DNA from: Candidatus Kapaibacterium sp.
Lineage (GTDB): Bacteria > Bacteroidota > Ignavibacteria > Kapaibacteriales > UBA2268
Length of the DNA stretch: 64,000 nucleotides
Assembly: GCA_963665665.1 (NCBI GenBank)
Contig: OY762428.1
Span: forward strand, 640,001 to 704,000
Direction of reading: 5' to 3'
Position numbers and translations under genes: made by a program. The notes beneath the pieces are model-generated. The model saw only the letters and a program-made list of their open reading frames with translations, was not told where the DNA came from and made no database searches. Every line of letters starts with the position of its first letter. The first letter of the stretch is position 1. This document shows, piece after piece, positions 1 through 64,000 of the stretch.

Positions 1-849
1 GCTGTTTAACTGACATTCTGCCATAGGATCAATTTCAAATAAAACTCCTGTGGTAGGGTAAATAATATTATAGATCAGGTTCCCTTCTTTATCAATTTTT
101 GTTGTACATTTATTATCCCAGGGTGTATCGTCAAAATTAGAATCAACACCCGAAAAAATGATATTATCATCACTATCAACTGCAATCCACCTGACTTCAT
201 ATCCCGATATTGATTTTTTTCTAAACAGGACTGAACCGTCTTCTTTATTTAAAATATAGTAATTATAATCCAACATGGAATGTGTGTCTGATCTTAGAAC
301 GATCAGATCATCATTACTATTTAATGCAATAATAAGTACATAGTTTGCAAAATATTTTTTCCATTCAAGAATTCCGTCCCTATTAATTTTACAGAAATTT
401 TCGCAATATCCATAACGGCAATAAATATTACCCTCTTTGTCAGAAATAAGATATGAGAATATGGGAACAACTTCGGGATTTTTAAATGACCATAATATTT
501 TGCCGTCGGGAGAGTATTTTTCCAACCTGTTTTGGGTACCAATTATAATATTATCCCAGGGGTCAATACAAATAGTCGGGAGCCTGTCTTCCGGAAACAT
601 AATTTCCCATAATCGATTTGAATTCGAATCCATTTTGACTAAATATGTTTTCCAATCTTTTTTATGGCCCGGTTGGATATTCGTAACAAAAATAACATTA
701 CCTTTGGAATCGTAATCAATATCATACGTCGTTGCTCCTGCATAATATGCAGCCCAGTCTAAGTGAATTGGGATGCTGTCTCTTGTTTGTGAGTAGGATG
801 AAGATAGTGATATTATAAAAACTAAAATAGATAGTATTAAAGCACGCAT
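1..849 (-). CDS. 5' part of a fourth tandem paralog (signal peptide + beta-propeller-like head); runs off the window edge
   Basis: Not in the ORF track. Manual translation from ATG at 849 (preceded by GGAGTTTTT) gives MRALILSILVFIISLSSSYSQTRDSIPIHLDWAAYY...; DNA ~105-500 is near-identical to ~8330-8725 of the 5402 gene. The frame is also open upstream to ATG 1077. Confidence 0.88.
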   Translation of the reverse strand, partial: MRALILSILVFIISLSSSYSQTRDSIPIHLDWAAYYAGATTYDIDYDSKGNVIFVTNIQPGHKKDWKTYLVKMDSNSNRLWEIMFPEDRLPTICIDPWDNIIIGTQNRLEKYSPDGKILWSFKNPEVVPIFSYLISDKEGNIYCRYGYCENFCKINRDGILEWKKYFANYVLIIALNSNDDLIVLRSDTHSMLDYNYYILNKEDGSVLFRKKSISGYEVRWIAVDSDDNIIFSGVDSNFDDTPWDNKCTTKIDKEGNLIYNIIYPTTGVLFEIDPMAECQLNS

Positions 850-880
850 AAAAACTCCGGGATAGTATGATTCTAAACTT

Positions 881-1046
881 GGATTAATAGGATTTATAGG
901 ATGTATAGGATGAATTGGATTATTGGGATGTATAGGATTAATAGGATGAACAGGATGAACAGGATGAATTGGATGAACAGGATAAATAGGATGTATAGGA
1001 TAAATAGGATAAATAGGATGAACAGGATAAATAGGATTATTGGGAT
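881..1046. repeat. 9-bp tandem repeat array (19 GGAT cores at 9-bp spacing); reads (P-I/V-H/N/Y)n on the minus strand
   Basis: GGAT at 881, 890, ... 1043; units such as ataggatga, acaggatga, ataggatta. Confidence 0.95.
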
Positions 1047-1074
1047 AATCAATCTTATTTTTTGTTGGATATGG

Positions 1075-1648
1075 CATATTTTCATCCTCTCCTTTTTTAT
1101 TCTTGTGATTTAGCTAATATAACAAATTATCCGGTATAAAGTTGCAGGGGTTGTGAATTATTATTTCCGGCCCTGTCTCAATCCCCGCAGATCTTTCACT
1201 CTGAGCGCAGCGAAGAGTCCATTCTTTATACATTCCCCCTCATTACGAAGTTGTAATTCGTAATGCAGTTTTCTTTTGAAGCTGAGCTTCTCTATTTCAA
1301 AGTAGAACTTTGCAGGAAAAATTCATTCCCAAGTACAACTTGGGAAGGAGGGAAAATCACCTGTCCCCCGCTGGCGGGGGTGTCCGAAGGACGGGGGTGG
1401 ACTTCCGGAAAATTCCCCTCGTTGAGGGGTGGCGAGCGCAGCGAGTCGGGGTGGATTCTTCACACACTATCTGCAAACAAAGATGGATTCTTCGGTCGCT
1501 TCGCTCTCTCAGAATGACCGCTTTTAGTTCAGGGATGCCTGTTACCAGAGAAGAATCCACCCCCGCCTCTCCGCCGGACGGGAATGACCGCTTTATACAA
1601 TTTTTATATATTTTCAAAGTTCAGCTGAATAGTAACATTTCGTTTATC
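1075..1648. repeat. Conserved intergenic unit of the paralog array, here expanded by nested REP-like modules
   Basis: 1075-1230 and 1485-1648 align with 5134-5401, 9150-9384 and (in part) 13354-13502. Confidence 0.9.
1116..1124 (-). promoter_or_regulatory. Putative extended -10 promoter (TGTTATATT), conserved ahead of all four tandem paralogs (also 5174-5182, 9157-9165, 13395-13403)
   Basis: Identical TG-T-TATATT on the minus strand ~40-45 nt upstream of the conserved ATG-CC start in each copy; no convincing -35 found. Confidence 0.4.
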
Positions 1649-4600
1649 TTACTCCACAACCAGCTTATCATAATAAATGCCGGTGGCGGTTTTCAGGATG
1701 AGGAAGTAGAGGCCTGAGGATAATTCCTGAATGTTTATTTTAATATTGTCTTTGCTGTTAATGGGAAGTTCGCGGAGGAGCTTGCCCTGTGAATCGTATA
1801 TTTCAAGGCTTTGGAGATTGGAGATGTCGCCGCTGAGATTGATTTCGATTTGGCCGGTTGCAGGGTTGGGACAGGCTGTGATGCCGGGGATGGCGAATGT
1901 GGATATGGCGCGAAGGTCGCCAATGCAGATCTCTTCGACCTTCAGCAGGCCGTTTTGGGTGGAATTGTCGATATAAGGGCTGTCCCACTCGAAGCTGTTT
2001 ATTTTTAATTCGCATTCTCGAATGTCGGAAAGAAGCAGGCCGCCGGATAGTTCCGCTATTGCCTGTTCGCCTTTGCTAAGGCTGATGTTCTCGCCTGATA
2101 TGCTTAAAATCCGCTCCCTGCCTGATATTTCATTGCTGAGAATGGTTGCGTTGTCAATTCCCGAAAGGTCGTAAAGATAGGCGTCAAGACTTATTTCAGC
2201 GGTGTAGGAAAGTCCGCTTACATCCTCGGTGGAATTCAGGTTTACCATTAACGGGATGCGGAAATCAGGATCGCCTATCGTACCCGATGTTTCGGGGAAT
2301 AAAATCAGGTTTTCATGTTTTACTATTCCTGATATATCTATAGTATCCCGGTATTCGCAGAATGGCCCGTTGAATTTAATATATATTTTATCTTCATATT
2401 CTCCTGCAATGCCTGAAAATAAAGATACAGTCAGCATTTCCGAAAGTCCCGCATTGATTTTCCTTCCTGCCATGTCGGGAGCAATTGAAAATTCGGCTGC
2501 ATTTTCAAGGTTGATTTCTTCTATCGTAAAATCATATTCTGCCGTGTTCTTTAATTCAATTTGTTCTGTTGCGTTTTCGCTGATCCTTGCTGAAACCGAG
2601 ACGAATTCCGGAATATCGTAAAGTATTGTGTATCTTTCACCTTGCAGCTCTGTAATGAATTCCACTTCAACCATATCGATCAATATTATATTTCGAGCCT
2701 GTGCTGTTTTCGGGCCGTTTATGGATGATTCGGGAGTGAAAATGACTTTCTCAATTATTGATTCTCCGGGCAGAATCTCAATATTCTCATAATTGTCTTC
2801 GAATGAAAACAGCTCTTTGTCAGCGCCTTGAATTTCTCCTGAAAGTAGTGATATTGGTAGTTTGCCGGTGTTTTTAATCTCAATATCCATCGTTTTGGAC
2901 TGGCAGAATTCAGTTTCATTATAATTGCAAATGGGAGTTACTTCAACGGAGGATTTTATGCCTGTGGCATCAATTCTGAAAGCCACTGTATCAGGGCAGG
3001 GGCCTTGAATAATGATCTGCGGCCATGCTGAATAATCGATAGGATCACTTAGTTTGATCTTTGTATCAATTTCATAATTCTCTCCGGCAGGGATAGTAAA
3101 TGATTGCGGCTGAATTTCCAGCCAGGCATGGTTCTCAATTATTTCGGATATTGTTAGTTCGAAGCCGTTGTGATTGGTGAGTACACATTTCAAAGTTGAA
3201 TTGCGGTTTATTCCCACATTGCCGAAGGAAATATTCTCAGCAGTGAGGTTCACAGATTCGGTCTCGCCGCGAAGCCGGACAGTGCGGAATTCCTCCTCAG
3301 GATGGTCGGTTTTGATCCTCAGTTCGCCAGTTTTCAGCCCGTCGGGCGCTTGTGGGGTAAAGCGTATCACATAAAAAGCGGTGTCGAGAAAATTAAGGAC
3401 AGTCCCCATTGGCGTGGCCGACACAATTTCAAAATCATCTTTATTATTAAGGTATCCTTCGTCAAGGAGTTCAACCGGGGCTGCGCCGCAGTTCACAAGC
3501 CTGACGGTGTCTTGCGGGGTCTTGCAGTCAGCCACGAAGCCGTAATCAATATCGTTGGCTTTTAGCTCGTAGCGAAGTGTAATAGTATGCAGGTTTACAA
3601 AGCCGTCTATCGGACAGGCCTCGCCAATCTTTTGAGTTTCAATCGAAAGGGTATCGAAATATTCCTCTTCTGCTGTGCCCTGGACTGTCATTGTAACTAT
3701 CATGCTGTCGCCGGGAATGAGGACTGCCGGTATAGCCGGGTCTGTTTCACTGATCCTGAATGGCAGATCGAACTCATTTAAGTCGCTGATATACAAATCT
3801 GAAGTTCCGGTATTGTGTATTGTGAACGTCTTTTCTGGTCTTTTCCCGAACTTCACATACCCGAAGTCAATATCATTGCTGATCTCCATTCCCGGCTCGA
3901 CAACGAGGGCTTTTATCAGCAGGGAATCCATTACAGCATCGTCTTCATTGCAGTAGATGTACATCATTGTTTCAATCGGCCCGGTTTTGTCCGGGGCAAT
4001 ATGTATTCTCACACCAAGGGTATCATTCCAGAAAAGAGAATCCCCGCGCATGAATTCGCCCGAGAAATGCTCTGAGTCAGTAAACACCGGCGGCTTTAGT
4101 TGCAGGCCGAAATCCGAGAAATTCTTAACTGCCGCATATCCTGTTTTCGTATCGCCAAGGCATATTTTCCCAAGATCAAGGGCACTAATTTCGTTAAAAT
4201 TGTTATATTTTACTATTTGAAAATGAATTTTTGTTTTGGTACTCGCCGTTCTTACAATTCTAAAACCAACATATTCAGATTTATACTTAAGATACTTTGG
4301 ACAATTCCTATCGGACGCTCTACAATATGCAGATCTATTCCCAAAACATCCCCCTCTCATAACATGGACCCTCCCTTTAATTGGCCCTCGAGGATCAACT
4401 GAAGGTGCTTCTTCGTAATATTTAGAATCATACCAGTCCCAAACCCATTCCCATACATTACCAATCATATCAAAAAGACCGTATGAATTTGGATCTTTCT
4501 TACCTACATTATGAGTCTCATTGTTTGAATTTCCACAATACCACGCAATTTTATTCTCATTGTTATCAATTGGGAAACAATCAAAATTATCAATATTTCC

Positions 4601-5065
4601 AGAATATATGTCAGTTGATGTTCCTGCTCTGGATGCACATTCCCATTCAACATCAGTTGGAAGCCTATATCCAGATGCTTCAAAATCACATATTACATTT
4701 TCATTTTCAATTATATAACAAGGCTCTAATCCGTCAATTTTTGATAAATTATTACAGAATTCAATGGCTTCAAACCACGAAATATTTTCGACTGGCCTGT
4801 TTTTACCATGAAAAACACTATTATTATATCCCATAACATTTTCCCAATCAGCTTGACTAATCTCGAATTTACCAATATAAAAACTATAGGATATTGTTGC
4901 CTTATGAACTGGAGTTTCATCACGATGAGACTCAGGAAATGAAGTAATATTGCCTCTAATATAAGAACAACTATCAATTTTTATCATTTTTTCAATAAAA
5001 TAAGCATCTTTGGAGAATGCACGATAGCAACTTAGTATTAATAGAATCATTATAATAAAACGCAT
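1649..5065 (-). CDS. Secreted modular protein: FGE-sulfatase (SUMF1/C-type-lectin-fold) head + Ig-like repeat stalk (choice-of-anchor D/ASH-like) + cohesin-like domain + T9SS CTD
   Basis: Signal peptide; FGE motifs RLPTDVEWE, NSYGLFDMIGNVWEW, RGG, GFRIVR; repeated DFG..N.G motifs; C-terminus PNPA...IYDSQGK...LSSGLYFL...KLVVE. Confidence 0.88.
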   Translation of the reverse strand: MRFIIMILLILSCYRAFSKDAYFIEKMIKIDSCSYIRGNITSFPESHRDETPVHKATISYSFYIGKFEISQADWENVMGYNNSVFHGKNRPVENISWFEAIEFCNNLSKIDGLEPCYIIENENVICDFEASGYRLPTDVEWECASRAGTSTDIYSGNIDNFDCFPIDNNENKIAWYCGNSNNETHNVGKKDPNSYGLFDMIGNVWEWVWDWYDSKYYEEAPSVDPRGPIKGRVHVMRGGCFGNRSAYCRASDRNCPKYLKYKSEYVGFRIVRTASTKTKIHFQIVKYNNFNEISALDLGKICLGDTKTGYAAVKNFSDFGLQLKPPVFTDSEHFSGEFMRGDSLFWNDTLGVRIHIAPDKTGPIETMMYIYCNEDDAVMDSLLIKALVVEPGMEISNDIDFGYVKFGKRPEKTFTIHNTGTSDLYISDLNEFDLPFRISETDPAIPAVLIPGDSMIVTMTVQGTAEEEYFDTLSIETQKIGEACPIDGFVNLHTITLRYELKANDIDYGFVADCKTPQDTVRLVNCGAAPVELLDEGYLNNKDDFEIVSATPMGTVLNFLDTAFYVIRFTPQAPDGLKTGELRIKTDHPEEEFRTVRLRGETESVNLTAENISFGNVGINRNSTLKCVLTNHNGFELTISEIIENHAWLEIQPQSFTIPAGENYEIDTKIKLSDPIDYSAWPQIIIQGPCPDTVAFRIDATGIKSSVEVTPICNYNETEFCQSKTMDIEIKNTGKLPISLLSGEIQGADKELFSFEDNYENIEILPGESIIEKVIFTPESSINGPKTAQARNIILIDMVEVEFITELQGERYTILYDIPEFVSVSARISENATEQIELKNTAEYDFTIEEINLENAAEFSIAPDMAGRKINAGLSEMLTVSLFSGIAGEYEDKIYIKFNGPFCEYRDTIDISGIVKHENLILFPETSGTIGDPDFRIPLMVNLNSTEDVSGLSYTAEISLDAYLYDLSGIDNATILSNEISGRERILSISGENISLSKGEQAIAELSGGLLLSDIRECELKINSFEWDSPYIDNSTQNGLLKVEEICIGDLRAISTFAIPGITACPNPATGQIEINLSGDISNLQSLEIYDSQGKLLRELPINSKDNIKINIQELSSGLYFLILKTATGIYYDKLVVE

Positions 5066-5253
5066 AAAAACTCCAGAATAGTTTATTATTACATGTATGT
5101 CAATTGTATATTATTAAATTTGTACTTGTCCGGCATATTTTCATCCTCTCCTTTTTTTTTCTCGTGATTTATAAATATAACAAATTATCCGGTATAAAGT
5201 TGCAGGGGTTGTGAATTATTATTTCCGGCCCTGTCTCAATCCCCGCAGATCTT

Positions 5254-5341
5254 TCACTCTGAGCGCAGCGAAGAATCCATTCTTTATGATTTTCTGCTAT
5301 TTTATATGGATTCTTCGGTCGCTTCGCTTTCTCAGAATGAC
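5254..5341. repeat. REP-like palindrome pair (TCACTCTGAGCGCAGCGAAGAATCC...GGATTCTTCGGTCGCTTCGCTTTCTCAGAATGAC); related copies at 1196-1518, 9236-9324, 13724-13813, 19661-19725, 44345-44408
   Basis: Inverted-repeat arms seen directly, six or more copies in the window. Confidence 0.85.
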
Positions 5342-5401
5342 CGCTTTATACAATTTTTATATATTTTCAAAGTTCAGCTGAATAGTAACATTTCGTTTTC
5401 C

Positions 5402-8400
5402 TTACTCCACAACCACCTTATCATAATAAACGCCGGTGGCGGTTTTCAGGATGAGGAAGTAAAGTCCTGAGGACAAGTCCTGAATGTTTATTTTAATTTT
5501 GTCTTCGCTGTTGACGGGGTGTTCGCGGAGGAGCTTGCCCTGTGAATCATATATTTCAAGGCTCTGCGGATTGGAAATGTCCCCGCTGAGGTTGATTTCG
5601 ATTTGGCCTGTTGCAGGGTTGGGACAGGCTGTGATGCCGGGGATGGCGAATGTGGATATGGCCCGAAGGTCGCCGATGCAAATTTCTTCGACCTTGAGCA
5701 GGCCGTTTTGGGTGGAATTGTCGATATAGGGGCTGTTCCACTCGAAACTGTTTATTTTTAATTCGCATTCTCGAATGTCGGACAGGAGCAGGCCGCCGGA
5801 TAGTTCTGCTATTGCCTGTTCGCCTTTGCTAAGGCTGATGTTCTCGCCCGATATGCTTAAAATACGCTCCCTGCCTGATATTTTATTGCTGAGAATGTTT
5901 GCGTTGTCAATTCCCGTAAGGTCGTAAAGGTAGGCGTCAAGGCTGATCTCGGCGGTGTAGGACAATCCGCTTATATCCTCGGTGGAATTCAGGTTCAACA
6001 TTAACGGGATGCGGAAATCAGGATCGCCTATAGTTCCTATTGTTTCGGGGAAGAAAATCAGGTTTTCATGTTTTACTATTCCGGATATTTCAATTGTATC
6101 GCGGTATTCGCAGAAAGGCCCGGCAAACTTCAGGTATATTTTATCTTCATAATCTCCTGCAATGTTTGAAAATAAAGATACAGTCAGCATTTCCGAAAGT
6201 CCCGCATTGATTTTCCTTCCTGCCAGGTCGGGAGTAATAGAAAATTCGGCTGCGTTTTCAAGGCTGATTTCTTCTATAGTAAAATCATATTCGCCGGTAT
6301 TCTTGAATTCAATTTGTTCTGTTCCGTTTTCGCTGATCCTTGCCGAAACCGAGACTGATTCAGGAATTTCGTAAAGTATGGTATATCTTTCGCCTTGCAG
6401 TTCTGTAATAAATTCTTCCTCAACCATATCGATCAATATTATATTTCGAGCCTGAGCCGTTTTCGGGCCGTTTGTTGATGATTCGGGAGTGAATACAACT
6501 TTCTCAATGATGGAATTTCCCGGCAGAATCTCCAAATTTTCATAACTATCTTCGAATGAAAACAGCTCTTTATCAGTTCCTTGAATCTCCCCGGAAAGTA
6601 GTGTTAGCGGTAGTTTACCGGTGTTTTTAATCTCAATATCCATCGTTTTGGACTGGCAGAATTCCGTTTCATTATAATTGCAAATGGGAGTTACCTCAAC
6701 GGAGGATTTTATGCCGGTAGCGTCAATTCTGAAAGCCACTGTATCCGGGCAGGGGCCTTGAATAATGATCTGCGGCCATGCTGAATAATCGATAGGATCG
6801 CTTAGGTTGATTTTCGCATCTATTTCATAATCCTCGCCTGCCGGGATGATGAATGATTGCGGCTGAATTTCCAGCCAGTCATGATTCTCAATTATTGAGG
6901 AAATAGTCAGGTCAAAGCCGTTGTGGTTGGTGAGTACGCATTTCAAAGTTGAATCGCGGTTTATTCCTACATTGCCGAAGGAAATATTCTCAGCAGTGAG
7001 GTTCACAGATTCTGTCTCGCCGCGAAGCCTGACAGTACGGAATCCCTCTTCAGGGTGATCTGTCTTAATCCTCAGTTCGCCATTTTTCAGGCCGTCGGGC
7101 GCTTTTGGGGTAAAGCGTATAACGTAGAACGCGGTGTCGAGAAAATTGAGGACAGTCCCCATTGGTGTTGCCGACACAATTTCAAAATCATCTTTATTAT
7201 TAAGGTATCCTTCGTCAATGAGTTTAACCGGGGCTGCGCCGCAGTTCACAAGCCTGACGGTATCTAACGGGGTCTTGCAGTCTGCCACGAAGCCGTAATC
7301 AATATCGTTTGCAGCAAGTTCATAACGCAGTGTTATAGTATGCAGTTTCACAAAACCGTCAATCGGACAGGCCTCGCCAATCTTTTGGGTTTCAACGGAT
7401 AGCGTATCAAAATACTCCTCTTCGGCTGTGCCCTGAACTGTCATTGTAACTATCATGCTGTCGCCGGGAATGAGGACTGCCGGTATAGCCGGGGCTGTTT
7501 CGTAAACCTTAAAAGGCAGCTCAATATCGTTAAAACCGCTGATATACAGGTCTGAAGTTCCGGTATTTTGGATTGTGAATGTCTTTTCTGGCCTTTTTCC
7601 GAACTTCACATACCCGAAGTCAATATCATTGCTGATCTCCATTCCCGGCTCAACGACGAGGGCTTTTATCAGCAGGGAGTCCATTACAGCATCGTCTTCA
7701 TTGCAGTATATGTACATCATTGTTTCAATCGGCCCGGTTTTGTCCGGGGCAACATGTATTCTAACGCCAAGCGTATCATTCCAGAAAAGCGAATCCCCGC
7801 GCATGTATTCGCCCGTGAAATGCTCTGACTCAGTAAACACAGGCGGTTTAAGCTCAAGGCCGAAATCCGAGAAATTCTTAACTGCCGCAAAGCCTGTTTT
7901 AGTATCGCCAAGGCATATTTTACCAAGATCAAGGGTATCAAACTGCTCTTCAATATCTTTATCGTAAATCTCAAAATTAATTCTCTCAACGGTAAATTTT
8001 GCGAGGAATGCTGGATGGCCGGGTACCTGGTAATCTGTATTTACAGGGTTCCATACTTTTGGAAGATTATCTTCCGCACGGCCGCCAACTAATATTGTAT
8101 TTGGCGGTTCAAATTTTATTGTAAATAGAGAAACAGGAACATTGTATTTCCACAATATCTTTCCATTAGGATCAATTTTATAAATTGCATGAGTTGAAGC
8201 TATATAAGCATTTCCGAACTGATCAACAGCATTTATCTGGTATTCATTCATCGGATCTACATCAAATAAAGCTTCGTTAGTGGGGTAAATAATATTATAA
8301 ATCAGGTTCCCATCCTTATCAATCTTTGCAGTACATTTATTATCCCAGGGTGTATCGTCAAAATTACAATCAACACCCGAAAAAATAATATTATCATCAC

Positions 8401-9112
8401 TATCGACTGCAATCCACCTGACTTCATATCCCGATATTGATTTTTTTCTAAACAGGACTGAACCGTCTTCTTTATTTAAAATATAGTAATTATAATCCAA
8501 CATGGAATGTGTGTCTGATCTTAGAACGATCAGATCATCATTACTATTTAATGCAATAATAAGTACATCGTTTGCAAAATATTTTTTCCATTCAAGAATT
8601 CCGTCTTTATTAATTTTACAGAAATTTTCGCAATATCCATAACGGCAATAAATATTTCCTTCTTTATCTGAAATAAGATATGAGAATATGGGAACAACTT
8701 CGGGATCTTTGAATGACCATAATAGTTCACCGTCGGGAGAGTATTTTTCAAGAGTTTTATTTGTTCCGATAATAATGTTGTCCCAGGGATCAATACAAAT
8801 AGTCGGCAGCCTTTCTTTAAGCAATAATTTTTCCCATATCCGATTGGAATTAGAATCCAATTTGACTAAATAGGTTTCCCAGTCTATTTTATATCCCGGT
8901 TCATAATCTGTTACAAAAACAACATTACCTTTTGAGTCGTAATCAATATCATCCGTTGTTGCTCCTGTATAATATGCAGCCCAGTCTAAGTGAATGGGGA
9001 TGCTGTCAATGTTACGGGAAAAGGCTGATAAATAAGAAATGATAAAGATTGACATAAATATAAGGGAACGCGAAAGTATATAATCAAAAATATTTTTGTA
9101 TTTGTCCGGCAT
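5402..9112 (-). CDS. Secreted modular protein: beta-propeller-like (SBBP/PQQ-like) head + conserved Ig-repeat stalk + T9SS CTD
   Basis: ORF 5402-9127; start placed at MPDKYK (9112) by comparison with paralog leaders; D..GN / K...DG...W blade motifs; stalk nearly identical to the 1649 gene. Confidence 0.88.
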   Translation of the reverse strand: MPDKYKNIFDYILSRSLIFMSIFIISYLSAFSRNIDSIPIHLDWAAYYTGATTDDIDYDSKGNVVFVTDYEPGYKIDWETYLVKLDSNSNRIWEKLLLKERLPTICIDPWDNIIIGTNKTLEKYSPDGELLWSFKDPEVVPIFSYLISDKEGNIYCRYGYCENFCKINKDGILEWKKYFANDVLIIALNSNDDLIVLRSDTHSMLDYNYYILNKEDGSVLFRKKSISGYEVRWIAVDSDDNIIFSGVDCNFDDTPWDNKCTAKIDKDGNLIYNIIYPTNEALFDVDPMNEYQINAVDQFGNAYIASTHAIYKIDPNGKILWKYNVPVSLFTIKFEPPNTILVGGRAEDNLPKVWNPVNTDYQVPGHPAFLAKFTVERINFEIYDKDIEEQFDTLDLGKICLGDTKTGFAAVKNFSDFGLELKPPVFTESEHFTGEYMRGDSLFWNDTLGVRIHVAPDKTGPIETMMYIYCNEDDAVMDSLLIKALVVEPGMEISNDIDFGYVKFGKRPEKTFTIQNTGTSDLYISGFNDIELPFKVYETAPAIPAVLIPGDSMIVTMTVQGTAEEEYFDTLSVETQKIGEACPIDGFVKLHTITLRYELAANDIDYGFVADCKTPLDTVRLVNCGAAPVKLIDEGYLNNKDDFEIVSATPMGTVLNFLDTAFYVIRFTPKAPDGLKNGELRIKTDHPEEGFRTVRLRGETESVNLTAENISFGNVGINRDSTLKCVLTNHNGFDLTISSIIENHDWLEIQPQSFIIPAGEDYEIDAKINLSDPIDYSAWPQIIIQGPCPDTVAFRIDATGIKSSVEVTPICNYNETEFCQSKTMDIEIKNTGKLPLTLLSGEIQGTDKELFSFEDSYENLEILPGNSIIEKVVFTPESSTNGPKTAQARNIILIDMVEEEFITELQGERYTILYEIPESVSVSARISENGTEQIEFKNTGEYDFTIEEISLENAAEFSITPDLAGRKINAGLSEMLTVSLFSNIAGDYEDKIYLKFAGPFCEYRDTIEISGIVKHENLIFFPETIGTIGDPDFRIPLMLNLNSTEDISGLSYTAEISLDAYLYDLTGIDNANILSNKISGRERILSISGENISLSKGEQAIAELSGGLLLSDIRECELKINSFEWNSPYIDNSTQNGLLKVEEICIGDLRAISTFAIPGITACPNPATGQIEINLSGDISNPQSLEIYDSQGKLLREHPVNSEDKIKINIQDLSSGLYFLILKTATGVYYDKVVVE

Positions 9113-9384
9113 GGTCTCCATCCTCATTTTTTCTTATTATTATGATAATATATGTAAATATAACAAATTATACGGCATAAAGTTGCAGGGGTTTTGAATT
9201 ATTATTTCCGGCCCTGTCTCAAACCCCGCAGAGCTGTCACTCTGAGCGCAGCGAAGAGTCCATTCTTCAAGATTTTCTGCTATTTTGTATGGATTCTTCG
9301 GTCGCTTCGCTTTCTCAGAATGACCGCTTTATACAATTTTTCCAGATTTCCAAAGTTCAGCTGAATAGTAACTTTCGTTTATCC

Positions 9385-12300
9385 CTACTCTACAACCACC
9401 TTATCGTAATAAATGCCGGTGGGGGTTTTAAGGATGAGGAAGTAGAGGCCTGAGGACAAGTCCTGAATGTTTATTTTAATTTTATCTTTGCTGTTGAGGG
9501 GAAGTTCGCGGAGGAGCTTGCCCTGTGAATCATATATTTCAAGGTTTTGAGGGTTGGAAATGTCGCCGCTGAGACTGATTTCGATTTGGCCGGTTGCAGG
9601 GTTGGGGAATGCTGTGATGCCGGGGATGGCGAATGCGGATATTGCCCGCAGATCGCCGATGCAGATCTCTTCCACTTTCAGCAGGCCGTTTTGGGTGGAA
9701 TTATCGATATAAGGGCTGTCCCACTCGAAGCTGTTTATTTTTAATTCGCATTCGCGTATGTCTGAAAGGAGCAGGCCGCCGGATAGTTCCGCTATTGCCT
9801 GTTCGCCATTACTAAGACTGATATTCTCGCCTGATATGCTTAAAATACGTTCCCTGCCTGATATTTTATTACTTAGAATGTCTGCGTTATTAATTCCCGA
9901 AAGGTCGTAAAGGTAGGCGTCAAGGCTGATTTCAGCGGTGTAGGAAAGTCCGCTTACATCCTCGGTGGAATTCAGGTTCACCATAAGCGGAATGCGGAAA
10001 TCAGGATCGCCTATCGTTCCTATTGTTTCGGGAAAGTAAATCAGGTTTTCATGTTTTACTATTCCGGATATATCAATAGTATCCCGGTATTCGCAGAAAG
10101 GCCCGGCAAATTTCAGGTATATTTTATCATCATAATCTCCTGCAATGCCTGAAAATAATGATACAGTCAGCATTTCCGAAAGTCCCGCATTGATTTTCCT
10201 TCCTGCCAGGTCGGGAGCAATAGAAAATTCGGCTGCGTTTTCAAGACTGATTTCTTCTATAGTAAAATCATACTCGCCGGTATTCTTCAATTCAATTTGC
10301 TCTGTTCCGTTTTCGCTGATCCTTGCCGAAACCGAGACGGATTCAGGAATTTCGTAAAGTATTGTGTATCTTTCACCTTGCAGCTCTGTAATAAATTCTT
10401 CCTCAACCATGTCTATCAATATTATATTTCGAGCCTGTGCTGTTTTGGGGCCGTTTGTTGATGATTCGGGAGTGAATACGACTTTCTCAATTATTGATTC
10501 TCCAGGCAGAATATCTATGTTTTCATAACTATCTTTGAATGAAAAGAGTTCTTTATCAGTTCCTTGAATTTCACCGGAAAGTAGTGATATGGGCAGGCTG
10601 CCGGTGTTTTTAATCTCAATATCCATCGTTTTGGACTGGCAGAATTCAGTTTCATCATAATTGCAAAGCGGAGTTACCTCAACGGAGGATTTTATGCCTG
10701 TTGCGTTAATTTTGAAAGCCACGGTATCCGGGCAGGGGCCTTGAATGATGATCTGCGGCCATGCAGAATAATCGATAGGATCGCTTAGGTTGATTTTCAC
10801 ATCTATTTCATAATCCTCGCCTGCCGGGATGATGAATGATTGCGGCTGAATTTCCAGCCAGCCATGGTTTTCAATGATTGAGGAAATAAGCAGGTCGAAA
10901 CCGTTGTGGTTGGTGAGTACGCATTTCAAAGTTGAATCGCGGTTTATTCCCACTTCGCCGAAGGAAATATTCTCAGCAGTGAGGTTCACAGATTCTGTCT
11001 CGCCGCGAAGCCTGACAGTACGGAATCCCTCTTCAGGGTGATCTGTCTTAATCCTCAGTTCGCCAGTTTTAAGTCCGTCGGGCGCTTGAGGAGTAAAGCG
11101 TATCAGGTAGAACGCGGTGTCGAGAAAATTGAGGACAGTCCCCATTGGCGTTGCCGACACAATTTCAAAATCATCTTTATTTTTCAGGTATCCTTCGTCA
11201 AGGAGTTCAACAGGGGCTGCGCCGCAGTTCACAAGCCTGACGGTGTCTAACGGGGTCTTGCAGTCCGCCACGAAGCCATAATCAATATCGTTTGCAGCAA
11301 GTTCATAACGCAGGGTTATAGTATGCAGGTTCACAAAGCAGTCGATTGGGCAGGCCTCGCCAATCTTTTGTGTTTCAATAAAAAGGGTATCGAAATACTC
11401 CTCTTCGGCGGTGCCCTGGACTGTCATTGTAACTATCATGCTGTCGCCGGGAATGAGGACTGCCGGTATAGCCGGGTCTGTTTCCGTGATCCTGAATGGC
11501 AGATCGAACTCATTTAAGTCGCTGATGTACAAATCTGAAGTTCCGGAATTGTGTATTGTGAATGTCTTCTCGGGACGTTTCCCGAACTTCACATACCCGA
11601 AGTCAATATCATTGCTGATCTCCATTCCCGGCTCTACGACGAGGGCTTTTATCAGCAGGGAATCCAATATCTCATCATCTTCATTGCAGTAGATGTACAT
11701 CATTGTTTCAATCGGCCCGGTTTTGTCCGGGGCAATATGTATTCTCACACCAAGTGTATCATTCCAGAAAAGCGAATCCCCCCGCATGTATTCGCCGGAA
11801 AAATGCTCGCTATCATCGAATACAGGCGGTTTCAGTTCAAGGCCGAAATCAGATAGGTTTTTTAAAGCAATATCAGCAGTGTTAGTTTCATTTACACATA
11901 TCCTGCCCATGTTAAGAGTATCAATTTTATATTTTGCAAGTTTATCCATGATTTCAATCTTCAACGCTTCGATAGTAAATTTGGCGAGATAGGCTATATG
12001 GTTTGGTACCCGGTAATCCGTATTTACAGGTGAATAATATTTTTCTAATTTACCAGGGGTGTTGCCACCAATACATAAAGTGTTAGGTGGTTTGAATTTA
12101 GTTGAATAGGCATAGTCATCAATGTGAAATTCATTAACTCCAAACTGGTATTCCCATAAAATCATCCCGCTGGGATCTATTTTTTTGATCAAAACATCAA
12201 AATTATCTTTTTTACCTGTTAGTATCAGTAGTGCAACAAAGGCGTTACCATATTGGTCAACTGAATTTATTTGAAATTCATGAACCGGATCAACATCAAA

Positions 12301-13092
12301 AATTGACATTGGCGGATGTATTATATTATAGATAATATTCCCTTCTTTATCTATTTTTGTTGTACTTTCATTATCCCCAGCTGAGTCGTCATAATTAAAA
12401 TCACCACCTGAAAAAATTATATTATCATCTTTATCTACCGCAATCCATCTGACTTCGTATCCGGGTATTGAATTTTTTCTTTGTATAATCGAACCGTCTT
12501 CCTTATCCAAAATATAGTAATTATAATCTAAGGTAGCACGAGTATCGGACCGAAGAACAACCAGGTCATCATTGCTGTTAACAGCAATGATGAGTATTCC
12601 TAAGCCTAAATTCTGCTTCCATGCAAAATTACCATCTTTATCAATTTTCATAATTCTGTTCTTACCCTCTAACCTGGCATAGATATTTCCCTCGCTGTCA
12701 GAAACGAGATAATTAAAAATTCGTTCGTTATCATAAGAAAAATTCCATATCAATTCTCCGTCAGAAGAATATTTTTCAATATGTTCTGATGAACTTACGA
12801 TAATATTATCATAAGGATCAATTGTTAATGCTCCCAAACCTCTGTCCTCAAAATTTATTTCCCATATTAGTTTTGAGTCAGAGTCAAATTTAACTAACCT
12901 GTCGTAACTTGCACCTGGCCCGTCAGCAATAAAATAGACATTATCTTTAGAGTCAAAATCAATATCAGATACAACAATTCCTGAATAATAAGCAGCCCAG
13001 TCTAAGTGAATTGGGATACTGTCTCTTGTCTGGGAATTGGTTGAAGATATTGATATTATAAAAACTAAAATAGATAGTATTAAAGCACGCAT
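9385..13092 (-). CDS. Secreted modular protein: beta-propeller-like head (different variant) + conserved Ig-repeat stalk + T9SS CTD
   Basis: ORF 9385-13356; signal peptide MRALILSILVF begins at 13092 after GGAGTTTTT; the in-frame upstream extension is the 9-bp repeat. Confidence 0.88.
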   Translation of the reverse strand: MRALILSILVFIISISSTNSQTRDSIPIHLDWAAYYSGIVVSDIDFDSKDNVYFIADGPGASYDRLVKFDSDSKLIWEINFEDRGLGALTIDPYDNIIVSSSEHIEKYSSDGELIWNFSYDNERIFNYLVSDSEGNIYARLEGKNRIMKIDKDGNFAWKQNLGLGILIIAVNSNDDLVVLRSDTRATLDYNYYILDKEDGSIIQRKNSIPGYEVRWIAVDKDDNIIFSGGDFNYDDSAGDNESTTKIDKEGNIIYNIIHPPMSIFDVDPVHEFQINSVDQYGNAFVALLILTGKKDNFDVLIKKIDPSGMILWEYQFGVNEFHIDDYAYSTKFKPPNTLCIGGNTPGKLEKYYSPVNTDYRVPNHIAYLAKFTIEALKIEIMDKLAKYKIDTLNMGRICVNETNTADIALKNLSDFGLELKPPVFDDSEHFSGEYMRGDSLFWNDTLGVRIHIAPDKTGPIETMMYIYCNEDDEILDSLLIKALVVEPGMEISNDIDFGYVKFGKRPEKTFTIHNSGTSDLYISDLNEFDLPFRITETDPAIPAVLIPGDSMIVTMTVQGTAEEEYFDTLFIETQKIGEACPIDCFVNLHTITLRYELAANDIDYGFVADCKTPLDTVRLVNCGAAPVELLDEGYLKNKDDFEIVSATPMGTVLNFLDTAFYLIRFTPQAPDGLKTGELRIKTDHPEEGFRTVRLRGETESVNLTAENISFGEVGINRDSTLKCVLTNHNGFDLLISSIIENHGWLEIQPQSFIIPAGEDYEIDVKINLSDPIDYSAWPQIIIQGPCPDTVAFKINATGIKSSVEVTPLCNYDETEFCQSKTMDIEIKNTGSLPISLLSGEIQGTDKELFSFKDSYENIDILPGESIIEKVVFTPESSTNGPKTAQARNIILIDMVEEEFITELQGERYTILYEIPESVSVSARISENGTEQIELKNTGEYDFTIEEISLENAAEFSIAPDLAGRKINAGLSEMLTVSLFSGIAGDYDDKIYLKFAGPFCEYRDTIDISGIVKHENLIYFPETIGTIGDPDFRIPLMVNLNSTEDVSGLSYTAEISLDAYLYDLSGINNADILSNKISGRERILSISGENISLSNGEQAIAELSGGLLLSDIRECELKINSFEWDSPYIDNSTQNGLLKVEEICIGDLRAISAFAIPGITAFPNPATGQIEISLSGDISNPQNLEIYDSQGKLLRELPLNSKDKIKINIQDLSSGLYFLILKTPTGIYYDKVVVE

Positions 13093-13123
13093 AAAAACTC
13101 CGGGATAGTATGATTCTAAACTT

Positions 13124-13325
13124 GGATTAATAGGATGTATAGGATTAATAGGATGGACAGGATTAATAGGATGAACAGGATTAATAGGATGAACAGGATG
13201 GACAGGATTAATAGGATGAACAGGATGAATTGGATGAACAGGATGAATTGGATGAATTGGATGAATTGGATTAATAGGATGTATAGGATGTATAGGATTA
13301 ATAGGATGTATAGGATTATTGGGAT
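13124..13325. repeat. 9-bp tandem repeat array (23 GGAT cores), paralog of 881-1046
   Basis: GGAT at 13124 ... 13322 in 9-bp steps; flanks nearly identical to the first copy. Confidence 0.95.
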
Positions 13326-13544
13326 AATCAATCTCATTTTTTGTTGGAAATGGCATATTTTCATCCTCTCCTTTTTTATTCTTGTGATTTAGCTAATATA
13401 ACAAATTATATAGTGCAAAGTTGCAGGGGTTTTGAATTATTATTTCCGGCCCTGTCTCAATCCCCGCAGAGCTGTCACTCTGAGCGCAGCGAAGAGTCCA
13501 TTCCTAATTGACAATGGACAATTAAGAATTAAAAATTGGAAGAA

Positions 13545-15113
13545 GCCACCTGTCCCCCGCTGTCGCCGACGTGTCGGGAAAGGGCGGGGTGGACTTCCGG
13601 AAAAATTCCCCTCCCTTGGAGGGGATTAAAGGGGTGGTTTCTTTTTCTTAGCCTCCGCACCTTGCACATTTACCCACGAGCTAAAGCACGTGGCTATTGA
13701 ACTTGACGATGGTAAAACTGCATGTCATCCTGAGTGAAGCGAAGGATCCATTCTTTATGCATCAGCTACTAAGAAAGATGGATTCTTCGGTCGCTTCGCT
13801 CCGTCAGAATGACAACATACTACCTCCTTCTCCGGCCCTTACCCCCCGTTTTTCCACCCCAATGAACAGGCCGCAGGACTTAATTCCCTATCCTGTGGTT
13901 TCAATGAACCGGATAATTTCCTTACTTCAATGCTGTTTTGAACCAGAATTCAAATGTTTGGGCTAATTGCTTGGATTGCAGGGCTTTAAACTGCCATGGC
14001 CGGAGTTATTGAATCATTGTTTGGCCTTAATGTAGTGAAATTTGGCCTTATTGAGGACTTGTTTAGCCTTATTGAGGACTTGTTTGGCCTTACTGAGGAC
14101 TTGTTTGACCTTATTGAGGTCTTGTTTGACCTTACTGAGGACTTGTTTGACCTTACTGAGGACTTGTTTGACTTTACTGAGGTCTTGTTTGGCCTTACTG
14201 AGGACTTGTTTAGCCTTACTGAACACTTGGTTGACCTTACTGAACACTTGTTTGACCTTACTGAACGCTTGGTTGATCTTACTGAACATGTTCTTTGCCT
14301 CCGACCAAGAGTTCAATGACTTCGACCAAGGCAGAAATGACTCCGACCAAGGCGTCAATAACTCCGAACAAGGCAGCAATATCATCAAACATCGGTGCAT
14401 CGATTTGGAACAATGCAGCAATAAAGCAAAACATTGATGCAATAGCGTCGAACAAGTGTTCATTATCACCAAACATCGGTGCATCGATTTGGAACAATGC
14501 GTCATTATCTTCAACCAAGGCGGCAATGACTCCGACCAAGGCGGCAATGACTTCGACCAAGGCATCAATAACTCCGAACAAGGCAGCAATATCATCAAAC
14601 ATCGGTGCATCGATTTGGAACAATGCAGCAATAAAGCAAAACATTGATGCAATAGCGTCGAACAAGTGTTCATTATCACCAAACATCGGTGCATCGATTT
14701 GGAACAATGCGTCATTATCTTCAACCAAGGCGGCAATGACTTAAAACATTGGTGCATTGCTTCCAACCAAGTCAGCAACAGAATCAAACATTGATGCAAT
14801 AGCGTCGACCCCTCCCAAACCCTCCCCGAAGGGGAGGGCTTTGAAGAAAAACATTGCTGCAATGACTTAGACCAAGGCATCAATAACTCCGACCAAGGCG
14901 TCAATTGTTTCGACCAAGGCAGCAATAAAGCAAAACATTGGTGCAATGGCTTCAACCCCTCCTACCTCCCCCCGGCTCCCTCCTTCGGAAGGAGGGGGAG
15001 TTAATCTTATGATATTTAACTTCTTATCCCCTCCTCAGGGAGGAGGGGAATACAGGGGAGGTTTTCTTTATCTTAGCTTCCTTTATCCACGAGCTAAAGC
15101 ACGTGGCTATTGA
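13545..15113. mobile_element. Composite non-autonomous repeat element, copy A (ordered REP-like modules enclosing a 21-bp foldback array)
   Basis: Colinear with 44160-45543; CCACGAGCTAAAGCACGTGGCTATTGA direct repeats at 13674-13700 and 15087-15113; mobility is inferred only from the dispersed copies. Confidence 0.6.
13852..14960. repeat. Inverted pair of 21-bp tandem arrays around the palindrome GAACATGTTC (14284-14293), copy A
   Basis: 12 clean left units at 14041-14292; right-arm units are reverse-complement-like; 210-bp-period internal duplication. Confidence 0.9.
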
Positions 15114-15316
15114 TTTTGACGAAGACCGTGGTATACAGTTTGATTTGCCTGCCCCGATTTAAAGTATAATTATCCGGGGCTTGTCCGGGAATAACATATA
15201 GTAATTTCAGGAAAAGGTATGTATTAATTAAATAATTTGATAAATTTATAAAGCTAATTTTTAGATAGTTGTATTATCAGTTAAATTAACTCGATCTGAA
15301 AGTAAAGCAGGAAGTC

Positions 15317-16309
15317 ATGGAAAGAAGAAAATTTATTAAAACTATATCAGCAGCATCGGCGGGGGCAGTTTTTGCACAGTCTGTAATCTCGTGCAAGTCG
15401 GACGCGGAACATGTGAAAGAAGAATCGGTTAAGCCGGAATTACCTGTTGCAATTTGCACATGGAATTTCCGGAATGCCATAGTTAAAGCCGGAGAGGTTA
15501 TAAGTTCAGGAGGCTCTTCTATTGACGCTGTAGAGCAGGGAGTGATGGTTGAAGAAGCCGACGAGACTAATACAACCGTTGGCCGGGGAGGAGCGCCGGA
15601 CAGGGACGGCAACGTAACTCTTGATGCCTGTATAATGAATAAAGACGGCGATTACGGTGCTGTTGCATGCCTCAGGAATATTCTTCATCCGGTTTCGGTG
15701 GCACGCATGGTTATGGAAAAAACTCCACATGCTATACTTGCCGGCAAGGGGGCTTTGCAGTTTGCCCTGGAAAACGGCTTTAAGGAGGAAAACCTTCTGA
15801 CAGAAAAATCACGCAAAGAATGGGAAAAATGGAAAGTAAAATCCGAGTATAAGCCTGTTATAAATATTGAAAGCCACGATACTATAGGAATGCTGGCGCT
15901 TGATAAAAACGGCGATATTGCCGGAGCCTGCACCACGAGCGGATTGGCATATAAAATGGCAGGCAGGGTCGGGGACTCGCCAATAATCGGGTCGGGGCTT
16001 TATGTTGATAATGAAGTTGGCGGAGCCGTAGCTACAGGCCTTGGCGAGGAAGTTTTGAAAAATGTTTGTTGCTTTCTTGTTGTGGAGTTAATGAGGAATG
16101 GCGCCTCGCCCGGTGAAGCCTCCAAAACGGCTATTGAAAGAATTATAGCAAGAAACAAAGATTATAAGGATTTTCAGGTGGGGCTGATAGCTTTGAATAA
16201 AAACGGCATAGCCGGGTCATACAGTATTCACGACGGATTTTCATACGCCATGCACCAAAATAATGAGATAAAAAATATTCAGTCACCATTTTACAACAAA
16301 GAACAATGA
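15317..16309 (+). CDS. aspG: N(4)-(beta-N-acetylglucosaminyl)-L-asparaginase (glycosylasparaginase, Ntn hydrolase), Tat-type signal
   Basis: MERRKFIK twin-arginine signal; autoproteolysis site HDTIG; GRVGDSPIIGSG; TGLGE. Confidence 0.9.
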   Translation: MERRKFIKTISAASAGAVFAQSVISCKSDAEHVKEESVKPELPVAICTWNFRNAIVKAGEVISSGGSSIDAVEQGVMVEEADETNTTVGRGGAPDRDGNVTLDACIMNKDGDYGAVACLRNILHPVSVARMVMEKTPHAILAGKGALQFALENGFKEENLLTEKSRKEWEKWKVKSEYKPVINIESHDTIGMLALDKNGDIAGACTTSGLAYKMAGRVGDSPIIGSGLYVDNEVGGAVATGLGEEVLKNVCCFLVVELMRNGASPGEASKTAIERIIARNKDYKDFQVGLIALNKNGIAGSYSIHDGFSYAMHQNNEIKNIQSPFYNKEQ

Positions 16310-17637
16310 AAGATAATAACAAGTATTTACTGCCGTTTATCGCCCTCACTACTCTGTTTTTCCTTTGGGGCTTTATTACCGTTCTCGTGGACGCCTTTAT
16401 TCCGCGCCTGCGCGAGGTGTTTGAACTTTCTTATGGAAAAGCCGGATTGGTGCAGGTGGCATGGTTTCTGGCTTACCTGCTAATATCAATACCCGGCGGA
16501 AAAATAGTATCCCGGCTGGGCTACAAGAAAGGAATAATTGCCGGGCTTTTAATATCCGGCCTTGGCTGTCTGATATTTATTCCGGCAGCTTCGTTCAGGT
16601 CGTTCTACATTTTCCTAATGGCACTCTTCACTCTGGCCGGCGGCATTACAATACTCCAGGTTGCCGCCAACCCCTTTGTATCCGTTCTCGGGCCCGAGCA
16701 AAAGGCTTCGAGCAGGCTGAATCTATCCCAGGCATTCAATTCGCTTGGAACAACCCTGGCCCCGATTTTTGCCAGCGCTTTTCTGCTGAGCGACACAATA
16801 AAATCTTCTGTTGAGATTAATGAATTAAGCTCTGCTGCGAAGGAAATATATTACGCTTCCGAAGCATCGGCAGTTCAAATGCCCTTCCTGTTTATAGCAG
16901 TTTTTCTTATCCTGCTCGGGACAATTTTTGCATTTATCAAACTACCAAGAATACTGGAAAAGAGCGACAGCAAAAACCGCTTTCGCGACGCCCTGAAATT
17001 TCCGCAGCTGCGCCTTGGAGCTATTGGTATATTCCTTTATGTTGGCGCTGAAGTGGCCATTGGCAGTTACCTTATAAATTATTTTCTTGATATGGGAATG
17101 CCGCAGGCTATTATTGATAATGATGTTACCAGGGTAATAGCTACATTTATAGCTAATATTTTCCACGGCATGGATATTAATACGATAGATGCGAAGGCAA
17201 TTGTCGGGACTTTTGTAATATTTTACTGGGGCGGAGCAATGATAGGCAGGTTTATCGGTTCCTGGCTAACCGGGAAATTCAATGCAGCCGGTATTCTTGG
17301 CCTTTTCGGGATCAGCGCTATTTTTCTTCTTCTTATTACTATTAATACAACCGGTTTTACTGCCATGTTCACTGTGCTTGGCGTTGGCCTGTTCAATTCA
17401 ATAATGTTCCCAACAATATTTACATTGTCGATAGAAGGGCTGGACAGCTACAAACCGCAGGCTTCGGGTATTCTGTGTACCGCAATTTTCGGAGGAGCGG
17501 TAATACCACCCCTATTCGGAGTAATCGCCGACGGTTTTGGATTTAAAACTGCTTTTATTTTGCCAATACTTTGCTACATTTTCATAATATTTTTCGCGAT
17601 GTATATGAGAAAGCGAACCTCCGAAGTTATGGCTTAG
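16306..17637 (+). CDS. Glucose/galactose (FucP/GluP family) MFS sugar transporter
   Basis: LFFLWGF, QVAANPFV, RLNLSQAFNSLG, YVGAEV, NSIMFPTIF motifs; overlaps the aspG stop. Confidence 0.9.
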   Translation: MKDNNKYLLPFIALTTLFFLWGFITVLVDAFIPRLREVFELSYGKAGLVQVAWFLAYLLISIPGGKIVSRLGYKKGIIAGLLISGLGCLIFIPAASFRSFYIFLMALFTLAGGITILQVAANPFVSVLGPEQKASSRLNLSQAFNSLGTTLAPIFASAFLLSDTIKSSVEINELSSAAKEIYYASEASAVQMPFLFIAVFLILLGTIFAFIKLPRILEKSDSKNRFRDALKFPQLRLGAIGIFLYVGAEVAIGSYLINYFLDMGMPQAIIDNDVTRVIATFIANIFHGMDINTIDAKAIVGTFVIFYWGGAMIGRFIGSWLTGKFNAAGILGLFGISAIFLLLITINTTGFTAMFTVLGVGLFNSIMFPTIFTLSIEGLDSYKPQASGILCTAIFGGAVIPPLFGVIADGFGFKTAFILPILCYIFIIFFAMYMRKRTSEVMA

Positions 17638-17654
17638 TCCTGGAATAGATGACA

Positions 17655-17785
17655 ATTTCTCTTTTCCCTCCTTCCCAAGTTATACTTGGGAAGGAATATT
17701 TCCTACAAAGTTCTACTGTGGAATTATGAAGCTTAGCTTCAAGAGAGAACTGCATTACGAAGTACAAGTTCGTAATGAGGGGAAA
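17655..17785 (-). repeat. Three-hairpin REP-like module (CATTACGAA..TTCGTAATG / GAAGCT.AGCTTC / TTCCCAAG..CTTGGGAAGGAG); reverse complement of 1235-1355, partial at 45555-45643
   Basis: Direct reverse-complement alignment by eye. Confidence 0.85.
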
Positions 17786-18024
17786 AGGAGCTTGCGACTG
17801 AAAAATCCATATTCCTAACCCTCCTGCTCGATAACTTAACCCACAGCAACAGCAGCGATACAGCAACAAGAAACATTTGCGGGAATAATAAAGATTGATT
17901 AAGTTCCGGCAATCAATAACAATGCGAAAAAGTTTGAGACCAAATTGAATTTGATATGTTACTAACTATATATAAATAATACTACCCGATGGTAGTAATG
18001 TAAAAACAATTATGGGGCTTTACC

Positions 18025-19302
18025 ATGAAAAAATTCATTTTATTAAGCACGTTCTTATCATTCTTATTTTCTGCCGGGGCGTTTGCCGGGGAGCAGGATA
18101 CCTTATGGACGAAAGCATTGTCCGGAGCAACAAATGTGTTCTTCACGCCTGATGACCAATCAATAATTACGAATCGGATTAACCAGATTGTTGAATTAGA
18201 TGTAAGTACTGGGGAAGTTCTAAGGGAATCAAAAAAAATCAGGTCTTCTTTTGTTGAATTTGAACTATCATACTCAGGCAACTATATTTTTATACTTCAC
18301 TATAATCAGGACTATGTATCACTTGTTAATTATAATGATTTTTCAATTAAACAGGCAATTAACCTCAAAGATTCGAACTGGTTGCCACATTCGATAGCCA
18401 TTTCAGCTGATGACAACAATTTAGCAATTGGTGTTCATGATTTAGTGAAGAAAGTTAATTATATTCTGGTTTATGATTCTGAAACGGGTAAATTGATAAA
18501 ACGTTTGGAATCTTCGCAGGTAACCCGATATCTAAAATATTCCCCTGATGGAAAATACCTTGCTGCAATATCTGCTGCTTATGATTTTCAGGATTATCCG
18601 GATGATCCTAAATACTATTTGCATTTATACGATGCAAAAACTTATGAATTTCTAAGAACATTGGATTATACTAAATCGCATACAGAAAAAATTAATTGTG
18701 TAAATTTCAGTAGGGATAGCAAATATCTAATGGAGAGCTGTGGATTGAAGAAATCTCAAGTTTGGGATTTAATAACATTTGAAATAACACAGGAGTATCC
18801 TTTCGAAAATAATACTTTTGGAATCAAAATTACAAATAATAAAAAATTTAGTTTGTTAACATCTCTTGATATTGGGCAACTATATCTTTATACGTATAAT
18901 AATATTGAAGAGAAAATTGTGTATAAGTATCCTGATAGGATAGCAAGATTTAATTTAAGTAATCAAGAAGATTATATTATAGCTAATATGGGTGGATATT
19001 TAATGCTGCTCGTACCATATTGGGAAATGAATAGTATATTTGATGATAAGCAAGAAATTCTATTGGATATTAGTTATAAGAATCAACTTTTAGCTATAAA
19101 ATTTGAATCAAGTACCTCAGAAAATAATGAAATAACTATCTTCGATAATTCCGGAGTAAAGATAAAAACATTATACTCTGGTTTTTCACGAGAAGGCTTG
19201 AATATGATTGAAGAACAATTAAAACTTGCTTCGGGTATCTATCATTTGCAAATGAAGATAGGAGAAAAGGAAATATTCGAAAAATTTATCGTGGTTAACT
19301 AA
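18025..19302 (+). CDS. Secreted WD40-like beta-propeller protein with diverged T9SS CTD
   Basis: Signal peptide; FTPDD, YSPDGKYLA, FSRDSKYL blades; C-terminus IFDNSG...LASGIYHL...KFIVVN. Confidence 0.8.
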   Translation: MKKFILLSTFLSFLFSAGAFAGEQDTLWTKALSGATNVFFTPDDQSIITNRINQIVELDVSTGEVLRESKKIRSSFVEFELSYSGNYIFILHYNQDYVSLVNYNDFSIKQAINLKDSNWLPHSIAISADDNNLAIGVHDLVKKVNYILVYDSETGKLIKRLESSQVTRYLKYSPDGKYLAAISAAYDFQDYPDDPKYYLHLYDAKTYEFLRTLDYTKSHTEKINCVNFSRDSKYLMESCGLKKSQVWDLITFEITQEYPFENNTFGIKITNNKKFSLLTSLDIGQLYLYTYNNIEEKIVYKYPDRIARFNLSNQEDYIIANMGGYLMLLVPYWEMNSIFDDKQEILLDISYKNQLLAIKFESSTSENNEITIFDNSGVKIKTLYSGFSREGLNMIEEQLKLASGIYHLQMKIGEKEIFEKFIVVN

Positions 19303-19374
19303 CCCCGCCTTCGCTTTCAGCGCTGACAGGTTCAGGATTGAAAGCGGCGGCTGTCCCTCAACTCAACCATCATC

Positions 19375-19905
19375 AAAATTCAATAGCCAGATGCTCTATC
19401 TCGTGGATAAAGATATCTTGAGGCTAAGAAAAAGAATCCACCCCCATCTGCTTGCGCAGACACCCCCATCCCGAAAGCGGCGTAGCCGCGACATTTTTGT
19501 AGAAAGGCGAATTCGGAAAGGACAACAGCCCCGTAGGGGCGACATTGGCAAAAGATTGTGTCGCTCCTACGGAGCTTTGAATAATCGTTATGTAAACATT
19601 ATCTACAAAAATCCCGCTCCTACGGAGCTTTTTTTATATGATTTCGATGCTCTTGCGACGGAAGAATCCATCTTTGTTTGCAGATAATGTATGAAGAATG
19701 GATTCTTCGCTCCGCTCAGTATGACAATCCGCCCAGAGCATCGCAAAATTCAATAGCCACGTGCTTTAGCTCGTGGATAAGGGTGCAAGGTGCGGAGGCA
19801 AAGAAAAAGAATCCACCCCGCCCTTTGGGCACCCCAGCCAGCAGGGAAGTTTTATAAAATCAGCCATCCAGAAAGCGGTGTAGCCGCGACATTTTTGTAG
19901 TACGG
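19375..19905 (-). repeat. Cluster of REP-like modules including a GTAG-type pair (19527-19576) and inverted copies of the modules at 44220-44410
   Basis: GTAGGGGCGACA...TGTCGCTCCTAC; TCAATAGCCACGTGCTTTAGCTCGTGG at 19750-19776 and a degenerate copy at 19380-19406; 19375-19505 is repeated at 19745-19905. Confidence 0.85.
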
Positions 19906-20234
19906 GAAACCTTTGATTCTAACATTTTGTCATCAGAATTTGCTTGACTATAAACTAACATATCTATATCAGGTTCATAAGTATTATTATTATTCGTATC
20001 TTTGTAAATACTAATAAATGGTTGACTTTCAAAAAATGCTACCAAATCAATTGCAATTTCGGCAGATATACATTTTTTATTCAAGTCAAAAGTTTTAGGA
20101 TGAAAGATATTTTGAAAAATTGATTATATTGGGGTGGGTGAAAATTGCCTGGAAAAACGGGTCAATTTTTAATGGGAATTAACAAACCAGAATAAGAATA
20201 ATCTTTATTCTGCATTCTTCACATCACTCCATTT

Positions 20235-21347
20235 TTAATATGAAATATTCAATATTTTCATTTTAAGTGTGTTAAATTTATTAACCCACTCATCATATGA
20301 TAAAATACCGCTTTCAGACCAAACCCGGTTAACATCATGGACATTTCCATCAATAATTGGCAAAGCATTTAAAGAACAACTTTGGCAGGGGAATATTTCA
20401 AAATAATCGTATTCACAGTCAAATTTTTGATTTCCAAATTGCATAAAAACAATAATATCTTGTCCCTCCTTTAAATAAAATAATCCATCACTTCTCAAGA
20501 AATTCGTATCAGGATATTGGTACATAGATCCTTCGGAACTCCATAAACTTGAATAAAGAAATGAACTTGAAGTGAAATTCATATATCCTACTGAATTACT
20601 GATTATTTTTTTTAAATTTGGAAATATTGTGTTTTCAGGTAATAATTTTACGACTTGACCTTTAAAAATTGTATCAATTCTAGCTAAAATATTATATCTA
20701 TAATCTGGAGTACTTTCATCAAATGGAGAATATTTATTTCGCATACTGTCAATATCGGTAATATGTACTTTCAAAATATAATCAGCATGAAGAAGTGAAA
20801 ACAATGCATTATTATCAGATGAAACTAATTCTCTGAATTTTTCGCATAAATTATAACGAAGTTTTAATAAACTATTTTTGTATACACCGTACGATTTTTG
20901 TCCGCTATCATATCTATCGTAACTTGAGTCCCTAATTGAATAATCAATTTCTCTATGCAGATCAACCTCACCAATATACTGATTGAAAATAATCGGATTA
21001 TAATCATTCATCATGTATAAAAATTTACAAGTATATTTCATTGTATCATTCAATGAATTCCATGAATCAAGCATGATATCTGTTTCGTGTTCAGTTCCAA
21101 ATCTTAATAAGCTATCAAGATAAATGTAACTTAACATGATTTCATAGGGCATGCCAGTTGAAAGTGGAGGAATACTCCTTATTATTGGAAATTGTGATTG
21201 ATACATTGAATTAGATTCATTAAACCATAGTTTAGTTTTTTCGAATATAGGTTGATTTAAGTATCGTGAGCCTGATTCATTCTGCGCCCAGACTCCTGCG
21301 CTAATTAAGAATGATAAAATTGCTGTCAAAAAAATTAGTTTTTTCAT
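20235..21347 (-). CDS. Hypothetical secreted protein, AT-rich
   Basis: Long ORF; signal peptide MKKLIFLTAILSFLISAGVWAQ from 21347. Confidence 0.75.
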   Translation of the reverse strand: MKKLIFLTAILSFLISAGVWAQNESGSRYLNQPIFEKTKLWFNESNSMYQSQFPIIRSIPPLSTGMPYEIMLSYIYLDSLLRFGTEHETDIMLDSWNSLNDTMKYTCKFLYMMNDYNPIIFNQYIGEVDLHREIDYSIRDSSYDRYDSGQKSYGVYKNSLLKLRYNLCEKFRELVSSDNNALFSLLHADYILKVHITDIDSMRNKYSPFDESTPDYRYNILARIDTIFKGQVVKLLPENTIFPNLKKIISNSVGYMNFTSSSFLYSSLWSSEGSMYQYPDTNFLRSDGLFYLKEGQDIIVFMQFGNQKFDCEYDYFEIFPCQSCSLNALPIIDGNVHDVNRVWSESGILSYDEWVNKFNTLKMKILNISY

Positions 21348-21412
21348 AGCAAAACCTTTTAATTGTTTTAAGAATAGGGAGTATATCATAAATCAATGTA
21401 TCAGCATATATA

Positions 21413-22852
21413 TCAATCACACACATCACAGCTATTGCAATTCTCTTCACCGCTGATGCCAAAATATTCAGATATATACTGTTTCCGGCATTTTCCTGTC
21501 TTGAAATACCTGACAATTTCCAAAAGCCTCATCAGGTCGGATTTTAATTTGGTTTGTGTAAAATCATCATCGAAAAGTAATTCGGGCATATCCCCGGTGA
21601 GCCTTAAATTTCCCTTCGACAGGCTGCCCTCAGATGCTCCATAGCGGTCAAGCATTGCCATTGCTGTTTCAAGGCGGAAATCATTCCTGTTTTTGAAAAC
21701 CAGTTCCTCGCGAAGGAATTCCATTCCAAGAGTATTGATTTTATCCGCATTTGCTTCCAGGATAGCATACAGCCTTCTGTAAAACTTGCTGTCGGGATTT
21801 GACCATTTAATAAAATCCGTTTGAATGTCAACATCGGAGTCGCTGAAGAGCAGTTTGCAAAGTGACGGATCGCCGTCACGTCCTGCACGGCCAATCTCCT
21901 GGTAATATGATTCGATGGAAGACGGCAGTTCGGCATGTATAACGAACCGGATATCTGCTTTATCGATTCCCATACCAAACGCGTTCGTTGCCAGAACCAA
22001 AGATTCTTCGGAGGAAATAAAAATATTTTGTGCGGTCTTTCTTTCAGCCGCTGATAATTTACCATGATAAACCAAATGAGGTATGTTATTCTTACTAAGG
22101 TAAGCTGAGAACTGATCAAGTGTTTTGATCAGTGAGAAATAAATTATTCCCGAACCCCTGAATTTCTGAAGAACAGAAAGAATCTCTTTCATTTTGTCCT
22201 TTTCATCATAAACATCCACAGCTTCAAGGCGAAGGTTAGGCCTTTCGATACCGCTGTTGAATTGAAGTATTTCATCAGGTTCAAGCCCCAGGTTCTTTAT
22301 TATATCCTCTCTTACCGATGGTGTAGCTGTTGCGGTTAAGGCTATTGTCAGAGGGTTGCCGATCAATTCCCGGAATTCAGCTATCCTGGAATAATCAGGC
22401 CTGAAATCATGTCCCCACTGGCTAATGCAATGGGCTTCATCCACCGCGAGAAGAGAAATATTCGATTTTTTAATTCCCTCAACAAATTCTTTTTTCCTGA
22501 ATCTTTCAGGCGTAACGTACAAAAGTTTGATCTTTCCTTTGATGAAAAGCTCAAGTCTTTTTTGTTTATTTTTTTTTGACACAGTGGAATTTATAAATTC
22601 AGCCGGAATGCCTTTTTCTTTTAGTTTATTTACCTGATCCTGCATCAGGGCAATAAGCGGGCTGATAACCAAAGTGCCGCCTTCAAATAGCATTGCCGGC
22701 AATTGATAGCAAAGCGACTTTCCGCCGCCTGTCGGCATTGTAACAAGGCAGTTCTTATTTTCCACAACTAATGAATTAATAATATCTTCCTGTAATGGAA
22801 GGAATTTACTTAATCCGAACTCTTTATTTAGAACCTGTATTATATTTTTCAA
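21413..22852 (-). CDS. recQ: RecQ-family ATP-dependent DNA helicase (short form, no HRDC)
   Basis: MPTGGGKSLCYQ, DEAHCISQWGHDFRPDY, ATNAFGMGIDK, QEIGRAGRDG, C-terminal Zn-binding cysteines. Confidence 0.92.
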   Translation of the reverse strand: MKNIIQVLNKEFGLSKFLPLQEDIINSLVVENKNCLVTMPTGGGKSLCYQLPAMLFEGGTLVISPLIALMQDQVNKLKEKGIPAEFINSTVSKKNKQKRLELFIKGKIKLLYVTPERFRKKEFVEGIKKSNISLLAVDEAHCISQWGHDFRPDYSRIAEFRELIGNPLTIALTATATPSVREDIIKNLGLEPDEILQFNSGIERPNLRLEAVDVYDEKDKMKEILSVLQKFRGSGIIYFSLIKTLDQFSAYLSKNNIPHLVYHGKLSAAERKTAQNIFISSEESLVLATNAFGMGIDKADIRFVIHAELPSSIESYYQEIGRAGRDGDPSLCKLLFSDSDVDIQTDFIKWSNPDSKFYRRLYAILEANADKINTLGMEFLREELVFKNRNDFRLETAMAMLDRYGASEGSLSKGNLRLTGDMPELLFDDDFTQTKLKSDLMRLLEIVRYFKTGKCRKQYISEYFGISGEENCNSCDVCD

Positions 22853-23256
22853 TTGTTATCCTGTTTATTGATTCTCGAATTTGATAAAATTAGTTTGTCA
22901 ATCACATTTCTTTCAATGAGTAAACCGGAGCAGGCTCCGGCCGTGTATGCTACAATGTCTAACGGGTCGAATGTTGAGCCAAGAAAATCATAACCGAAAT
23001 ATTGCATTACTTCAACAAAATAAGCCGGAACCACGATTATGAAAACCCTGAAAGTTTGATTCAGCCTGTCTGCAAGAGACAGGTATGTAAGCAGGTAAAA
23101 AGCAAATGGGATCATGATATCCATCAGGTATCCAAGAACAATATCTTTTAATGGCCCATGATATGTTCTCGGATTAATTACAAGATGCAGGGATGCAACC
23201 AGGATATTGATCAAAACTACTATGATTCTTACAGCTATATCGGCCTTGATTTTCAT
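22849..23256 (-). CDS. Small membrane protein, DUF2809-like
   Basis: Four hydrophobic segments; EVMQY..LGSTFDPLDIVAY motif. Confidence 0.65.
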   Translation of the reverse strand: MKIKADIAVRIIVVLINILVASLHLVINPRTYHGPLKDIVLGYLMDIMIPFAFYLLTYLSLADRLNQTFRVFIIVVPAYFVEVMQYFGYDFLGSTFDPLDIVAYTAGACSGLLIERNVIDKLILSNSRINKQDNN

Positions 23257-23265
23257 GAAATACCA

Positions 23266-23925
23266 TTAATCTAAGTATTGCGCGTAGTGACAACAAAACT
23301 CGATATCATTTTTTAGTATTTTAATATTTTTCATGTTTTTATCCTGAATTTCCTTTTGAGTTATATCATAAATCTCATCTATACTTTTTTCTTTGAAAAT
23401 TTTAACGGAAACAATTTTCAGGTCATACAGAATTTTGGCAAAAGCTGCTCCGATTCCGTTTATTCTTGCTATGTCGCAATAAGAAGCAAGCTGGTCGAAA
23501 TCATTATACTGTTCTTTTAGAGTATCAATGGATTTGATGTTGTCCCGGTTGTGAACAAATAAGAAAAAGTCTTTGGTGTTTTTTATATTCAAATCTATTA
23601 AATCTGATATAAGGCTGCTGCTTATATCAATAAATTTATCAAGATTAATTGGTTTGCTTATATATGACTTTGCTTCCCTAAGCAGGAGAACTATATAATC
23701 CGGAGAAATACCTGATCTGTTTGCAATCTCTTCCTGCTTTTTCTTACTGTTCAAACATTTCATTAATTCTTCCATGTTCAGGTAAGAATTTTCTGAAAAC
23801 CAGGAGAAATTTTTATCAATATTATCCAATAATACTGTTCTCGATGGTAAAAGTCGCTTTGTTGTCAGGATAGTTTTGAAAGTATCAAGAGAAATCTTTT
23901 CTAAGTCAACACTGTAATTTTTCAA
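23266..23925 (-). CDS. DUF4332-like helix-hairpin-helix protein
   Basis: DIARINGIGAAFAKIL HhH-like motif; coupled to neighbours. Confidence 0.6.
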   Translation of the reverse strand: MKNYSVDLEKISLDTFKTILTTKRLLPSRTVLLDNIDKNFSWFSENSYLNMEELMKCLNSKKKQEEIANRSGISPDYIVLLLREAKSYISKPINLDKFIDISSSLISDLIDLNIKNTKDFFLFVHNRDNIKSIDTLKEQYNDFDQLASYCDIARINGIGAAFAKILYDLKIVSVKIFKEKSIDEIYDITQKEIQDKNMKNIKILKNDIEFCCHYAQYLD

Positions 23926-24146
23926 TTCAACCTGTCCTTGTATTTTTGGAAAATTTCTTTGTCTCGTTTATATTTTTTTCGTACAAGTATCAGGAATTTA
24001 ATATTCATCACCATCGAGAGCCCGAAAAATAATCCGGCTAATAAAGATAGAATTGCAGTTTCATGACCGAAAAACAGCAATAAAATTCCACCGAATAGTG
24101 AGATTTGGCCTGTTGCCAATATTTGAAATGCCGTTAATCTTTTCAT
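23922..24146 (-). CDS. Small two-TM hypothetical protein
   Basis: Two hydrophobic helices, basic tail; stop overlaps the next start. Confidence 0.55.
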   Translation of the reverse strand: MKRLTAFQILATGQISLFGGILLLFFGHETAILSLLAGLFFGLSMVMNIKFLILVRKKYKRDKEIFQKYKDRLN

Positions 24147-24222
24147 TTTTTTCTTTACAATATTATATAATTCAAAGTTTTATACATTAATATATACGAT
24201 CCAAACAGGTGGTTGTTATCAG

Positions 24223-25293
24223 CTATTCATCATCAGTCAGTTCGCCAATACAATTTTTCTGCATCAATTTCTTTACTTCCTTCATATTCAGCTTTTCTTT
24301 CGATATAAGATAATATAGCTTGGCAAGGGCTGCTTCAACAGTCATGTCATGTCCGGAAATTACACCTGCCGATTTAAGGGATGTGGCATATTCATCAAGT
24401 ATCACTTCGCCTCGCAGGCATTGTGTAACGGCTACGATTACGGTATCATCATTTTTTGTAGCTTCACTCAGAACTTTGAAAAATTCAGGATTTTTCTCTT
24501 TTGTAGGGCCATTACCAACTCCGTAAGCCTCAATAACAAGTCCCTTTAGTTTTGGTTGTAAAATATGATAAACAAAATCAGCGGAAATACCCGGAAATAA
24601 TCTTAATACTCCAACTTCATAATCCCTTTCGTCTTCGTCCTGCTCAAAATAATAAACAGGGGCCTGTTTTTTTAATTTATCATTAATAAGATCTTCACGT
24701 AGATCGATATTGAAGGAGCGTTTCTTTCTCAGGCCAATATTTACTCCCACTTCTGCCAGTACAGGATAATTCGGGGAATCAAATGCTCCGAACCTGGTTG
24801 CATCTATCTTTGTTGAGCGGCATCCCCTGAAAAGTTTATTATTAAAATAAACAGATACTTCGGGAATATCATAGTTCCCGCAAATTATCAATGAAGTAAG
24901 AAGGTTATCTCTTGCGTCATTCCTGACCTGGCTGTAAGGAATCTGGGAGCCGGTAAGGATAATGCTGTTATTTAGCCCCTGAAGCATGAATCCAAGTACT
25001 GATGCAGTGTATGCCATTGTGTCGGTTCCGTGAAGGACAATCATACCCTGATAATTATTTTTATTTTTATCAATAACTTTCGCGATTTTATTCCAGTCGG
25101 CAGGAGTCATATTCGATGAATCAAGCAGTGGTGACATAGAAATTATGTCAAATGGCGGGATTTGTTCATCTTTGATTTGTCCAAGGTCTTTAATTATTTT
25201 TTTTGGGAAATCCGGATCCGGAATGAAACCTTTTTCAGATGGTATCATACCAATTGTTCCGCCCGTGTATATTATCAGTACTTTGCTATTCAT
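24223..25293 (-). CDS. ansA: L-asparaginase type I (cytoplasmic)
   Basis: YTGGTIGM, DSSNM, HGTDTMAYTAS, TGSQIP, DMTVEAALAKL. Confidence 0.93.
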   Translation of the reverse strand: MNSKVLIIYTGGTIGMIPSEKGFIPDPDFPKKIIKDLGQIKDEQIPPFDIISMSPLLDSSNMTPADWNKIAKVIDKNKNNYQGMIVLHGTDTMAYTASVLGFMLQGLNNSIILTGSQIPYSQVRNDARDNLLTSLIICGNYDIPEVSVYFNNKLFRGCRSTKIDATRFGAFDSPNYPVLAEVGVNIGLRKKRSFNIDLREDLINDKLKKQAPVYYFEQDEDERDYEVGVLRLFPGISADFVYHILQPKLKGLVIEAYGVGNGPTKEKNPEFFKVLSEATKNDDTVIVAVTQCLRGEVILDEYATSLKSAGVISGHDMTVEAALAKLYYLISKEKLNMKEVKKLMQKNCIGELTDDE

Positions 25294-25494
25294 ATCCTGT
25301 CAGTCCGTTTAAATATCTGCCGAAAAATTCAATTTTAATACGAATGCAATTTCGGAAAAATTATCTCTATAGCCAAAATTACTCAAGCCTGATATAGAAA
25401 TAATGATCAATTATCCATACTCCACGTATTTTTTAAGAAGCTGTTTTTTATTATTCCAACTCAGTCCCCGACCACACCCAACCCTCGTAAGGGG

Positions 25495-25558
25495 CCGTGC
25501 CTCCCCGAAGGGGAGGGCTTTGAAGTAAGCCCCTCCTTCGGAGGGGTTTGGGGAGGTC
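25495..25558. repeat. REP-like palindrome (CCTCCCCGAAGGGGAGGGCTT...CCCTCCTTCGGAGGGGTTTGGGGAGG), related to 14809-14845 and 45270-45306
   Basis: GC-rich hairpins in AT-rich intergenic DNA sharing CCTCCCCGAAGGGG.GGGCTTTGAAG. Confidence 0.75.
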
Positions 25559-25820
25559 AGGCAAGACAATATTTTATAGTTCAAATATATTAGTGTGTAA
25601 ATAATTATTATAATAAACAACATAATAAATTACGACATTGCCCTTATAAATCGTTGATTTTTTGTTCCGGGGTAAGGAGTTCTAAATGTACATACTTTAT
25701 TTGAGCCACTGATTCATAACTCATAAGAAGTCCGTGCTTAATTAAAATTCTTAAAGTAATAAAATGCTCCCAACATTCTTTTTCAGGAAGGCCAGAATAT
25801 TAATATTTTTTCTTCCAGAA

Positions 25821-27347
25821 TTAATAGATTACAGATGCCACAGTTTTTTCCTGAACATCCTTCCTTTTTTTGCCAAATATAATATAATTCCCTTCCTGGA
25901 GTAGCAGGGGCCTTGTTTGTTTCAGTTCCCTTACAAGTTCATCGCCAATGATATTGAATTGCCTGTAGAAATATACAACCGGAATATCCGGGAAATTGTC
26001 GGCATCCCTTACAGCTTTATAGCTTAACCTGCCTGCCGGCATTTCCGCCCTGATCACATTTAAAGGATCAATCTCCAAACCCAGCTTTATCATATACCAG
26101 TCAAGCTGGGCATTCATATTTCCTGAATCGGAACCCTCGTTGTAAAGGTAGTAATAGTAATCCGCGTCCATCTCGGAAATTGATTTGGCCACTGCAAGAG
26201 CTCCGGTATATTCTGCACTTTCGGCAGAATAATTATTCCATCCCAGCCTTGCCATTAATATTACACTCAAAATCAAAACCGAATTAGTTAGAAAATTAGG
26301 TGAAAAGTTTATTTCTTTTTTGATTAATAATGGAGTTGCCGGTATTAAGATTATCAAAAGCAGGGTAATTATTCCCCCGACAGAAAATATTCCGTTAAAT
26401 ATCAGCAGCAAAAAACCCTGCATCAATGTAGGGAAAACGGATAAGGGCAGTGTAAGAAAAGCGAGTAATACGGCGCTTATTCTTTTGTTAGTATTCTGCG
26501 ATGATTCCAGAACTTCAATAAACATGAATACGGAATATATGCCCGGTATAATCATCAAAAGAAGAAGGTCGGGAATTATTATAGATACAACAGAAAGAAC
26601 AATATATATTAATATCGTCAAATCAATAGATAAGAATTTTGCTCTGCCATCTCCGAAATTTCCAACAAATTTATTTCTGAAATCACGTCCAAACAGACTA
26701 ATAATAAAAGGAATAATAAGAATCATAACAGGTGCAGATATTATCAGCATTACCGGGTAATAAAAAAGGGCTGAAAGAGGATAAAATTCCTCTCTGAATT
26801 CCACAAATGAAAATTGCATTCCAAATAAAATAATGAACAATAATGCAACAGAAAATCTTAATATTTTGTTTCGATTAGAATCAAAAAAAGCGAAATATAT
26901 TGCCCCGGTAAGGAAAAACAGCAAAGGCATACTTTCATCTGCTGACCGGGCAATACTGTTGAAAGACAGAGACACTGCAATAAGAACGGCAGCACCAAGA
27001 GCATTTTCCCAGTTAAGAAATCGTTTACCAATTAAATAAAATAAGAAAACAGTGATTGATCCCATCAGTGCATTTACGAATCGCATGGAAAATGTATCAT
27101 CAGATATTGCAAGCGGCAATGCCCTAAGATATTGTGCCGGGTTTGTACTTTCTATCAATCCGGCAAAATTCTCAAAGAATCCGCCTTTAACAATCGCCGA
27201 AGAAGCCAGTGCATTTTCAGCTTCCTCCGGTTGTACTTCCGCGCCGCCAAGCCTGATAAAAAAAAGTAATGCACATATCAGCAATATTATTAGATTTTCC
27301 TGTTTCAATTTATTCAATGCCTTATTCATATTAATCCTTCCTGTCAT
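25821..27347 (-). CDS. Polytopic membrane protein, ArnT/GT39 (GT-C) glycosyltransferase-like
   Basis: Many TM helices; N-terminal EE after TM1; FSMRFVNALMG..TVFLFYLIGKR motif. Confidence 0.6.
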   Translation of the reverse strand: MTGRINMNKALNKLKQENLIILLICALLFFIRLGGAEVQPEEAENALASSAIVKGGFFENFAGLIESTNPAQYLRALPLAISDDTFSMRFVNALMGSITVFLFYLIGKRFLNWENALGAAVLIAVSLSFNSIARSADESMPLLFFLTGAIYFAFFDSNRNKILRFSVALLFIILFGMQFSFVEFREEFYPLSALFYYPVMLIISAPVMILIIPFIISLFGRDFRNKFVGNFGDGRAKFLSIDLTILIYIVLSVVSIIIPDLLLLMIIPGIYSVFMFIEVLESSQNTNKRISAVLLAFLTLPLSVFPTLMQGFLLLIFNGIFSVGGIITLLLIILIPATPLLIKKEINFSPNFLTNSVLILSVILMARLGWNNYSAESAEYTGALAVAKSISEMDADYYYYLYNEGSDSGNMNAQLDWYMIKLGLEIDPLNVIRAEMPAGRLSYKAVRDADNFPDIPVVYFYRQFNIIGDELVRELKQTRPLLLQEGNYIIFGKKRKDVQEKTVASVIY

Positions 27348-28203
27348 ATACCGCTATTAAATGTTCCTTTTTGTTTATTACTTTACTCGCCAGCGCATCC
27401 CATGCTTTCCATATTGAGAAAGGAGCCCAGGCGGATAGCCTGTACATTCTGAGCATAAGTAAAGCCTTATTTCCAAACGATTTTATTATTATTTTTGCAT
27501 TGCTACCATCTATCAGTTTCTCCATCCGGGATTCGTCAAAAGAATGTAAATGAGCGTTTCTTGGCGTTGGTTTGTTACAATGAACGCAAAGCGAGTAAAT
27601 AATCTTTTCTTTATAAGGAGTGCTTATAATCAGGCGTCCGCCCGGCTTTAATAAATTGAACAGCGAGAGCGCAAATTTTTCCGGATCAACCGTGTGTTCA
27701 ATTATTTCAGCAGCAATAATAATATCAAACGATTTTCCGGGGAAAGGAGGATTCAATGCATCGCCTGCAACTGCGTAATGATTATCATTCTTAACAATTT
27801 CAAGAGCTTTTGAGGTATTCACCGGTGATATATCAAACGATACAACCTTGTGCCCCTTGGGAATAAAAGATTTTGCAGCCCATGCGCTTCCGCATCCAAC
27901 ATCGAGAATTAGTTTTTTACCGTCTGGCACATAAGACTGAATATATTGCCTTAGCCTTCGTTCGTCGTCGGCTGTTGCCGGACAGTCCCTTTCTTCGAAA
28001 TAATCAAATTCCTCAGCATCTGTGATATAATGATCTATATAATCCATGTCCGTACCCGTCTTATCAGGCAATAAAACCGGAACATTTTCAAAATATTCGT
28101 ATGCTTTATTGCAAGAATTACAACTGATTAAGTTATCCCCGAATTTCAACTCAGACTTGCATTTCGGACATATTAGATTTATTTCAGTCTCAATTTTATT
28201 CAT
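27331..28203 (-). CDS. Class I SAM-dependent methyltransferase with N-terminal Trm112-like Zn knuckle
   Basis: CPKCK..CNSC..ENVPVLL; ILDVGCGS; FDIIIAAEIIEH; LKPGGRLIISTP. Confidence 0.85.
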   Translation of the reverse strand: MNKIETEINLICPKCKSELKFGDNLISCNSCNKAYEYFENVPVLLPDKTGTDMDYIDHYITDAEEFDYFEERDCPATADDERRLRQYIQSYVPDGKKLILDVGCGSAWAAKSFIPKGHKVVSFDISPVNTSKALEIVKNDNHYAVAGDALNPPFPGKSFDIIIAAEIIEHTVDPEKFALSLFNLLKPGGRLIISTPYKEKIIYSLCVHCNKPTPRNAHLHSFDESRMEKLIDGSNAKIIIKSFGNKALLMLRMYRLSAWAPFSIWKAWDALASKVINKKEHLIAVYDRKD

Positions 28204-28364
28204 TTTCCAGCTTTCCAATTTTTCATTAACCAAAAATAAGGCTTTTTAACCAAAACTTCACCAGTATGGTTGTAGTAATTTGAAAAGATATAACTTATTT
28301 ATTGCCTGTTTTATCTTTTTTTCATACATTTCATTTTTTAGTATGTCATATCAGGGGTAAGAAT

Positions 28365-28802
28365 ATGGTCAGGTCAGCAGTAATATTAGTCTTTCTTCTT
28401 GCAGTGTTCAGTGCTTGCAAAACCGTGGAGGAAAAAGACAAAAATATCCAGAAGGGGCCGGAGTATACCGAAACCGGCAGCGGATTGAAATATCTTGAAC
28501 TGAAAGAAGGTATTGGAGAGAAACCACGGTACGGCCAAACTGTATTCATAAAAATTGTCGGGAAGCTTGAAGACGGAAAAGAATTTGAAAATTCTTATAA
28601 TACAGATGACCTGATTGAATTTGTTTACGGTGAAGGAATTCCGATAAGGGGTGTTGAAGAAGGTGTTGCTACGATGAAACCCGGAGGAAAAAGACGCCTG
28701 GTAATACCTCCCGACCTTGCCTATGGCAGGCGCGGTGTTGGCGAGAAAATACCTCCGAACGCCACATTAATAATTGATGTTGAATTAGTGAAAGTACAGT
28801 GA
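28365..28802 (+). CDS. FKBP-type peptidyl-prolyl isomerase, lipoprotein
   Basis: Lipobox FSAC; SGLKY, GKLEDGKEF, GGKRRLVIPPDLAYG, IPPNATL. Confidence 0.92.
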   Translation: MVRSAVILVFLLAVFSACKTVEEKDKNIQKGPEYTETGSGLKYLELKEGIGEKPRYGQTVFIKIVGKLEDGKEFENSYNTDDLIEFVYGEGIPIRGVEEGVATMKPGGKRRLVIPPDLAYGRRGVGEKIPPNATLIIDVELVKVQ

Positions 28803-28803
28803 A

Positions 28804-30045
28804 ATGAAAATAGAACATCTTATTCTTGTTGAACCTACCAGGTGGCATGATTACTATCCGTTTTCTGTTATGCATCCGGTTTGGGAAATACGGGTTGGAA
28901 TTTTAAGGCTTTTTGAAAAATTCGAAAAAACTTTTAACCCGGCCAATACAATTTTCTATGGCAGGAAAGAACATCTTGATTCCTTTATTGCCCGTGAAAA
29001 TGTGAAGATGGAAAAAATTGTGGAAGGAAATATTTTACTTCTCAATTCTGTAATTGTAGCAAATAGTCATCTAAAAAAACAGATTTCCGAGGCAATCGAA
29101 AAGAATCCAGGTGAGACATTGGTATTTAAACGCGGGGACAGGAAAATCGGTTTATATTCTCCACAGCAGATGTTGCTCCCACTTGAATGGGAATTAATAC
29201 AACCCAACGGGCTGCCTTTTGACGGAAAGGAAATTGAAATTGAAGCGGACAAAATTGAATATCTGCACGATGCAATCTTTGCCAACGGAAAAAATATTTT
29301 ATCAGATCTTGAGCTTTTGGGCCTGGATAATATTGATGCAAACACAGAATATACAGGCGCTCACCTCCTTGGAAAAGATAATATCTTTATTGGCGATAAC
29401 TGCAATATTATGCCAGGTACGGTTATTGATGCCACAGAAGGACCTGTAATAATTGCTAATAATGTTAAGGTATTTCCCCAGGCAACAATTATTGGCCCCT
29501 GCTATATTGGTGATAACTGCCTGATTAAAATTGGTGCAAAAATATACGAAGATACAAGTATAGGTAAATTCTGCAAGGTTGGCGGAGAAGTTGAGAATAC
29601 GATTTTTCATTCATATTCGAACAAACAGCACGACGGATTCCTCGGACATTCCTATATCGGAGAATGGGTTAACCTCGGGGCTGACACCAATAATTCCGAT
29701 TTGAAAAATACCTATAGTAATATCAGCCTACTTATTGAAGATGAAGAAATTGATACTGGCGGGATGTTTATGGGGCTGCTTTGCGGCGATCATACAAAAT
29801 CAGCAATAAATACATCATTTACTACCGGGACAGTGGCCGGAATTAGCGGAGTACTTGTTTACGAAGGTTTTCATCCACGGTTTATCCCTTCATTTAGTTG
29901 GGGAGGAAAGAAAAACTCTCCAATTTTCAGGCCAGCAAAAGCTATCGACATTGCAAGGAAAGTAATGAAACGCAGAAATAAGGAGCTCCTTCCCGAAGAA
30001 GAAATACTGATGAAAATGGAATACGACAGGATAAAAAATAAATGA
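28804..30045 (+). CDS. GlmU-like putative sugar nucleotidyltransferase/acetyltransferase (Bacteroidota-Chlorobi type)
   Basis: IRVGIL N-terminus, hexapeptide repeats, KVGGEVEN, NKQHDGFLGHSYIGEWVNLGADTNNSDLKN. Confidence 0.85.
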   Translation: MKIEHLILVEPTRWHDYYPFSVMHPVWEIRVGILRLFEKFEKTFNPANTIFYGRKEHLDSFIARENVKMEKIVEGNILLLNSVIVANSHLKKQISEAIEKNPGETLVFKRGDRKIGLYSPQQMLLPLEWELIQPNGLPFDGKEIEIEADKIEYLHDAIFANGKNILSDLELLGLDNIDANTEYTGAHLLGKDNIFIGDNCNIMPGTVIDATEGPVIIANNVKVFPQATIIGPCYIGDNCLIKIGAKIYEDTSIGKFCKVGGEVENTIFHSYSNKQHDGFLGHSYIGEWVNLGADTNNSDLKNTYSNISLLIEDEEIDTGGMFMGLLCGDHTKSAINTSFTTGTVAGISGVLVYEGFHPRFIPSFSWGGKKNSPIFRPAKAIDIARKVMKRRNKELLPEEEILMKMEYDRIKNK

Positions 30046-30635
30046 TGATTTTCAAAAATGGTTTAATTTCAATATTAATTTTATTATCAGTTTCGTGCGG
30101 CGAGGATAAACCGGAAAAATCTGAAATTTCCTTGCCACCGGCACCGGAAAATATCCAACGAGAAATAGCTGAACAGAGCAAAAGCCCGGTTCCTGAAAAT
30201 GTTAAGCCGATATTCCTTACAAAACAGCAGGAAACACAATACTTCGAACTGGCTAACTCACCTGCCGTCTCAGGGCTCAGGAAAAGACTTGACGAATACA
30301 TGGATAATCCCAAACCCTCTGAATGTATTGAAAAATCAGCAATAGATTCAACAATCAACAGCCAGAATGATGTATCAGGACTAAATGCTTTTAATAAAGA
30401 TTATTACAAAAGAAAATTCTTCGTAATTTCCCAGGATATAATTTCCGAGAACAAAGTGGCAATCACAATAGCTTTCCAGGGAAGAAGCGACAGAATATTT
30501 ACTGCTGTATTTTATCCCGGAAAAAACTGTGCAGTTCTCAGCAAATTTTCCGACAACGGTTTCGATAAAAATTCAATTAATAAATTTAACAAAATGTATG
30601 CGAAATACCTTGACGAACCGCGATATGGATTTTAG
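30042..30635 (+). CDS. Hypothetical lipoprotein
   Basis: Lipobox SVSC; coupled to the upstream gene. Confidence 0.7.
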   Translation: MMIFKNGLISILILLSVSCGEDKPEKSEISLPPAPENIQREIAEQSKSPVPENVKPIFLTKQQETQYFELANSPAVSGLRKRLDEYMDNPKPSECIEKSAIDSTINSQNDVSGLNAFNKDYYKRKFFVISQDIISENKVAITIAFQGRSDRIFTAVFYPGKNCAVLSKFSDNGFDKNSINKFNKMYAKYLDEPRYGF

Positions 30636-31497
30636 TATCACCCAGAAAATATTTGCGCGATGGTATCTTAGGATAATTGCGTTTTTACTTGTTTCACTTA
30701 CAATGCTGATTGGCCTTAGTTTCCTTAGTTTTCCAGGCAATAATGAGTATTTGTATTTATTCTCATCAATTTTCATTTCCTCGGCCATAATCGAAGCGAT
30801 GCGTCCAGGAGGTTTCTGGTATTCCTTCGGGTTTGGTATCGACCGCTTTACAGTCCGAAACTCCCTGACGGGATTAATATCCGGGCTGATTTGCGTATTT
30901 ATTGCAGGAATTTTTGCAGTTTCATTCGGTGGCGATTTCAGTTTCTATTCATTGCCTGATACTTATGATTTTATAAATTTTTCATTTGTAATACTTTTAG
31001 CTGCTGCCACCGAGGAAATTATTTTCAGGGGTATCGTCTTTCAGGCATTAATTGAGCGTTTCAATCCAATTGTAATAATTATTTTATCCAGTTTAGTTTT
31101 TTCAGCAGGACATGCACTGAACAATAATTTTTCAGATATGGCAATGATAAACATATTTCTGGCTAATATTACCCTTTCGTTTATGTATATCAGAACCGGG
31201 ACTTTATGGCTGCCCATAGCTTTCCATTTTTCCTGGAATTATTTCCAATACCTATTACTTGGGTCACCTGTCAGCGGAATAAGCTTCAGTGTGAATTTAT
31301 TCTATATGGATATTCAAAAAATGTCAGAATTATCAAAATTTATTTACGGTGAATATTTCGGTATTGAAGAAGGGCTTCTGACAACAATTTTTATGATAGT
31401 TATTATACCTGTTATAAATAAAATATCACAACTCTCGCCCTATGCAGAAAGCAACAGATTCAAAAAGAATTATTATGAATCAAATGTAATGGGTTAA
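30625..31497 (+). CDS. CPBP (CAAX/Abi) family intramembrane metalloprotease
   Basis: EEIIFRG, FSAGH, HFSWN motifs; multiple TM helices. Confidence 0.88.
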   Translation: MDFSITQKIFARWYLRIIAFLLVSLTMLIGLSFLSFPGNNEYLYLFSSIFISSAIIEAMRPGGFWYSFGFGIDRFTVRNSLTGLISGLICVFIAGIFAVSFGGDFSFYSLPDTYDFINFSFVILLAAATEEIIFRGIVFQALIERFNPIVIIILSSLVFSAGHALNNNFSDMAMINIFLANITLSFMYIRTGTLWLPIAFHFSWNYFQYLLLGSPVSGISFSVNLFYMDIQKMSELSKFIYGEYFGIEEGLLTTIFMIVIIPVINKISQLSPYAESNRFKKNYYESNVMG

Positions 31498-31677
31498 AAT
31501 AAAATTAAATATTGAGATAATTCTATAAGTCAAACCCGTTTTGATTAATCAACAAATATGATGAATTTCAACGTTTATTTTCTATAGATTTTTACTTAAA
31601 AACAAAATGATCAGTCCCACTGTTTGTATGAAATCTTAAAAAAATTTCCAGAATATTTCTGATATAATAAATAGCAA

Positions 31678-34600
31678 TTATTCAACAATTAGCTTTTCAT
31701 AATAAATGCAGGTATCAGTTTTAAGAACAATGATATATAGTCCCGGCTGCAAATCTTCAACATCCAATTCAATTTTGCCTTTGCTTGAAACTTTACTGGA
31801 TAAAATGAGCTTTCCCTGAGCTGAAAAGATGTCAATTATTCCCGGATTGCTAATATCAGCACTTAGTTTTATCTCAACTTTACTGCTGGCAGGATTTGGA
31901 TAGATGTATATCCCTGGCATTTTGAATGTGGTAATATTCCTGAGATTACCGATACAAATTTCCTCAACTTCGATTACTGCGTCGGCTGTTGTTGCAGACA
32001 AGTCAGGATCGTTCCATTCAAAGCTGATTATTTTTAAATCACATTTACGAATATCAGAAAGGAGCAGACTGCCTATAAGTTCGGCTATTACCTGTTCACC
32101 CATACCAACACAAAGATTGTTGCCTGTGAAAGATATAATCCTATCTCTGCCAAGTCTTTCGTCGCTTACTATCGTTGCGTTTTCGATAGCCTCAAGATGA
32201 TAAAGAAATGCATCAAAGCTGATCACGGCAGTAAAAGACAAGCCTTCAAGTATTTCATTTGAATTTGATTTCAGATATAGCGGTATCCGAAAATTCATAT
32301 CGCCAATAACTCCGATTGTATCGTGGAATGAAATCAGAATATCCTGCTTTACAACACCGACAGTTTTTATTGTGTCCCGGTATTCGCAGTCAGGCCCTGA
32401 GAATTTAATAAATATCTCATCGTTATATGTTCCGGCAAAAGCTGAGAATAGTGATATGTCAATGGTTTTTGAACTACCGGGCAAAATTGTTTCGCCAGTC
32501 AAATCAGGAGATATTAAAAATCCTGTGCCATCTTTCAAGTATATCTCTTCGATTGTGATATTATTCATGCCGGTATTTTCAATTACTATCTGACTATTGC
32601 CGGTTTCATTGATTTCGGATAAAAGGCTTACCGATTTCGGGATATTATATTCAATTGTAATCTTTTCGCCAGTCAGGTCTGTGATAAATTCCTGCTCTGA
32701 ATTATCAACAAGCAGTTTGTTTTTTACAATGGCAGATTTCATCCCGATTTCTACATTTCCAGGTGAAAAAATTATTTTTTCAATAAATGAACTATCCGGA
32801 TCAATTTTGATATTTTCATAGATTTCTGCAAAAGTAAAAAGCTCTTTGTCCGGGCCGCTTATCCCGCCTGAAATCAGGGTAACAGGCAGATTTCCGGTAT
32901 TTTTAATCTCAATATCCATTGTTTGGGTTTTGCAGAATTCTGCCTTGCCAAAATTGCAAAGCGAAGTGAGTTCCAACGAAGATTTAATACCAGAGGCATC
33001 AATATTGAATTGTACTGTGTCCGGACATGGTGCTTCTACTATTATTCTCGGAGAAATAGTATGGGCTTTGGCTTCATCAAGATTTATTTTTACTTCTATC
33101 TCGAAATCCTGGCCAGCAGGAATTATAAATGATTGTGGCTGAATATCAATCCAGTCCCCGTTCTCTTCAATAGCTGAAATTTTTATGTCAAAACTGTTGT
33201 TATTGACAAGAATACACTTAAGCGTGGAATCAGTATTTATGGCAATATCACCAAAGTGAATATCACTAACTGAAAGATTTACAGATTCGGATTCACCTGT
33301 CAGGCTTGAAGAAACAAATTCAATATCGGTATTGTCGGTCTTTATTCTCAACTCACCGGTTTTCAGGCCGTCCGGAGGGGTTGGATTAAAACTGATAATG
33401 TATCTGGCTGTATCAAGCAAATCTAACCTTGTGCCGGCGGCTACTCCGTCAATCAAACTAAAATCGCTGTTATTGGTTAGTACTCCTTCACTGAGAAGAG
33501 TTATAACTTTACTCGCGTAATTTACAATAAGAATCGTATCGATTGTAGTTTTGCAGGAAGCAATCATTCCGAAATCTATATCATTTGCTTTCAAATCGTA
33601 TTTAAGCCCCGAAACATGGAGATTTACAAAGCCCGTGGCCGGACATGCACCTTCCGTCTTAAGTGTTTCAACTGAAAGCGTATCAAAATATTCTTCTTCT
33701 TCGCTAAGATTAAGTGTTATTGTTACTGCAATACTGTCGCCGGGATGCAGCAAAGCGGGAATTTCGGGAATAGTTTCTTTAAGTACGAATGGGGTATCAA
33801 AATCAGTCAGGCTGTTAATGTAGATATCAGTTTCGCCGGAATTGTAAATAGTAAAATCCATTTCCGGTTTTTGTCCGGTTTTAACATAGTCAAAATCAAT
33901 ATCATTGCTGACTGTCATTTTTGATTCAACAACCTCCGCTATTATCATCAGAGAGTCGATTATTGTTTCATCCTGCTCGCAAATAATATACATCATTGTT
34001 TCAATTAAGCCTGGCGAATCGGGTATCAATGAAATATTTAGCCCGAGAGTATCATTCCAATGAAGAGTATTTCCGCGAAGATATTCAGCGCTGAATTGTT
34101 CCGAATCTTCAAAATCAGGATCATTCAGCTTAATATCATAATCCGAGTAATTTCTGATTGTAATAAATTTTGTTCCTGTTTCACCGAGGCATAATCTTCC
34201 CATATTAAGTGTATCTATCGGATTAGAGCCGCTACTGTCGGAAATATCATAGGCTATTTCATTAACAAGGAATTTGGCAGTAAACGGAGGATAATAAAAT
34301 TTCCGGTTATTTGAATCTTTCCACCTGTATCCCGAAACATAAATTATATTTGGAGCGCAAAATTGTATTTGGCTGTAAATTTCATTATATGGCAATGTAT
34401 CGACATAGGCCCATTTTTCATTTCCGTCTTTATCCAATTTCAATATAAAAGACATATCATATTCTTTACCGCTAATATCGGAATCAATGAAACCGCATGT
34501 ATAGCTTGAATTTCTTTCATCAAAACAAATCTGATCGTCCTTTCTGTTCCATCTGAATAAATTCGAGGAATGCCCGGGCTTGTATTCCGAATTCAAATTA

Positions 34601-35427
34601 TATTCAAAAATTTGATCGCAATTATTTGAAAATTTCTTCAAACTTTCAGAAGGATATTGAAATGTGAAATAATACAAATCATCATCATTGTCCGAAAAGA
34701 TTGTAGCCGGAAAATCGGGTAATGTTTTTGCAGAAATGTGATCGCCGTTTTCGCCCGAATATTTTATTACTTCAAAATCACCGTTCTTTTTTTTACAATA
34801 AAGCAAACAGTCGTCGTCGGAATTAATACCGAGTTGCACTTGCTCGAATAAAAAGTTTTCGAGATAAATTTCCCATTGCAACGAACCGTTGTTATTATAC
34901 TTAGTAATGTATAAATCATTGCTTTCGTAACTTAGTTTATTTATCAGAAAAAAATTCCCTATACTGTCGAAAACAATAAAATCATTTTTAAAATTTATGT
35001 AAGCGAATTCATCCTGTATAGGAACCTGCCATAAATATTCACCTTCCGAATTGAATTTAAACAGAGTATCAAATTTGAAAATGAATATATTGTCGAATGG
35101 ATCAGCTTCAATATCCCATTCCGGGTAATCTGAGCTTCCGGGTTCAAAACTCCACCGGTTAGTCCATTTTTTTCTCCATAATTCATTTCCGTTTTTGTCC
35201 AATTTGAGCAATCGGAGCGTAAATTCACTTGGATGCATTACATGATCAAGAACTTCAATTTTATACAGGCAGGCCTTAGAATCAGTGCATACATCAGTTT
35301 TGTAAGCATTGAAAAGAACCTCGGTATCAACTTCCCATTCTTTCGTTATCAAACGCCTTGCATCAGGCTGTGAATAAAGATTATTTAACGATAATATAAA
35401 AAAAAGGCAGAAAATGATAGGGCGCAT
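31678..35427 (-). CDS. Diverged fifth paralog: beta-propeller-like head + Ig-repeat stalk + T9SS CTD
   Basis: Stalk colinear with the 1649/5402/9385 genes (WNDTLG, IETMMYI.C, DGLKTGELRIKTD, IQPQSFIIPAG, LLLSDIR.C, VEEICIG). Confidence 0.88.
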   Translation of the reverse strand: MRPIIFCLFFILSLNNLYSQPDARRLITKEWEVDTEVLFNAYKTDVCTDSKACLYKIEVLDHVMHPSEFTLRLLKLDKNGNELWRKKWTNRWSFEPGSSDYPEWDIEADPFDNIFIFKFDTLFKFNSEGEYLWQVPIQDEFAYINFKNDFIVFDSIGNFFLINKLSYESNDLYITKYNNNGSLQWEIYLENFLFEQVQLGINSDDDCLLYCKKKNGDFEVIKYSGENGDHISAKTLPDFPATIFSDNDDDLYYFTFQYPSESLKKFSNNCDQIFEYNLNSEYKPGHSSNLFRWNRKDDQICFDERNSSYTCGFIDSDISGKEYDMSFILKLDKDGNEKWAYVDTLPYNEIYSQIQFCAPNIIYVSGYRWKDSNNRKFYYPPFTAKFLVNEIAYDISDSSGSNPIDTLNMGRLCLGETGTKFITIRNYSDYDIKLNDPDFEDSEQFSAEYLRGNTLHWNDTLGLNISLIPDSPGLIETMMYIICEQDETIIDSLMIIAEVVESKMTVSNDIDFDYVKTGQKPEMDFTIYNSGETDIYINSLTDFDTPFVLKETIPEIPALLHPGDSIAVTITLNLSEEEEYFDTLSVETLKTEGACPATGFVNLHVSGLKYDLKANDIDFGMIASCKTTIDTILIVNYASKVITLLSEGVLTNNSDFSLIDGVAAGTRLDLLDTARYIISFNPTPPDGLKTGELRIKTDNTDIEFVSSSLTGESESVNLSVSDIHFGDIAINTDSTLKCILVNNNSFDIKISAIEENGDWIDIQPQSFIIPAGQDFEIEVKINLDEAKAHTISPRIIVEAPCPDTVQFNIDASGIKSSLELTSLCNFGKAEFCKTQTMDIEIKNTGNLPVTLISGGISGPDKELFTFAEIYENIKIDPDSSFIEKIIFSPGNVEIGMKSAIVKNKLLVDNSEQEFITDLTGEKITIEYNIPKSVSLLSEINETGNSQIVIENTGMNNITIEEIYLKDGTGFLISPDLTGETILPGSSKTIDISLFSAFAGTYNDEIFIKFSGPDCEYRDTIKTVGVVKQDILISFHDTIGVIGDMNFRIPLYLKSNSNEILEGLSFTAVISFDAFLYHLEAIENATIVSDERLGRDRIISFTGNNLCVGMGEQVIAELIGSLLLSDIRKCDLKIISFEWNDPDLSATTADAVIEVEEICIGNLRNITTFKMPGIYIYPNPASSKVEIKLSADISNPGIIDIFSAQGKLILSSKVSSKGKIELDVEDLQPGLYIIVLKTDTCIYYEKLIVE

Positions 35428-36008
35428 GGTGTTTCCTCATAAAAAATCACAATCAATAGTTTTTCGAAATAATCTATGGAACAGTTTGATAACTGAATCT
35501 TTTTACAACATAATTCAACTGATTTACACACAATTCCTGAATATTTCAGTAATAATAACAGGAGAAAAGGAGTTTTGTTTCAAGAAAAACAATTTTTTTT
35601 TAATTATAATATTTTGATCATTTTTTGCATTTTATTTACAAGTTATTGAAAGAAAACACCTTGCTGAACGACAAAAACACACAACGATTACAGATGGTGA
35701 AATATTCTTGGTTTTTCGCATTTTTTTTCTTTGAAATTCAATCAATTTTTTTATATTTTTCGTTAGAACCTGAACTGACACTTTGATTATATCAGGATTA
35801 ATAAAAAACGGAAAATCAGGTTTAACCCAACCGGAAGAATATATAAGACAGAATATTTTGAAAGAATAAATTTATTGATTTATGATTCGGGGATCATATT
35901 TTTCAATACATAAACTGTAATTAAATATGCTTATAATTTCAAATTTCTATTTTTATTTAATCCCTTTTTGTAAAAACCAAATTTTCAACTTTTCACGAAA
36001 GGTTACCG

Positions 36009-37280
36009 ATGAAACTCAAAGAAAAACTTGCACAAAAATTTGAAGCGGAAAAAGCTGACATCGCTGCGTTCGTTAAGGAAAAAGGCGACAAAGAAGTATC
36101 AAAAGTAACTCTGGCACAGGCTTATGGCGGTTTGCGCGGAGTAAAAGGACTTGTTTGCGATACATCTGAAGTTCCGCCGGACAAAGGCCTAATTATTCGC
36201 GGTATTCCGCTGGCAGACCTGTTCGACAAACTTCCGGAAGAAATTTTCTATCTTCTTCTAACAGGAGACCTCCCCAACGATGAAGAATTGAAAGAGCTTC
36301 AGGACGAACTGAAAGCACGCGAAAATGTACCCGAATATGTATGGAATGTTCTCGATTCAATGCCGGCAGATTCACACCCTATGGCAATGTTCAATACCGG
36401 TATCCTCGTTATGCAGCACGAATCAGAATTTGCAAAAAAATATGCTGAAGGCATGGCAAAACCTGATTACTGGCATCCCACATTTGAAGATGCTCTCAAT
36501 CTGATTGCAAAACTTCCGGCAATTGCAGCTTATGTTTATCGCAAACGCTTCAATAAAGGCCCGAGGATCGAAACAGATAAAAACGCTGACTGGGGCAAGA
36601 ACTATGTTCACATGCTTGGCCTTGGCGACCCGAATGGCGAATTCACTAAACTGATGAGATTATACCTTACTCTCCATTGCGATCACGAAGGTGGTAACGT
36701 GAGCGCCTATTCAGCAGCTACAATCAATTCAGCTCTTTCAGATCTCTATTATTCAGTATCAGGCGGCCTGAACGGACTTGCAGGCCCTCTTCACGGCCTT
36801 GCAAACCAGGAATGCCTGAAATGGGTACTCGAAACAATGGATAAATTCGGTGGCTCACCGACTAAAGAAGAACTCGAAAAATTCACATGGGATACTCTCA
36901 ATGCCGGTAAAGTTGTTCCTGGCTACGGGCATGCCGTGCTCAGGGTTACTGACCCGCGCTTCACGGCCTTTATTGGCTTCGGCAGGGAAAATTGCATGGA
37001 TGATCCCGTTGTTCAGACAGTTTCAAGAGTATTTGAAGTTGTTCCTGAAGTTCTCAAACAGATCAAGAAAATCAAGAATCCATGGCCAAATGTTGACGCA
37101 GGTTCAGGCGCTCTTCTTTATCACTATGGCCTTAAAGAATTCAGCTATTACACAGTACTCTTCAGCGTATCCCGTACTCTTGGTATTGCTTCACAGGCAA
37201 TCGTGGCACGTGCAATGGGCTATGCTATTACAAGGCCGAAATCACTGCCTACAGGTAAATTTAAAGAAATGGTAGGCTGA
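36009..37280 (+). CDS. gltA: Citrate (Si)-synthase, eukaryote-like dimeric type
   Basis: DHEGGNVSA, LNGLAGPLHGLANQE, VVPGYGHAVLR, NPWPNVDA. Confidence 0.93.
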   Translation: MKLKEKLAQKFEAEKADIAAFVKEKGDKEVSKVTLAQAYGGLRGVKGLVCDTSEVPPDKGLIIRGIPLADLFDKLPEEIFYLLLTGDLPNDEELKELQDELKARENVPEYVWNVLDSMPADSHPMAMFNTGILVMQHESEFAKKYAEGMAKPDYWHPTFEDALNLIAKLPAIAAYVYRKRFNKGPRIETDKNADWGKNYVHMLGLGDPNGEFTKLMRLYLTLHCDHEGGNVSAYSAATINSALSDLYYSVSGGLNGLAGPLHGLANQECLKWVLETMDKFGGSPTKEELEKFTWDTLNAGKVVPGYGHAVLRVTDPRFTAFIGFGRENCMDDPVVQTVSRVFEVVPEVLKQIKKIKNPWPNVDAGSGALLYHYGLKEFSYYTVLFSVSRTLGIASQAIVARAMGYAITRPKSLPTGKFKEMVG

Positions 37281-37401
37281 TTTCTCAATATGATCTATTA
37301 ATCTTAGATTGAATATTCCTATATGCCGGCATGAGTATTTTTTACAAATTACAATTGCCGGCTTTATAAACCCAAGTTTTTGAAAATATTTGGAGTAATA
37401 A

Positions 37402-38337
37402 ATGAAAATAACAGTTATCGGCGCAGGAAATGTTGGCGCTACAACTGCTCAGCTTCTTGCCAATGACGAACTGGCAAAAGAAATATACGTAGTTGATATT
37501 CTTGACGGTATTCCCGAAGGTAAAGCACTTGATATGTACGAATCAATGCCAATCAGGGAATCAGATTCAACTATCTTCGGTACCAGTAATTATGAGCTTA
37601 CTAAAGATTCAGATATAGTTATCCAGACAGCCGGCCTTGCCAGAAAACCAGGTATGAGCCGCGATGACCTTCTGGTAAAAAATGCTCAGATCGTTTCTTC
37701 ATGCGTTGAGAATGCCTACAAGTATTCACCTAATGCATACTTTATTGTTGTATCCAACCCTCTGGATGTGATGACTTATGTAGCCCTGAAAAAAACAGGC
37801 CTGCCGAGAGAAAGAGTATTCGGTATGGCAGGTATTCTTGATACAGCACGCTACCGTTCATTCATTTCGATGGAACTCGGCGTTTCAATGCAGGATATTC
37901 AGGCATTGATACTTGGCGGACACGGCGACACAATGGTTCCGCTGCCAAGGTTCACAACAGTAGCAGGTATGCCTGTTACAGACCTTATCGACAAAGAAAA
38001 ACTCGATGCTATCGTTGCCCGTACAGCCGGCGGCGGCGGCGAGATTGTTAAATATCTGAAAACAGGTTCTGCATACTATGCTCCTGCATCGGCAGCAGTT
38101 CAGATGGTTGAATCCATGGTTAAAGACCAGAAGAGGATTCTCCCCTGCTCGGTACTTCTACAGGGCGAATACGGATATAACGACCTCGTACTTGGCGTTC
38201 CTGCAATGCTTGGTAAAGATGGTATGGAAAAAGTGTTTGAACTGAATTTGAACGACGAAGAAAAAGCTCTTCTCGACAAATCTGCACAGCACGTTGTTAA
38301 AACAAATAAAGAAGCTATGGATTTGATTAATAAATAA
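37402..38337 (+). CDS. mdh: Malate dehydrogenase (LDH-like)
   Basis: GAGNVG, ARKPGMSRDDL, SNPLD, LDTARYR, GGHGD, GSAYYAP. Confidence 0.95.
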   Translation: MKITVIGAGNVGATTAQLLANDELAKEIYVVDILDGIPEGKALDMYESMPIRESDSTIFGTSNYELTKDSDIVIQTAGLARKPGMSRDDLLVKNAQIVSSCVENAYKYSPNAYFIVVSNPLDVMTYVALKKTGLPRERVFGMAGILDTARYRSFISMELGVSMQDIQALILGGHGDTMVPLPRFTTVAGMPVTDLIDKEKLDAIVARTAGGGGEIVKYLKTGSAYYAPASAAVQMVESMVKDQKRILPCSVLLQGEYGYNDLVLGVPAMLGKDGMEKVFELNLNDEEKALLDKSAQHVVKTNKEAMDLINK

Positions 38338-38369
38338 TCCTGAAAAACTCCTTAATGATAGAGCCCCGT

Positions 38370-39632
38370 TCAACGATTTTGTTGTCGGGGCTTGATTTTT
38401 GCGGTAAATACAGCATATAGTATCATTAGGATAAATTCGCCACCTGTATATACAAAAGCCGCCCCTGTTGCACCATAAACAGGAACAATTATCAGAGCTG
38501 CAACCAATATCAGGCTTGATGAGATTATCATCGATGGTATGATGGAATTTTCCCTTTTATTTGCCAGCAGATAGGATTCAAGAGTAAGGCTTATCATAAC
38601 AGGTATAAATGACCAGGAAAGTATTCTCAGAACGGGTATTGCCGACTCGAACCTGAATGTAAGCATCATAAAAGGCTCGGCAAGCAAGGTTAAAATCAAA
38701 CTTACTGCCAAACCAATCAACAATGAAATCAGAACTGACAATAATAATCTGAAATCTCCCTCACCCTGTTTTCTCGACGAAAATTCCGGCAACAGTGTAT
38801 TCAAAATGGCTCCGGGAATTATCCTCAGGAAAGTAATGAACCTTTGTGCCGCAGAATATTCACCGAGAATCGATTTTGTTCCTGCCCATCCAACGGCGAG
38901 CATTGCTGATCTGAATTGCCATACACTTAAAAAGTTAACGCTTATCAACGGCAGCTGTGATTTGAATGATTTCCTTATTTTTATCAAAGAAGCAGTAGAT
39001 AGCGCAAATCTCCAATTTCGAATATATAATGGAATAGATATTCCTGTTGATTTCTCAAGATAATTCCAAAACATGATTGACTTTAGTATTTCTATACATG
39101 GAAAAAAAATGAAGATAGAAAACATCTCCGGCTTGCCAAAATAAAGAAGTGTAATAAGTATAGCATACATCATCATATTCAGGCCGGCATCAATTTTTGC
39201 AATTATCCCCATACGCCCGAGGCCGCGTAAAACTGATTTATATGTTGATCCCATTGATAAGGGAATTACATAAATTAAAAGAATAATATAATCAAACCCT
39301 CCAATAGATAAATATCCGAAAACGGCAAATGGTACGAATGAAATCAGCCATATCGAATTTTTTACTAACTGTGCTTCCTCTATAAGATTGTATACATTTT
39401 CGTGGTTTTCGGCTGTCTCCCTCGGTATCCTCAGGTCATACCCGGATTCAGTAATCGTCCTTAACATGGTTGCCATTACAAATGAAAGCGAATAAACCCC
39501 AAAAAATTCCTTGCCGTAAAGCCTGCCAAGAATTATCGAGAAAACAACCGATAATATCAAACCGGCAGAATCGGCTGTCAGCAATGCTCCGGCAGATTTA
39601 AACAGCTTAAGGATAAATTCTTTTTTTGACAT
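38370..39632 (-). CDS. Oligosaccharide flippase (Wzx/MOP family)
   Basis: About 12 TM; ILGRLYGKEFFGVYS; GEYSAAQR; PVYGATGAA. Confidence 0.8.
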   Translation of the reverse strand: MSKKEFILKLFKSAGALLTADSAGLILSVVFSIILGRLYGKEFFGVYSLSFVMATMLRTITESGYDLRIPRETAENHENVYNLIEEAQLVKNSIWLISFVPFAVFGYLSIGGFDYIILLIYVIPLSMGSTYKSVLRGLGRMGIIAKIDAGLNMMMYAILITLLYFGKPEMFSIFIFFPCIEILKSIMFWNYLEKSTGISIPLYIRNWRFALSTASLIKIRKSFKSQLPLISVNFLSVWQFRSAMLAVGWAGTKSILGEYSAAQRFITFLRIIPGAILNTLLPEFSSRKQGEGDFRLLLSVLISLLIGLAVSLILTLLAEPFMMLTFRFESAIPVLRILSWSFIPVMISLTLESYLLANKRENSIIPSMIISSSLILVAALIIVPVYGATGAAFVYTGGEFILMILYAVFTAKIKPRQQNR

Positions 39633-39847
39633 AATTTATAACGACAATTCTATGAGAATAAAACAGAACAACGATATACTAAATCAGCTCCGGCAAGTTA
39701 CTAAGGCAATTTTACATTACAAAGAAAAACATCGGAAATCGTCAAATTTGTCAGAAAATGAAACGTTACAACTAAAAATGTGTAACTAAAACACAATTTG
39801 ACTTGTTATCTAAATGTGCTTAAAAATGAAATTGAATCAGGAATAGA

Positions 39848-42718
39848 ATGATAAAAAAATTATTTCCAATAATAATACTAACAATTGCGGCAATTTTATC
39901 AGTTGCTGAAAGTATTGCCGGAACAGTTATTATCAAGATAGATATTGAATCAGAACTATTTAGTAAATGGCAAAGCGCCGGAAAAAATTATAATTTTCCT
40001 GAGTTTTCGGGATTGATAGATCAGGTTAGTTCCAAACCATTGATTAGAGAAAAATTATTAGAAAAAGCATCTGAAAAATTATATGGATCATCGAATCTGA
40101 AATCCGGTTCGATGAGAAATATTAATTCCTTATCTGGCCTTTGCGTAATTAACTACAAGGAAGGGCCGGCAGAAGAAATTTCAGCTTCCAAACTCAGATC
40201 ACACCCTGATATTATTTACGCCGAGCCGTTCCCCCGAAGAAACTTTTCATTTATCCCGAATGATCCATATATTGACTTTCAGCCTTATCTTGATTCAATC
40301 CGGGCTTACAAGGCATGGGACGAAATTGATGCTGGTTCTGAAATATTAATTGGTATCGTCGATACAGGCATTGATTTTGATCATGTTGAATTAAAAAATA
40401 GAATATATAATAATCCCGGTGAAACCGGCGAAGACAAAGACGGCAACGATAAAAGAACAAACGGTATTGATGATGATGAAAATGGTTTTATTGATGATTG
40501 GCGAGGTTGGGACTTTGCCGGTGCCGACGGAAACACACAGGATAATGATCCATACCCGGGGAACCCTCACGGCACACATGTTGCCGGAATCTCGGCTGCC
40601 GAGGTAAATAACGAAACCGGTATTGCAGGCGTTTCGCCCTATGCTAAATTATTACCTGTTAAAGTGGGACTTGATTTTTCTTTCGGCACATCAGTCTATA
40701 ATGCTTTCGAAGGCCTGCTTTACGCTGCTGTAGTCGGATCAGATATAATCAATTGTTCATGGGGCGGGGAAAACAGCTCGGAAGCTGAAGCAGAGATTGT
40801 GGCTCTTGCAATTGACATGGGCTCTGTTATTGTTGCTGCTGCCGGTAATGACGGCGATAATATCAACAACTATCCGGCTGCATATAAAGATGTTATTTCG
40901 GTTGCATCACTTGATGGTGATAACAAAAAATCATCATTTTCCAACTATTCTTATGATGTTGACATTTCAACCTATGGCAGATATATTTATTCTACTGTTC
41001 CAAATGACGAGTATGATTACATGGACGGTACATCCATGGCTTCGCCTGTTCTTGCAGGAATAGCTGCGCTTGTTAAAGCAAAGTTCCCTGATTATTCACC
41101 AGTCCAGATAGGTGAACAAATCAAAGCAACCGCAGATGATATTTATTATATAAACGACTATTACAAAGAATTTCTCGGTAAGGGAAAGGCTAATGCATAC
41201 AGGGCTGTTACGGAAACTGCTACAAAATCAGTTATAATATCTGATTACAAACTGATTGATGACAACGGGGACGGAATAATTGAAGAAGGTGAAAAAGTAA
41301 CTCTTGACCTGATAATACACAATGTTCTTGCAGGAACAGACAGTATCGGAATATCAATATCTCCCGAAAGTTTTTATCAACCATATTTTACTGAAGATGA
41401 AATTTATATCGGCAGTATGAATCCCTCGGAGATAAAAACTATTCCTGCCGCCTTTGAGTTCACTGTCCCTGATAAAATTCCTTATGATTACATGATGAAA
41501 TTTAAAATTATTGTTGGCAGCGGTACAAAACGTTATGACCTGGAACTGCTTACCATGACTGTTAAGCCGTCATACCGGACTTTTGACAACAACAATTTGT
41601 CTGTAACAATAAACAGCGCCGGTAACATAGCATACAATGACTACCCGGATAATCTCCAGGGAAACGGATTCAGGCTCAGGAACAGCTCGGATTTGCTTTA
41701 TGAAGGAGCCCTAATGGTCGGAGTCTCGCCGGAACGTGTATCCAACGGGGCAAGGGGTGAAGATCAGCTTGAAAAAGTCTATGATTTTGTTATAGACAGT
41801 GTTATCTCTGAAAAATATTCACCTGACTTCAATGCCTGGATTGGAATCACTGAATTCTCGGATATGAACGATGAAAATGATGCCGGTATAAAGGTTCTTC
41901 AGAAAGTTTTCCAAAGCGTGAACAAAGCAGACAGTAATTTTATAATTTTAACTTATGATATAATAAATACTTCCGGATTTCCTTTTGATTCTTTATATGC
42001 CGGGTTATTCTTCGACTGGGATATAGGAACATCAGGCTCGAATAACAGGGTATCTTATGATATTTATCGCGGTTTCGGTTATTGTAAGAATCTTGCAGTT
42101 GATTCGCTGCCGATAACAGGTGCAAAACTATTAACCCAGCAACCTCTGAATTACTTTGCGATGGATAATGACGGGAACGGCGGAACTAATCCGGGAATAT
42201 GGGATGGTTTTACAACAACTGAAAAATGGAATGTAATGTCCGGTGGCATGGCACGCCTTGCATCCGGAATCACGGATGTATCTATGGTTATAAGTGCCGG
42301 CCCGGTAAACATGAGGGCAGACGATACGGTAAGAGTCAGTTTTGCCGTGCTTGCAGGTAAAGATGCGGATGAAATTGTAAATGCACTTGAAGCAGCTAAA
42401 GCATTTGCTGCCGAACATGATCTGGACAGGAATATATACTCCTCTCCCCCGTCTGTGGATTCTTTGATATCAATTTATCCGAATCCCTCGCCCGGCGATA
42501 TAATACGGGCAAAGTTCGGCCTTGCGAATTCATCGGAAGTAAGTATTGAGATTTTTGATATGGCAGGAGCTATTGTTAAGGAAGTGTTAAAGAAAAACTT
42601 CCCCCCGGATATTCATACTATTGATATTGACCTTAACGATCTGCCTGTTGGCGCCTATTGGATAAGAATAAAAACTGAATCAGAAGAACTGGCAGAAAAA
42701 ATCATCATTAACAGATAA
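39848..42718 (+). CDS. S8 subtilisin-like serine peptidase with T9SS CTD
   Basis: Catalytic D (DTGID), H (HGTHVAG), S (GTSMASP); AAAGN; YPNP...GAYWIRI CTD. Confidence 0.92.
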   Translation: MIKKLFPIIILTIAAILSVAESIAGTVIIKIDIESELFSKWQSAGKNYNFPEFSGLIDQVSSKPLIREKLLEKASEKLYGSSNLKSGSMRNINSLSGLCVINYKEGPAEEISASKLRSHPDIIYAEPFPRRNFSFIPNDPYIDFQPYLDSIRAYKAWDEIDAGSEILIGIVDTGIDFDHVELKNRIYNNPGETGEDKDGNDKRTNGIDDDENGFIDDWRGWDFAGADGNTQDNDPYPGNPHGTHVAGISAAEVNNETGIAGVSPYAKLLPVKVGLDFSFGTSVYNAFEGLLYAAVVGSDIINCSWGGENSSEAEAEIVALAIDMGSVIVAAAGNDGDNINNYPAAYKDVISVASLDGDNKKSSFSNYSYDVDISTYGRYIYSTVPNDEYDYMDGTSMASPVLAGIAALVKAKFPDYSPVQIGEQIKATADDIYYINDYYKEFLGKGKANAYRAVTETATKSVIISDYKLIDDNGDGIIEEGEKVTLDLIIHNVLAGTDSIGISISPESFYQPYFTEDEIYIGSMNPSEIKTIPAAFEFTVPDKIPYDYMMKFKIIVGSGTKRYDLELLTMTVKPSYRTFDNNNLSVTINSAGNIAYNDYPDNLQGNGFRLRNSSDLLYEGALMVGVSPERVSNGARGEDQLEKVYDFVIDSVISEKYSPDFNAWIGITEFSDMNDENDAGIKVLQKVFQSVNKADSNFIILTYDIINTSGFPFDSLYAGLFFDWDIGTSGSNNRVSYDIYRGFGYCKNLAVDSLPITGAKLLTQQPLNYFAMDNDGNGGTNPGIWDGFTTTEKWNVMSGGMARLASGITDVSMVISAGPVNMRADDTVRVSFAVLAGKDADEIVNALEAAKAFAAEHDLDRNIYSSPPSVDSLISIYPNPSPGDIIRAKFGLANSSEVSIEIFDMAGAIVKEVLKKNFPPDIHTIDIDLNDLPVGAYWIRIKTESEELAEKIIINR

Positions 42719-42784
42719 TTTTGAAAATAATTAATACACCTGAATATTAAGGTTAGATTTTATTAATCAATGAAGATTTCAAAA

Positions 42785-42970
42785 ATGGACAGATACCTTG
42801 AATTATCCGAATTGATAAAGAAATATGAGAAGGATTTTAACAAGTTTTATAACAAAGGCAACAAGACTGCCGGTATAAGGCTTAGAAAGCACATGCAGGA
42901 ACTTCGCACATGGGCCAAGATGGTCAGGTTTGAAGTGCAGAACCTGAATAAGGAAAGAACCAAAGATTAA
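42785..42970 (+). CDS. Histone H1-like (Hc1-type) small basic protein
   Basis: KFYNKGNKTAGIRLRKHMQELR...R.EVQ matches the Bacteroidota histone-H1-like pattern; start may be 42770. Confidence 0.8.
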   Translation: MDRYLELSELIKKYEKDFNKFYNKGNKTAGIRLRKHMQELRTWAKMVRFEVQNLNKERTKD

Positions 42971-43995
42971 TTTTCAGCCTGGTCGGATTCAATAGAAGTT
43001 TTTTTGGCAGGAATTTCCAATAACTCACGAGTCAGTTTTTTTACTTCTGCCCTGAGTTCATCAATAAGGTCATTCCGGATTTTACCTTTTACGAACCTGA
43101 TCATATTTAGTGTGCCTTCGCTCAGGTCGCAATAGTGGAGTTCAATTTCAGCACCTTCGGGTGTTCTTTTGAACATTCCGGTAATATAAATTTGTACTTC
43201 AAGATCACTGAGAGCTTTAATTTCATAAGACGTTGGTGCCTTAAAATTTTCAATGCCAAACATATTGAACATAGCATAAATGGAATCTCTTGACTCAGTA
43301 TCGTACACAACATGAGTGGGGCTTTCAATAGCAGCTTCAAAAATCGATTCCGCAACATCATAGGAAATTATCTCTTTACTTTTGAACAATTCCCAGTCCT
43401 TCTGATTCGGATCGTTCAGGAACATAAGTCCGCCAACCACAGTTGTCTTTGCCGGCAACACCCTGAAACTGCCTTCGAGATCAGCAAATAGTTCAGGCTT
43501 GTTTTCAGATTCTGCCAAAGCCCTCTGAACAGCTATCAAAATAGTAGGGTCATACAGAGGTTTGTTGTCATTTTCATGCCTGAACCTGAGTAGCGAATAA
43601 CCTATTCCCCTGCTCTCTTTATTATTTTTCACCTTTTTGCTAACCATTTCAATCCTTACCATATTCTTCAATTGCTGGACGTTAAAGAACAGGATTTTAT
43701 CTACATCAAGTTCCCTGGCAATATTCAGGGCTGTTGGTTCCTTTCCCGATTCTTCAATAATCGAAGATACCGAGTCTCTTTCAGTAAGTCCGATAACTTT
43801 ATAATCTTTTGTAAGGCCGGCAGCAAGAGTCAGCGCAGCTTCAATCTTATAATCATCAAGGAATTCAGGAGTATTTTCTGAAAACAGGCATTGCCCAATC
43901 ATCAGTTTAGTTTTATTATCATTTGAATACAGAGTATTTGCAAATAAAACAATCGTAAAAATTCCTAGCGTTATATATCTTGTCATTCCAGCCAT
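42967..43995 (-). CDS. Hypothetical exported protein
   Basis: 342-aa ORF with an N-terminal signal peptide. Confidence 0.7.
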   Translation of the reverse strand: MAGMTRYITLGIFTIVLFANTLYSNDNKTKLMIGQCLFSENTPEFLDDYKIEAALTLAAGLTKDYKVIGLTERDSVSSIIEESGKEPTALNIARELDVDKILFFNVQQLKNMVRIEMVSKKVKNNKESRGIGYSLLRFRHENDNKPLYDPTILIAVQRALAESENKPELFADLEGSFRVLPAKTTVVGGLMFLNDPNQKDWELFKSKEIISYDVAESIFEAAIESPTHVVYDTESRDSIYAMFNMFGIENFKAPTSYEIKALSDLEVQIYITGMFKRTPEGAEIELHYCDLSEGTLNMIRFVKGKIRNDLIDELRAEVKKLTRELLEIPAKKTSIESDQAEN

Positions 43996-44159
43996 TACAA
44001 TTACTTAATTGTTAAGAAAAACTAAAAAACAAGTTAAGGAACTTCGTTTAATTACACAAATTTTTAAATATCAAATTCTCTAATCTTCCTTAATTTGAAT
44101 TTTAGGACTCAGGAATCCACGTAAATTCAGACTTTGTGATTTTGATTTTTCCAATACAT

Positions 44160-45543
44160 TTCCCTGTCCACCGCTGGCGCCGACGAGTCGGGAAAGTGCG
44201 GGGGTGGATTCTTAAAATTCCCCTCCAGTGGAGGGGTGGCGAGCGCAGCGAGACGGGGTGGTTTCTTTTTCTTAGTCCCAAGGTATTTTTATCCACGAGC
44301 TAAAGCACGTGGCTATTGAATTTTGCGATATTCTGGATGGATTGTCATTCTGAGCGCCAGCGAAGAATCCATTCTTAATGCACTATCTGCAAACAAAGAT
44401 GGATTCTTTTTCCGATTGTTGGCCAATAATTTTAAAAATCCCCCCTAATCGCCTCATTCTTTTGCTCTGTCCCCCCGTTCTTCCACCCCAATGAACAGGC
44501 CGCCGGCCTTAATTCCCCAACCTGTGGTTTCAATGAACCGGATAATTCCCTTACTTCAATGCTGTTTTGAACCAGAATTCAAATGTTTGGGCTAAATGCT
44601 TTGTTGGCAGAGCTTTAAACTGCCTTGGCCGGAGGTATTGAACTACTGTTTGGCCTTATTGTAGTGAAATTTGGCCTCATTGAACACTTGGTTGGCTTTA
44701 CTGAACACTTGGTTGACCTTACTGAACACTTGGTTGGCTTTACTGAACACTTGGTTGACCTTACTGAACGCTTGTTTGACCTTACTGAACACTTGGTTGA
44801 CCTTACTGAACACTTGTTTGACCTTACTGAACACTTGTTTGACCTTACTGAACGCTTGGTTGACCTTACTGAACGCTTGGTTGACCTTACTGAACGCTTG
44901 GTTGATCTTACTGAACGCTTGGTTGATCTTACTGAACATGTTCTTTGCCTCCGACCAAGAGTTCAATGCCTCCGACCAAGAGTTCAATGCCTTCAACCAA
45001 GAGTTCAATGCCTCCGACCAAGGCAGCAATGACTCTGACCAGGGCGGCAATGACTCCGACCAAGGCATCAATAAAGCAAAACATTGGTGCAATAGTGTCG
45101 TCCAAGAGTTCATTATCTTCAAACAAGGCGGCAATGACTTCGAGCAAGGCGGCAATAACTCCGGCCAAGGCGGCAATGACTTCAACCAAGGCGTCAATAA
45201 CTCCGACCAAGGCGGCAATAAAGCAAAACATTGCTGCAATAGTGTCGACCAAGACCTCAATACCTCTGACCCCTCCCAAACCCTCCCCGAAGGGGCGGGC
45301 TTTGAAGAAGAATAAGGCAACAACAGAATAAAACATTGATGCAATAACTTAGAACATTGGTGAAATGCCGCTGACCCTTCCTACCTCCCCCCGGCCCCCT
45401 CCTTGGGAAGGAGGGGGAGTTAATTCTATGATATTTAACTTCTTATCCCCTCCTAAAGTAGGAGGGGAATACAGGGGAGGTTTTCTTTCTTTGCTTCCGA
45501 CCAGTGCATTATTATCCACGCGCTAAAGCACCTGGCTATTGAA
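44160..45543. mobile_element. Composite non-autonomous repeat element, copy B
   Basis: Same module order as 13545-15113; CCACG.GCTAAAGCAC.TGGCTATTGA at 44293-44319 and 45516-45542. Confidence 0.6.
44481..45375. repeat. Inverted pair of 21-bp tandem arrays around GAACATGTTC (44934-44943), copy B
   Basis: 13 clean left units at 44670-44942; right arm starts with ctccgaccaagagttcaatgc units, reverse-complement-like to the left. Confidence 0.9.
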
Positions 45544-45645
45544 ATTTTCCTCCTTTCTCCTCCTTCCCAAGCCCCGCTTGGGAAGGCAAATACCACAGGA
45601 AAAAAAAGAAAACATCACATCTAAGCAGGGGCTTAGATGCGAGTA

Positions 45646-45694
45646 TAAAAAAAATCCGGGCAATGGACCTTTCCACTACCCGGATTTTATTTTT
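45646..45694 (-). terminator. Probable bidirectional intrinsic terminator
   Basis: AAAATCCGGG...CCCGGATTTT stem with A/T tracts on both sides, directly after the stop at 45698. Confidence 0.7.
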
Positions 45695-45697
45695 GCC

Positions 45698-47950
45698 TTA
45701 CCTTTCAATTATCAATGTCTTAACGCCGGGCATTAACTCGTGAGGTCCGGAATTAATCGAAGAACGGACGTAATATAATCCGTTTGGAATATCATCAAGA
45801 GCTACTCTTAATTCTTCTCCGGGACGAGATTTTGTATTAAATACTACAGAGCCAAGCTGATTGACTATCTCAATATTCAAAACACTGCTTTCATCGGTTG
45901 AAGCCGGAGTAAATGCAGTGATATAAACAAAATCTTCGGCAGGGTTGGGGGAAATCGAAATAATCTCATTTCTTTCATCTTTATCGTCTTGATTATCTAC
46001 ACCGACATATACTTTTTTTGAACGTACAAATCCTTCAAAACCAAGATTTCCGACATAGCGCCCTGATGGGTGAGGAAAAACTCTATATTCTCCATAACTT
46101 CCATAAGATTCAACTGAATCGAGCAGTTTAAGTTCATGGTTTGAATTTATTCTTTCAAATAGCAAGTATTTTCCTTCATGCCAGGTTGTAAACAAAAATT
46201 TGTCATCAAACCCAAGGTAGGACTGAACTTTCGCATTAAATTCTCCAAAGTCCGAAATAAATTCAACCTCCTGCCAGGATTCACCATAATCACTAGTATA
46301 AAAATTAGTAACATTACGCAGAGTTGCATATCCTTCTCCTGAATTATTGAAGTTAAAACTATTAACTTCCATACCTAAATGATTATGCACTTTCTTTTGC
46401 CAGGTTTTTCCTTTATCTTTTGATACATAAATTAACTCTTCCATACCACCAACAAAATACCAGTCTAAGCTGTTAATACCTATGCAATATTGTATTGATG
46501 GGAAATCAATTTCAAGAGTATCCCATGATTTACCGTCATCGGTTGAGAGTTGAACCCCGCCTCCCAAAAGCATTCCTAAAATATTACCTTCCGAATCAAC
46601 TTTTAGATCGTCAAAAGGAACATACCCTTCACCTTCATAACTGTATATCAATCCATCTGAAAATATTTCCCAGCTATCTCCCTTATTGGTTGATCGATAG
46701 ATACCTTCGCCATAATATTCACTTGCTAGGATACTTCCGGCTTTTGTTTCAACTAAAGAAGTAAACATTTTATTACAAAAATCAAAATATTCCCAGGTTT
46801 CTCCCATATCAGTTGTTTTCATAATATTGGGATAGTAAGTGAATATATCACCATTTGAGAATATTCTCATATCCTGAAAATAATATGAATTTATATTGCT
46901 TTCCATAAATTCCCAGGTTTCCCCTTTATCTGTTGATTTAAAGATACCCCAACTTCCATAGCTTTTAAAATAAACTCCTTTGTTATTAATATCAAAACCT
47001 TCAATTGAAGATGGCGTATGATAATAGTCTTCGAAACCATTATCCAATATTTCCCACGATTGTCCCGTATCACTTGTTTTAGCAATACCATCCGGAATAT
47101 TTGCAATAAAATTATTTTCGTCATAAAAAATAATATCGCTAATAAAAAAATTTCGGTAGGGGCGATATATTGGATCGAATGTTTGATATTGGTCTTTGGT
47201 ATAACAAAGTATTTCATTAAAAGAACAAATATTAAAATTCCATTTGTATTTATTTACAAAATAAATGACATTTCTATTAATATTCTCAAGTATTTCCCAT
47301 GATTTCCCACCATTATTAGTTTTTATTATTGTAGAATTTAAACGATCAATATAACAATTACAAATAATTTGATTTTCATTAAATGCATAAATATTATTTA
47401 TTCTCGAATTTGAAAATACAGTATCAATAATTGATATCCATGACTGGCCTAAATCATTTGATTTATAAATACCAAATTCATAAGAAAATGGACTATCAAT
47501 TATGATATTAGTAGCAACATATAGATTATTATCAAAATCAATATCGTAGTCAATGAGATCCTCATCAAAATCATGAGGATTAGATGATTTTGGAAAAGGA
47601 GAAGATTGTATCCAACTGTCACCATCATCAGTTGAAATATATATACACCCACCTAAATCTCTTGATTTAAAATATAATCTATCCTCAGTATCAATTTTAA
47701 AATCATTTTTTCTTCCTCTAAATAATACATCCAATTTAGAATGTCGGGTTACTGATTCATAGGTCTTGCCATCGTCGTAAGACCTGAATATTCCATTATG
47801 AGTCAAGGCAAAAATAGTTCCTTTGCTATTAATTTCTATCTGTGAAACATTATGGTATTTGATATTATTCAATACTTCCCAAAATGAATCATCTGAATAC
47901 AAATTGAGAGTAACAATGAAAAGTAGAAATGTTGTAACGGATTTCATCAT
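45698..47950 (-). CDS. BNR/Asp-box (VPS10/sialidase-like propeller) protein with T9SS CTD
   Basis: Repeated S/T.D.G.SW/TW boxes; ISPNPA...NQLG...PNGLYYV CTD; signal peptide. Confidence 0.88.
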   Translation of the reverse strand: MMKSVTTFLLFIVTLNLYSDDSFWEVLNNIKYHNVSQIEINSKGTIFALTHNGIFRSYDDGKTYESVTRHSKLDVLFRGRKNDFKIDTEDRLYFKSRDLGGCIYISTDDGDSWIQSSPFPKSSNPHDFDEDLIDYDIDFDNNLYVATNIIIDSPFSYEFGIYKSNDLGQSWISIIDTVFSNSRINNIYAFNENQIICNCYIDRLNSTIIKTNNGGKSWEILENINRNVIYFVNKYKWNFNICSFNEILCYTKDQYQTFDPIYRPYRNFFISDIIFYDENNFIANIPDGIAKTSDTGQSWEILDNGFEDYYHTPSSIEGFDINNKGVYFKSYGSWGIFKSTDKGETWEFMESNINSYYFQDMRIFSNGDIFTYYPNIMKTTDMGETWEYFDFCNKMFTSLVETKAGSILASEYYGEGIYRSTNKGDSWEIFSDGLIYSYEGEGYVPFDDLKVDSEGNILGMLLGGGVQLSTDDGKSWDTLEIDFPSIQYCIGINSLDWYFVGGMEELIYVSKDKGKTWQKKVHNHLGMEVNSFNFNNSGEGYATLRNVTNFYTSDYGESWQEVEFISDFGEFNAKVQSYLGFDDKFLFTTWHEGKYLLFERINSNHELKLLDSVESYGSYGEYRVFPHPSGRYVGNLGFEGFVRSKKVYVGVDNQDDKDERNEIISISPNPAEDFVYITAFTPASTDESSVLNIEIVNQLGSVVFNTKSRPGEELRVALDDIPNGLYYVRSSINSGPHELMPGVKTLIIER

Positions 47951-48130
47951 ATTTCCTTAAGTATTGCCGTGGTTAACAAACCACGGCAATATATGAATTA
48001 ATTAAATTATTTGATAATTAATAATGACTTAGTAATTTTATTTCCATTCTATTCAATATTCCAATCCTGATTTTAAAATATCCGATACAAATCGTAATTT
48101 GCATGTTTTAAAACTGGCGAGGGAATTTTC

Positions 48131-50743
48131 TTGGATGATAAAAGGGCAATATTAAAGAAATACTTTGGCTTTGACAGCTTCAGGGACGGTCAGGAGGAAA
48201 TTATTGATTCAATCCTTAATGACCGCGACGTTCTGGCTGTTATGCCAACCGGAGGAGGAAAATCCCTTTGCTATCAACTTCCGGCAATAATGAAAAAGGG
48301 TACTGCCCTTATCATTTCGCCGCTTATCGCCCTGATGAAAGACCAGGTGGACTCGCTAAAACAAAAAAATATTCCTGCCGAATTCATTAACAGTACTCTT
48401 GGAATGGGAGAAATCCAGGCACGACTGGACGGAGCCATTGCCGGCGATTACAAGCTGTTATATATAGCCCCGGAACGCCTGGAAAGCAAAAGATTTCTTA
48501 ATATGCTGTCAATGCTCAATATCAGTTTTGTAGCAGTAGATGAAGCACATTGTGTTTCACAGTGGGGGCACGACTTCAGGCCATCTTATTTATATATCAG
48601 CAAAGCTGTAAAATCCATCAGGTACGGTTCTCTTGCCGCCCTTACAGCTACTGCCACCCCGGAAGTCAGGGATGATATTGTACAATCATTGGAAATGAAG
48701 CTGCCAAACGAAGTAATCAAAGGATTCGACCGCCCGAACCTGAAATATATCAGCAAACATTCGAATGATAAGATTTCAGACTTGCAGGATATTTTTTCCA
48801 ATATGAAATCCGGAAGCGGTATTGTTTATTGCGGAACCAGAAAAAAAGTTGAAGAATATACTGCCGCTCTAAAATCCAAAAGAATTAATGCCGAAGGCTA
48901 TCACGCCGGAATGAAACCTATCGTCAGGAAAAAAATCCAGGAAGACTTTATTACAGGCAGAAAGAAAATAATTCTCGCTACAAATGCTTTCGGTATGGGT
49001 ATCGATAAGGCAGACGTCCGCACGGTAGTGCACGTGGACCTTCCGCAAACAGTGGAAGCCTACTATCAGGAAGCCGGCAGGGCAGGACGCGACGGAGAGA
49101 AATCAGAATGTATTATGCTTTACCATCCTTCGGATATTTTCCTCCAGGAGTTTTTTATTGATGCTAATTATCCCCCAAAGGAAGATATTCGCAAGGTCTA
49201 TACAAGTATCTATGATATGGCAGGAGCAGGCAACGGCGAAAAGCCCGCTGCACCGCTTTATGCCGATGAAATTGAAATTGCCGAGCGCGCGCGGGTGAAT
49301 GTATCTGAAACACGTTCGATTATCGGTTTGCTGGAAAGGTTTGGGATACTTCTGCGCAGCCAGGCCCTGAAATCTGCCAGGCTAAAGATAACAACCAGCA
49401 GGAACCGATTGGTTGACTACATGAATAATACCAACGAACAAAGAGCAAAGGTTCTTGAATCAATTTTAAGAAGCAGTACATCCGAATCCATGGAAAAATT
49501 CGTCGATTTTGACCTGAAAGGTTTTCTGCTGAAATATGATCTATCAACCGAGGAATTCAGGAAAGCTGTGGAGGCATTTGAATTCGCACGATTATTAAAA
49601 TTCACATATAGTGGATCCGAGAAAGGTATATTGCTGAAGAAGGAACGCGCACCAATTCTTAAAATCCCCATTGATTTCAGCGAACTTGAAGAAAGACGCG
49701 ATCATGCTGTGGCTAAAGCGGATATTATGCGAATGTATGCCGAAACCGCCGAGTGCAAAAGAAATTTCATTCTCCAGTATTTTGGTGAATCGAATATTCA
49801 GGACAGTTGCGGCAACTGTTCGTCATGCCTTTCGGGCAGCGGCAGAAAAAAAAGAAAACCCATTGCAAATTCTAAATTGCAGACAAAGGTTTTAACTGCT
49901 GTTTGCGAACTTGACGGCAGGTTTAATTTCACGATTCTCACCGACTATCTTCATGGCGATACAAACAAACAAATAAAAGACTACGGGCTGGACAAACCGT
50001 CCGGCTTTGGAAGCGCATCCGATAGCAGGCTTATCAGAATTAAGGAAGAGATAGATAAAGCCATATATGCAAGGCTGATTGAAGTAAAGGACAACAACAA
50101 AAACAAGCCAAAAATCACCAAAGAAGGCAGGCTCAAACTCGGACGCCCTGTTAATCCGCTAAAGCTGGAGTTCAAAAATCGAAAAGTTGATAATGCTCTA
50201 TATGAAGAGCTTTGCCAGCTTAGGGAGGAACTTGCTGCTAAAGATGGCATCGTTCCCCGGGCTATTGCCAGCGACAGGGCCGTGAAGCTGATATCGAAAA
50301 ACAAACCTGTTGATGATAAGGGGCTGAGCGAAATACAGGGCATAGGGCCAATTTTTAAAACCAGGTATGGCAGATTTTTTATATCCAGGGTTCAGGAATA
50401 TTTAAATCCTAAACACAAAATAAAGTTAAAACCTGTCGGTGAAGAAATTAAAAAAGCCGCTGAACTTTGGAACACATTTACTGATTTCGAGCATGTTGCA
50501 TCAAAAATGAAGATATCAACTGGTGAAGCCTCTTTCCATATACAAAAAGCTATTGAGGCAGGTTTGAAACTGGATGTTAGCGATTATAAAGATAGTTCTG
50601 TTATTGAAATAATAATTGATGTACTTATGAACCGCCCCAATGCTAATATTGCTGAGATCAGGCGAAATATACCTGTCAATATCAATATCGAAACATTAAG
50701 GATAAATATTGCCCTCGCAAAAAATGAGCTGGGAATACGGTAA
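48131..50743 (+). CDS. recQ: RecQ-family DNA helicase (long form with Zn/RQC-like and HRDC domains)
   Basis: Helicase motifs as above; CKR..CGNCSSC; LYEELCQLREELA..IQGIG HRDC-like; TTG start. Confidence 0.92.
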   Translation: MDDKRAILKKYFGFDSFRDGQEEIIDSILNDRDVLAVMPTGGGKSLCYQLPAIMKKGTALIISPLIALMKDQVDSLKQKNIPAEFINSTLGMGEIQARLDGAIAGDYKLLYIAPERLESKRFLNMLSMLNISFVAVDEAHCVSQWGHDFRPSYLYISKAVKSIRYGSLAALTATATPEVRDDIVQSLEMKLPNEVIKGFDRPNLKYISKHSNDKISDLQDIFSNMKSGSGIVYCGTRKKVEEYTAALKSKRINAEGYHAGMKPIVRKKIQEDFITGRKKIILATNAFGMGIDKADVRTVVHVDLPQTVEAYYQEAGRAGRDGEKSECIMLYHPSDIFLQEFFIDANYPPKEDIRKVYTSIYDMAGAGNGEKPAAPLYADEIEIAERARVNVSETRSIIGLLERFGILLRSQALKSARLKITTSRNRLVDYMNNTNEQRAKVLESILRSSTSESMEKFVDFDLKGFLLKYDLSTEEFRKAVEAFEFARLLKFTYSGSEKGILLKKERAPILKIPIDFSELEERRDHAVAKADIMRMYAETAECKRNFILQYFGESNIQDSCGNCSSCLSGSGRKKRKPIANSKLQTKVLTAVCELDGRFNFTILTDYLHGDTNKQIKDYGLDKPSGFGSASDSRLIRIKEEIDKAIYARLIEVKDNNKNKPKITKEGRLKLGRPVNPLKLEFKNRKVDNALYEELCQLREELAAKDGIVPRAIASDRAVKLISKNKPVDDKGLSEIQGIGPIFKTRYGRFFISRVQEYLNPKHKIKLKPVGEEIKKAAELWNTFTDFEHVASKMKISTGEASFHIQKAIEAGLKLDVSDYKDSSVIEIIIDVLMNRPNANIAEIRRNIPVNINIETLRINIALAKNELGIR

Positions 50744-50923
50744 TTTTTTGTTGTGAAGCCAAAGTACACTGAAGTATATCCAATATTCATCAGGCTCATT
50801 GACTTCATCAGTTTCGAACGCTATTTCACATTAAAAATCCTCCCCGGGTATATTCCGGGAAGGTGATATATAAAAAATAATCTTCTTCCAAGTAAAAGCA
50901 AGCCATTGCAGGCCAACAGTTAA

Positions 50924-53092
50924 TTATTTCTTAATAAATTTTACTATTTCATTTTTAAGGAATATATAATACATTCCCGGAGCTAAACCGGCAACATTAA
51001 ATCTTAGTTTTCCGGTTGCGCTATCAGGCATTAATAGGAACTCTTCGCCCCTAACGTTATATGCTGAAATCTCATCGAAAATTCCAATTTGTTCAATATT
51101 GTCAAATTGAATCTCGATGAAATCATCAGCTGGATTGGGATATGCGTATGTTCTGATTTTTTCATTATTTCCTTCAACCGATCGAAGAATATCAACAGGT
51201 ACAGGAGTTTCGTAGTAATAATAATAGAATGGGCATTGAGTTGTTGCGTAGAAATATCCTTTCCTGCTAACAAACGGAGGCGCATTACCTACCAGATTTT
51301 CTTTCGATCCGTCAAAATAATTTATAACATAGAAAGAATATGTTTGATATACCGGATCGTGTATATAAGAGTACCAGATTGCATCGCTGTTTCCGTATAG
51401 TCCTCTTTTTTGCATTTCCCATGCTTTCGGATACTGGCTAATTCCCCTGTAATAATGTGTGCTGAAGAAATTGTCGTAAACAATAACTGTATCATATGAA
51501 GTTTTTAGCAGCAGGTTCGTCCCGTCAGCAGAAATATCTTCAATATCATAACCCATCAGGGCATCTCCAAGCTCAATTTCATCAGATTCACCGTTAGCGG
51601 GATCAAAATTAAAAAAGCTGTTATCCTGAGTAAAATAGCGTATTCGGCCGAACTCGTTTGCAACCATTTTCATAATTTTCATATTTTCTGTTTTGATATC
51701 TGCCTGGCTTATTAACTGCAATTCCGGATAGCTATATGTTTTAATTTTTGTATTATTGCATACAATTAGTTTATCAAAGCCGCTGAAGTGTAAATATGAT
51801 ATATTGCCAAGTTCGGTATTAATAATTGTTTCGACAGAATCGCCTTCTATATCGTATTTACAGACATTACCATTTTCTGTAAGGATTAATGAAGTCAGGT
51901 CGTCAGAGAACGCTCGGGGAATATAATCGCTGTATATATACTTAACAAATCCGCCTTCATCGTTTACGAGCGCATTGAATGTATTAATATTTTCATCCGG
52001 ATACTGGCTTTTCCCATAAACCGACATTAGTAAATTATCCTTGCCGATCACTATTTTCTCGGGATAGCATACATAACCTGCCGGGACGGAAGTTATTCTT
52101 CTTTCACTGCTCCTGTTGTAAATGAAGTATATAGTAGCAGCCCATGGCATATCGGCATGTGTTCCGCAATAGAAAGTTTCAGGTTCAAAAGTAAGAGCCC
52201 TTTCTCCGTCCGAACACATATAATAATAGTTAGGTGTTCCGGGCAGATATGTCTGCCCGTTTGTTCTGCTAATAATAGTATCTGCTTCAATATCAAAAAG
52301 AACTGAATATCCGTCAAAACCGTAAGTTAAGTAATTCAGGTCTTTTGAAAATTCAAAGTATGTAAATTGATCAATGGCAGTATGGGTAAATTCAATTTTC
52401 CCCGTTTCCGATTCCGCAATAGCAATTTTATCTCCCTTTGTATAAATTATCTTAGTACCGTTATTTCTAAAACTTACATTTGTACATCCTTCAACAAATG
52501 GAATTTTTCTTTTACTTTCTTTTGAATCGAAATCGAAAAATTCCAGACTGTCACCCTTATGCAGGCAGTATTCTTCTCCTTCAGGATTTAGGTAAGCACT
52601 TGAATAAAAGGAAGGATTAACGTCAATTTGAAAATTTTCAACAATCGCACCTGTCCCAAGGCTGTACGAAGCAAATCGCATAGTCGATTTGTCAAAGAAA
52701 TAAACCATTTCCCCGTTGGATGAAAATGCTTTTTGCAATCGTGAGTCGGAAAAATTAAATATTGTTACAATTTCCTGTAAAGGTTCCCATGTCCTGAAAT
52801 TGTATATCATTAATTTACTGTCAACCATAAATGCTATCCGGCTGCTTTCATCATTAATAATAGCACCGTAGCAATCCGATCCGTAGTGTGGAACAAAATT
52901 GAACTCTTTGTTGGCTCCGGTTGTCAGATCTACCAGGAAATAATGAGTTTTCTTATCATCGCCGACAATTATTTCATTGTCATTATACGGGTTTACAATA
53001 TAAGAAACATCAAAATACTCCCTGCTGTTCCATGAAAATGCAACAGATTTAACTAAAATTAAAAAGAGAGTAGCGGTAATTAACTTTTTCAT
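50924..53092 (-). CDS. Secreted beta-propeller-like protein with T9SS CTD
   Basis: Signal peptide; FSSNG/ISADG blades; AYPNPA...YNVRG...LAPGMYYI...KFIKK. Confidence 0.82.
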   Translation of the reverse strand: MKKLITATLFLILVKSVAFSWNSREYFDVSYIVNPYNDNEIIVGDDKKTHYFLVDLTTGANKEFNFVPHYGSDCYGAIINDESSRIAFMVDSKLMIYNFRTWEPLQEIVTIFNFSDSRLQKAFSSNGEMVYFFDKSTMRFASYSLGTGAIVENFQIDVNPSFYSSAYLNPEGEEYCLHKGDSLEFFDFDSKESKRKIPFVEGCTNVSFRNNGTKIIYTKGDKIAIAESETGKIEFTHTAIDQFTYFEFSKDLNYLTYGFDGYSVLFDIEADTIISRTNGQTYLPGTPNYYYMCSDGERALTFEPETFYCGTHADMPWAATIYFIYNRSSERRITSVPAGYVCYPEKIVIGKDNLLMSVYGKSQYPDENINTFNALVNDEGGFVKYIYSDYIPRAFSDDLTSLILTENGNVCKYDIEGDSVETIINTELGNISYLHFSGFDKLIVCNNTKIKTYSYPELQLISQADIKTENMKIMKMVANEFGRIRYFTQDNSFFNFDPANGESDEIELGDALMGYDIEDISADGTNLLLKTSYDTVIVYDNFFSTHYYRGISQYPKAWEMQKRGLYGNSDAIWYSYIHDPVYQTYSFYVINYFDGSKENLVGNAPPFVSRKGYFYATTQCPFYYYYYETPVPVDILRSVEGNNEKIRTYAYPNPADDFIEIQFDNIEQIGIFDEISAYNVRGEEFLLMPDSATGKLRFNVAGLAPGMYYIFLKNEIVKFIKK

Positions 53093-53290
53093 AGTATTCC
53101 TCCTAAAATAAAATCATTTATTCAGAATAACTTGTGAAACAAAAAAAGTGACGCAAATAAATAATTGTAATAAAATATTTTTTAAATTTTAATTATTTCC
53201 AACACTAATAAAAATGATAGATCGTTATTATGATTAATTAAATACGACTTTTTTAGTTCTATTTATTAATATATTTACACAGGAGTAGAA

Positions 53291-53839
53291 ATGAGTTTAT
53301 TAGTAGGAAACGCAGCACCGGTTTTTAAAGGAACAGCAGTAGTTGGCGGAAATGCCGATACACTTAACCCGGAAACTGCTTTCAAAGAAATATCACTTGA
53401 AGATTACAAAGGCAAATGGGTAGTATTTTTCTTTTACCCGCTTGATTTTACATTTGTTTGCCCTACTGAAATTGAAGAGTTTGGCAAAAATTATGAAGAA
53501 TTCCAGAAATTAAACACAGAAGTTGTTGCATGTTCAACCGACAGCCAGTTCTCTCACCTGGCATGGCGTTCCAGTCATCCAGGCCTTAAAAACCTGCCTT
53601 ATCCGATGCTGGCAGATTTCACAGGCGAAAATGCAAGAAAATATGAAGTACTTAATGAAAACACCGGCTACGCCCTTCGCGGACTTTATATTATTGATCC
53701 GGAAGGTGAACTCAGGTATTCAGTAGTACATCCGGAAGCAGTAGGACGCAATTGCAACGAAATATTAAGAGTATTATCAGCTCTGCAGAGTGGCGGAATG
53801 ACCCCTTGCAACTGGGAAGCTGGCCAGGATACTCTATAG
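53291..53839 (+). CDS. ahpC: 2-Cys peroxiredoxin (AhpC/Prx1)
   Basis: FFYPLDFTFVCPTE, STDS.FSH.AW, GRN..E.LR, PCNW; AGGAG RBS. Confidence 0.93.
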   Translation: MSLLVGNAAPVFKGTAVVGGNADTLNPETAFKEISLEDYKGKWVVFFFYPLDFTFVCPTEIEEFGKNYEEFQKLNTEVVACSTDSQFSHLAWRSSHPGLKNLPYPMLADFTGENARKYEVLNENTGYALRGLYIIDPEGELRYSVVHPEAVGRNCNEILRVLSALQSGGMTPCNWEAGQDTL

Positions 53840-53868
53840 AAATTCATCTTCATCTCAAACCCGAAACT

Positions 53869-53902
53869 GAGGCTGGGCCATTGGCTCGGCTTCTTTTTTT
53901 TT
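53869..53902 (+). terminator. Intrinsic terminator of ahpC
   Basis: GAGGCTGGGCC-ATT-GGCTCGGCTTC followed by T9. Confidence 0.85.
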
Positions 53903-54046
53903 ACTAATATTCGAAAAACAATAATACCGAATCAGGACGTTAAACCAAATATCCCGACATGCCGAATGACAACAATATCGGACAAGTCATTGTTTATATA
54001 TCCAACTGCAACGGGAAGTTGGAAATTTATTCAGATGTATTAATTA

Positions 54047-54772
54047 TTACAAATTTCCGGATTGCGGTTTCAGGTATATCTCTTCAACCATCATTCTGGA
54101 TTCCATGTTAAGCATCACAGCATTAAATACCGCAAGAGCAACGTCTCCGGCTTTCATCATTTTATCCGAGAATTTCTCTACCATTTTCGGATGCCAAATA
54201 TCTGTTATAGCAGCACCGGGTATCACATCCACAACTTTAACGCCTGTACCCCTGACTTCTTCCCTGAGTGTCCTGCTCAACGCCATGGCTGCCCACTTCG
54301 AAGCAGAATATGCACCGTTTTGTGGAAATATCTCCCTGGTAACCACCGAGCTAATATTCAGGATAATACCTGATTTAGATTTAAGCATTGCCGGCAGTAC
54401 TGCCTGCGAGCACGATAGTACACCGTAAACGTTCACGGAAAACATATTATTAAGTAACTCGGTTGTCAATTCCATATATGGGGCATTCTCGAATATACCG
54501 GCATTATTTATCAAAACATCAACATCGCCAATAACGGCTTTAATTTTATCATGAGTTTCCTTTACCTGGCCTTTATTTGAAACATCGCATGGGAAGATAA
54601 ATACATTTGGCATTGGCGCAAGCTCTGGCAGTATTTCCCGGAATGACTCCTTGCTTCTGGCACTTAATACAACAGTTGCACCTTCTTCAATAAAAAGTTT
54701 TGCAGTTTCCAGCCCAATTCCCCGGCTGCCTCCGGTTATCCATATTTTTAATTCATTTATTTCTTTTTTCAT
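54047..54772 (-). CDS. Short-chain dehydrogenase/reductase
   Basis: TGGSRGIG, NNAG, YSASK. Confidence 0.92.
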   Translation of the reverse strand: MKKEINELKIWITGGSRGIGLETAKLFIEEGATVVLSARSKESFREILPELAPMPNVFIFPCDVSNKGQVKETHDKIKAVIGDVDVLINNAGIFENAPYMELTTELLNNMFSVNVYGVLSCSQAVLPAMLKSKSGIILNISSVVTREIFPQNGAYSASKWAAMALSRTLREEVRGTGVKVVDVIPGAAITDIWHPKMVEKFSDKMMKAGDVALAVFNAVMLNMESRMMVEEIYLKPQSGNL

Positions 54773-55114
54773 ATTATTCCTTTCTGTTCCGTTTATTTCA
54801 ATTAGTATTGCTACACAGCAAGGACTAAATTAGCAATTTGTTCAGATTAGGCAAAAAATCTTTTTTTTACAAAACTCAAATATCAAGCAGGATATACCAC
54901 CAAATATGAAGCCCGGATTTGAATATAATAATATCAAAGGCACAACCACAAATTCTTTGAAAATGTATTCGGTAAGAAGCTGCGTTAATTTCCCCCACCC
55001 TATTCCGTATCACATTTATCAACCATTAAATACCTTATCGCTTTGCTCATTGAATTAGAGCTTCACGAATATAAAACACAAGCATTTACATTGGCAGGAA
55101 TATTGGGTTAATTC

Positions 55115-56200
55115 TTAATTATTTTTATACCTTCTAAGTTTATAAACATAAGCCAGAATCTGTGCCACAGCCCTGAACAAGTCTTCCGGAATTTCCTGGT
55201 CAACTTCCACGTTATAGAACAGGGTTCTTGCCAGGGGAGGCTCTTCCACAATCGGGATACCCTCGAATGTTGCTTTTTCCCTTATTTGCAAAGCCAGGTA
55301 GTCAACGCCCTTGGCTACAACTTTAGGGGCGTTCATCTCGCCCTGGTTATATTTCAATGCCACTGCAAAGTGCGTCGGGTTGGTGATAACAACATCGGCC
55401 TCGTTCACATTTTTCATCATCATCTGGCGCAGGCGGGACCGCATAATAGAACGCAGCCTTGCCTTGACCTTCGGGTCGCCTTCCGTCTGCTTGGTTTCTT
55501 CCTTTACTTCCTGCTTGGTCATTTTCATATCTTCTTTATAGCGGTGTTTCTGATAAATATAGTCAGCAACCGCAATAATGATATAAACACCCCCAACATA
55601 AAGTACCATCCGAAAACTCAGCTCCGCCATGTAGGTACCAATATCCATAAAAGGTGCATCCAGCATAGCTATAATGTTATCGGATTCGTCTCTTAAAACC
55701 AGGTATACCACTATGCCGAGAATAAAAATCTTTGCGAAATTCTTTATCAACTCGAAAAATGACCTGCCGGAGAAAAATATCTTCTTCAACCCGGACAGAG
55801 GCTTGAACATCTGAGTTGCCTGCCCCCCCTCGGAAAACTTCTTGGTGGCAATTTGAATGCCTACCTGGCTAACTTCTGCTGCGAATATAATTACAAAAAC
55901 AATAACCAGTATGGGAAGCAGATGTTTGGCAAGGAAGAGTAAAATATCTGAATAAAATGTAGTAACATTAGCAAAATTTATCTCGATAGAACCTGAATTG
56001 TAGAAAAGATCCTTCATCAGGTTCTGGTAGCTGCTTAGCATACCACCGCCAAGCATAAACACTACCATACCGCCAAGAAGCAGCACGGACGCAGTAGTAA
56101 CATCCATACTTTTTGAAACCTGTCCACGAAGCCTGGCTTCGTGGAGCCGCTTCGCGGTGGCCGGTTCCGATTTTTCCTGGCCGTCTTTATTCTCAGCCAT
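55115..56200 (-). CDS. flhB: Flagellar export switch protein FlhB
   Basis: EKSEPATAKR..EAR..GQV.KS; KMTKQEVKEE.KQTEGDP; autocleavage NPTH. Confidence 0.95.
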   Translation of the reverse strand: MAENKDGQEKSEPATAKRLHEARLRGQVSKSMDVTTASVLLLGGMVVFMLGGGMLSSYQNLMKDLFYNSGSIEINFANVTTFYSDILLFLAKHLLPILVIVFVIIFAAEVSQVGIQIATKKFSEGGQATQMFKPLSGLKKIFFSGRSFFELIKNFAKIFILGIVVYLVLRDESDNIIAMLDAPFMDIGTYMAELSFRMVLYVGGVYIIIAVADYIYQKHRYKEDMKMTKQEVKEETKQTEGDPKVKARLRSIMRSRLRQMMMKNVNEADVVITNPTHFAVALKYNQGEMNAPKVVAKGVDYLALQIREKATFEGIPIVEEPPLARTLFYNVEVDQEIPEDLFRAVAQILAYVYKLRRYKNN

Positions 56201-56360
56201 TCAAGCTCCTATGGTTCATTTGTTCGATAACAATAATTACTAAGTTTTACTTCCTTTTAAGAAGTTGGCTCAAAATCCTGAAAATCAGTCATTCTGAACT
56301 CAAAATTCAAAATAAAGAGACATAACAATCAAGTATTGATTACATCAAATCAAAGAATTC

Positions 56361-57158
56361 CTACACATTTGCAGGATTCAAACTCATTAAAATTTTCATA
56401 GTCTCGGATTCCATAGCACCGAGAGAATATTTCGCTACAAGAACAAAAACAGGCACTGATGCAAATAATACCAGCAACCCCACCGCCACTTTCAACTGGA
56501 AACTCAGGATAAAAATATTTGTTTGGGGCGCAACCCTTGCCAGCAAAGCAAGTGAAAGATTAGTAAGAAACAATGCAACTAGAAGCGGCGCTGACATTTT
56601 AACGCCGATTATCAGCACACTCGTAGCCATTTTAACAAATAATGCTATTGTGCTACCCGATACGGCAAATGTAGTTAAAGGAACGATCCTGGCGCTGGCA
56701 TATACAGCTTCTATTATAAAATGATGCCCGTTTATAAACAGGAAAAGCATCATCATGGCCAGTGTTTTAAATTCGCCAACCAGTGTAGGACTTGTTTCGT
56801 CCCTGTTAAACATCATCGAAGTATGATATCCCATATCAAAATCAATTAACCCGCCGGCAAACCTTGCTGCAAAAAAAGCCATATTTGCTGAAAATCCGAT
56901 TGCCACGCCAACCATAAATTCTTTTATTGCAAGAACGCCCATATACCACAAGTGCATTTCCAGTTGGGGTTGTTCTTCCCAGTAAGTTGTGGTAACAATA
57001 ATAGCAAGCCCTATAGAAAGCAATAGTTTTACATGTGCCGGAATAACCGAGTTTTTGAAAATCGGCGCGGCAGTGAACATCCCTGCAATTCTAATGAAAA
57101 ACAGGACACCGATAAAGAATTTTCCGGTAAGAAAATATAATGTTGCGTCGTCGATCAT
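56361..57158 (-). CDS. fliR: Flagellar export protein FliR
   Basis: RIAGMF..APIF, KEFMVG, AG..ID..MG, ARVAPQ.NIF. Confidence 0.93.
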   Translation of the reverse strand: MIDDATLYFLTGKFFIGVLFFIRIAGMFTAAPIFKNSVIPAHVKLLLSIGLAIIVTTTYWEEQPQLEMHLWYMGVLAIKEFMVGVAIGFSANMAFFAARFAGGLIDFDMGYHTSMMFNRDETSPTLVGEFKTLAMMMLFLFINGHHFIIEAVYASARIVPLTTFAVSGSTIALFVKMATSVLIIGVKMSAPLLVALFLTNLSLALLARVAPQTNIFILSFQLKVAVGLLVLFASVPVFVLVAKYSLGAMESETMKILMSLNPANV

Positions 57159-57421
57159 TTAAGCTGCGGGATCATGTTTATTAATTCTACCGTAAAAGTC
57201 TTCAGGTTTGTTAGCATATATGGAAGAATAAGTACACTGATAAGAAATACCGCAATTAATTTCGGGACGAATGTAAGTGTCTGCTCGGAGATTGTGGTGG
57301 CTGCCTGGAAAATGGATATCGTCAGCCCCACGAGCAAAGAAACAAGCAGTAGCGGCCCGCAAACTATTATCACATAATAGAAGGCATCCCTCACTATCGA
57401 TACAACCATTTGATCCGTCAT
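57155..57421 (-). CDS. fliQ: Flagellar export protein FliQ
   Basis: VGL.ISIFQAAT.ISEQTLTFVPK. Confidence 0.95.
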   Translation of the reverse strand: MTDQMVVSIVRDAFYYVIIVCGPLLLVSLLVGLTISIFQAATTISEQTLTFVPKLIAVFLISVLILPYMLTNLKTFTVELINMIPQLK

Positions 57422-57500
57422 TTTATCACCCCTTTTTTATTCGATTTCATTTTCATTAATTTTTAAGTAAACCATATTCAAAATGTGTTATATTTCCAAG

Positions 57501-58307
57501 CTAACCGCCACCGGTTATACTCCTCATCAGGGAATCCACCACCAGATGCCATCCGTCAACAAGTATGAACAGAAGCACCTTTATCGGCAGAGAAATAAGC
57601 TGCGGCGGCAACAGGAACATACCGAGAGACATTAAGGTACTCGCTATGATCATATCCAGCACAAGGAATGGTATGAATAGTAAGAATCCTATCTGGAAAG
57701 CCATCCTAATCTCGCTTAAGGAGAAAGCAGGAATGACAGTCCAGGTGGAAACATCATCAATATTATCGGGTTTATCCTCGCCGCTAAGCTTTATGAACAG
57801 CCCCAGATCTTCTTCACGAGTGTGTTTAAGCATAAATTCCCGGAATGGAAGTATAATATTATCCACCGCTTCGGCCTGTGAAATTTCCTCGCGCAAATAT
57901 GGCTGTAAGCCCTTGTCATTGGCTTCATTCAGTACCGGCTGCATAACAAAAAAAGTAAGGAACAGAGCCAGCCCCGTCAACATCTGGTTTGGCGGCTGTG
58001 TATGTGTACCCATAGCCTGCTTCAAAAAATGGAATACAATTATTATTCTCGTAAAGGAAGTCATCATTATCAGAATTGAGGGAGCAAGAGACAGAACAGT
58101 CATTACTGCAAGTATTTGCAGCGTGGTAACAAATTCACCCTGATCAGAATTTTTATCACCTACCTGTAGTGATACCGAAGGTATGCTGATACCGCTGCCC
58201 TGATTTGCAGGCTGCTGCTGTTGGGCAAATATATTATTACTCCCCGCAAAAAACGTTAGCAGGAGTGCAATTATTAGAAATCTGATTTTGCAATAAACAA
58301 TATGCAT
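57501..58307 (-). CDS. fliP: Flagellar export protein FliP
   Basis: LSLAPSILIMMTSFTRI, PPNQ, PAF.LSE, KVLLFILVDGW; start uncertain (58307 or 58358). Confidence 0.94.
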   Translation of the reverse strand: MHIVYCKIRFLIIALLLTFFAGSNNIFAQQQQPANQGSGISIPSVSLQVGDKNSDQGEFVTTLQILAVMTVLSLAPSILIMMTSFTRIIIVFHFLKQAMGTHTQPPNQMLTGLALFLTFFVMQPVLNEANDKGLQPYLREEISQAEAVDNIILPFREFMLKHTREEDLGLFIKLSGEDKPDNIDDVSTWTVIPAFSLSEIRMAFQIGFLLFIPFLVLDMIIASTLMSLGMFLLPPQLISLPIKVLLFILVDGWHLVVDSLMRSITGGG

Positions 58308-58713
58308 TTTGCCATAGTTACAAAACGTTAATAATATTCCGTACATGCTGCAATTCAATGATTATGCCAAAGATATTATTACACTGGTAAATGTTCAATT
58401 TACATAGACTTCACAAGCATCAAAGATTATATTTAATTTGGCGTAAGAATTATTCTTACTGCCTAATATTGAACAATTGGATTAATGCAGACAATTTTTT
58501 ACCATCAAAATTGCATTGCGTTTAAATCATATATCTGTTTTCGAAGTAATCATTTTTATCTAATAATATCAGGCTTTATACTCATCTTATCATTTTCCGT
58601 CAGACCACCCAATTTATTTATACAATTTACGTGGTTAACATTAATATTTTGTTTGGTTAATATAAAACTTATCCAAACTTTATAAAAATTGAATTTTTTT
58701 CTTTGGTTTTAAT

Positions 58714-58749
58714 TTAGTTTTATCTATTTTGCTTATTAGTTTTTCCTAA
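58714..58749. promoter_or_regulatory. Two candidate DtxR/MntR-family operators (TTAG-N6-CTAT, TTAG-N6-CTAA) upstream of feoA
   Basis: Starts at 58714 and 58736; a similar pair at 61030 and 61052 precedes the regulator gene. Confidence 0.5.
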
Positions 58750-58789
58750 GCGGATAAAAAGTTATTTGGAATGGAAAGGATGTAAAGTA

Positions 58790-59023
58790 ATGACATTAGT
58801 TGAAGCACCGGTGGGCAAAGACCTTGAAGTTATCAAAATTAATGCCGGGGAAGACGCCCGCAGGAAACTGCACACTCTGGGACTGCACATAGACGACAAG
58901 CTGAAAAGGCTTACAAACGGCAAATGGGGGCCGGTTTTAATCAGCAACATTTCAGGCGGTGCCGTAAAAATTGCTCTTGGCAGGGGACTTGCAGGTAAAA
59001 TCCTTGTGAAACCGATAAAATAA
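58790..59023 (+). CDS. feoA: Ferrous iron transport protein A
   Basis: RRKLHTLGL...GPVLI...IALGRGLA.KI. Confidence 0.9.
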   Translation: MTLVEAPVGKDLEVIKINAGEDARRKLHTLGLHIDDKLKRLTNGKWGPVLISNISGGAVKIALGRGLAGKILVKPIK

Positions 59024-59086
59024 TTGATTAGCCTTAATTTCCAAATAATTCAATCTTTGATGTGGTTGTTTAATTAGCATATAGTA

Positions 59087-61018
59087 ATGACAAAAGATAA
59101 AAAATATCCAAGAATTGCACTTATAGGACAGCCAAATTCCGGCAAAAGTACTTTATTTAATATACTTTCCGATATAAAATCCGAAACATCTAATTTTGCG
59201 GGTACCACAGATAATGTTGAACTATCTGATATTAATATTGCTGGAAGAGTTTTTACTTTGGCAGATCTTCCCGGGATATACTCTCTGAACCCAACAACTG
59301 ATCAGGAAAAGACTACTTATGACTTTATAGTGGAGAACAAACCCGACCTGATAATTAATGTTGTGGATTCGTCTCTTCTGGCGAGAAGCCTGGAATTAAC
59401 CGTAGAACTAATGGAACTGGGGCTGCCAATGGTTATTGCACTGAATATGCTGGATGAAGCTGAAAATCAGGGCAATGACATTGATATTGAAAAATTAAAA
59501 GATTTATTGAATTTGCCTGTGGTTCCAACAATGGCAAAATTCGGAAAAGGAGCCAAGGAACTTACCGATGCCTGCTTTAAACAATTTTTATCCTCTGATA
59601 GTTCCCCAAAGGGCCTTAGTTATACCCATCATGTTGAGAACAGGATAAATCAGCTTATTGAAATGATTGAACCTAATAGCAGGGATTTAATTGGGGGAGC
59701 ACGATTCTATGCAATAAAATCAATTGAAAACCCATCTCTTGTTCCGAAGGATATTTTGCAAACCATAGAGCCTTTGAAAGAAGAGATTCAGAAAGAAGCT
59801 CTTCAAATGCACCGAATGGACAGCTTCGAAACAATATCTTATGAGCGTCATCATTTAGCCATGAAGATATCAGAACAAATATCAAGATTCAGAGATACCC
59901 GCCACCAGGGATTTCTGGATAAATTTGACAATCAGCTTCTACACCCTATATTCGGGCATTTTTATTTATTAGTATATTTCTTCATTTATTTCCTAATAAT
60001 ATTCATTGTTGGTGATTTAATATCATCAGTTGTAGAGCAGCCAATTGCCGACCTGGCTCTTGTTTTCGAGCCTTTGCGCGAAAGCTCGCCATTTCTATGG
60101 TTTACTATTAATGGCGCATACATGGGTATATCCGGAATTCTCGGGGTGGTATTGCCGTATTTTCTTCCATTAGTTTTGCTTACCTCCCTGTTCGAAGAAA
60201 CGGGTTATATGTCCCGAATAGCTTTCCTTGTGGATAGTTTTATGCATAAGATCGGACTTCACGGAAAGTCAGTTGTTCCATTTGTGCTTGGATTCGGGTG
60301 CTCTGTGCCTGCGGTATATGCAACAAGGATGATAGAAAGCAAACGCGACAGAACAATTACAGCTGTTTTATTACCATTTATACCATGCAGTGCACGTATA
60401 GCAGTAATATTTGCACTAACTGCTGCCTTCTTAAATCCATTTGCGGCTATTGCAGTTTTCCTGTTTGTGATTTTCATAATTGCTATTGTAGGAAAGCTGA
60501 TGTCCCGTTTTATTTCAAGGCCAACAGGTATGATAATGGAAATTACTGCTTTAAGAAAACCTTCGATGAAAATCTCATTCAGGAAAACCTGGTTAAAAAT
60601 AAGGGATTTCCTGAAAGAAGCTTTTACTTTTCTGATGCTGGGGTCTATTGTTCTCGGGTGGGTTGAATACTTTAATGCCGCACATTACCTGAATATGTTT
60701 TTCCAGCCAGTTCTCGAATCTGTACTTGGATTGCCGGAAAATCTCGGCTCAACTTTATTATTCGGATTTTTCAGGAAAGAATTGATACTGGTAATGGCTA
60801 CGCAGGCCATGCACGTACAAACTCTGGCACAGCTTCCTCTTACCCCCGACCAGGTTTTTGTATTTATTATTTTTGTTACTTTGTATTTTCCATGTTTTAC
60901 AACATTTGTAGTAATATTTAAGGAATTCGGAACCCGGGTGGCTATGATTTCAGCAGTACTAAGTTTTGTGCTTGCTACAATATCGGCGTTCCTTTTTCGA
61001 ATCATATTAGCATTATAA
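59087..61018 (+). CDS. feoB: Ferrous iron (or Mn) transport protein B
   Basis: GQPNSGKST, DLPGIYSL, LNMLD, GFGCSVPA, PCSAR, LYFPC. Confidence 0.94.
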   Translation: MTKDKKYPRIALIGQPNSGKSTLFNILSDIKSETSNFAGTTDNVELSDINIAGRVFTLADLPGIYSLNPTTDQEKTTYDFIVENKPDLIINVVDSSLLARSLELTVELMELGLPMVIALNMLDEAENQGNDIDIEKLKDLLNLPVVPTMAKFGKGAKELTDACFKQFLSSDSSPKGLSYTHHVENRINQLIEMIEPNSRDLIGGARFYAIKSIENPSLVPKDILQTIEPLKEEIQKEALQMHRMDSFETISYERHHLAMKISEQISRFRDTRHQGFLDKFDNQLLHPIFGHFYLLVYFFIYFLIIFIVGDLISSVVEQPIADLALVFEPLRESSPFLWFTINGAYMGISGILGVVLPYFLPLVLLTSLFEETGYMSRIAFLVDSFMHKIGLHGKSVVPFVLGFGCSVPAVYATRMIESKRDRTITAVLLPFIPCSARIAVIFALTAAFLNPFAAIAVFLFVIFIIAIVGKLMSRFISRPTGMIMEITALRKPSMKISFRKTWLKIRDFLKEAFTFLMLGSIVLGWVEYFNAAHYLNMFFQPVLESVLGLPENLGSTLLFGFFRKELILVMATQAMHVQTLAQLPLTPDQVFVFIIFVTLYFPCFTTFVVIFKEFGTRVAMISAVLSFVLATISAFLFRIILAL

Positions 61019-61093
61019 ATATTTTTTATTTAGACAATAGTAAAATAATTCTTAGTTTAGAAGAAACCATTTGTTAATAATTATGAGTAAATT

Positions 61094-61747
61094 ATGTTAA
61101 GCCAGGCTGTACAAGATTACTTGAAAACAATTTACAAGTTGGAAGTGAAGGGTCCGGTATCAACAACCCGGATAGCTAAAGAGCTTTCAATTTCCGGAGC
61201 TTCCGTAACGGGTATGCTGAAAAGGCTGTCAACAATGTCGCTTGTTGATTATAATTCATATAAAGGCGTAAAACTCACTGAATCCGGAAGAAAATTTGCA
61301 CTTGAGATCATCAGAAATCACAGGTTGTTGGAATTATACCTTAAAGAAATGATAGGTTTTCCTCTTGAAAAGGTACACGAGGAAGCATGCAGATTAGAGC
61401 ATTACGTTTCAGAGGAATTTATTTCCAGAATTGACGAACTTCTGGGCTTTCCTCATTTCGACCCGCACGGCCATCCGATACCAACTGACAGTGGAGATAT
61501 TCCTGAATTGGAGAAAACACCTCTTTCCGAGTTTGACCCCGGAGAAAATGTAATTATAAAACGTATTGCCGATACGGATGCCGAAATGCTTGCATATTTT
61601 GAAAAAATGAAATTAGTACCAGGGGCAAAGATCAAAATATTGGAAAAAGCTCCATTCAACGGGCCGATAACTATCGAGCACCTTGGAAACAAAGAAATTG
61701 TAGGAAATGAAATTGCCAGGAATATTTTTGTTTCAGTTGCCGGATAA
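61094..61747 (+). CDS. DtxR/MntR-family metal-dependent repressor with C-terminal FeoA domain
   Basis: QDYLKTIY, HRLLE.YL, HEEACRLEH, DPHGHPIP. Confidence 0.93.
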   Translation: MLSQAVQDYLKTIYKLEVKGPVSTTRIAKELSISGASVTGMLKRLSTMSLVDYNSYKGVKLTESGRKFALEIIRNHRLLELYLKEMIGFPLEKVHEEACRLEHYVSEEFISRIDELLGFPHFDPHGHPIPTDSGDIPELEKTPLSEFDPGENVIIKRIADTDAEMLAYFEKMKLVPGAKIKILEKAPFNGPITIEHLGNKEIVGNEIARNIFVSVAG

Positions 61748-61866
61748 TTTTTTTCTTTGATAAACATCCTGAAGATAAACAACATAACGGACGCTCCGGC
61801 AGCCAGGGCGTCCGGCTGAATACAAACCGGACATATTATCAATGCAATCCTGTGAGATGCAGGACA

Positions 61867-63852
61867 TTAAAAGGATTCTTCACTGTCTTTATCTGCCGGA
61901 AGAGTGATTTCGATTGACGTACCTCCGTCCGGAATCGATTTAATAAACAATTCACCCTTGTTCATTTCAATAAATTCCTTAACAATTTTCAAACCAAGGC
62001 CAGTGCCTTTTTCTGATTTTGTTCCCGAAGTTGTGAAGTATTGATAGTCATCAAGAATTTTATCAATCATTACCCGATCTATACCTATTCCATTATCGAT
62101 CACTTTCAATACAATATTTTTTTCTGCACTTTCAAGCTTGATACATATTTTGCCATTAGGAACAGTAAATTTCACTGCATTAGAGATAATATTTCTGACG
62201 ATAGTGTCTGTCATATTAATATCAGCATAAACAGAAATATCTTCAGTTGGTAAGTATTGCAGATCAATATTTTTTTCTACTACATTATTTTTAAACAAAT
62301 CAATATTTCTTAAAATCAGGTTATTGATATCAATATGCTTTGGTGAATATTCTATTCTGCCTGTTTGGGATCGTGCCCAATCCAAAAGATTTTCCAATAA
62401 TTCTGACAGGCGATATACCGATTTGTTCAACTGATTATAAATTAGATCCAAATTTTCCTTATCAATATCATATGAATCCTTTACCAGCATATCCGTTGCC
62501 AGAACCAGTGCATTAAGCGGGTTTCTCAGGTCATGAGCAATAATTGAGAACAATTTATCTTTAGCTTCATTGGATTCTTTTAATTTTTGTGAGCGGTTTT
62601 TCAATTCTTCGTTAATAAAAACAAGTTCTTCCTTTTGGTCACTGATCAGTTTATTTTGGTCATTAAGTTTTTCATAAGCATACTCCAGCTGATCGGTTTT
62701 TTCTTTTAATAGTATATTATCTTTTCTTTTAGTTTTGTATTTCCAAAACAGCAGGATACCGATGGAAAGTCCGAAAAGTATAACCAATACCAGTAATTGA
62801 ATATACATGGACTGTATTTTGTTTTCCTGCTCAAGCATTTGGTTTTGCCGGCTTTTATCCTGCATTTCATAGTGGTTAAGTAGTTCTGCAAGGTTGTCTC
62901 CGCTATCCGAGGCTTCTATTGAGTCCTCAAGTTTTTTAATTTCTTTTAGGATAACATAGGAATTTTCAAAATCACCTTTTTCCTCGTAAATATCGGAAAG
63001 GTATGTATTAATAGTAATTAGTAACTTAGAATAGTTTTTCTCTTTTGCAATTATTCTCGATCTCTTCAAAATATTCAGAGCTTTCTGATTTTTATTTTCA
63101 GTAATCAAAATACTTGCTTCAATAACGGAAAATCTTAAACTCATCATTGTATTTCTACATGAGAAACAAAAATCCTTTCCCATTTGAAGATATTTTTTGG
63201 CATTTATATAGTTACCATTGGTTTTATATATTTCTGCCATGTTAAGAATTGTATTCAAAGTATAAACGCTGTCCTTATGTTTCGGGAGAAGGTCAAGAGA
63301 CTTATTAAGATATTCCATAACTTTAGGAGTATCATTTCTGAAATTATAAATCAATGCAATATTATTATAAATACCTGACAAATAGTGGGATGAATCAAGT
63401 TTTAAAAACAATTCTTCAGCTTTCTGGAAATAATTCATTGCCTTGTCTAATTGGTTTTGCTTGGCATACATAATGCCAATATTGCTTTGTGTCGAGGCAA
63501 TTTTAGTGTCGTCATCAAGCTCTTTAGCAACTTCAAGAGCCTCTAATATATATCTTAAGGATTTGCTGTTGTCTCCAATTTGCAAATAAGTTTTGGCGAG
63601 TAATAGCAGGTACTTATAATCTTTCTCGGGATAATTTTTCGATTTAATTATTTCAAGCGCCTCTTTCGAAAAATTGATCTTATCATATATACTCAGATCA
63701 TTTTGTTTATCCAGTAAAGAATCAATAAATTCAATTTTTTTATCATCAGTTTCAGATTCAACAGCCCTGTACAACGAATCGAATTTGCTGGCATTTAGTA
63801 TCTGAATGCAGCACAAAATATTTATTATTATAATAGATAAGAATATCTTCAT
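61867..63852 (-). CDS. TPR-repeat membrane sensor histidine kinase
   Basis: Periplasmic TPRs (NIGIMY, NNIALIY), TM helix, H-box IIAHDLRNP, N-box NAVKFT, DNGIG, GTGLGL. Confidence 0.93.
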   Translation of the reverse strand: MKIFLSIIIINILCCIQILNASKFDSLYRAVESETDDKKIEFIDSLLDKQNDLSIYDKINFSKEALEIIKSKNYPEKDYKYLLLLAKTYLQIGDNSKSLRYILEALEVAKELDDDTKIASTQSNIGIMYAKQNQLDKAMNYFQKAEELFLKLDSSHYLSGIYNNIALIYNFRNDTPKVMEYLNKSLDLLPKHKDSVYTLNTILNMAEIYKTNGNYINAKKYLQMGKDFCFSCRNTMMSLRFSVIEASILITENKNQKALNILKRSRIIAKEKNYSKLLITINTYLSDIYEEKGDFENSYVILKEIKKLEDSIEASDSGDNLAELLNHYEMQDKSRQNQMLEQENKIQSMYIQLLVLVILFGLSIGILLFWKYKTKRKDNILLKEKTDQLEYAYEKLNDQNKLISDQKEELVFINEELKNRSQKLKESNEAKDKLFSIIAHDLRNPLNALVLATDMLVKDSYDIDKENLDLIYNQLNKSVYRLSELLENLLDWARSQTGRIEYSPKHIDINNLILRNIDLFKNNVVEKNIDLQYLPTEDISVYADINMTDTIVRNIISNAVKFTVPNGKICIKLESAEKNIVLKVIDNGIGIDRVMIDKILDDYQYFTTSGTKSEKGTGLGLKIVKEFIEMNKGELFIKSIPDGGTSIEITLPADKDSEESF

Positions 63853-64000
63853 TTCAATCCAAAAAAAGTGTACTCAAAACGTAAAGTGAATCAAATAGTA
63901 TACCAAATAATCACTGATTGATATTAACGTGTTAAATCTTTTTCTTTAAAAAAGATAAAGGATCATAAAACCTTTCGTTTAGTTCCTTCTTAGTCATTGT

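Follow-up and report, generated by a model that had tools for sequence, protein, structure and literature searches.

The analyzed stretch of DNA (the window, 64,000 nucleotides in length) carries the genes of an ordinary chromosome, including those for citrate synthase, malate dehydrogenase, flagellar export, and T9SS cargo, and no tRNA genes were found in it. Two copies of a repetitive element lie within these 64 kb, 30.6 kb apart, and both are intergenic, being placed between ORFs of annotated quality. Copy A spans positions 13848-14960 and copy B spans 44477-45379; each is composed of two arrays of 21-bp units, one left and one right, that meet at GAACATGTTC. The copies share their flanks, here designated modules X, H, and X', and dispersed hairpin repeats delimit the segment in which each copy lies. 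The features of the two loci are the following.

13549-13700, plus strand: module X of copy A, with a G-rich hairpin, a T-run, and the 27-mer CCACGAGCTAAAGCACGTGGCTATTGA; left limit of the homology between A and B
13724-13813, plus strand: hairpin repeat H of copy A, GTCATYCTGAG...GAATGAC, a dispersed REP-like palindrome (repeat families D10, D13, I5, and I7)
13848-14040, plus strand: outer left arm of copy A, ~9 decayed 21-bp units
14041-14288, plus strand: inner left array of copy A, ~12 homogenized units, CTTGTTTGACCTTACTGAGGA and variants
14284-14293, no strand: central 10-bp palindrome GAACATGTTC of copy A, the symmetry center
14289-14960, plus strand: right arm of copy A, 32 units of 21 bp in unbroken register, GCNNCAAT.......AMCAWK
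14961-15113, plus strand: module X' of copy A, with two G/C hairpins, a T-run, and the 27-mer CCACGAGCTAAAGCACGTGGCTATTGA; right limit of the homology between A and B
14976-14998, plus strand: terminator-like site of copy A
44167-44319, plus strand: module X of copy B
44344-44420, plus strand: hairpin repeat H of copy B, right half decayed (families D10 and I7)
44477-44938, plus strand: left arm of copy B, 22 units, the outer ones decayed and the inner 12 homogeneous (CTTGGTTGACCTTACTGAACA)
44934-44943, no strand: central palindrome GAACATGTTC of copy B
44939-45379, plus strand: right arm of copy B, 21 units in register
45380-45542, plus strand: module X' of copy B, its 27-mer with 2 mismatches
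45395-45417, plus strand: terminator-like site of copy B

The homogeneous left arrays were detected by TRF as 21-bp arrays at 14041-14285 in copy A (11.7 copies, 89% matches, 0 indels) and at 44681-44938 in copy B (12.3 copies, 93% matches), and the arrays to the right of each were reported as degenerate 21-bp arrays. The right arm of copy A also contains a recent 210-bp (10-unit) tandem duplication, which TRF placed at 14314-14741 (2.0 copies, 97%). The left arms measure 441 nt (A) and 462 nt (B) and the right arms 672 nt (A; 462 nt when the 210-bp duplication is subtracted) and 441 nt (B), in agreement with the 440 to 460 bp given by the initial annotation for arms lacking the duplication of copy A. 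The right arms of both copies contain the same G/C hairpin segment (at about 14809-14850 in A and about 45269-45310 in B), which is exactly 42 nt long. The sign of the AT skew flips at the central palindrome of copy A. The units run head to tail without spacers, unlike the units of a CRISPR array, in which unique spacers separate the repeats.

The outer ~190 bp of copy A were considered as a "leader" that might serve as a promoter or an RNA domain, and this reading was rejected because the segment consists of decayed units that are in phase with the array. The CAATGAAC motifs at 13861 and 13903 keep that phase, and the units at 13993-14023 are 76 to 81% complementary to right-arm units. Alignment of the outer left arm of copy A with copy B gave ~92% identity, with 16 to 17 differences among the 60 to 64 codons compared, and a 22-mer of this segment occurs only twice within the 64-kb window.

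When the arms of either copy were read outward from the center, each 21-nt unit formed 8 to 16 Watson-Crick and 0 to 5 G-T pairs over ~14 units with no indel; pairing in the outer ~150 nt of the arms was at the background level. The observed pairs amounted to 161/294 and 168/294 positions in the two copies. When the 21 columns of the right-arm units were permuted (20000 permutations), the means were 78 and 76 pairs (SD 17-19), and the observed values were reached by 0 and 1 of the 20000 permutations, respectively. Over the same 294 nt, in-phase registers gave 55 to 57% pairing, as compared to 34 to 38% for the best out-of-phase register and a mean of 27%. Self-complementarity peaked at the junction, with values of 60% for copy A (a unique maximum with 84-nt arms) and 64% for copy B, whereas centers located inside a single array did not exceed 45%. 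Consensus units yielded an inverted match of only 11 to 13 of 21 positions, a range that overlaps the 6 to 13 obtained for unrelated arrays of other genomes with free rotation. Self-complementarity of 0.57 or more was also seen in 9 of 81 other loci among the matches listed, and 0.56 or more was attained by 7% of arrays simulated from random units; thus, a value of 56% is by itself not rare in periodic arrays. The results confirm that the left and right arms are reverse-complement relatives in exact register and that the element is a true foldback. This is the architecture that the initial annotation had proposed, two opposed 21-bp arrays meeting in exact register at a palindrome, and TRF, the pairing analysis, and the permutation controls located both loci as it described them, with the palindromes at the positions it gave, the indel-free pairing of the arms, and the 15/21 unit pair it quoted all present; the shuffled-unit control that it named as a potential refutation left the inverted similarity standing (161 and 168 pairs versus ~77).

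Homology in the alignment of A and B starts at X and stops at X', and these are the bounds of the duplicated segment. The flanking modules also occur apart from the arrays: the 27-mer CCACGAGCTAAAGCACGTGGCTATTGA was found five times in the window versus 0 expected (one occurrence being at 19750-19776 on the minus strand), the H motif was found six times in the window, and X together with H recurs at 19370-19830 with no array. CCCCCCG flanks the core on both sides, in a region that is C-rich. The shared flanks of copies A and B mean that the two do not represent independent insertion sites. A mobile island bounded by the two copies was rejected as an explanation because the genes between them are housekeeping genes, with no integrase, transposase, or tRNA. 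A Pfam scan of 33 neighboring ORFs identified no rep, par, transposase, or integrase gene. Each copy resembles a MITE in being short (core ~1.1 kb), intergenic, and devoid of a transposase or conserved ORF, but no inverted 12-mer (≤2 mismatches) common to both copies was detected at the ends of the core or of the duplicated segment, and this absence of terminal inverted repeats leaves spread by a MITE route without support.

We consider it very improbable that the periodicity reflects protein-coding heptad repeats, whether as a single minus-strand ORF over the whole element or as a convergent pair of small ORFs encoding coiled-coil-like peptides. One minus-strand frame does run without stops across the entire element in both copies (313 aa in A and 233 aa or more in B), its left-arm portion looks like a heptad of the classical a/d type with weak matches to coiled-coil families in Pfam, and the same SKANQVF heptad is found nine times in a 130-aa database protein. 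The convergent small ORFs (AGGIELL...LTEHV on the plus strand and ...GIELLVGGKEHV on the minus strand) contain the plus- and minus-frame peptides quoted in the initial annotation, and the plus-strand one begins at an equivalent position in the two copies, with ATG as the start codon in A and TTG in B. Against a coding role, pN/pS between the copies was about 1 in every frame (0.56 to 1.68 over all six, and 1.39 in the right arm for the sole stop-free frame), a measure that is blunt on repeat arrays because the units aligned may be non-orthologous. Column-shuffled units were expected to contain only 0.7 to 0.9 stops (P = 0.34 and 0.12), so an open frame is expected from the unit composition. 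The near-invariant nucleotides fall at mixed codon positions in every frame, with third positions among those conserved and first and second positions varying. The long ORF lacks a conserved start and encodes abundant Cys, His, and Trp residues, and the right-arm small ORF of copy A has extra stops and a start unlike that of copy B. No full-length homologue was recovered by word-indexed searches or by HMMER: the minus-strand 233-aa ORF gave one partial match (P0001) among 3829 candidates, the plus-strand 135-aa ORF gave none among 8000 candidates, and the 313-aa ORF searched against 1.84 billion representatives gave 114 matches, all of them partial generic heptad stretches and none at E ≤ 1e-30. 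Pfam searches with 10 ORF translations returned only noise of the coiled-coil type; one repeat-driven match to ApoB100_C exceeded its cut-off. Coding signatures are therefore absent, that is, we found no conserved ORF, no purifying selection, and no full-length homologues of the kind that mark a gene for a heptad-repeat protein, and such a protein, which had been named as a possible refutation of the foldback, does not explain the periodicity. If the element is only repetitive DNA, then the long spurious ORFs of 313 and 233 aa should not be annotated as proteins.

A second alternative is that the element acts as a long imperfect hairpin of RNA or ssDNA, transcribed as a periodically bulged stem on the 300-bp scale that would be a processing substrate, an antisense regulator, a stabilizer, or a terminator. 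The 638 nt of copy B folded at −208.1 kcal/mol on the plus strand (z = −7.6) and −214.5 kcal/mol on the minus strand (z = −5.7), and 0 of 20 shuffles were as good in either case; better-than-shuffle folding is, however, provided automatically by any inverted repeat. Both copies also possess a terminator-like hairpin after the right arm on the plus strand. The G-U-compatible differences noted in the initial annotation do exist, as 25 to 28 G-T pairs, but they are balanced by 19 to 21 A-C mismatches, which indicates no strand preference. Double changes that preserve pairing numbered 6/23 in register versus 4/23, 4/22, and 7/28 in slid registers, in a test of low power that relies on only two copies. 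Between the arms, 40 to 45% of positions are mismatched, and these lie at fixed places in the unit. A scan for promoters of the σ70 type identified no promoter-like site upstream of either copy and none in the outer left arm, and the counts from the promoter and terminator scans were not above those for shuffled sequences. Rfam gave 0 matches at the gathering score over the whole window, and at E ≤ 1 only chance-level rows were returned for the two loci (E = 0.08-0.74, far under the cut-offs). With neither a match to a curated family nor an excess of covariation over the slid controls, signatures of selection for pairing are absent. The functional hairpin suggested in the initial annotation was not borne out by these data, and we regard it as improbable.

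The sequence of the unit is unevenly conserved. In a set of 34 distinct units from the right arms, conservation of 91 to 100% is confined to TG (positions 3-4), T6, A14, and TG (positions 16-17), given in the reverse-complement orientation, and the same six positions are the most conserved ones in the left arm. The inner left array of copy B is homogenized, its units sharing a mean identity of 0.91 with one another as against 0.80 with copy A, and the identity of units of the same rank is 1.0 at the center and drops to 0.57. No indel is found across the ~53 units of each copy. The strict register, retained even through the 42-nt hairpin segment, represents more order than neutral decay predicts and counts against the element being a plain repeat. 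Because this register persists and six positions per unit remain nearly invariant, the data hint at a constraint on the DNA or RNA itself.

Such a constraint might come from protein binding. Each 21-bp unit (two helical turns) would be a putative site, with a protein contacting the invariant TG..T and A.TG motifs, an idea that agrees with the strict 21-nt register and with the near-invariance of six positions per unit; we view it as possible yet unlikely. The same holds for the arrangement it implies, which would resemble iteron, centromere, or transposon-end arrays: ~45 protomers would assemble as a pair of opposed filaments converging on the palindrome. The exact 42-nt length of the inserted hairpin segment and the switch of orientation precisely at a palindrome are in keeping with this scheme. 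Arguing against it, the 33 neighboring ORFs scanned with Pfam include no rep, par, transposase, or other candidate partner gene, the plasmid and phage collections yielded no match, the number of sites is far lower in known iteron and centromere arrays, and unit-length slippage alone can also maintain the register. The two motifs are moreover 13 and 8 nt apart rather than on one helical face, in contrast to the separation of one helical turn claimed in the initial annotation. A dedicated chromosomal cis-scaffold of a type undescribed in bacteria, with ~45 to 53 phased sites that would load a protein or form a bulged hairpin symmetrically about the 10-bp palindrome, or equivalently a bacterial counterpart of the Foldback transposons that is moved in trans, appears distinctly unlikely. 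Were the register and the invariant dinucleotides to reflect binding or folding, the element would represent a type of cis-element new to bacteria.

The explanation that we favor, with confidence that reaches about the halfway mark, is that the element is a "foldback minisatellite", repetitive DNA that is lineage-restricted and non-coding and that lies within a repeat cluster. Its origin may be an inverted duplication of a 21-bp tandem array around a short palindrome, with strand switching in the course of replication or repair as the probable cause. Thereafter, each arm would change by unit-length slippage or unequal exchange, processes that could keep the 21-nt register, homogenize blocks of units, and let the arms drift apart. 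The whole segment of 1.4 to 1.6 kb, delimited at both ends by the dispersed hairpin- and terminator-like module X, rather than the palindrome alone, was presumably copied to the second intergenic site 30.6 kb away, with recombination or gene conversion between X copies, or mobilization in trans, as the likely route. We infer that the foldback minisatellite has no dedicated role in the cell, and whatever influence it might have would be incidental, for instance by forming an imperfect hairpin in transcripts that read through it or by acting as a barrier that separates divergent genes. The element marks a class of intergenic 21-bp arrays that is seemingly common in FCB-group and cyanobacterial genomes and barely described, and its two-armed form suggests that minisatellites in bacteria can be duplicated in inverted orientation and still persist.

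A specific two-unit pattern matched 0 loci in the collection of other genomes, and a degenerate pattern matched at least 81, mostly unrelated 21-bp arrays whose likeness is partly forced by the pattern. Among the matches listed, 48 of 81 array loci have no array-spanning open frame that runs 100 aa or more beyond the array. Crude tests (inverted BLAST, consensus comparison, and a self-complementarity scan) provided no clear case of a second foldback of opposed 21-bp arrays among the 81 loci listed: inverted BLAST gave matches in 12 of the 81, and the long ones corresponded either to inverted arms on both sides of an array (L040 and, judged from coordinates alone, L026) or to 70- to 145-nt units in opposed arrays (L079). 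One Ignavibacteria genome contains a 12.8-copy array between X-like modules, and Flavobacterium flavipigmentatum has three intergenic arrays with only the repeats in common.

Comparison to known systems places the element among several partial analogues. Iteron and centromere-like arrays (R1 parC, P1 incA, and F sopC) are phased direct repeats of ~11 to 43 bp, in some cases divided into two opposed groups, to which a single protein binds in many copies; they comprise about 3 to 12 sites and lie beside rep or par genes on plasmids or phages. The element differs in being chromosomal, in having ~45 to 53 units, and in lacking both a partner gene among the 33 window ORFs scanned and a match to the replicons on which such arrays reside. 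Foldback (FB) transposons of Drosophila and other eukaryotes have long inverted arms of short tandem subrepeats, which can abut with little or no central loop and in which inner and outer repeats differ in regularity; their termini are defined, they have target-site duplications, and some copies carry a transposase. The likeness of the element to FB transposons is in architecture only and does not include these three features; a nematode example is treated in PMC3169594. The flanking H and X modules behave like REP/BIME-type palindromes as dispersed hairpin repeats, whereas the 21-bp arrays are not short palindromes. In the literature searched, no description of opposed tandem arrays in bacteria was found, and the nearest elements are the minisatellite-bearing MITEs BrickBuilt and MITEPgRS of Porphyromonas gingivalis (Klein et al. 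2015), intergenic repeat elements of Bacteroidota (PMC4596501). BrickBuilt (and MITEPgRS/464) is the closest described analogue: it has an FCB-group host, is strictly intergenic and often beside T9SS-cargo genes, is about 1 kb long with no ORF of its own, has a spacer-less tandem core of a 20-odd-nt unit with conserved and variable positions, and is species-restricted, with predicted long stem-loops, no Rfam match, and terminator-like hairpins nearby (PMC4596501). The BrickBuilt unit is 23 nt (1-22.8 copies) and that of MITEPgRS is 41 nt (PMC4596501). Compared to BrickBuilt as portrayed there, the element consists of two opposed arrays that meet at a palindrome, its apparent leader is made of decayed units, no terminal inverted repeats were found, and its 21-nt unit, known in 2 copies, has no sequence similarity. 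The initial annotation did not recognize the element as a described bacterial one, and this stands insofar as nothing matched in the Rfam, phage, plasmid, and protein families searched, but given BrickBuilt and MITEPgRS, the kind is not wholly undescribed (PMC4596501).

The opposed arrays of 21-bp units form the core of a composite element that occurs twice in the window, as copies A and B, which share one orientation and are separated by 30.6 kb. The two copies align with 82% column identity over 1766 columns, and the likeness ends at both edges. From left to right the order is module X (a hairpin/terminator-like module), hairpin repeat H, left arm, palindrome GAACATGTTC, right arm, and module X'.

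Composite element and associated repeats
13549-15113: composite element, copy A
44167-45542: composite element, copy B
13549-13700 (A) and 44167-44319 (B): module X, with a G-rich hairpin, a T-run, and the 27-mer CCACGAGCTAAAGCACGTGGCTATTGA
13724-13813 (A) and 44344-44420 (B): hairpin repeat H, starting GTCATYCTGAG
14961-15113 (A) and 45380-45542 (B): module X', with the 27-mer CCACGAGCTAAAGCACGTGGCTATTGA at its end
1196-1233, 1455-1518, 5254-5341, 9237-9324: sites of the REP-like hairpin family
13475-13512, 13724-13813, 19655-19726, 44344-44420: further sites of that family

Within the window, the 27-mer was found five times (0 expected), H-like motifs were found six times, and X and H share a further site on the other strand (19370-19830), where they enclose unrelated filler; because both recur in this way, each of them is itself a dispersed repeat. 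Loci A and B are the only places in the window with the 21-bp arrays or the outer-arm 22-mer. The X modules form direct-repeat pairs bracketing different fillers (13549-13700, 14961-15113, 19370-19830 on the minus strand, 44167-44319, and 45380-45542), and TTATCCACG within module X resembles the DnaA box consensus. The REP-like hairpin family (consensus TCAYTCTGAGCG.AGCGAAG.ATCC ... GGATTCTTCGGTCGCTTCGC..TCAGAATGAC) occupies many intergenic regions of the window.

When both copies are divided into 21-nt steps from the center, the right arm stays in a single register for 32 units (A) and 21 units (B); the G/C hairpin segment within it is exactly 42 nt long, so the register resumes past it. TRF reported inner left arrays of 11.7 (A) and 12.3 (B) copies with 0 indels, degenerate right-arm arrays with super-periods of 42, 84, and 210 bp, and a 210-bp duplication (14314-14741, 97% identical) in the right arm of copy A. 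The conserved 190 bp to the left of the homogeneous array was considered as a leader and rejected, as it consists of decayed in-phase units (CAATGAAC at 13861 and 13903); the left arm thus has 21 units in A and 22 in B. With the duplication in A removed, all four arms measured 441-462 nt, in agreement with the approximately 440-460 bp of the initial annotation.

The claim that the two arrays meet in register at the palindrome was confirmed by pairing, register, and permutation controls. Over the 294 positions counted from the palindrome outward, Watson-Crick complements numbered 161 in A and 168 in B, with 25-28 more as G-T, compared with at most 100/294 and 113/294 for out-of-phase registers. 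Permuting the right-arm columns, as a shuffled-unit control, gave means of 78 and 76 pairs, and the observed value was reached in 0 and 1 of 20000 permutations. Self-complementarity (84-nt arms) had a single maximum at the junction, 0.60 and 0.64, versus 0.45 or less for centers within the arrays. Complementarity to right-arm units is 76-81% for the decayed outer-left units at 13993-14023, which points to common descent of the left and right arms. The inverted consensus units match at only 11-13 of 21 positions, which does not exceed what unrelated arrays attain under free rotation (6-13 of 21). Self-complementarity of at least 0.57 was found inside the direct arrays of 9 of 81 other 21-bp-array loci among the matches listed, and among arrays simulated from random units, 7% reached at least 0.56. 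By itself, 56% self-complementarity is ordinary for periodic DNA; what is unusual is the orientation switch between two different arrays, not the level of pairing. No second clear case of opposed 21-bp arrays was detected among the 81 matches listed, using crude tests.

Both strands of copy B folded better than their shuffles (z = -7.6 and -5.7, with none of 20 shuffles equaling either), and each copy has a plus-strand terminator-like hairpin 3' of its right arm, as might be expected of a functional hairpin RNA. The folding excess is weak evidence, however, because any inverted repeat would give the same. The G-U-compatible differences that had been remarked on the plus strand are balanced by A-C mismatches (25-28 versus 19-21), with no excess and neither strand favored. 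Pairing was kept in 6 of 23 two-sided differences between A and B, not above the slid registers (4/23, 4/22, and 7/28), and mismatches fell at fixed unit positions (7, 9-13, 15, and 18-21) in most units. Rfam gave no match, and scanning of both copies found no sigma-70-type promoter ahead of the arms. A functional hairpin RNA is therefore quite improbable.

Near-invariance (91-100% conservation) across the 34 distinct right-arm units is limited to positions 3-4 (TG), 6 (T), 14 (A), and 16-17 (TG). The strict register and these six positions are the sole hints of function. They would fit the phased candidate sites of a protein-binding array, as the initial annotation proposed; turnover through unit-length slippage in a young unit family would fit them too. 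The spacing of the invariant motifs is 13 and 8 nt rather than one helical turn as claimed, Pfam identified no partner gene among 33 neighboring ORFs, and phage and plasmid collections gave no match; we consider such an array unlikely. The neighboring ORFs are ordinary chromosomal genes (citrate synthase, malate dehydrogenase, FlhB, FliR, FliP, FeoB, RecQ-like helicases, and several T9SS-cargo proteins), and the window has no tRNA genes. Flagellar and T9SS genes occurring together suggest that the host is an Ignavibacteria-like member of the FCB group. Two RecQ-like helicase genes are present (21413-22852 and 48131-50743), the first without the RQC and HRDC domains of the second. The T9SS-cargo paralogues are large genes that form a tandem family (1649-5065, 5402-9127, and 9385-13356; also 1-1077 and 31678-35427) with HYDIN/VesB-like Ig, DUF1573, and Por_Secre_tail domains; segments around their gene ends and intergenic regions are 87-93% identical, and 100% over 32 and 40 nt. 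Directly upstream of two of these genes are 9-bp tandem arrays of GGATGAATA (17.4 copies at 881-1037 and 21.4 at 13124-13316, both with 80% matches and free of indels). They probably lie in a 5' leader or promoter, not in the protein, since the longest-ORF reading, (H/N)PI(H/N)P..., precedes a signal-peptide-like MRALILSIL....

In each arm four of the six frames are open, as a stop-poor unit would lead one to expect, and in A and B alike one minus-strand frame runs through the entire element without a stop, for 313 aa and at least 233 aa, respectively, which would suit a heptad protein. Zero stops in this frame is unremarkable, however, because only 0.7-0.9 are expected from column-shuffled right arms (P = 0.34 and 0.12). 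Values of pN/pS between A and B were 0.56-1.68 over all six frames (1.39 for the open frame in the right arm), and whichever frame is taken, the near-invariant unit positions include third codon positions, with variation at first and second ones. The start of the long minus-strand ORF, in which Cys, His, and Trp are abundant, is not conserved; the small ORF on the minus strand starts differently in the two copies and has additional stops in A. No full-length relative of the long ORF was found among 1.84 billion representatives (114 matches, partial, to the generic heptad), the plus-strand small ORF had no protein database match, and Pfam returned nothing beyond coiled-coil-type noise for the element ORF translations. 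The protein search with the long ORF gave one partial match, P0001 (130 aa), from a 1.05-Mb contig of another assembly. The flanks of P0001 are unrelated; its nine SKANQVF/SKANHVF heptads equal the antisense reading of a copy B unit variant and probably reflect a related 21-bp array elsewhere. With the pN/pS, stop, conservation, and database tests against coding, a heptad protein as the source of the periodicity, a possibility named in the initial annotation, did not hold up and is very improbable.

The results are consistent with a non-coding foldback minisatellite that spread as an X-bounded segment, a reading in which we place about as much belief as doubt. A 21-bp array would long ago have been duplicated in inverted orientation around a short palindrome, after which the two arms would have turned over independently, as suggested by the 210-bp duplication, the array identity (0.91 within the B array versus 0.80 between copies), and the rank-by-rank identity, which falls from 1.0 at the center to 0.57; copying of the entire X-bounded segment would have produced the second copy. 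The foldback of the initial annotation is real; it is no protein gene and corresponds to no curated family, and neither of the functions proposed for it is supported. Its architecture is uncommon and its register strikingly exact, with two linked copies known.

Orphan 21-bp arrays are widespread among the matches listed. The specific two-unit pattern matched 0 loci in 185,579 species genomes; since the window carries this pattern on visual inspection, that collection lacks the source species or at least this part of its genome. A degenerate periodic pattern matched at least 81, mostly unrelated 21-bp arrays whose unit likeness is partly forced by the pattern. In 48 of the 81 matches listed, mostly with about 9-16 units per array, no array-spanning open frame extends at least 100 aa beyond the array. 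Intergenic-looking arrays recur among these matches in Bacteroidota, Ignavibacteriota, and Nostoc, and one genome often has several that share the same unit (for example, loci L017, L020, L030, L021, L058, L022-L024, L043, L044, and L066). The Nostoc unit CGTGTTCTGAACGAATGGACT is present in at least five different Nostoc/Nostocales genomes (L022, L023, L024, L043, and L044), and its variant ...GAATGACCT in at least two more (L028 and L066). Flavobacterium flavipigmentatum F-70 has three intergenic arrays with the repeats alone in common. A 12.8-copy array in Ignavibacteria bacterium UBA2373 (L053) lies between X-like hairpin modules (1560-1640 and 2735-2790), and a 12-copy array of GCGTCAATCAAGTCTTCAATA (L063) has H-like hairpins on either side. 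An Odoribacteraceae locus (L079) has opposed arrays (2137-2414 and 2556-2869) of approximately 70/145-nt hairpin-containing units, 83-91% complementary, adjoining three different 21-bp arrays; it is another foldback of tandem units, of a different kind.

No bacterial element of opposed tandem arrays was found in the literature searched. The nearest published element found there is BrickBuilt of Porphyromonas gingivalis, a spacer-less 23-nt minisatellite (1-22.8 copies) with leader and tail, IS5-like terminal inverted repeats of 12 nt, 19 intergenic copies, bidirectional promoter activity, predicted long stem-loops, and no Rfam match (PMC4596501); MITEPgRS carries repeats of 41 nt (PMC4596501). 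Neither candidate boundary of the A/B element has terminal inverted repeats, and we therefore do not file it as a MITE; it is like BrickBuilt in kind but not a member. A Bacteroidota locus (L040, 1413-2451), in which a 14-copy 21-bp array lies inside 195-nt inverted arms that are 91% complementary, shares with BrickBuilt a MITE-like frame around a minisatellite.
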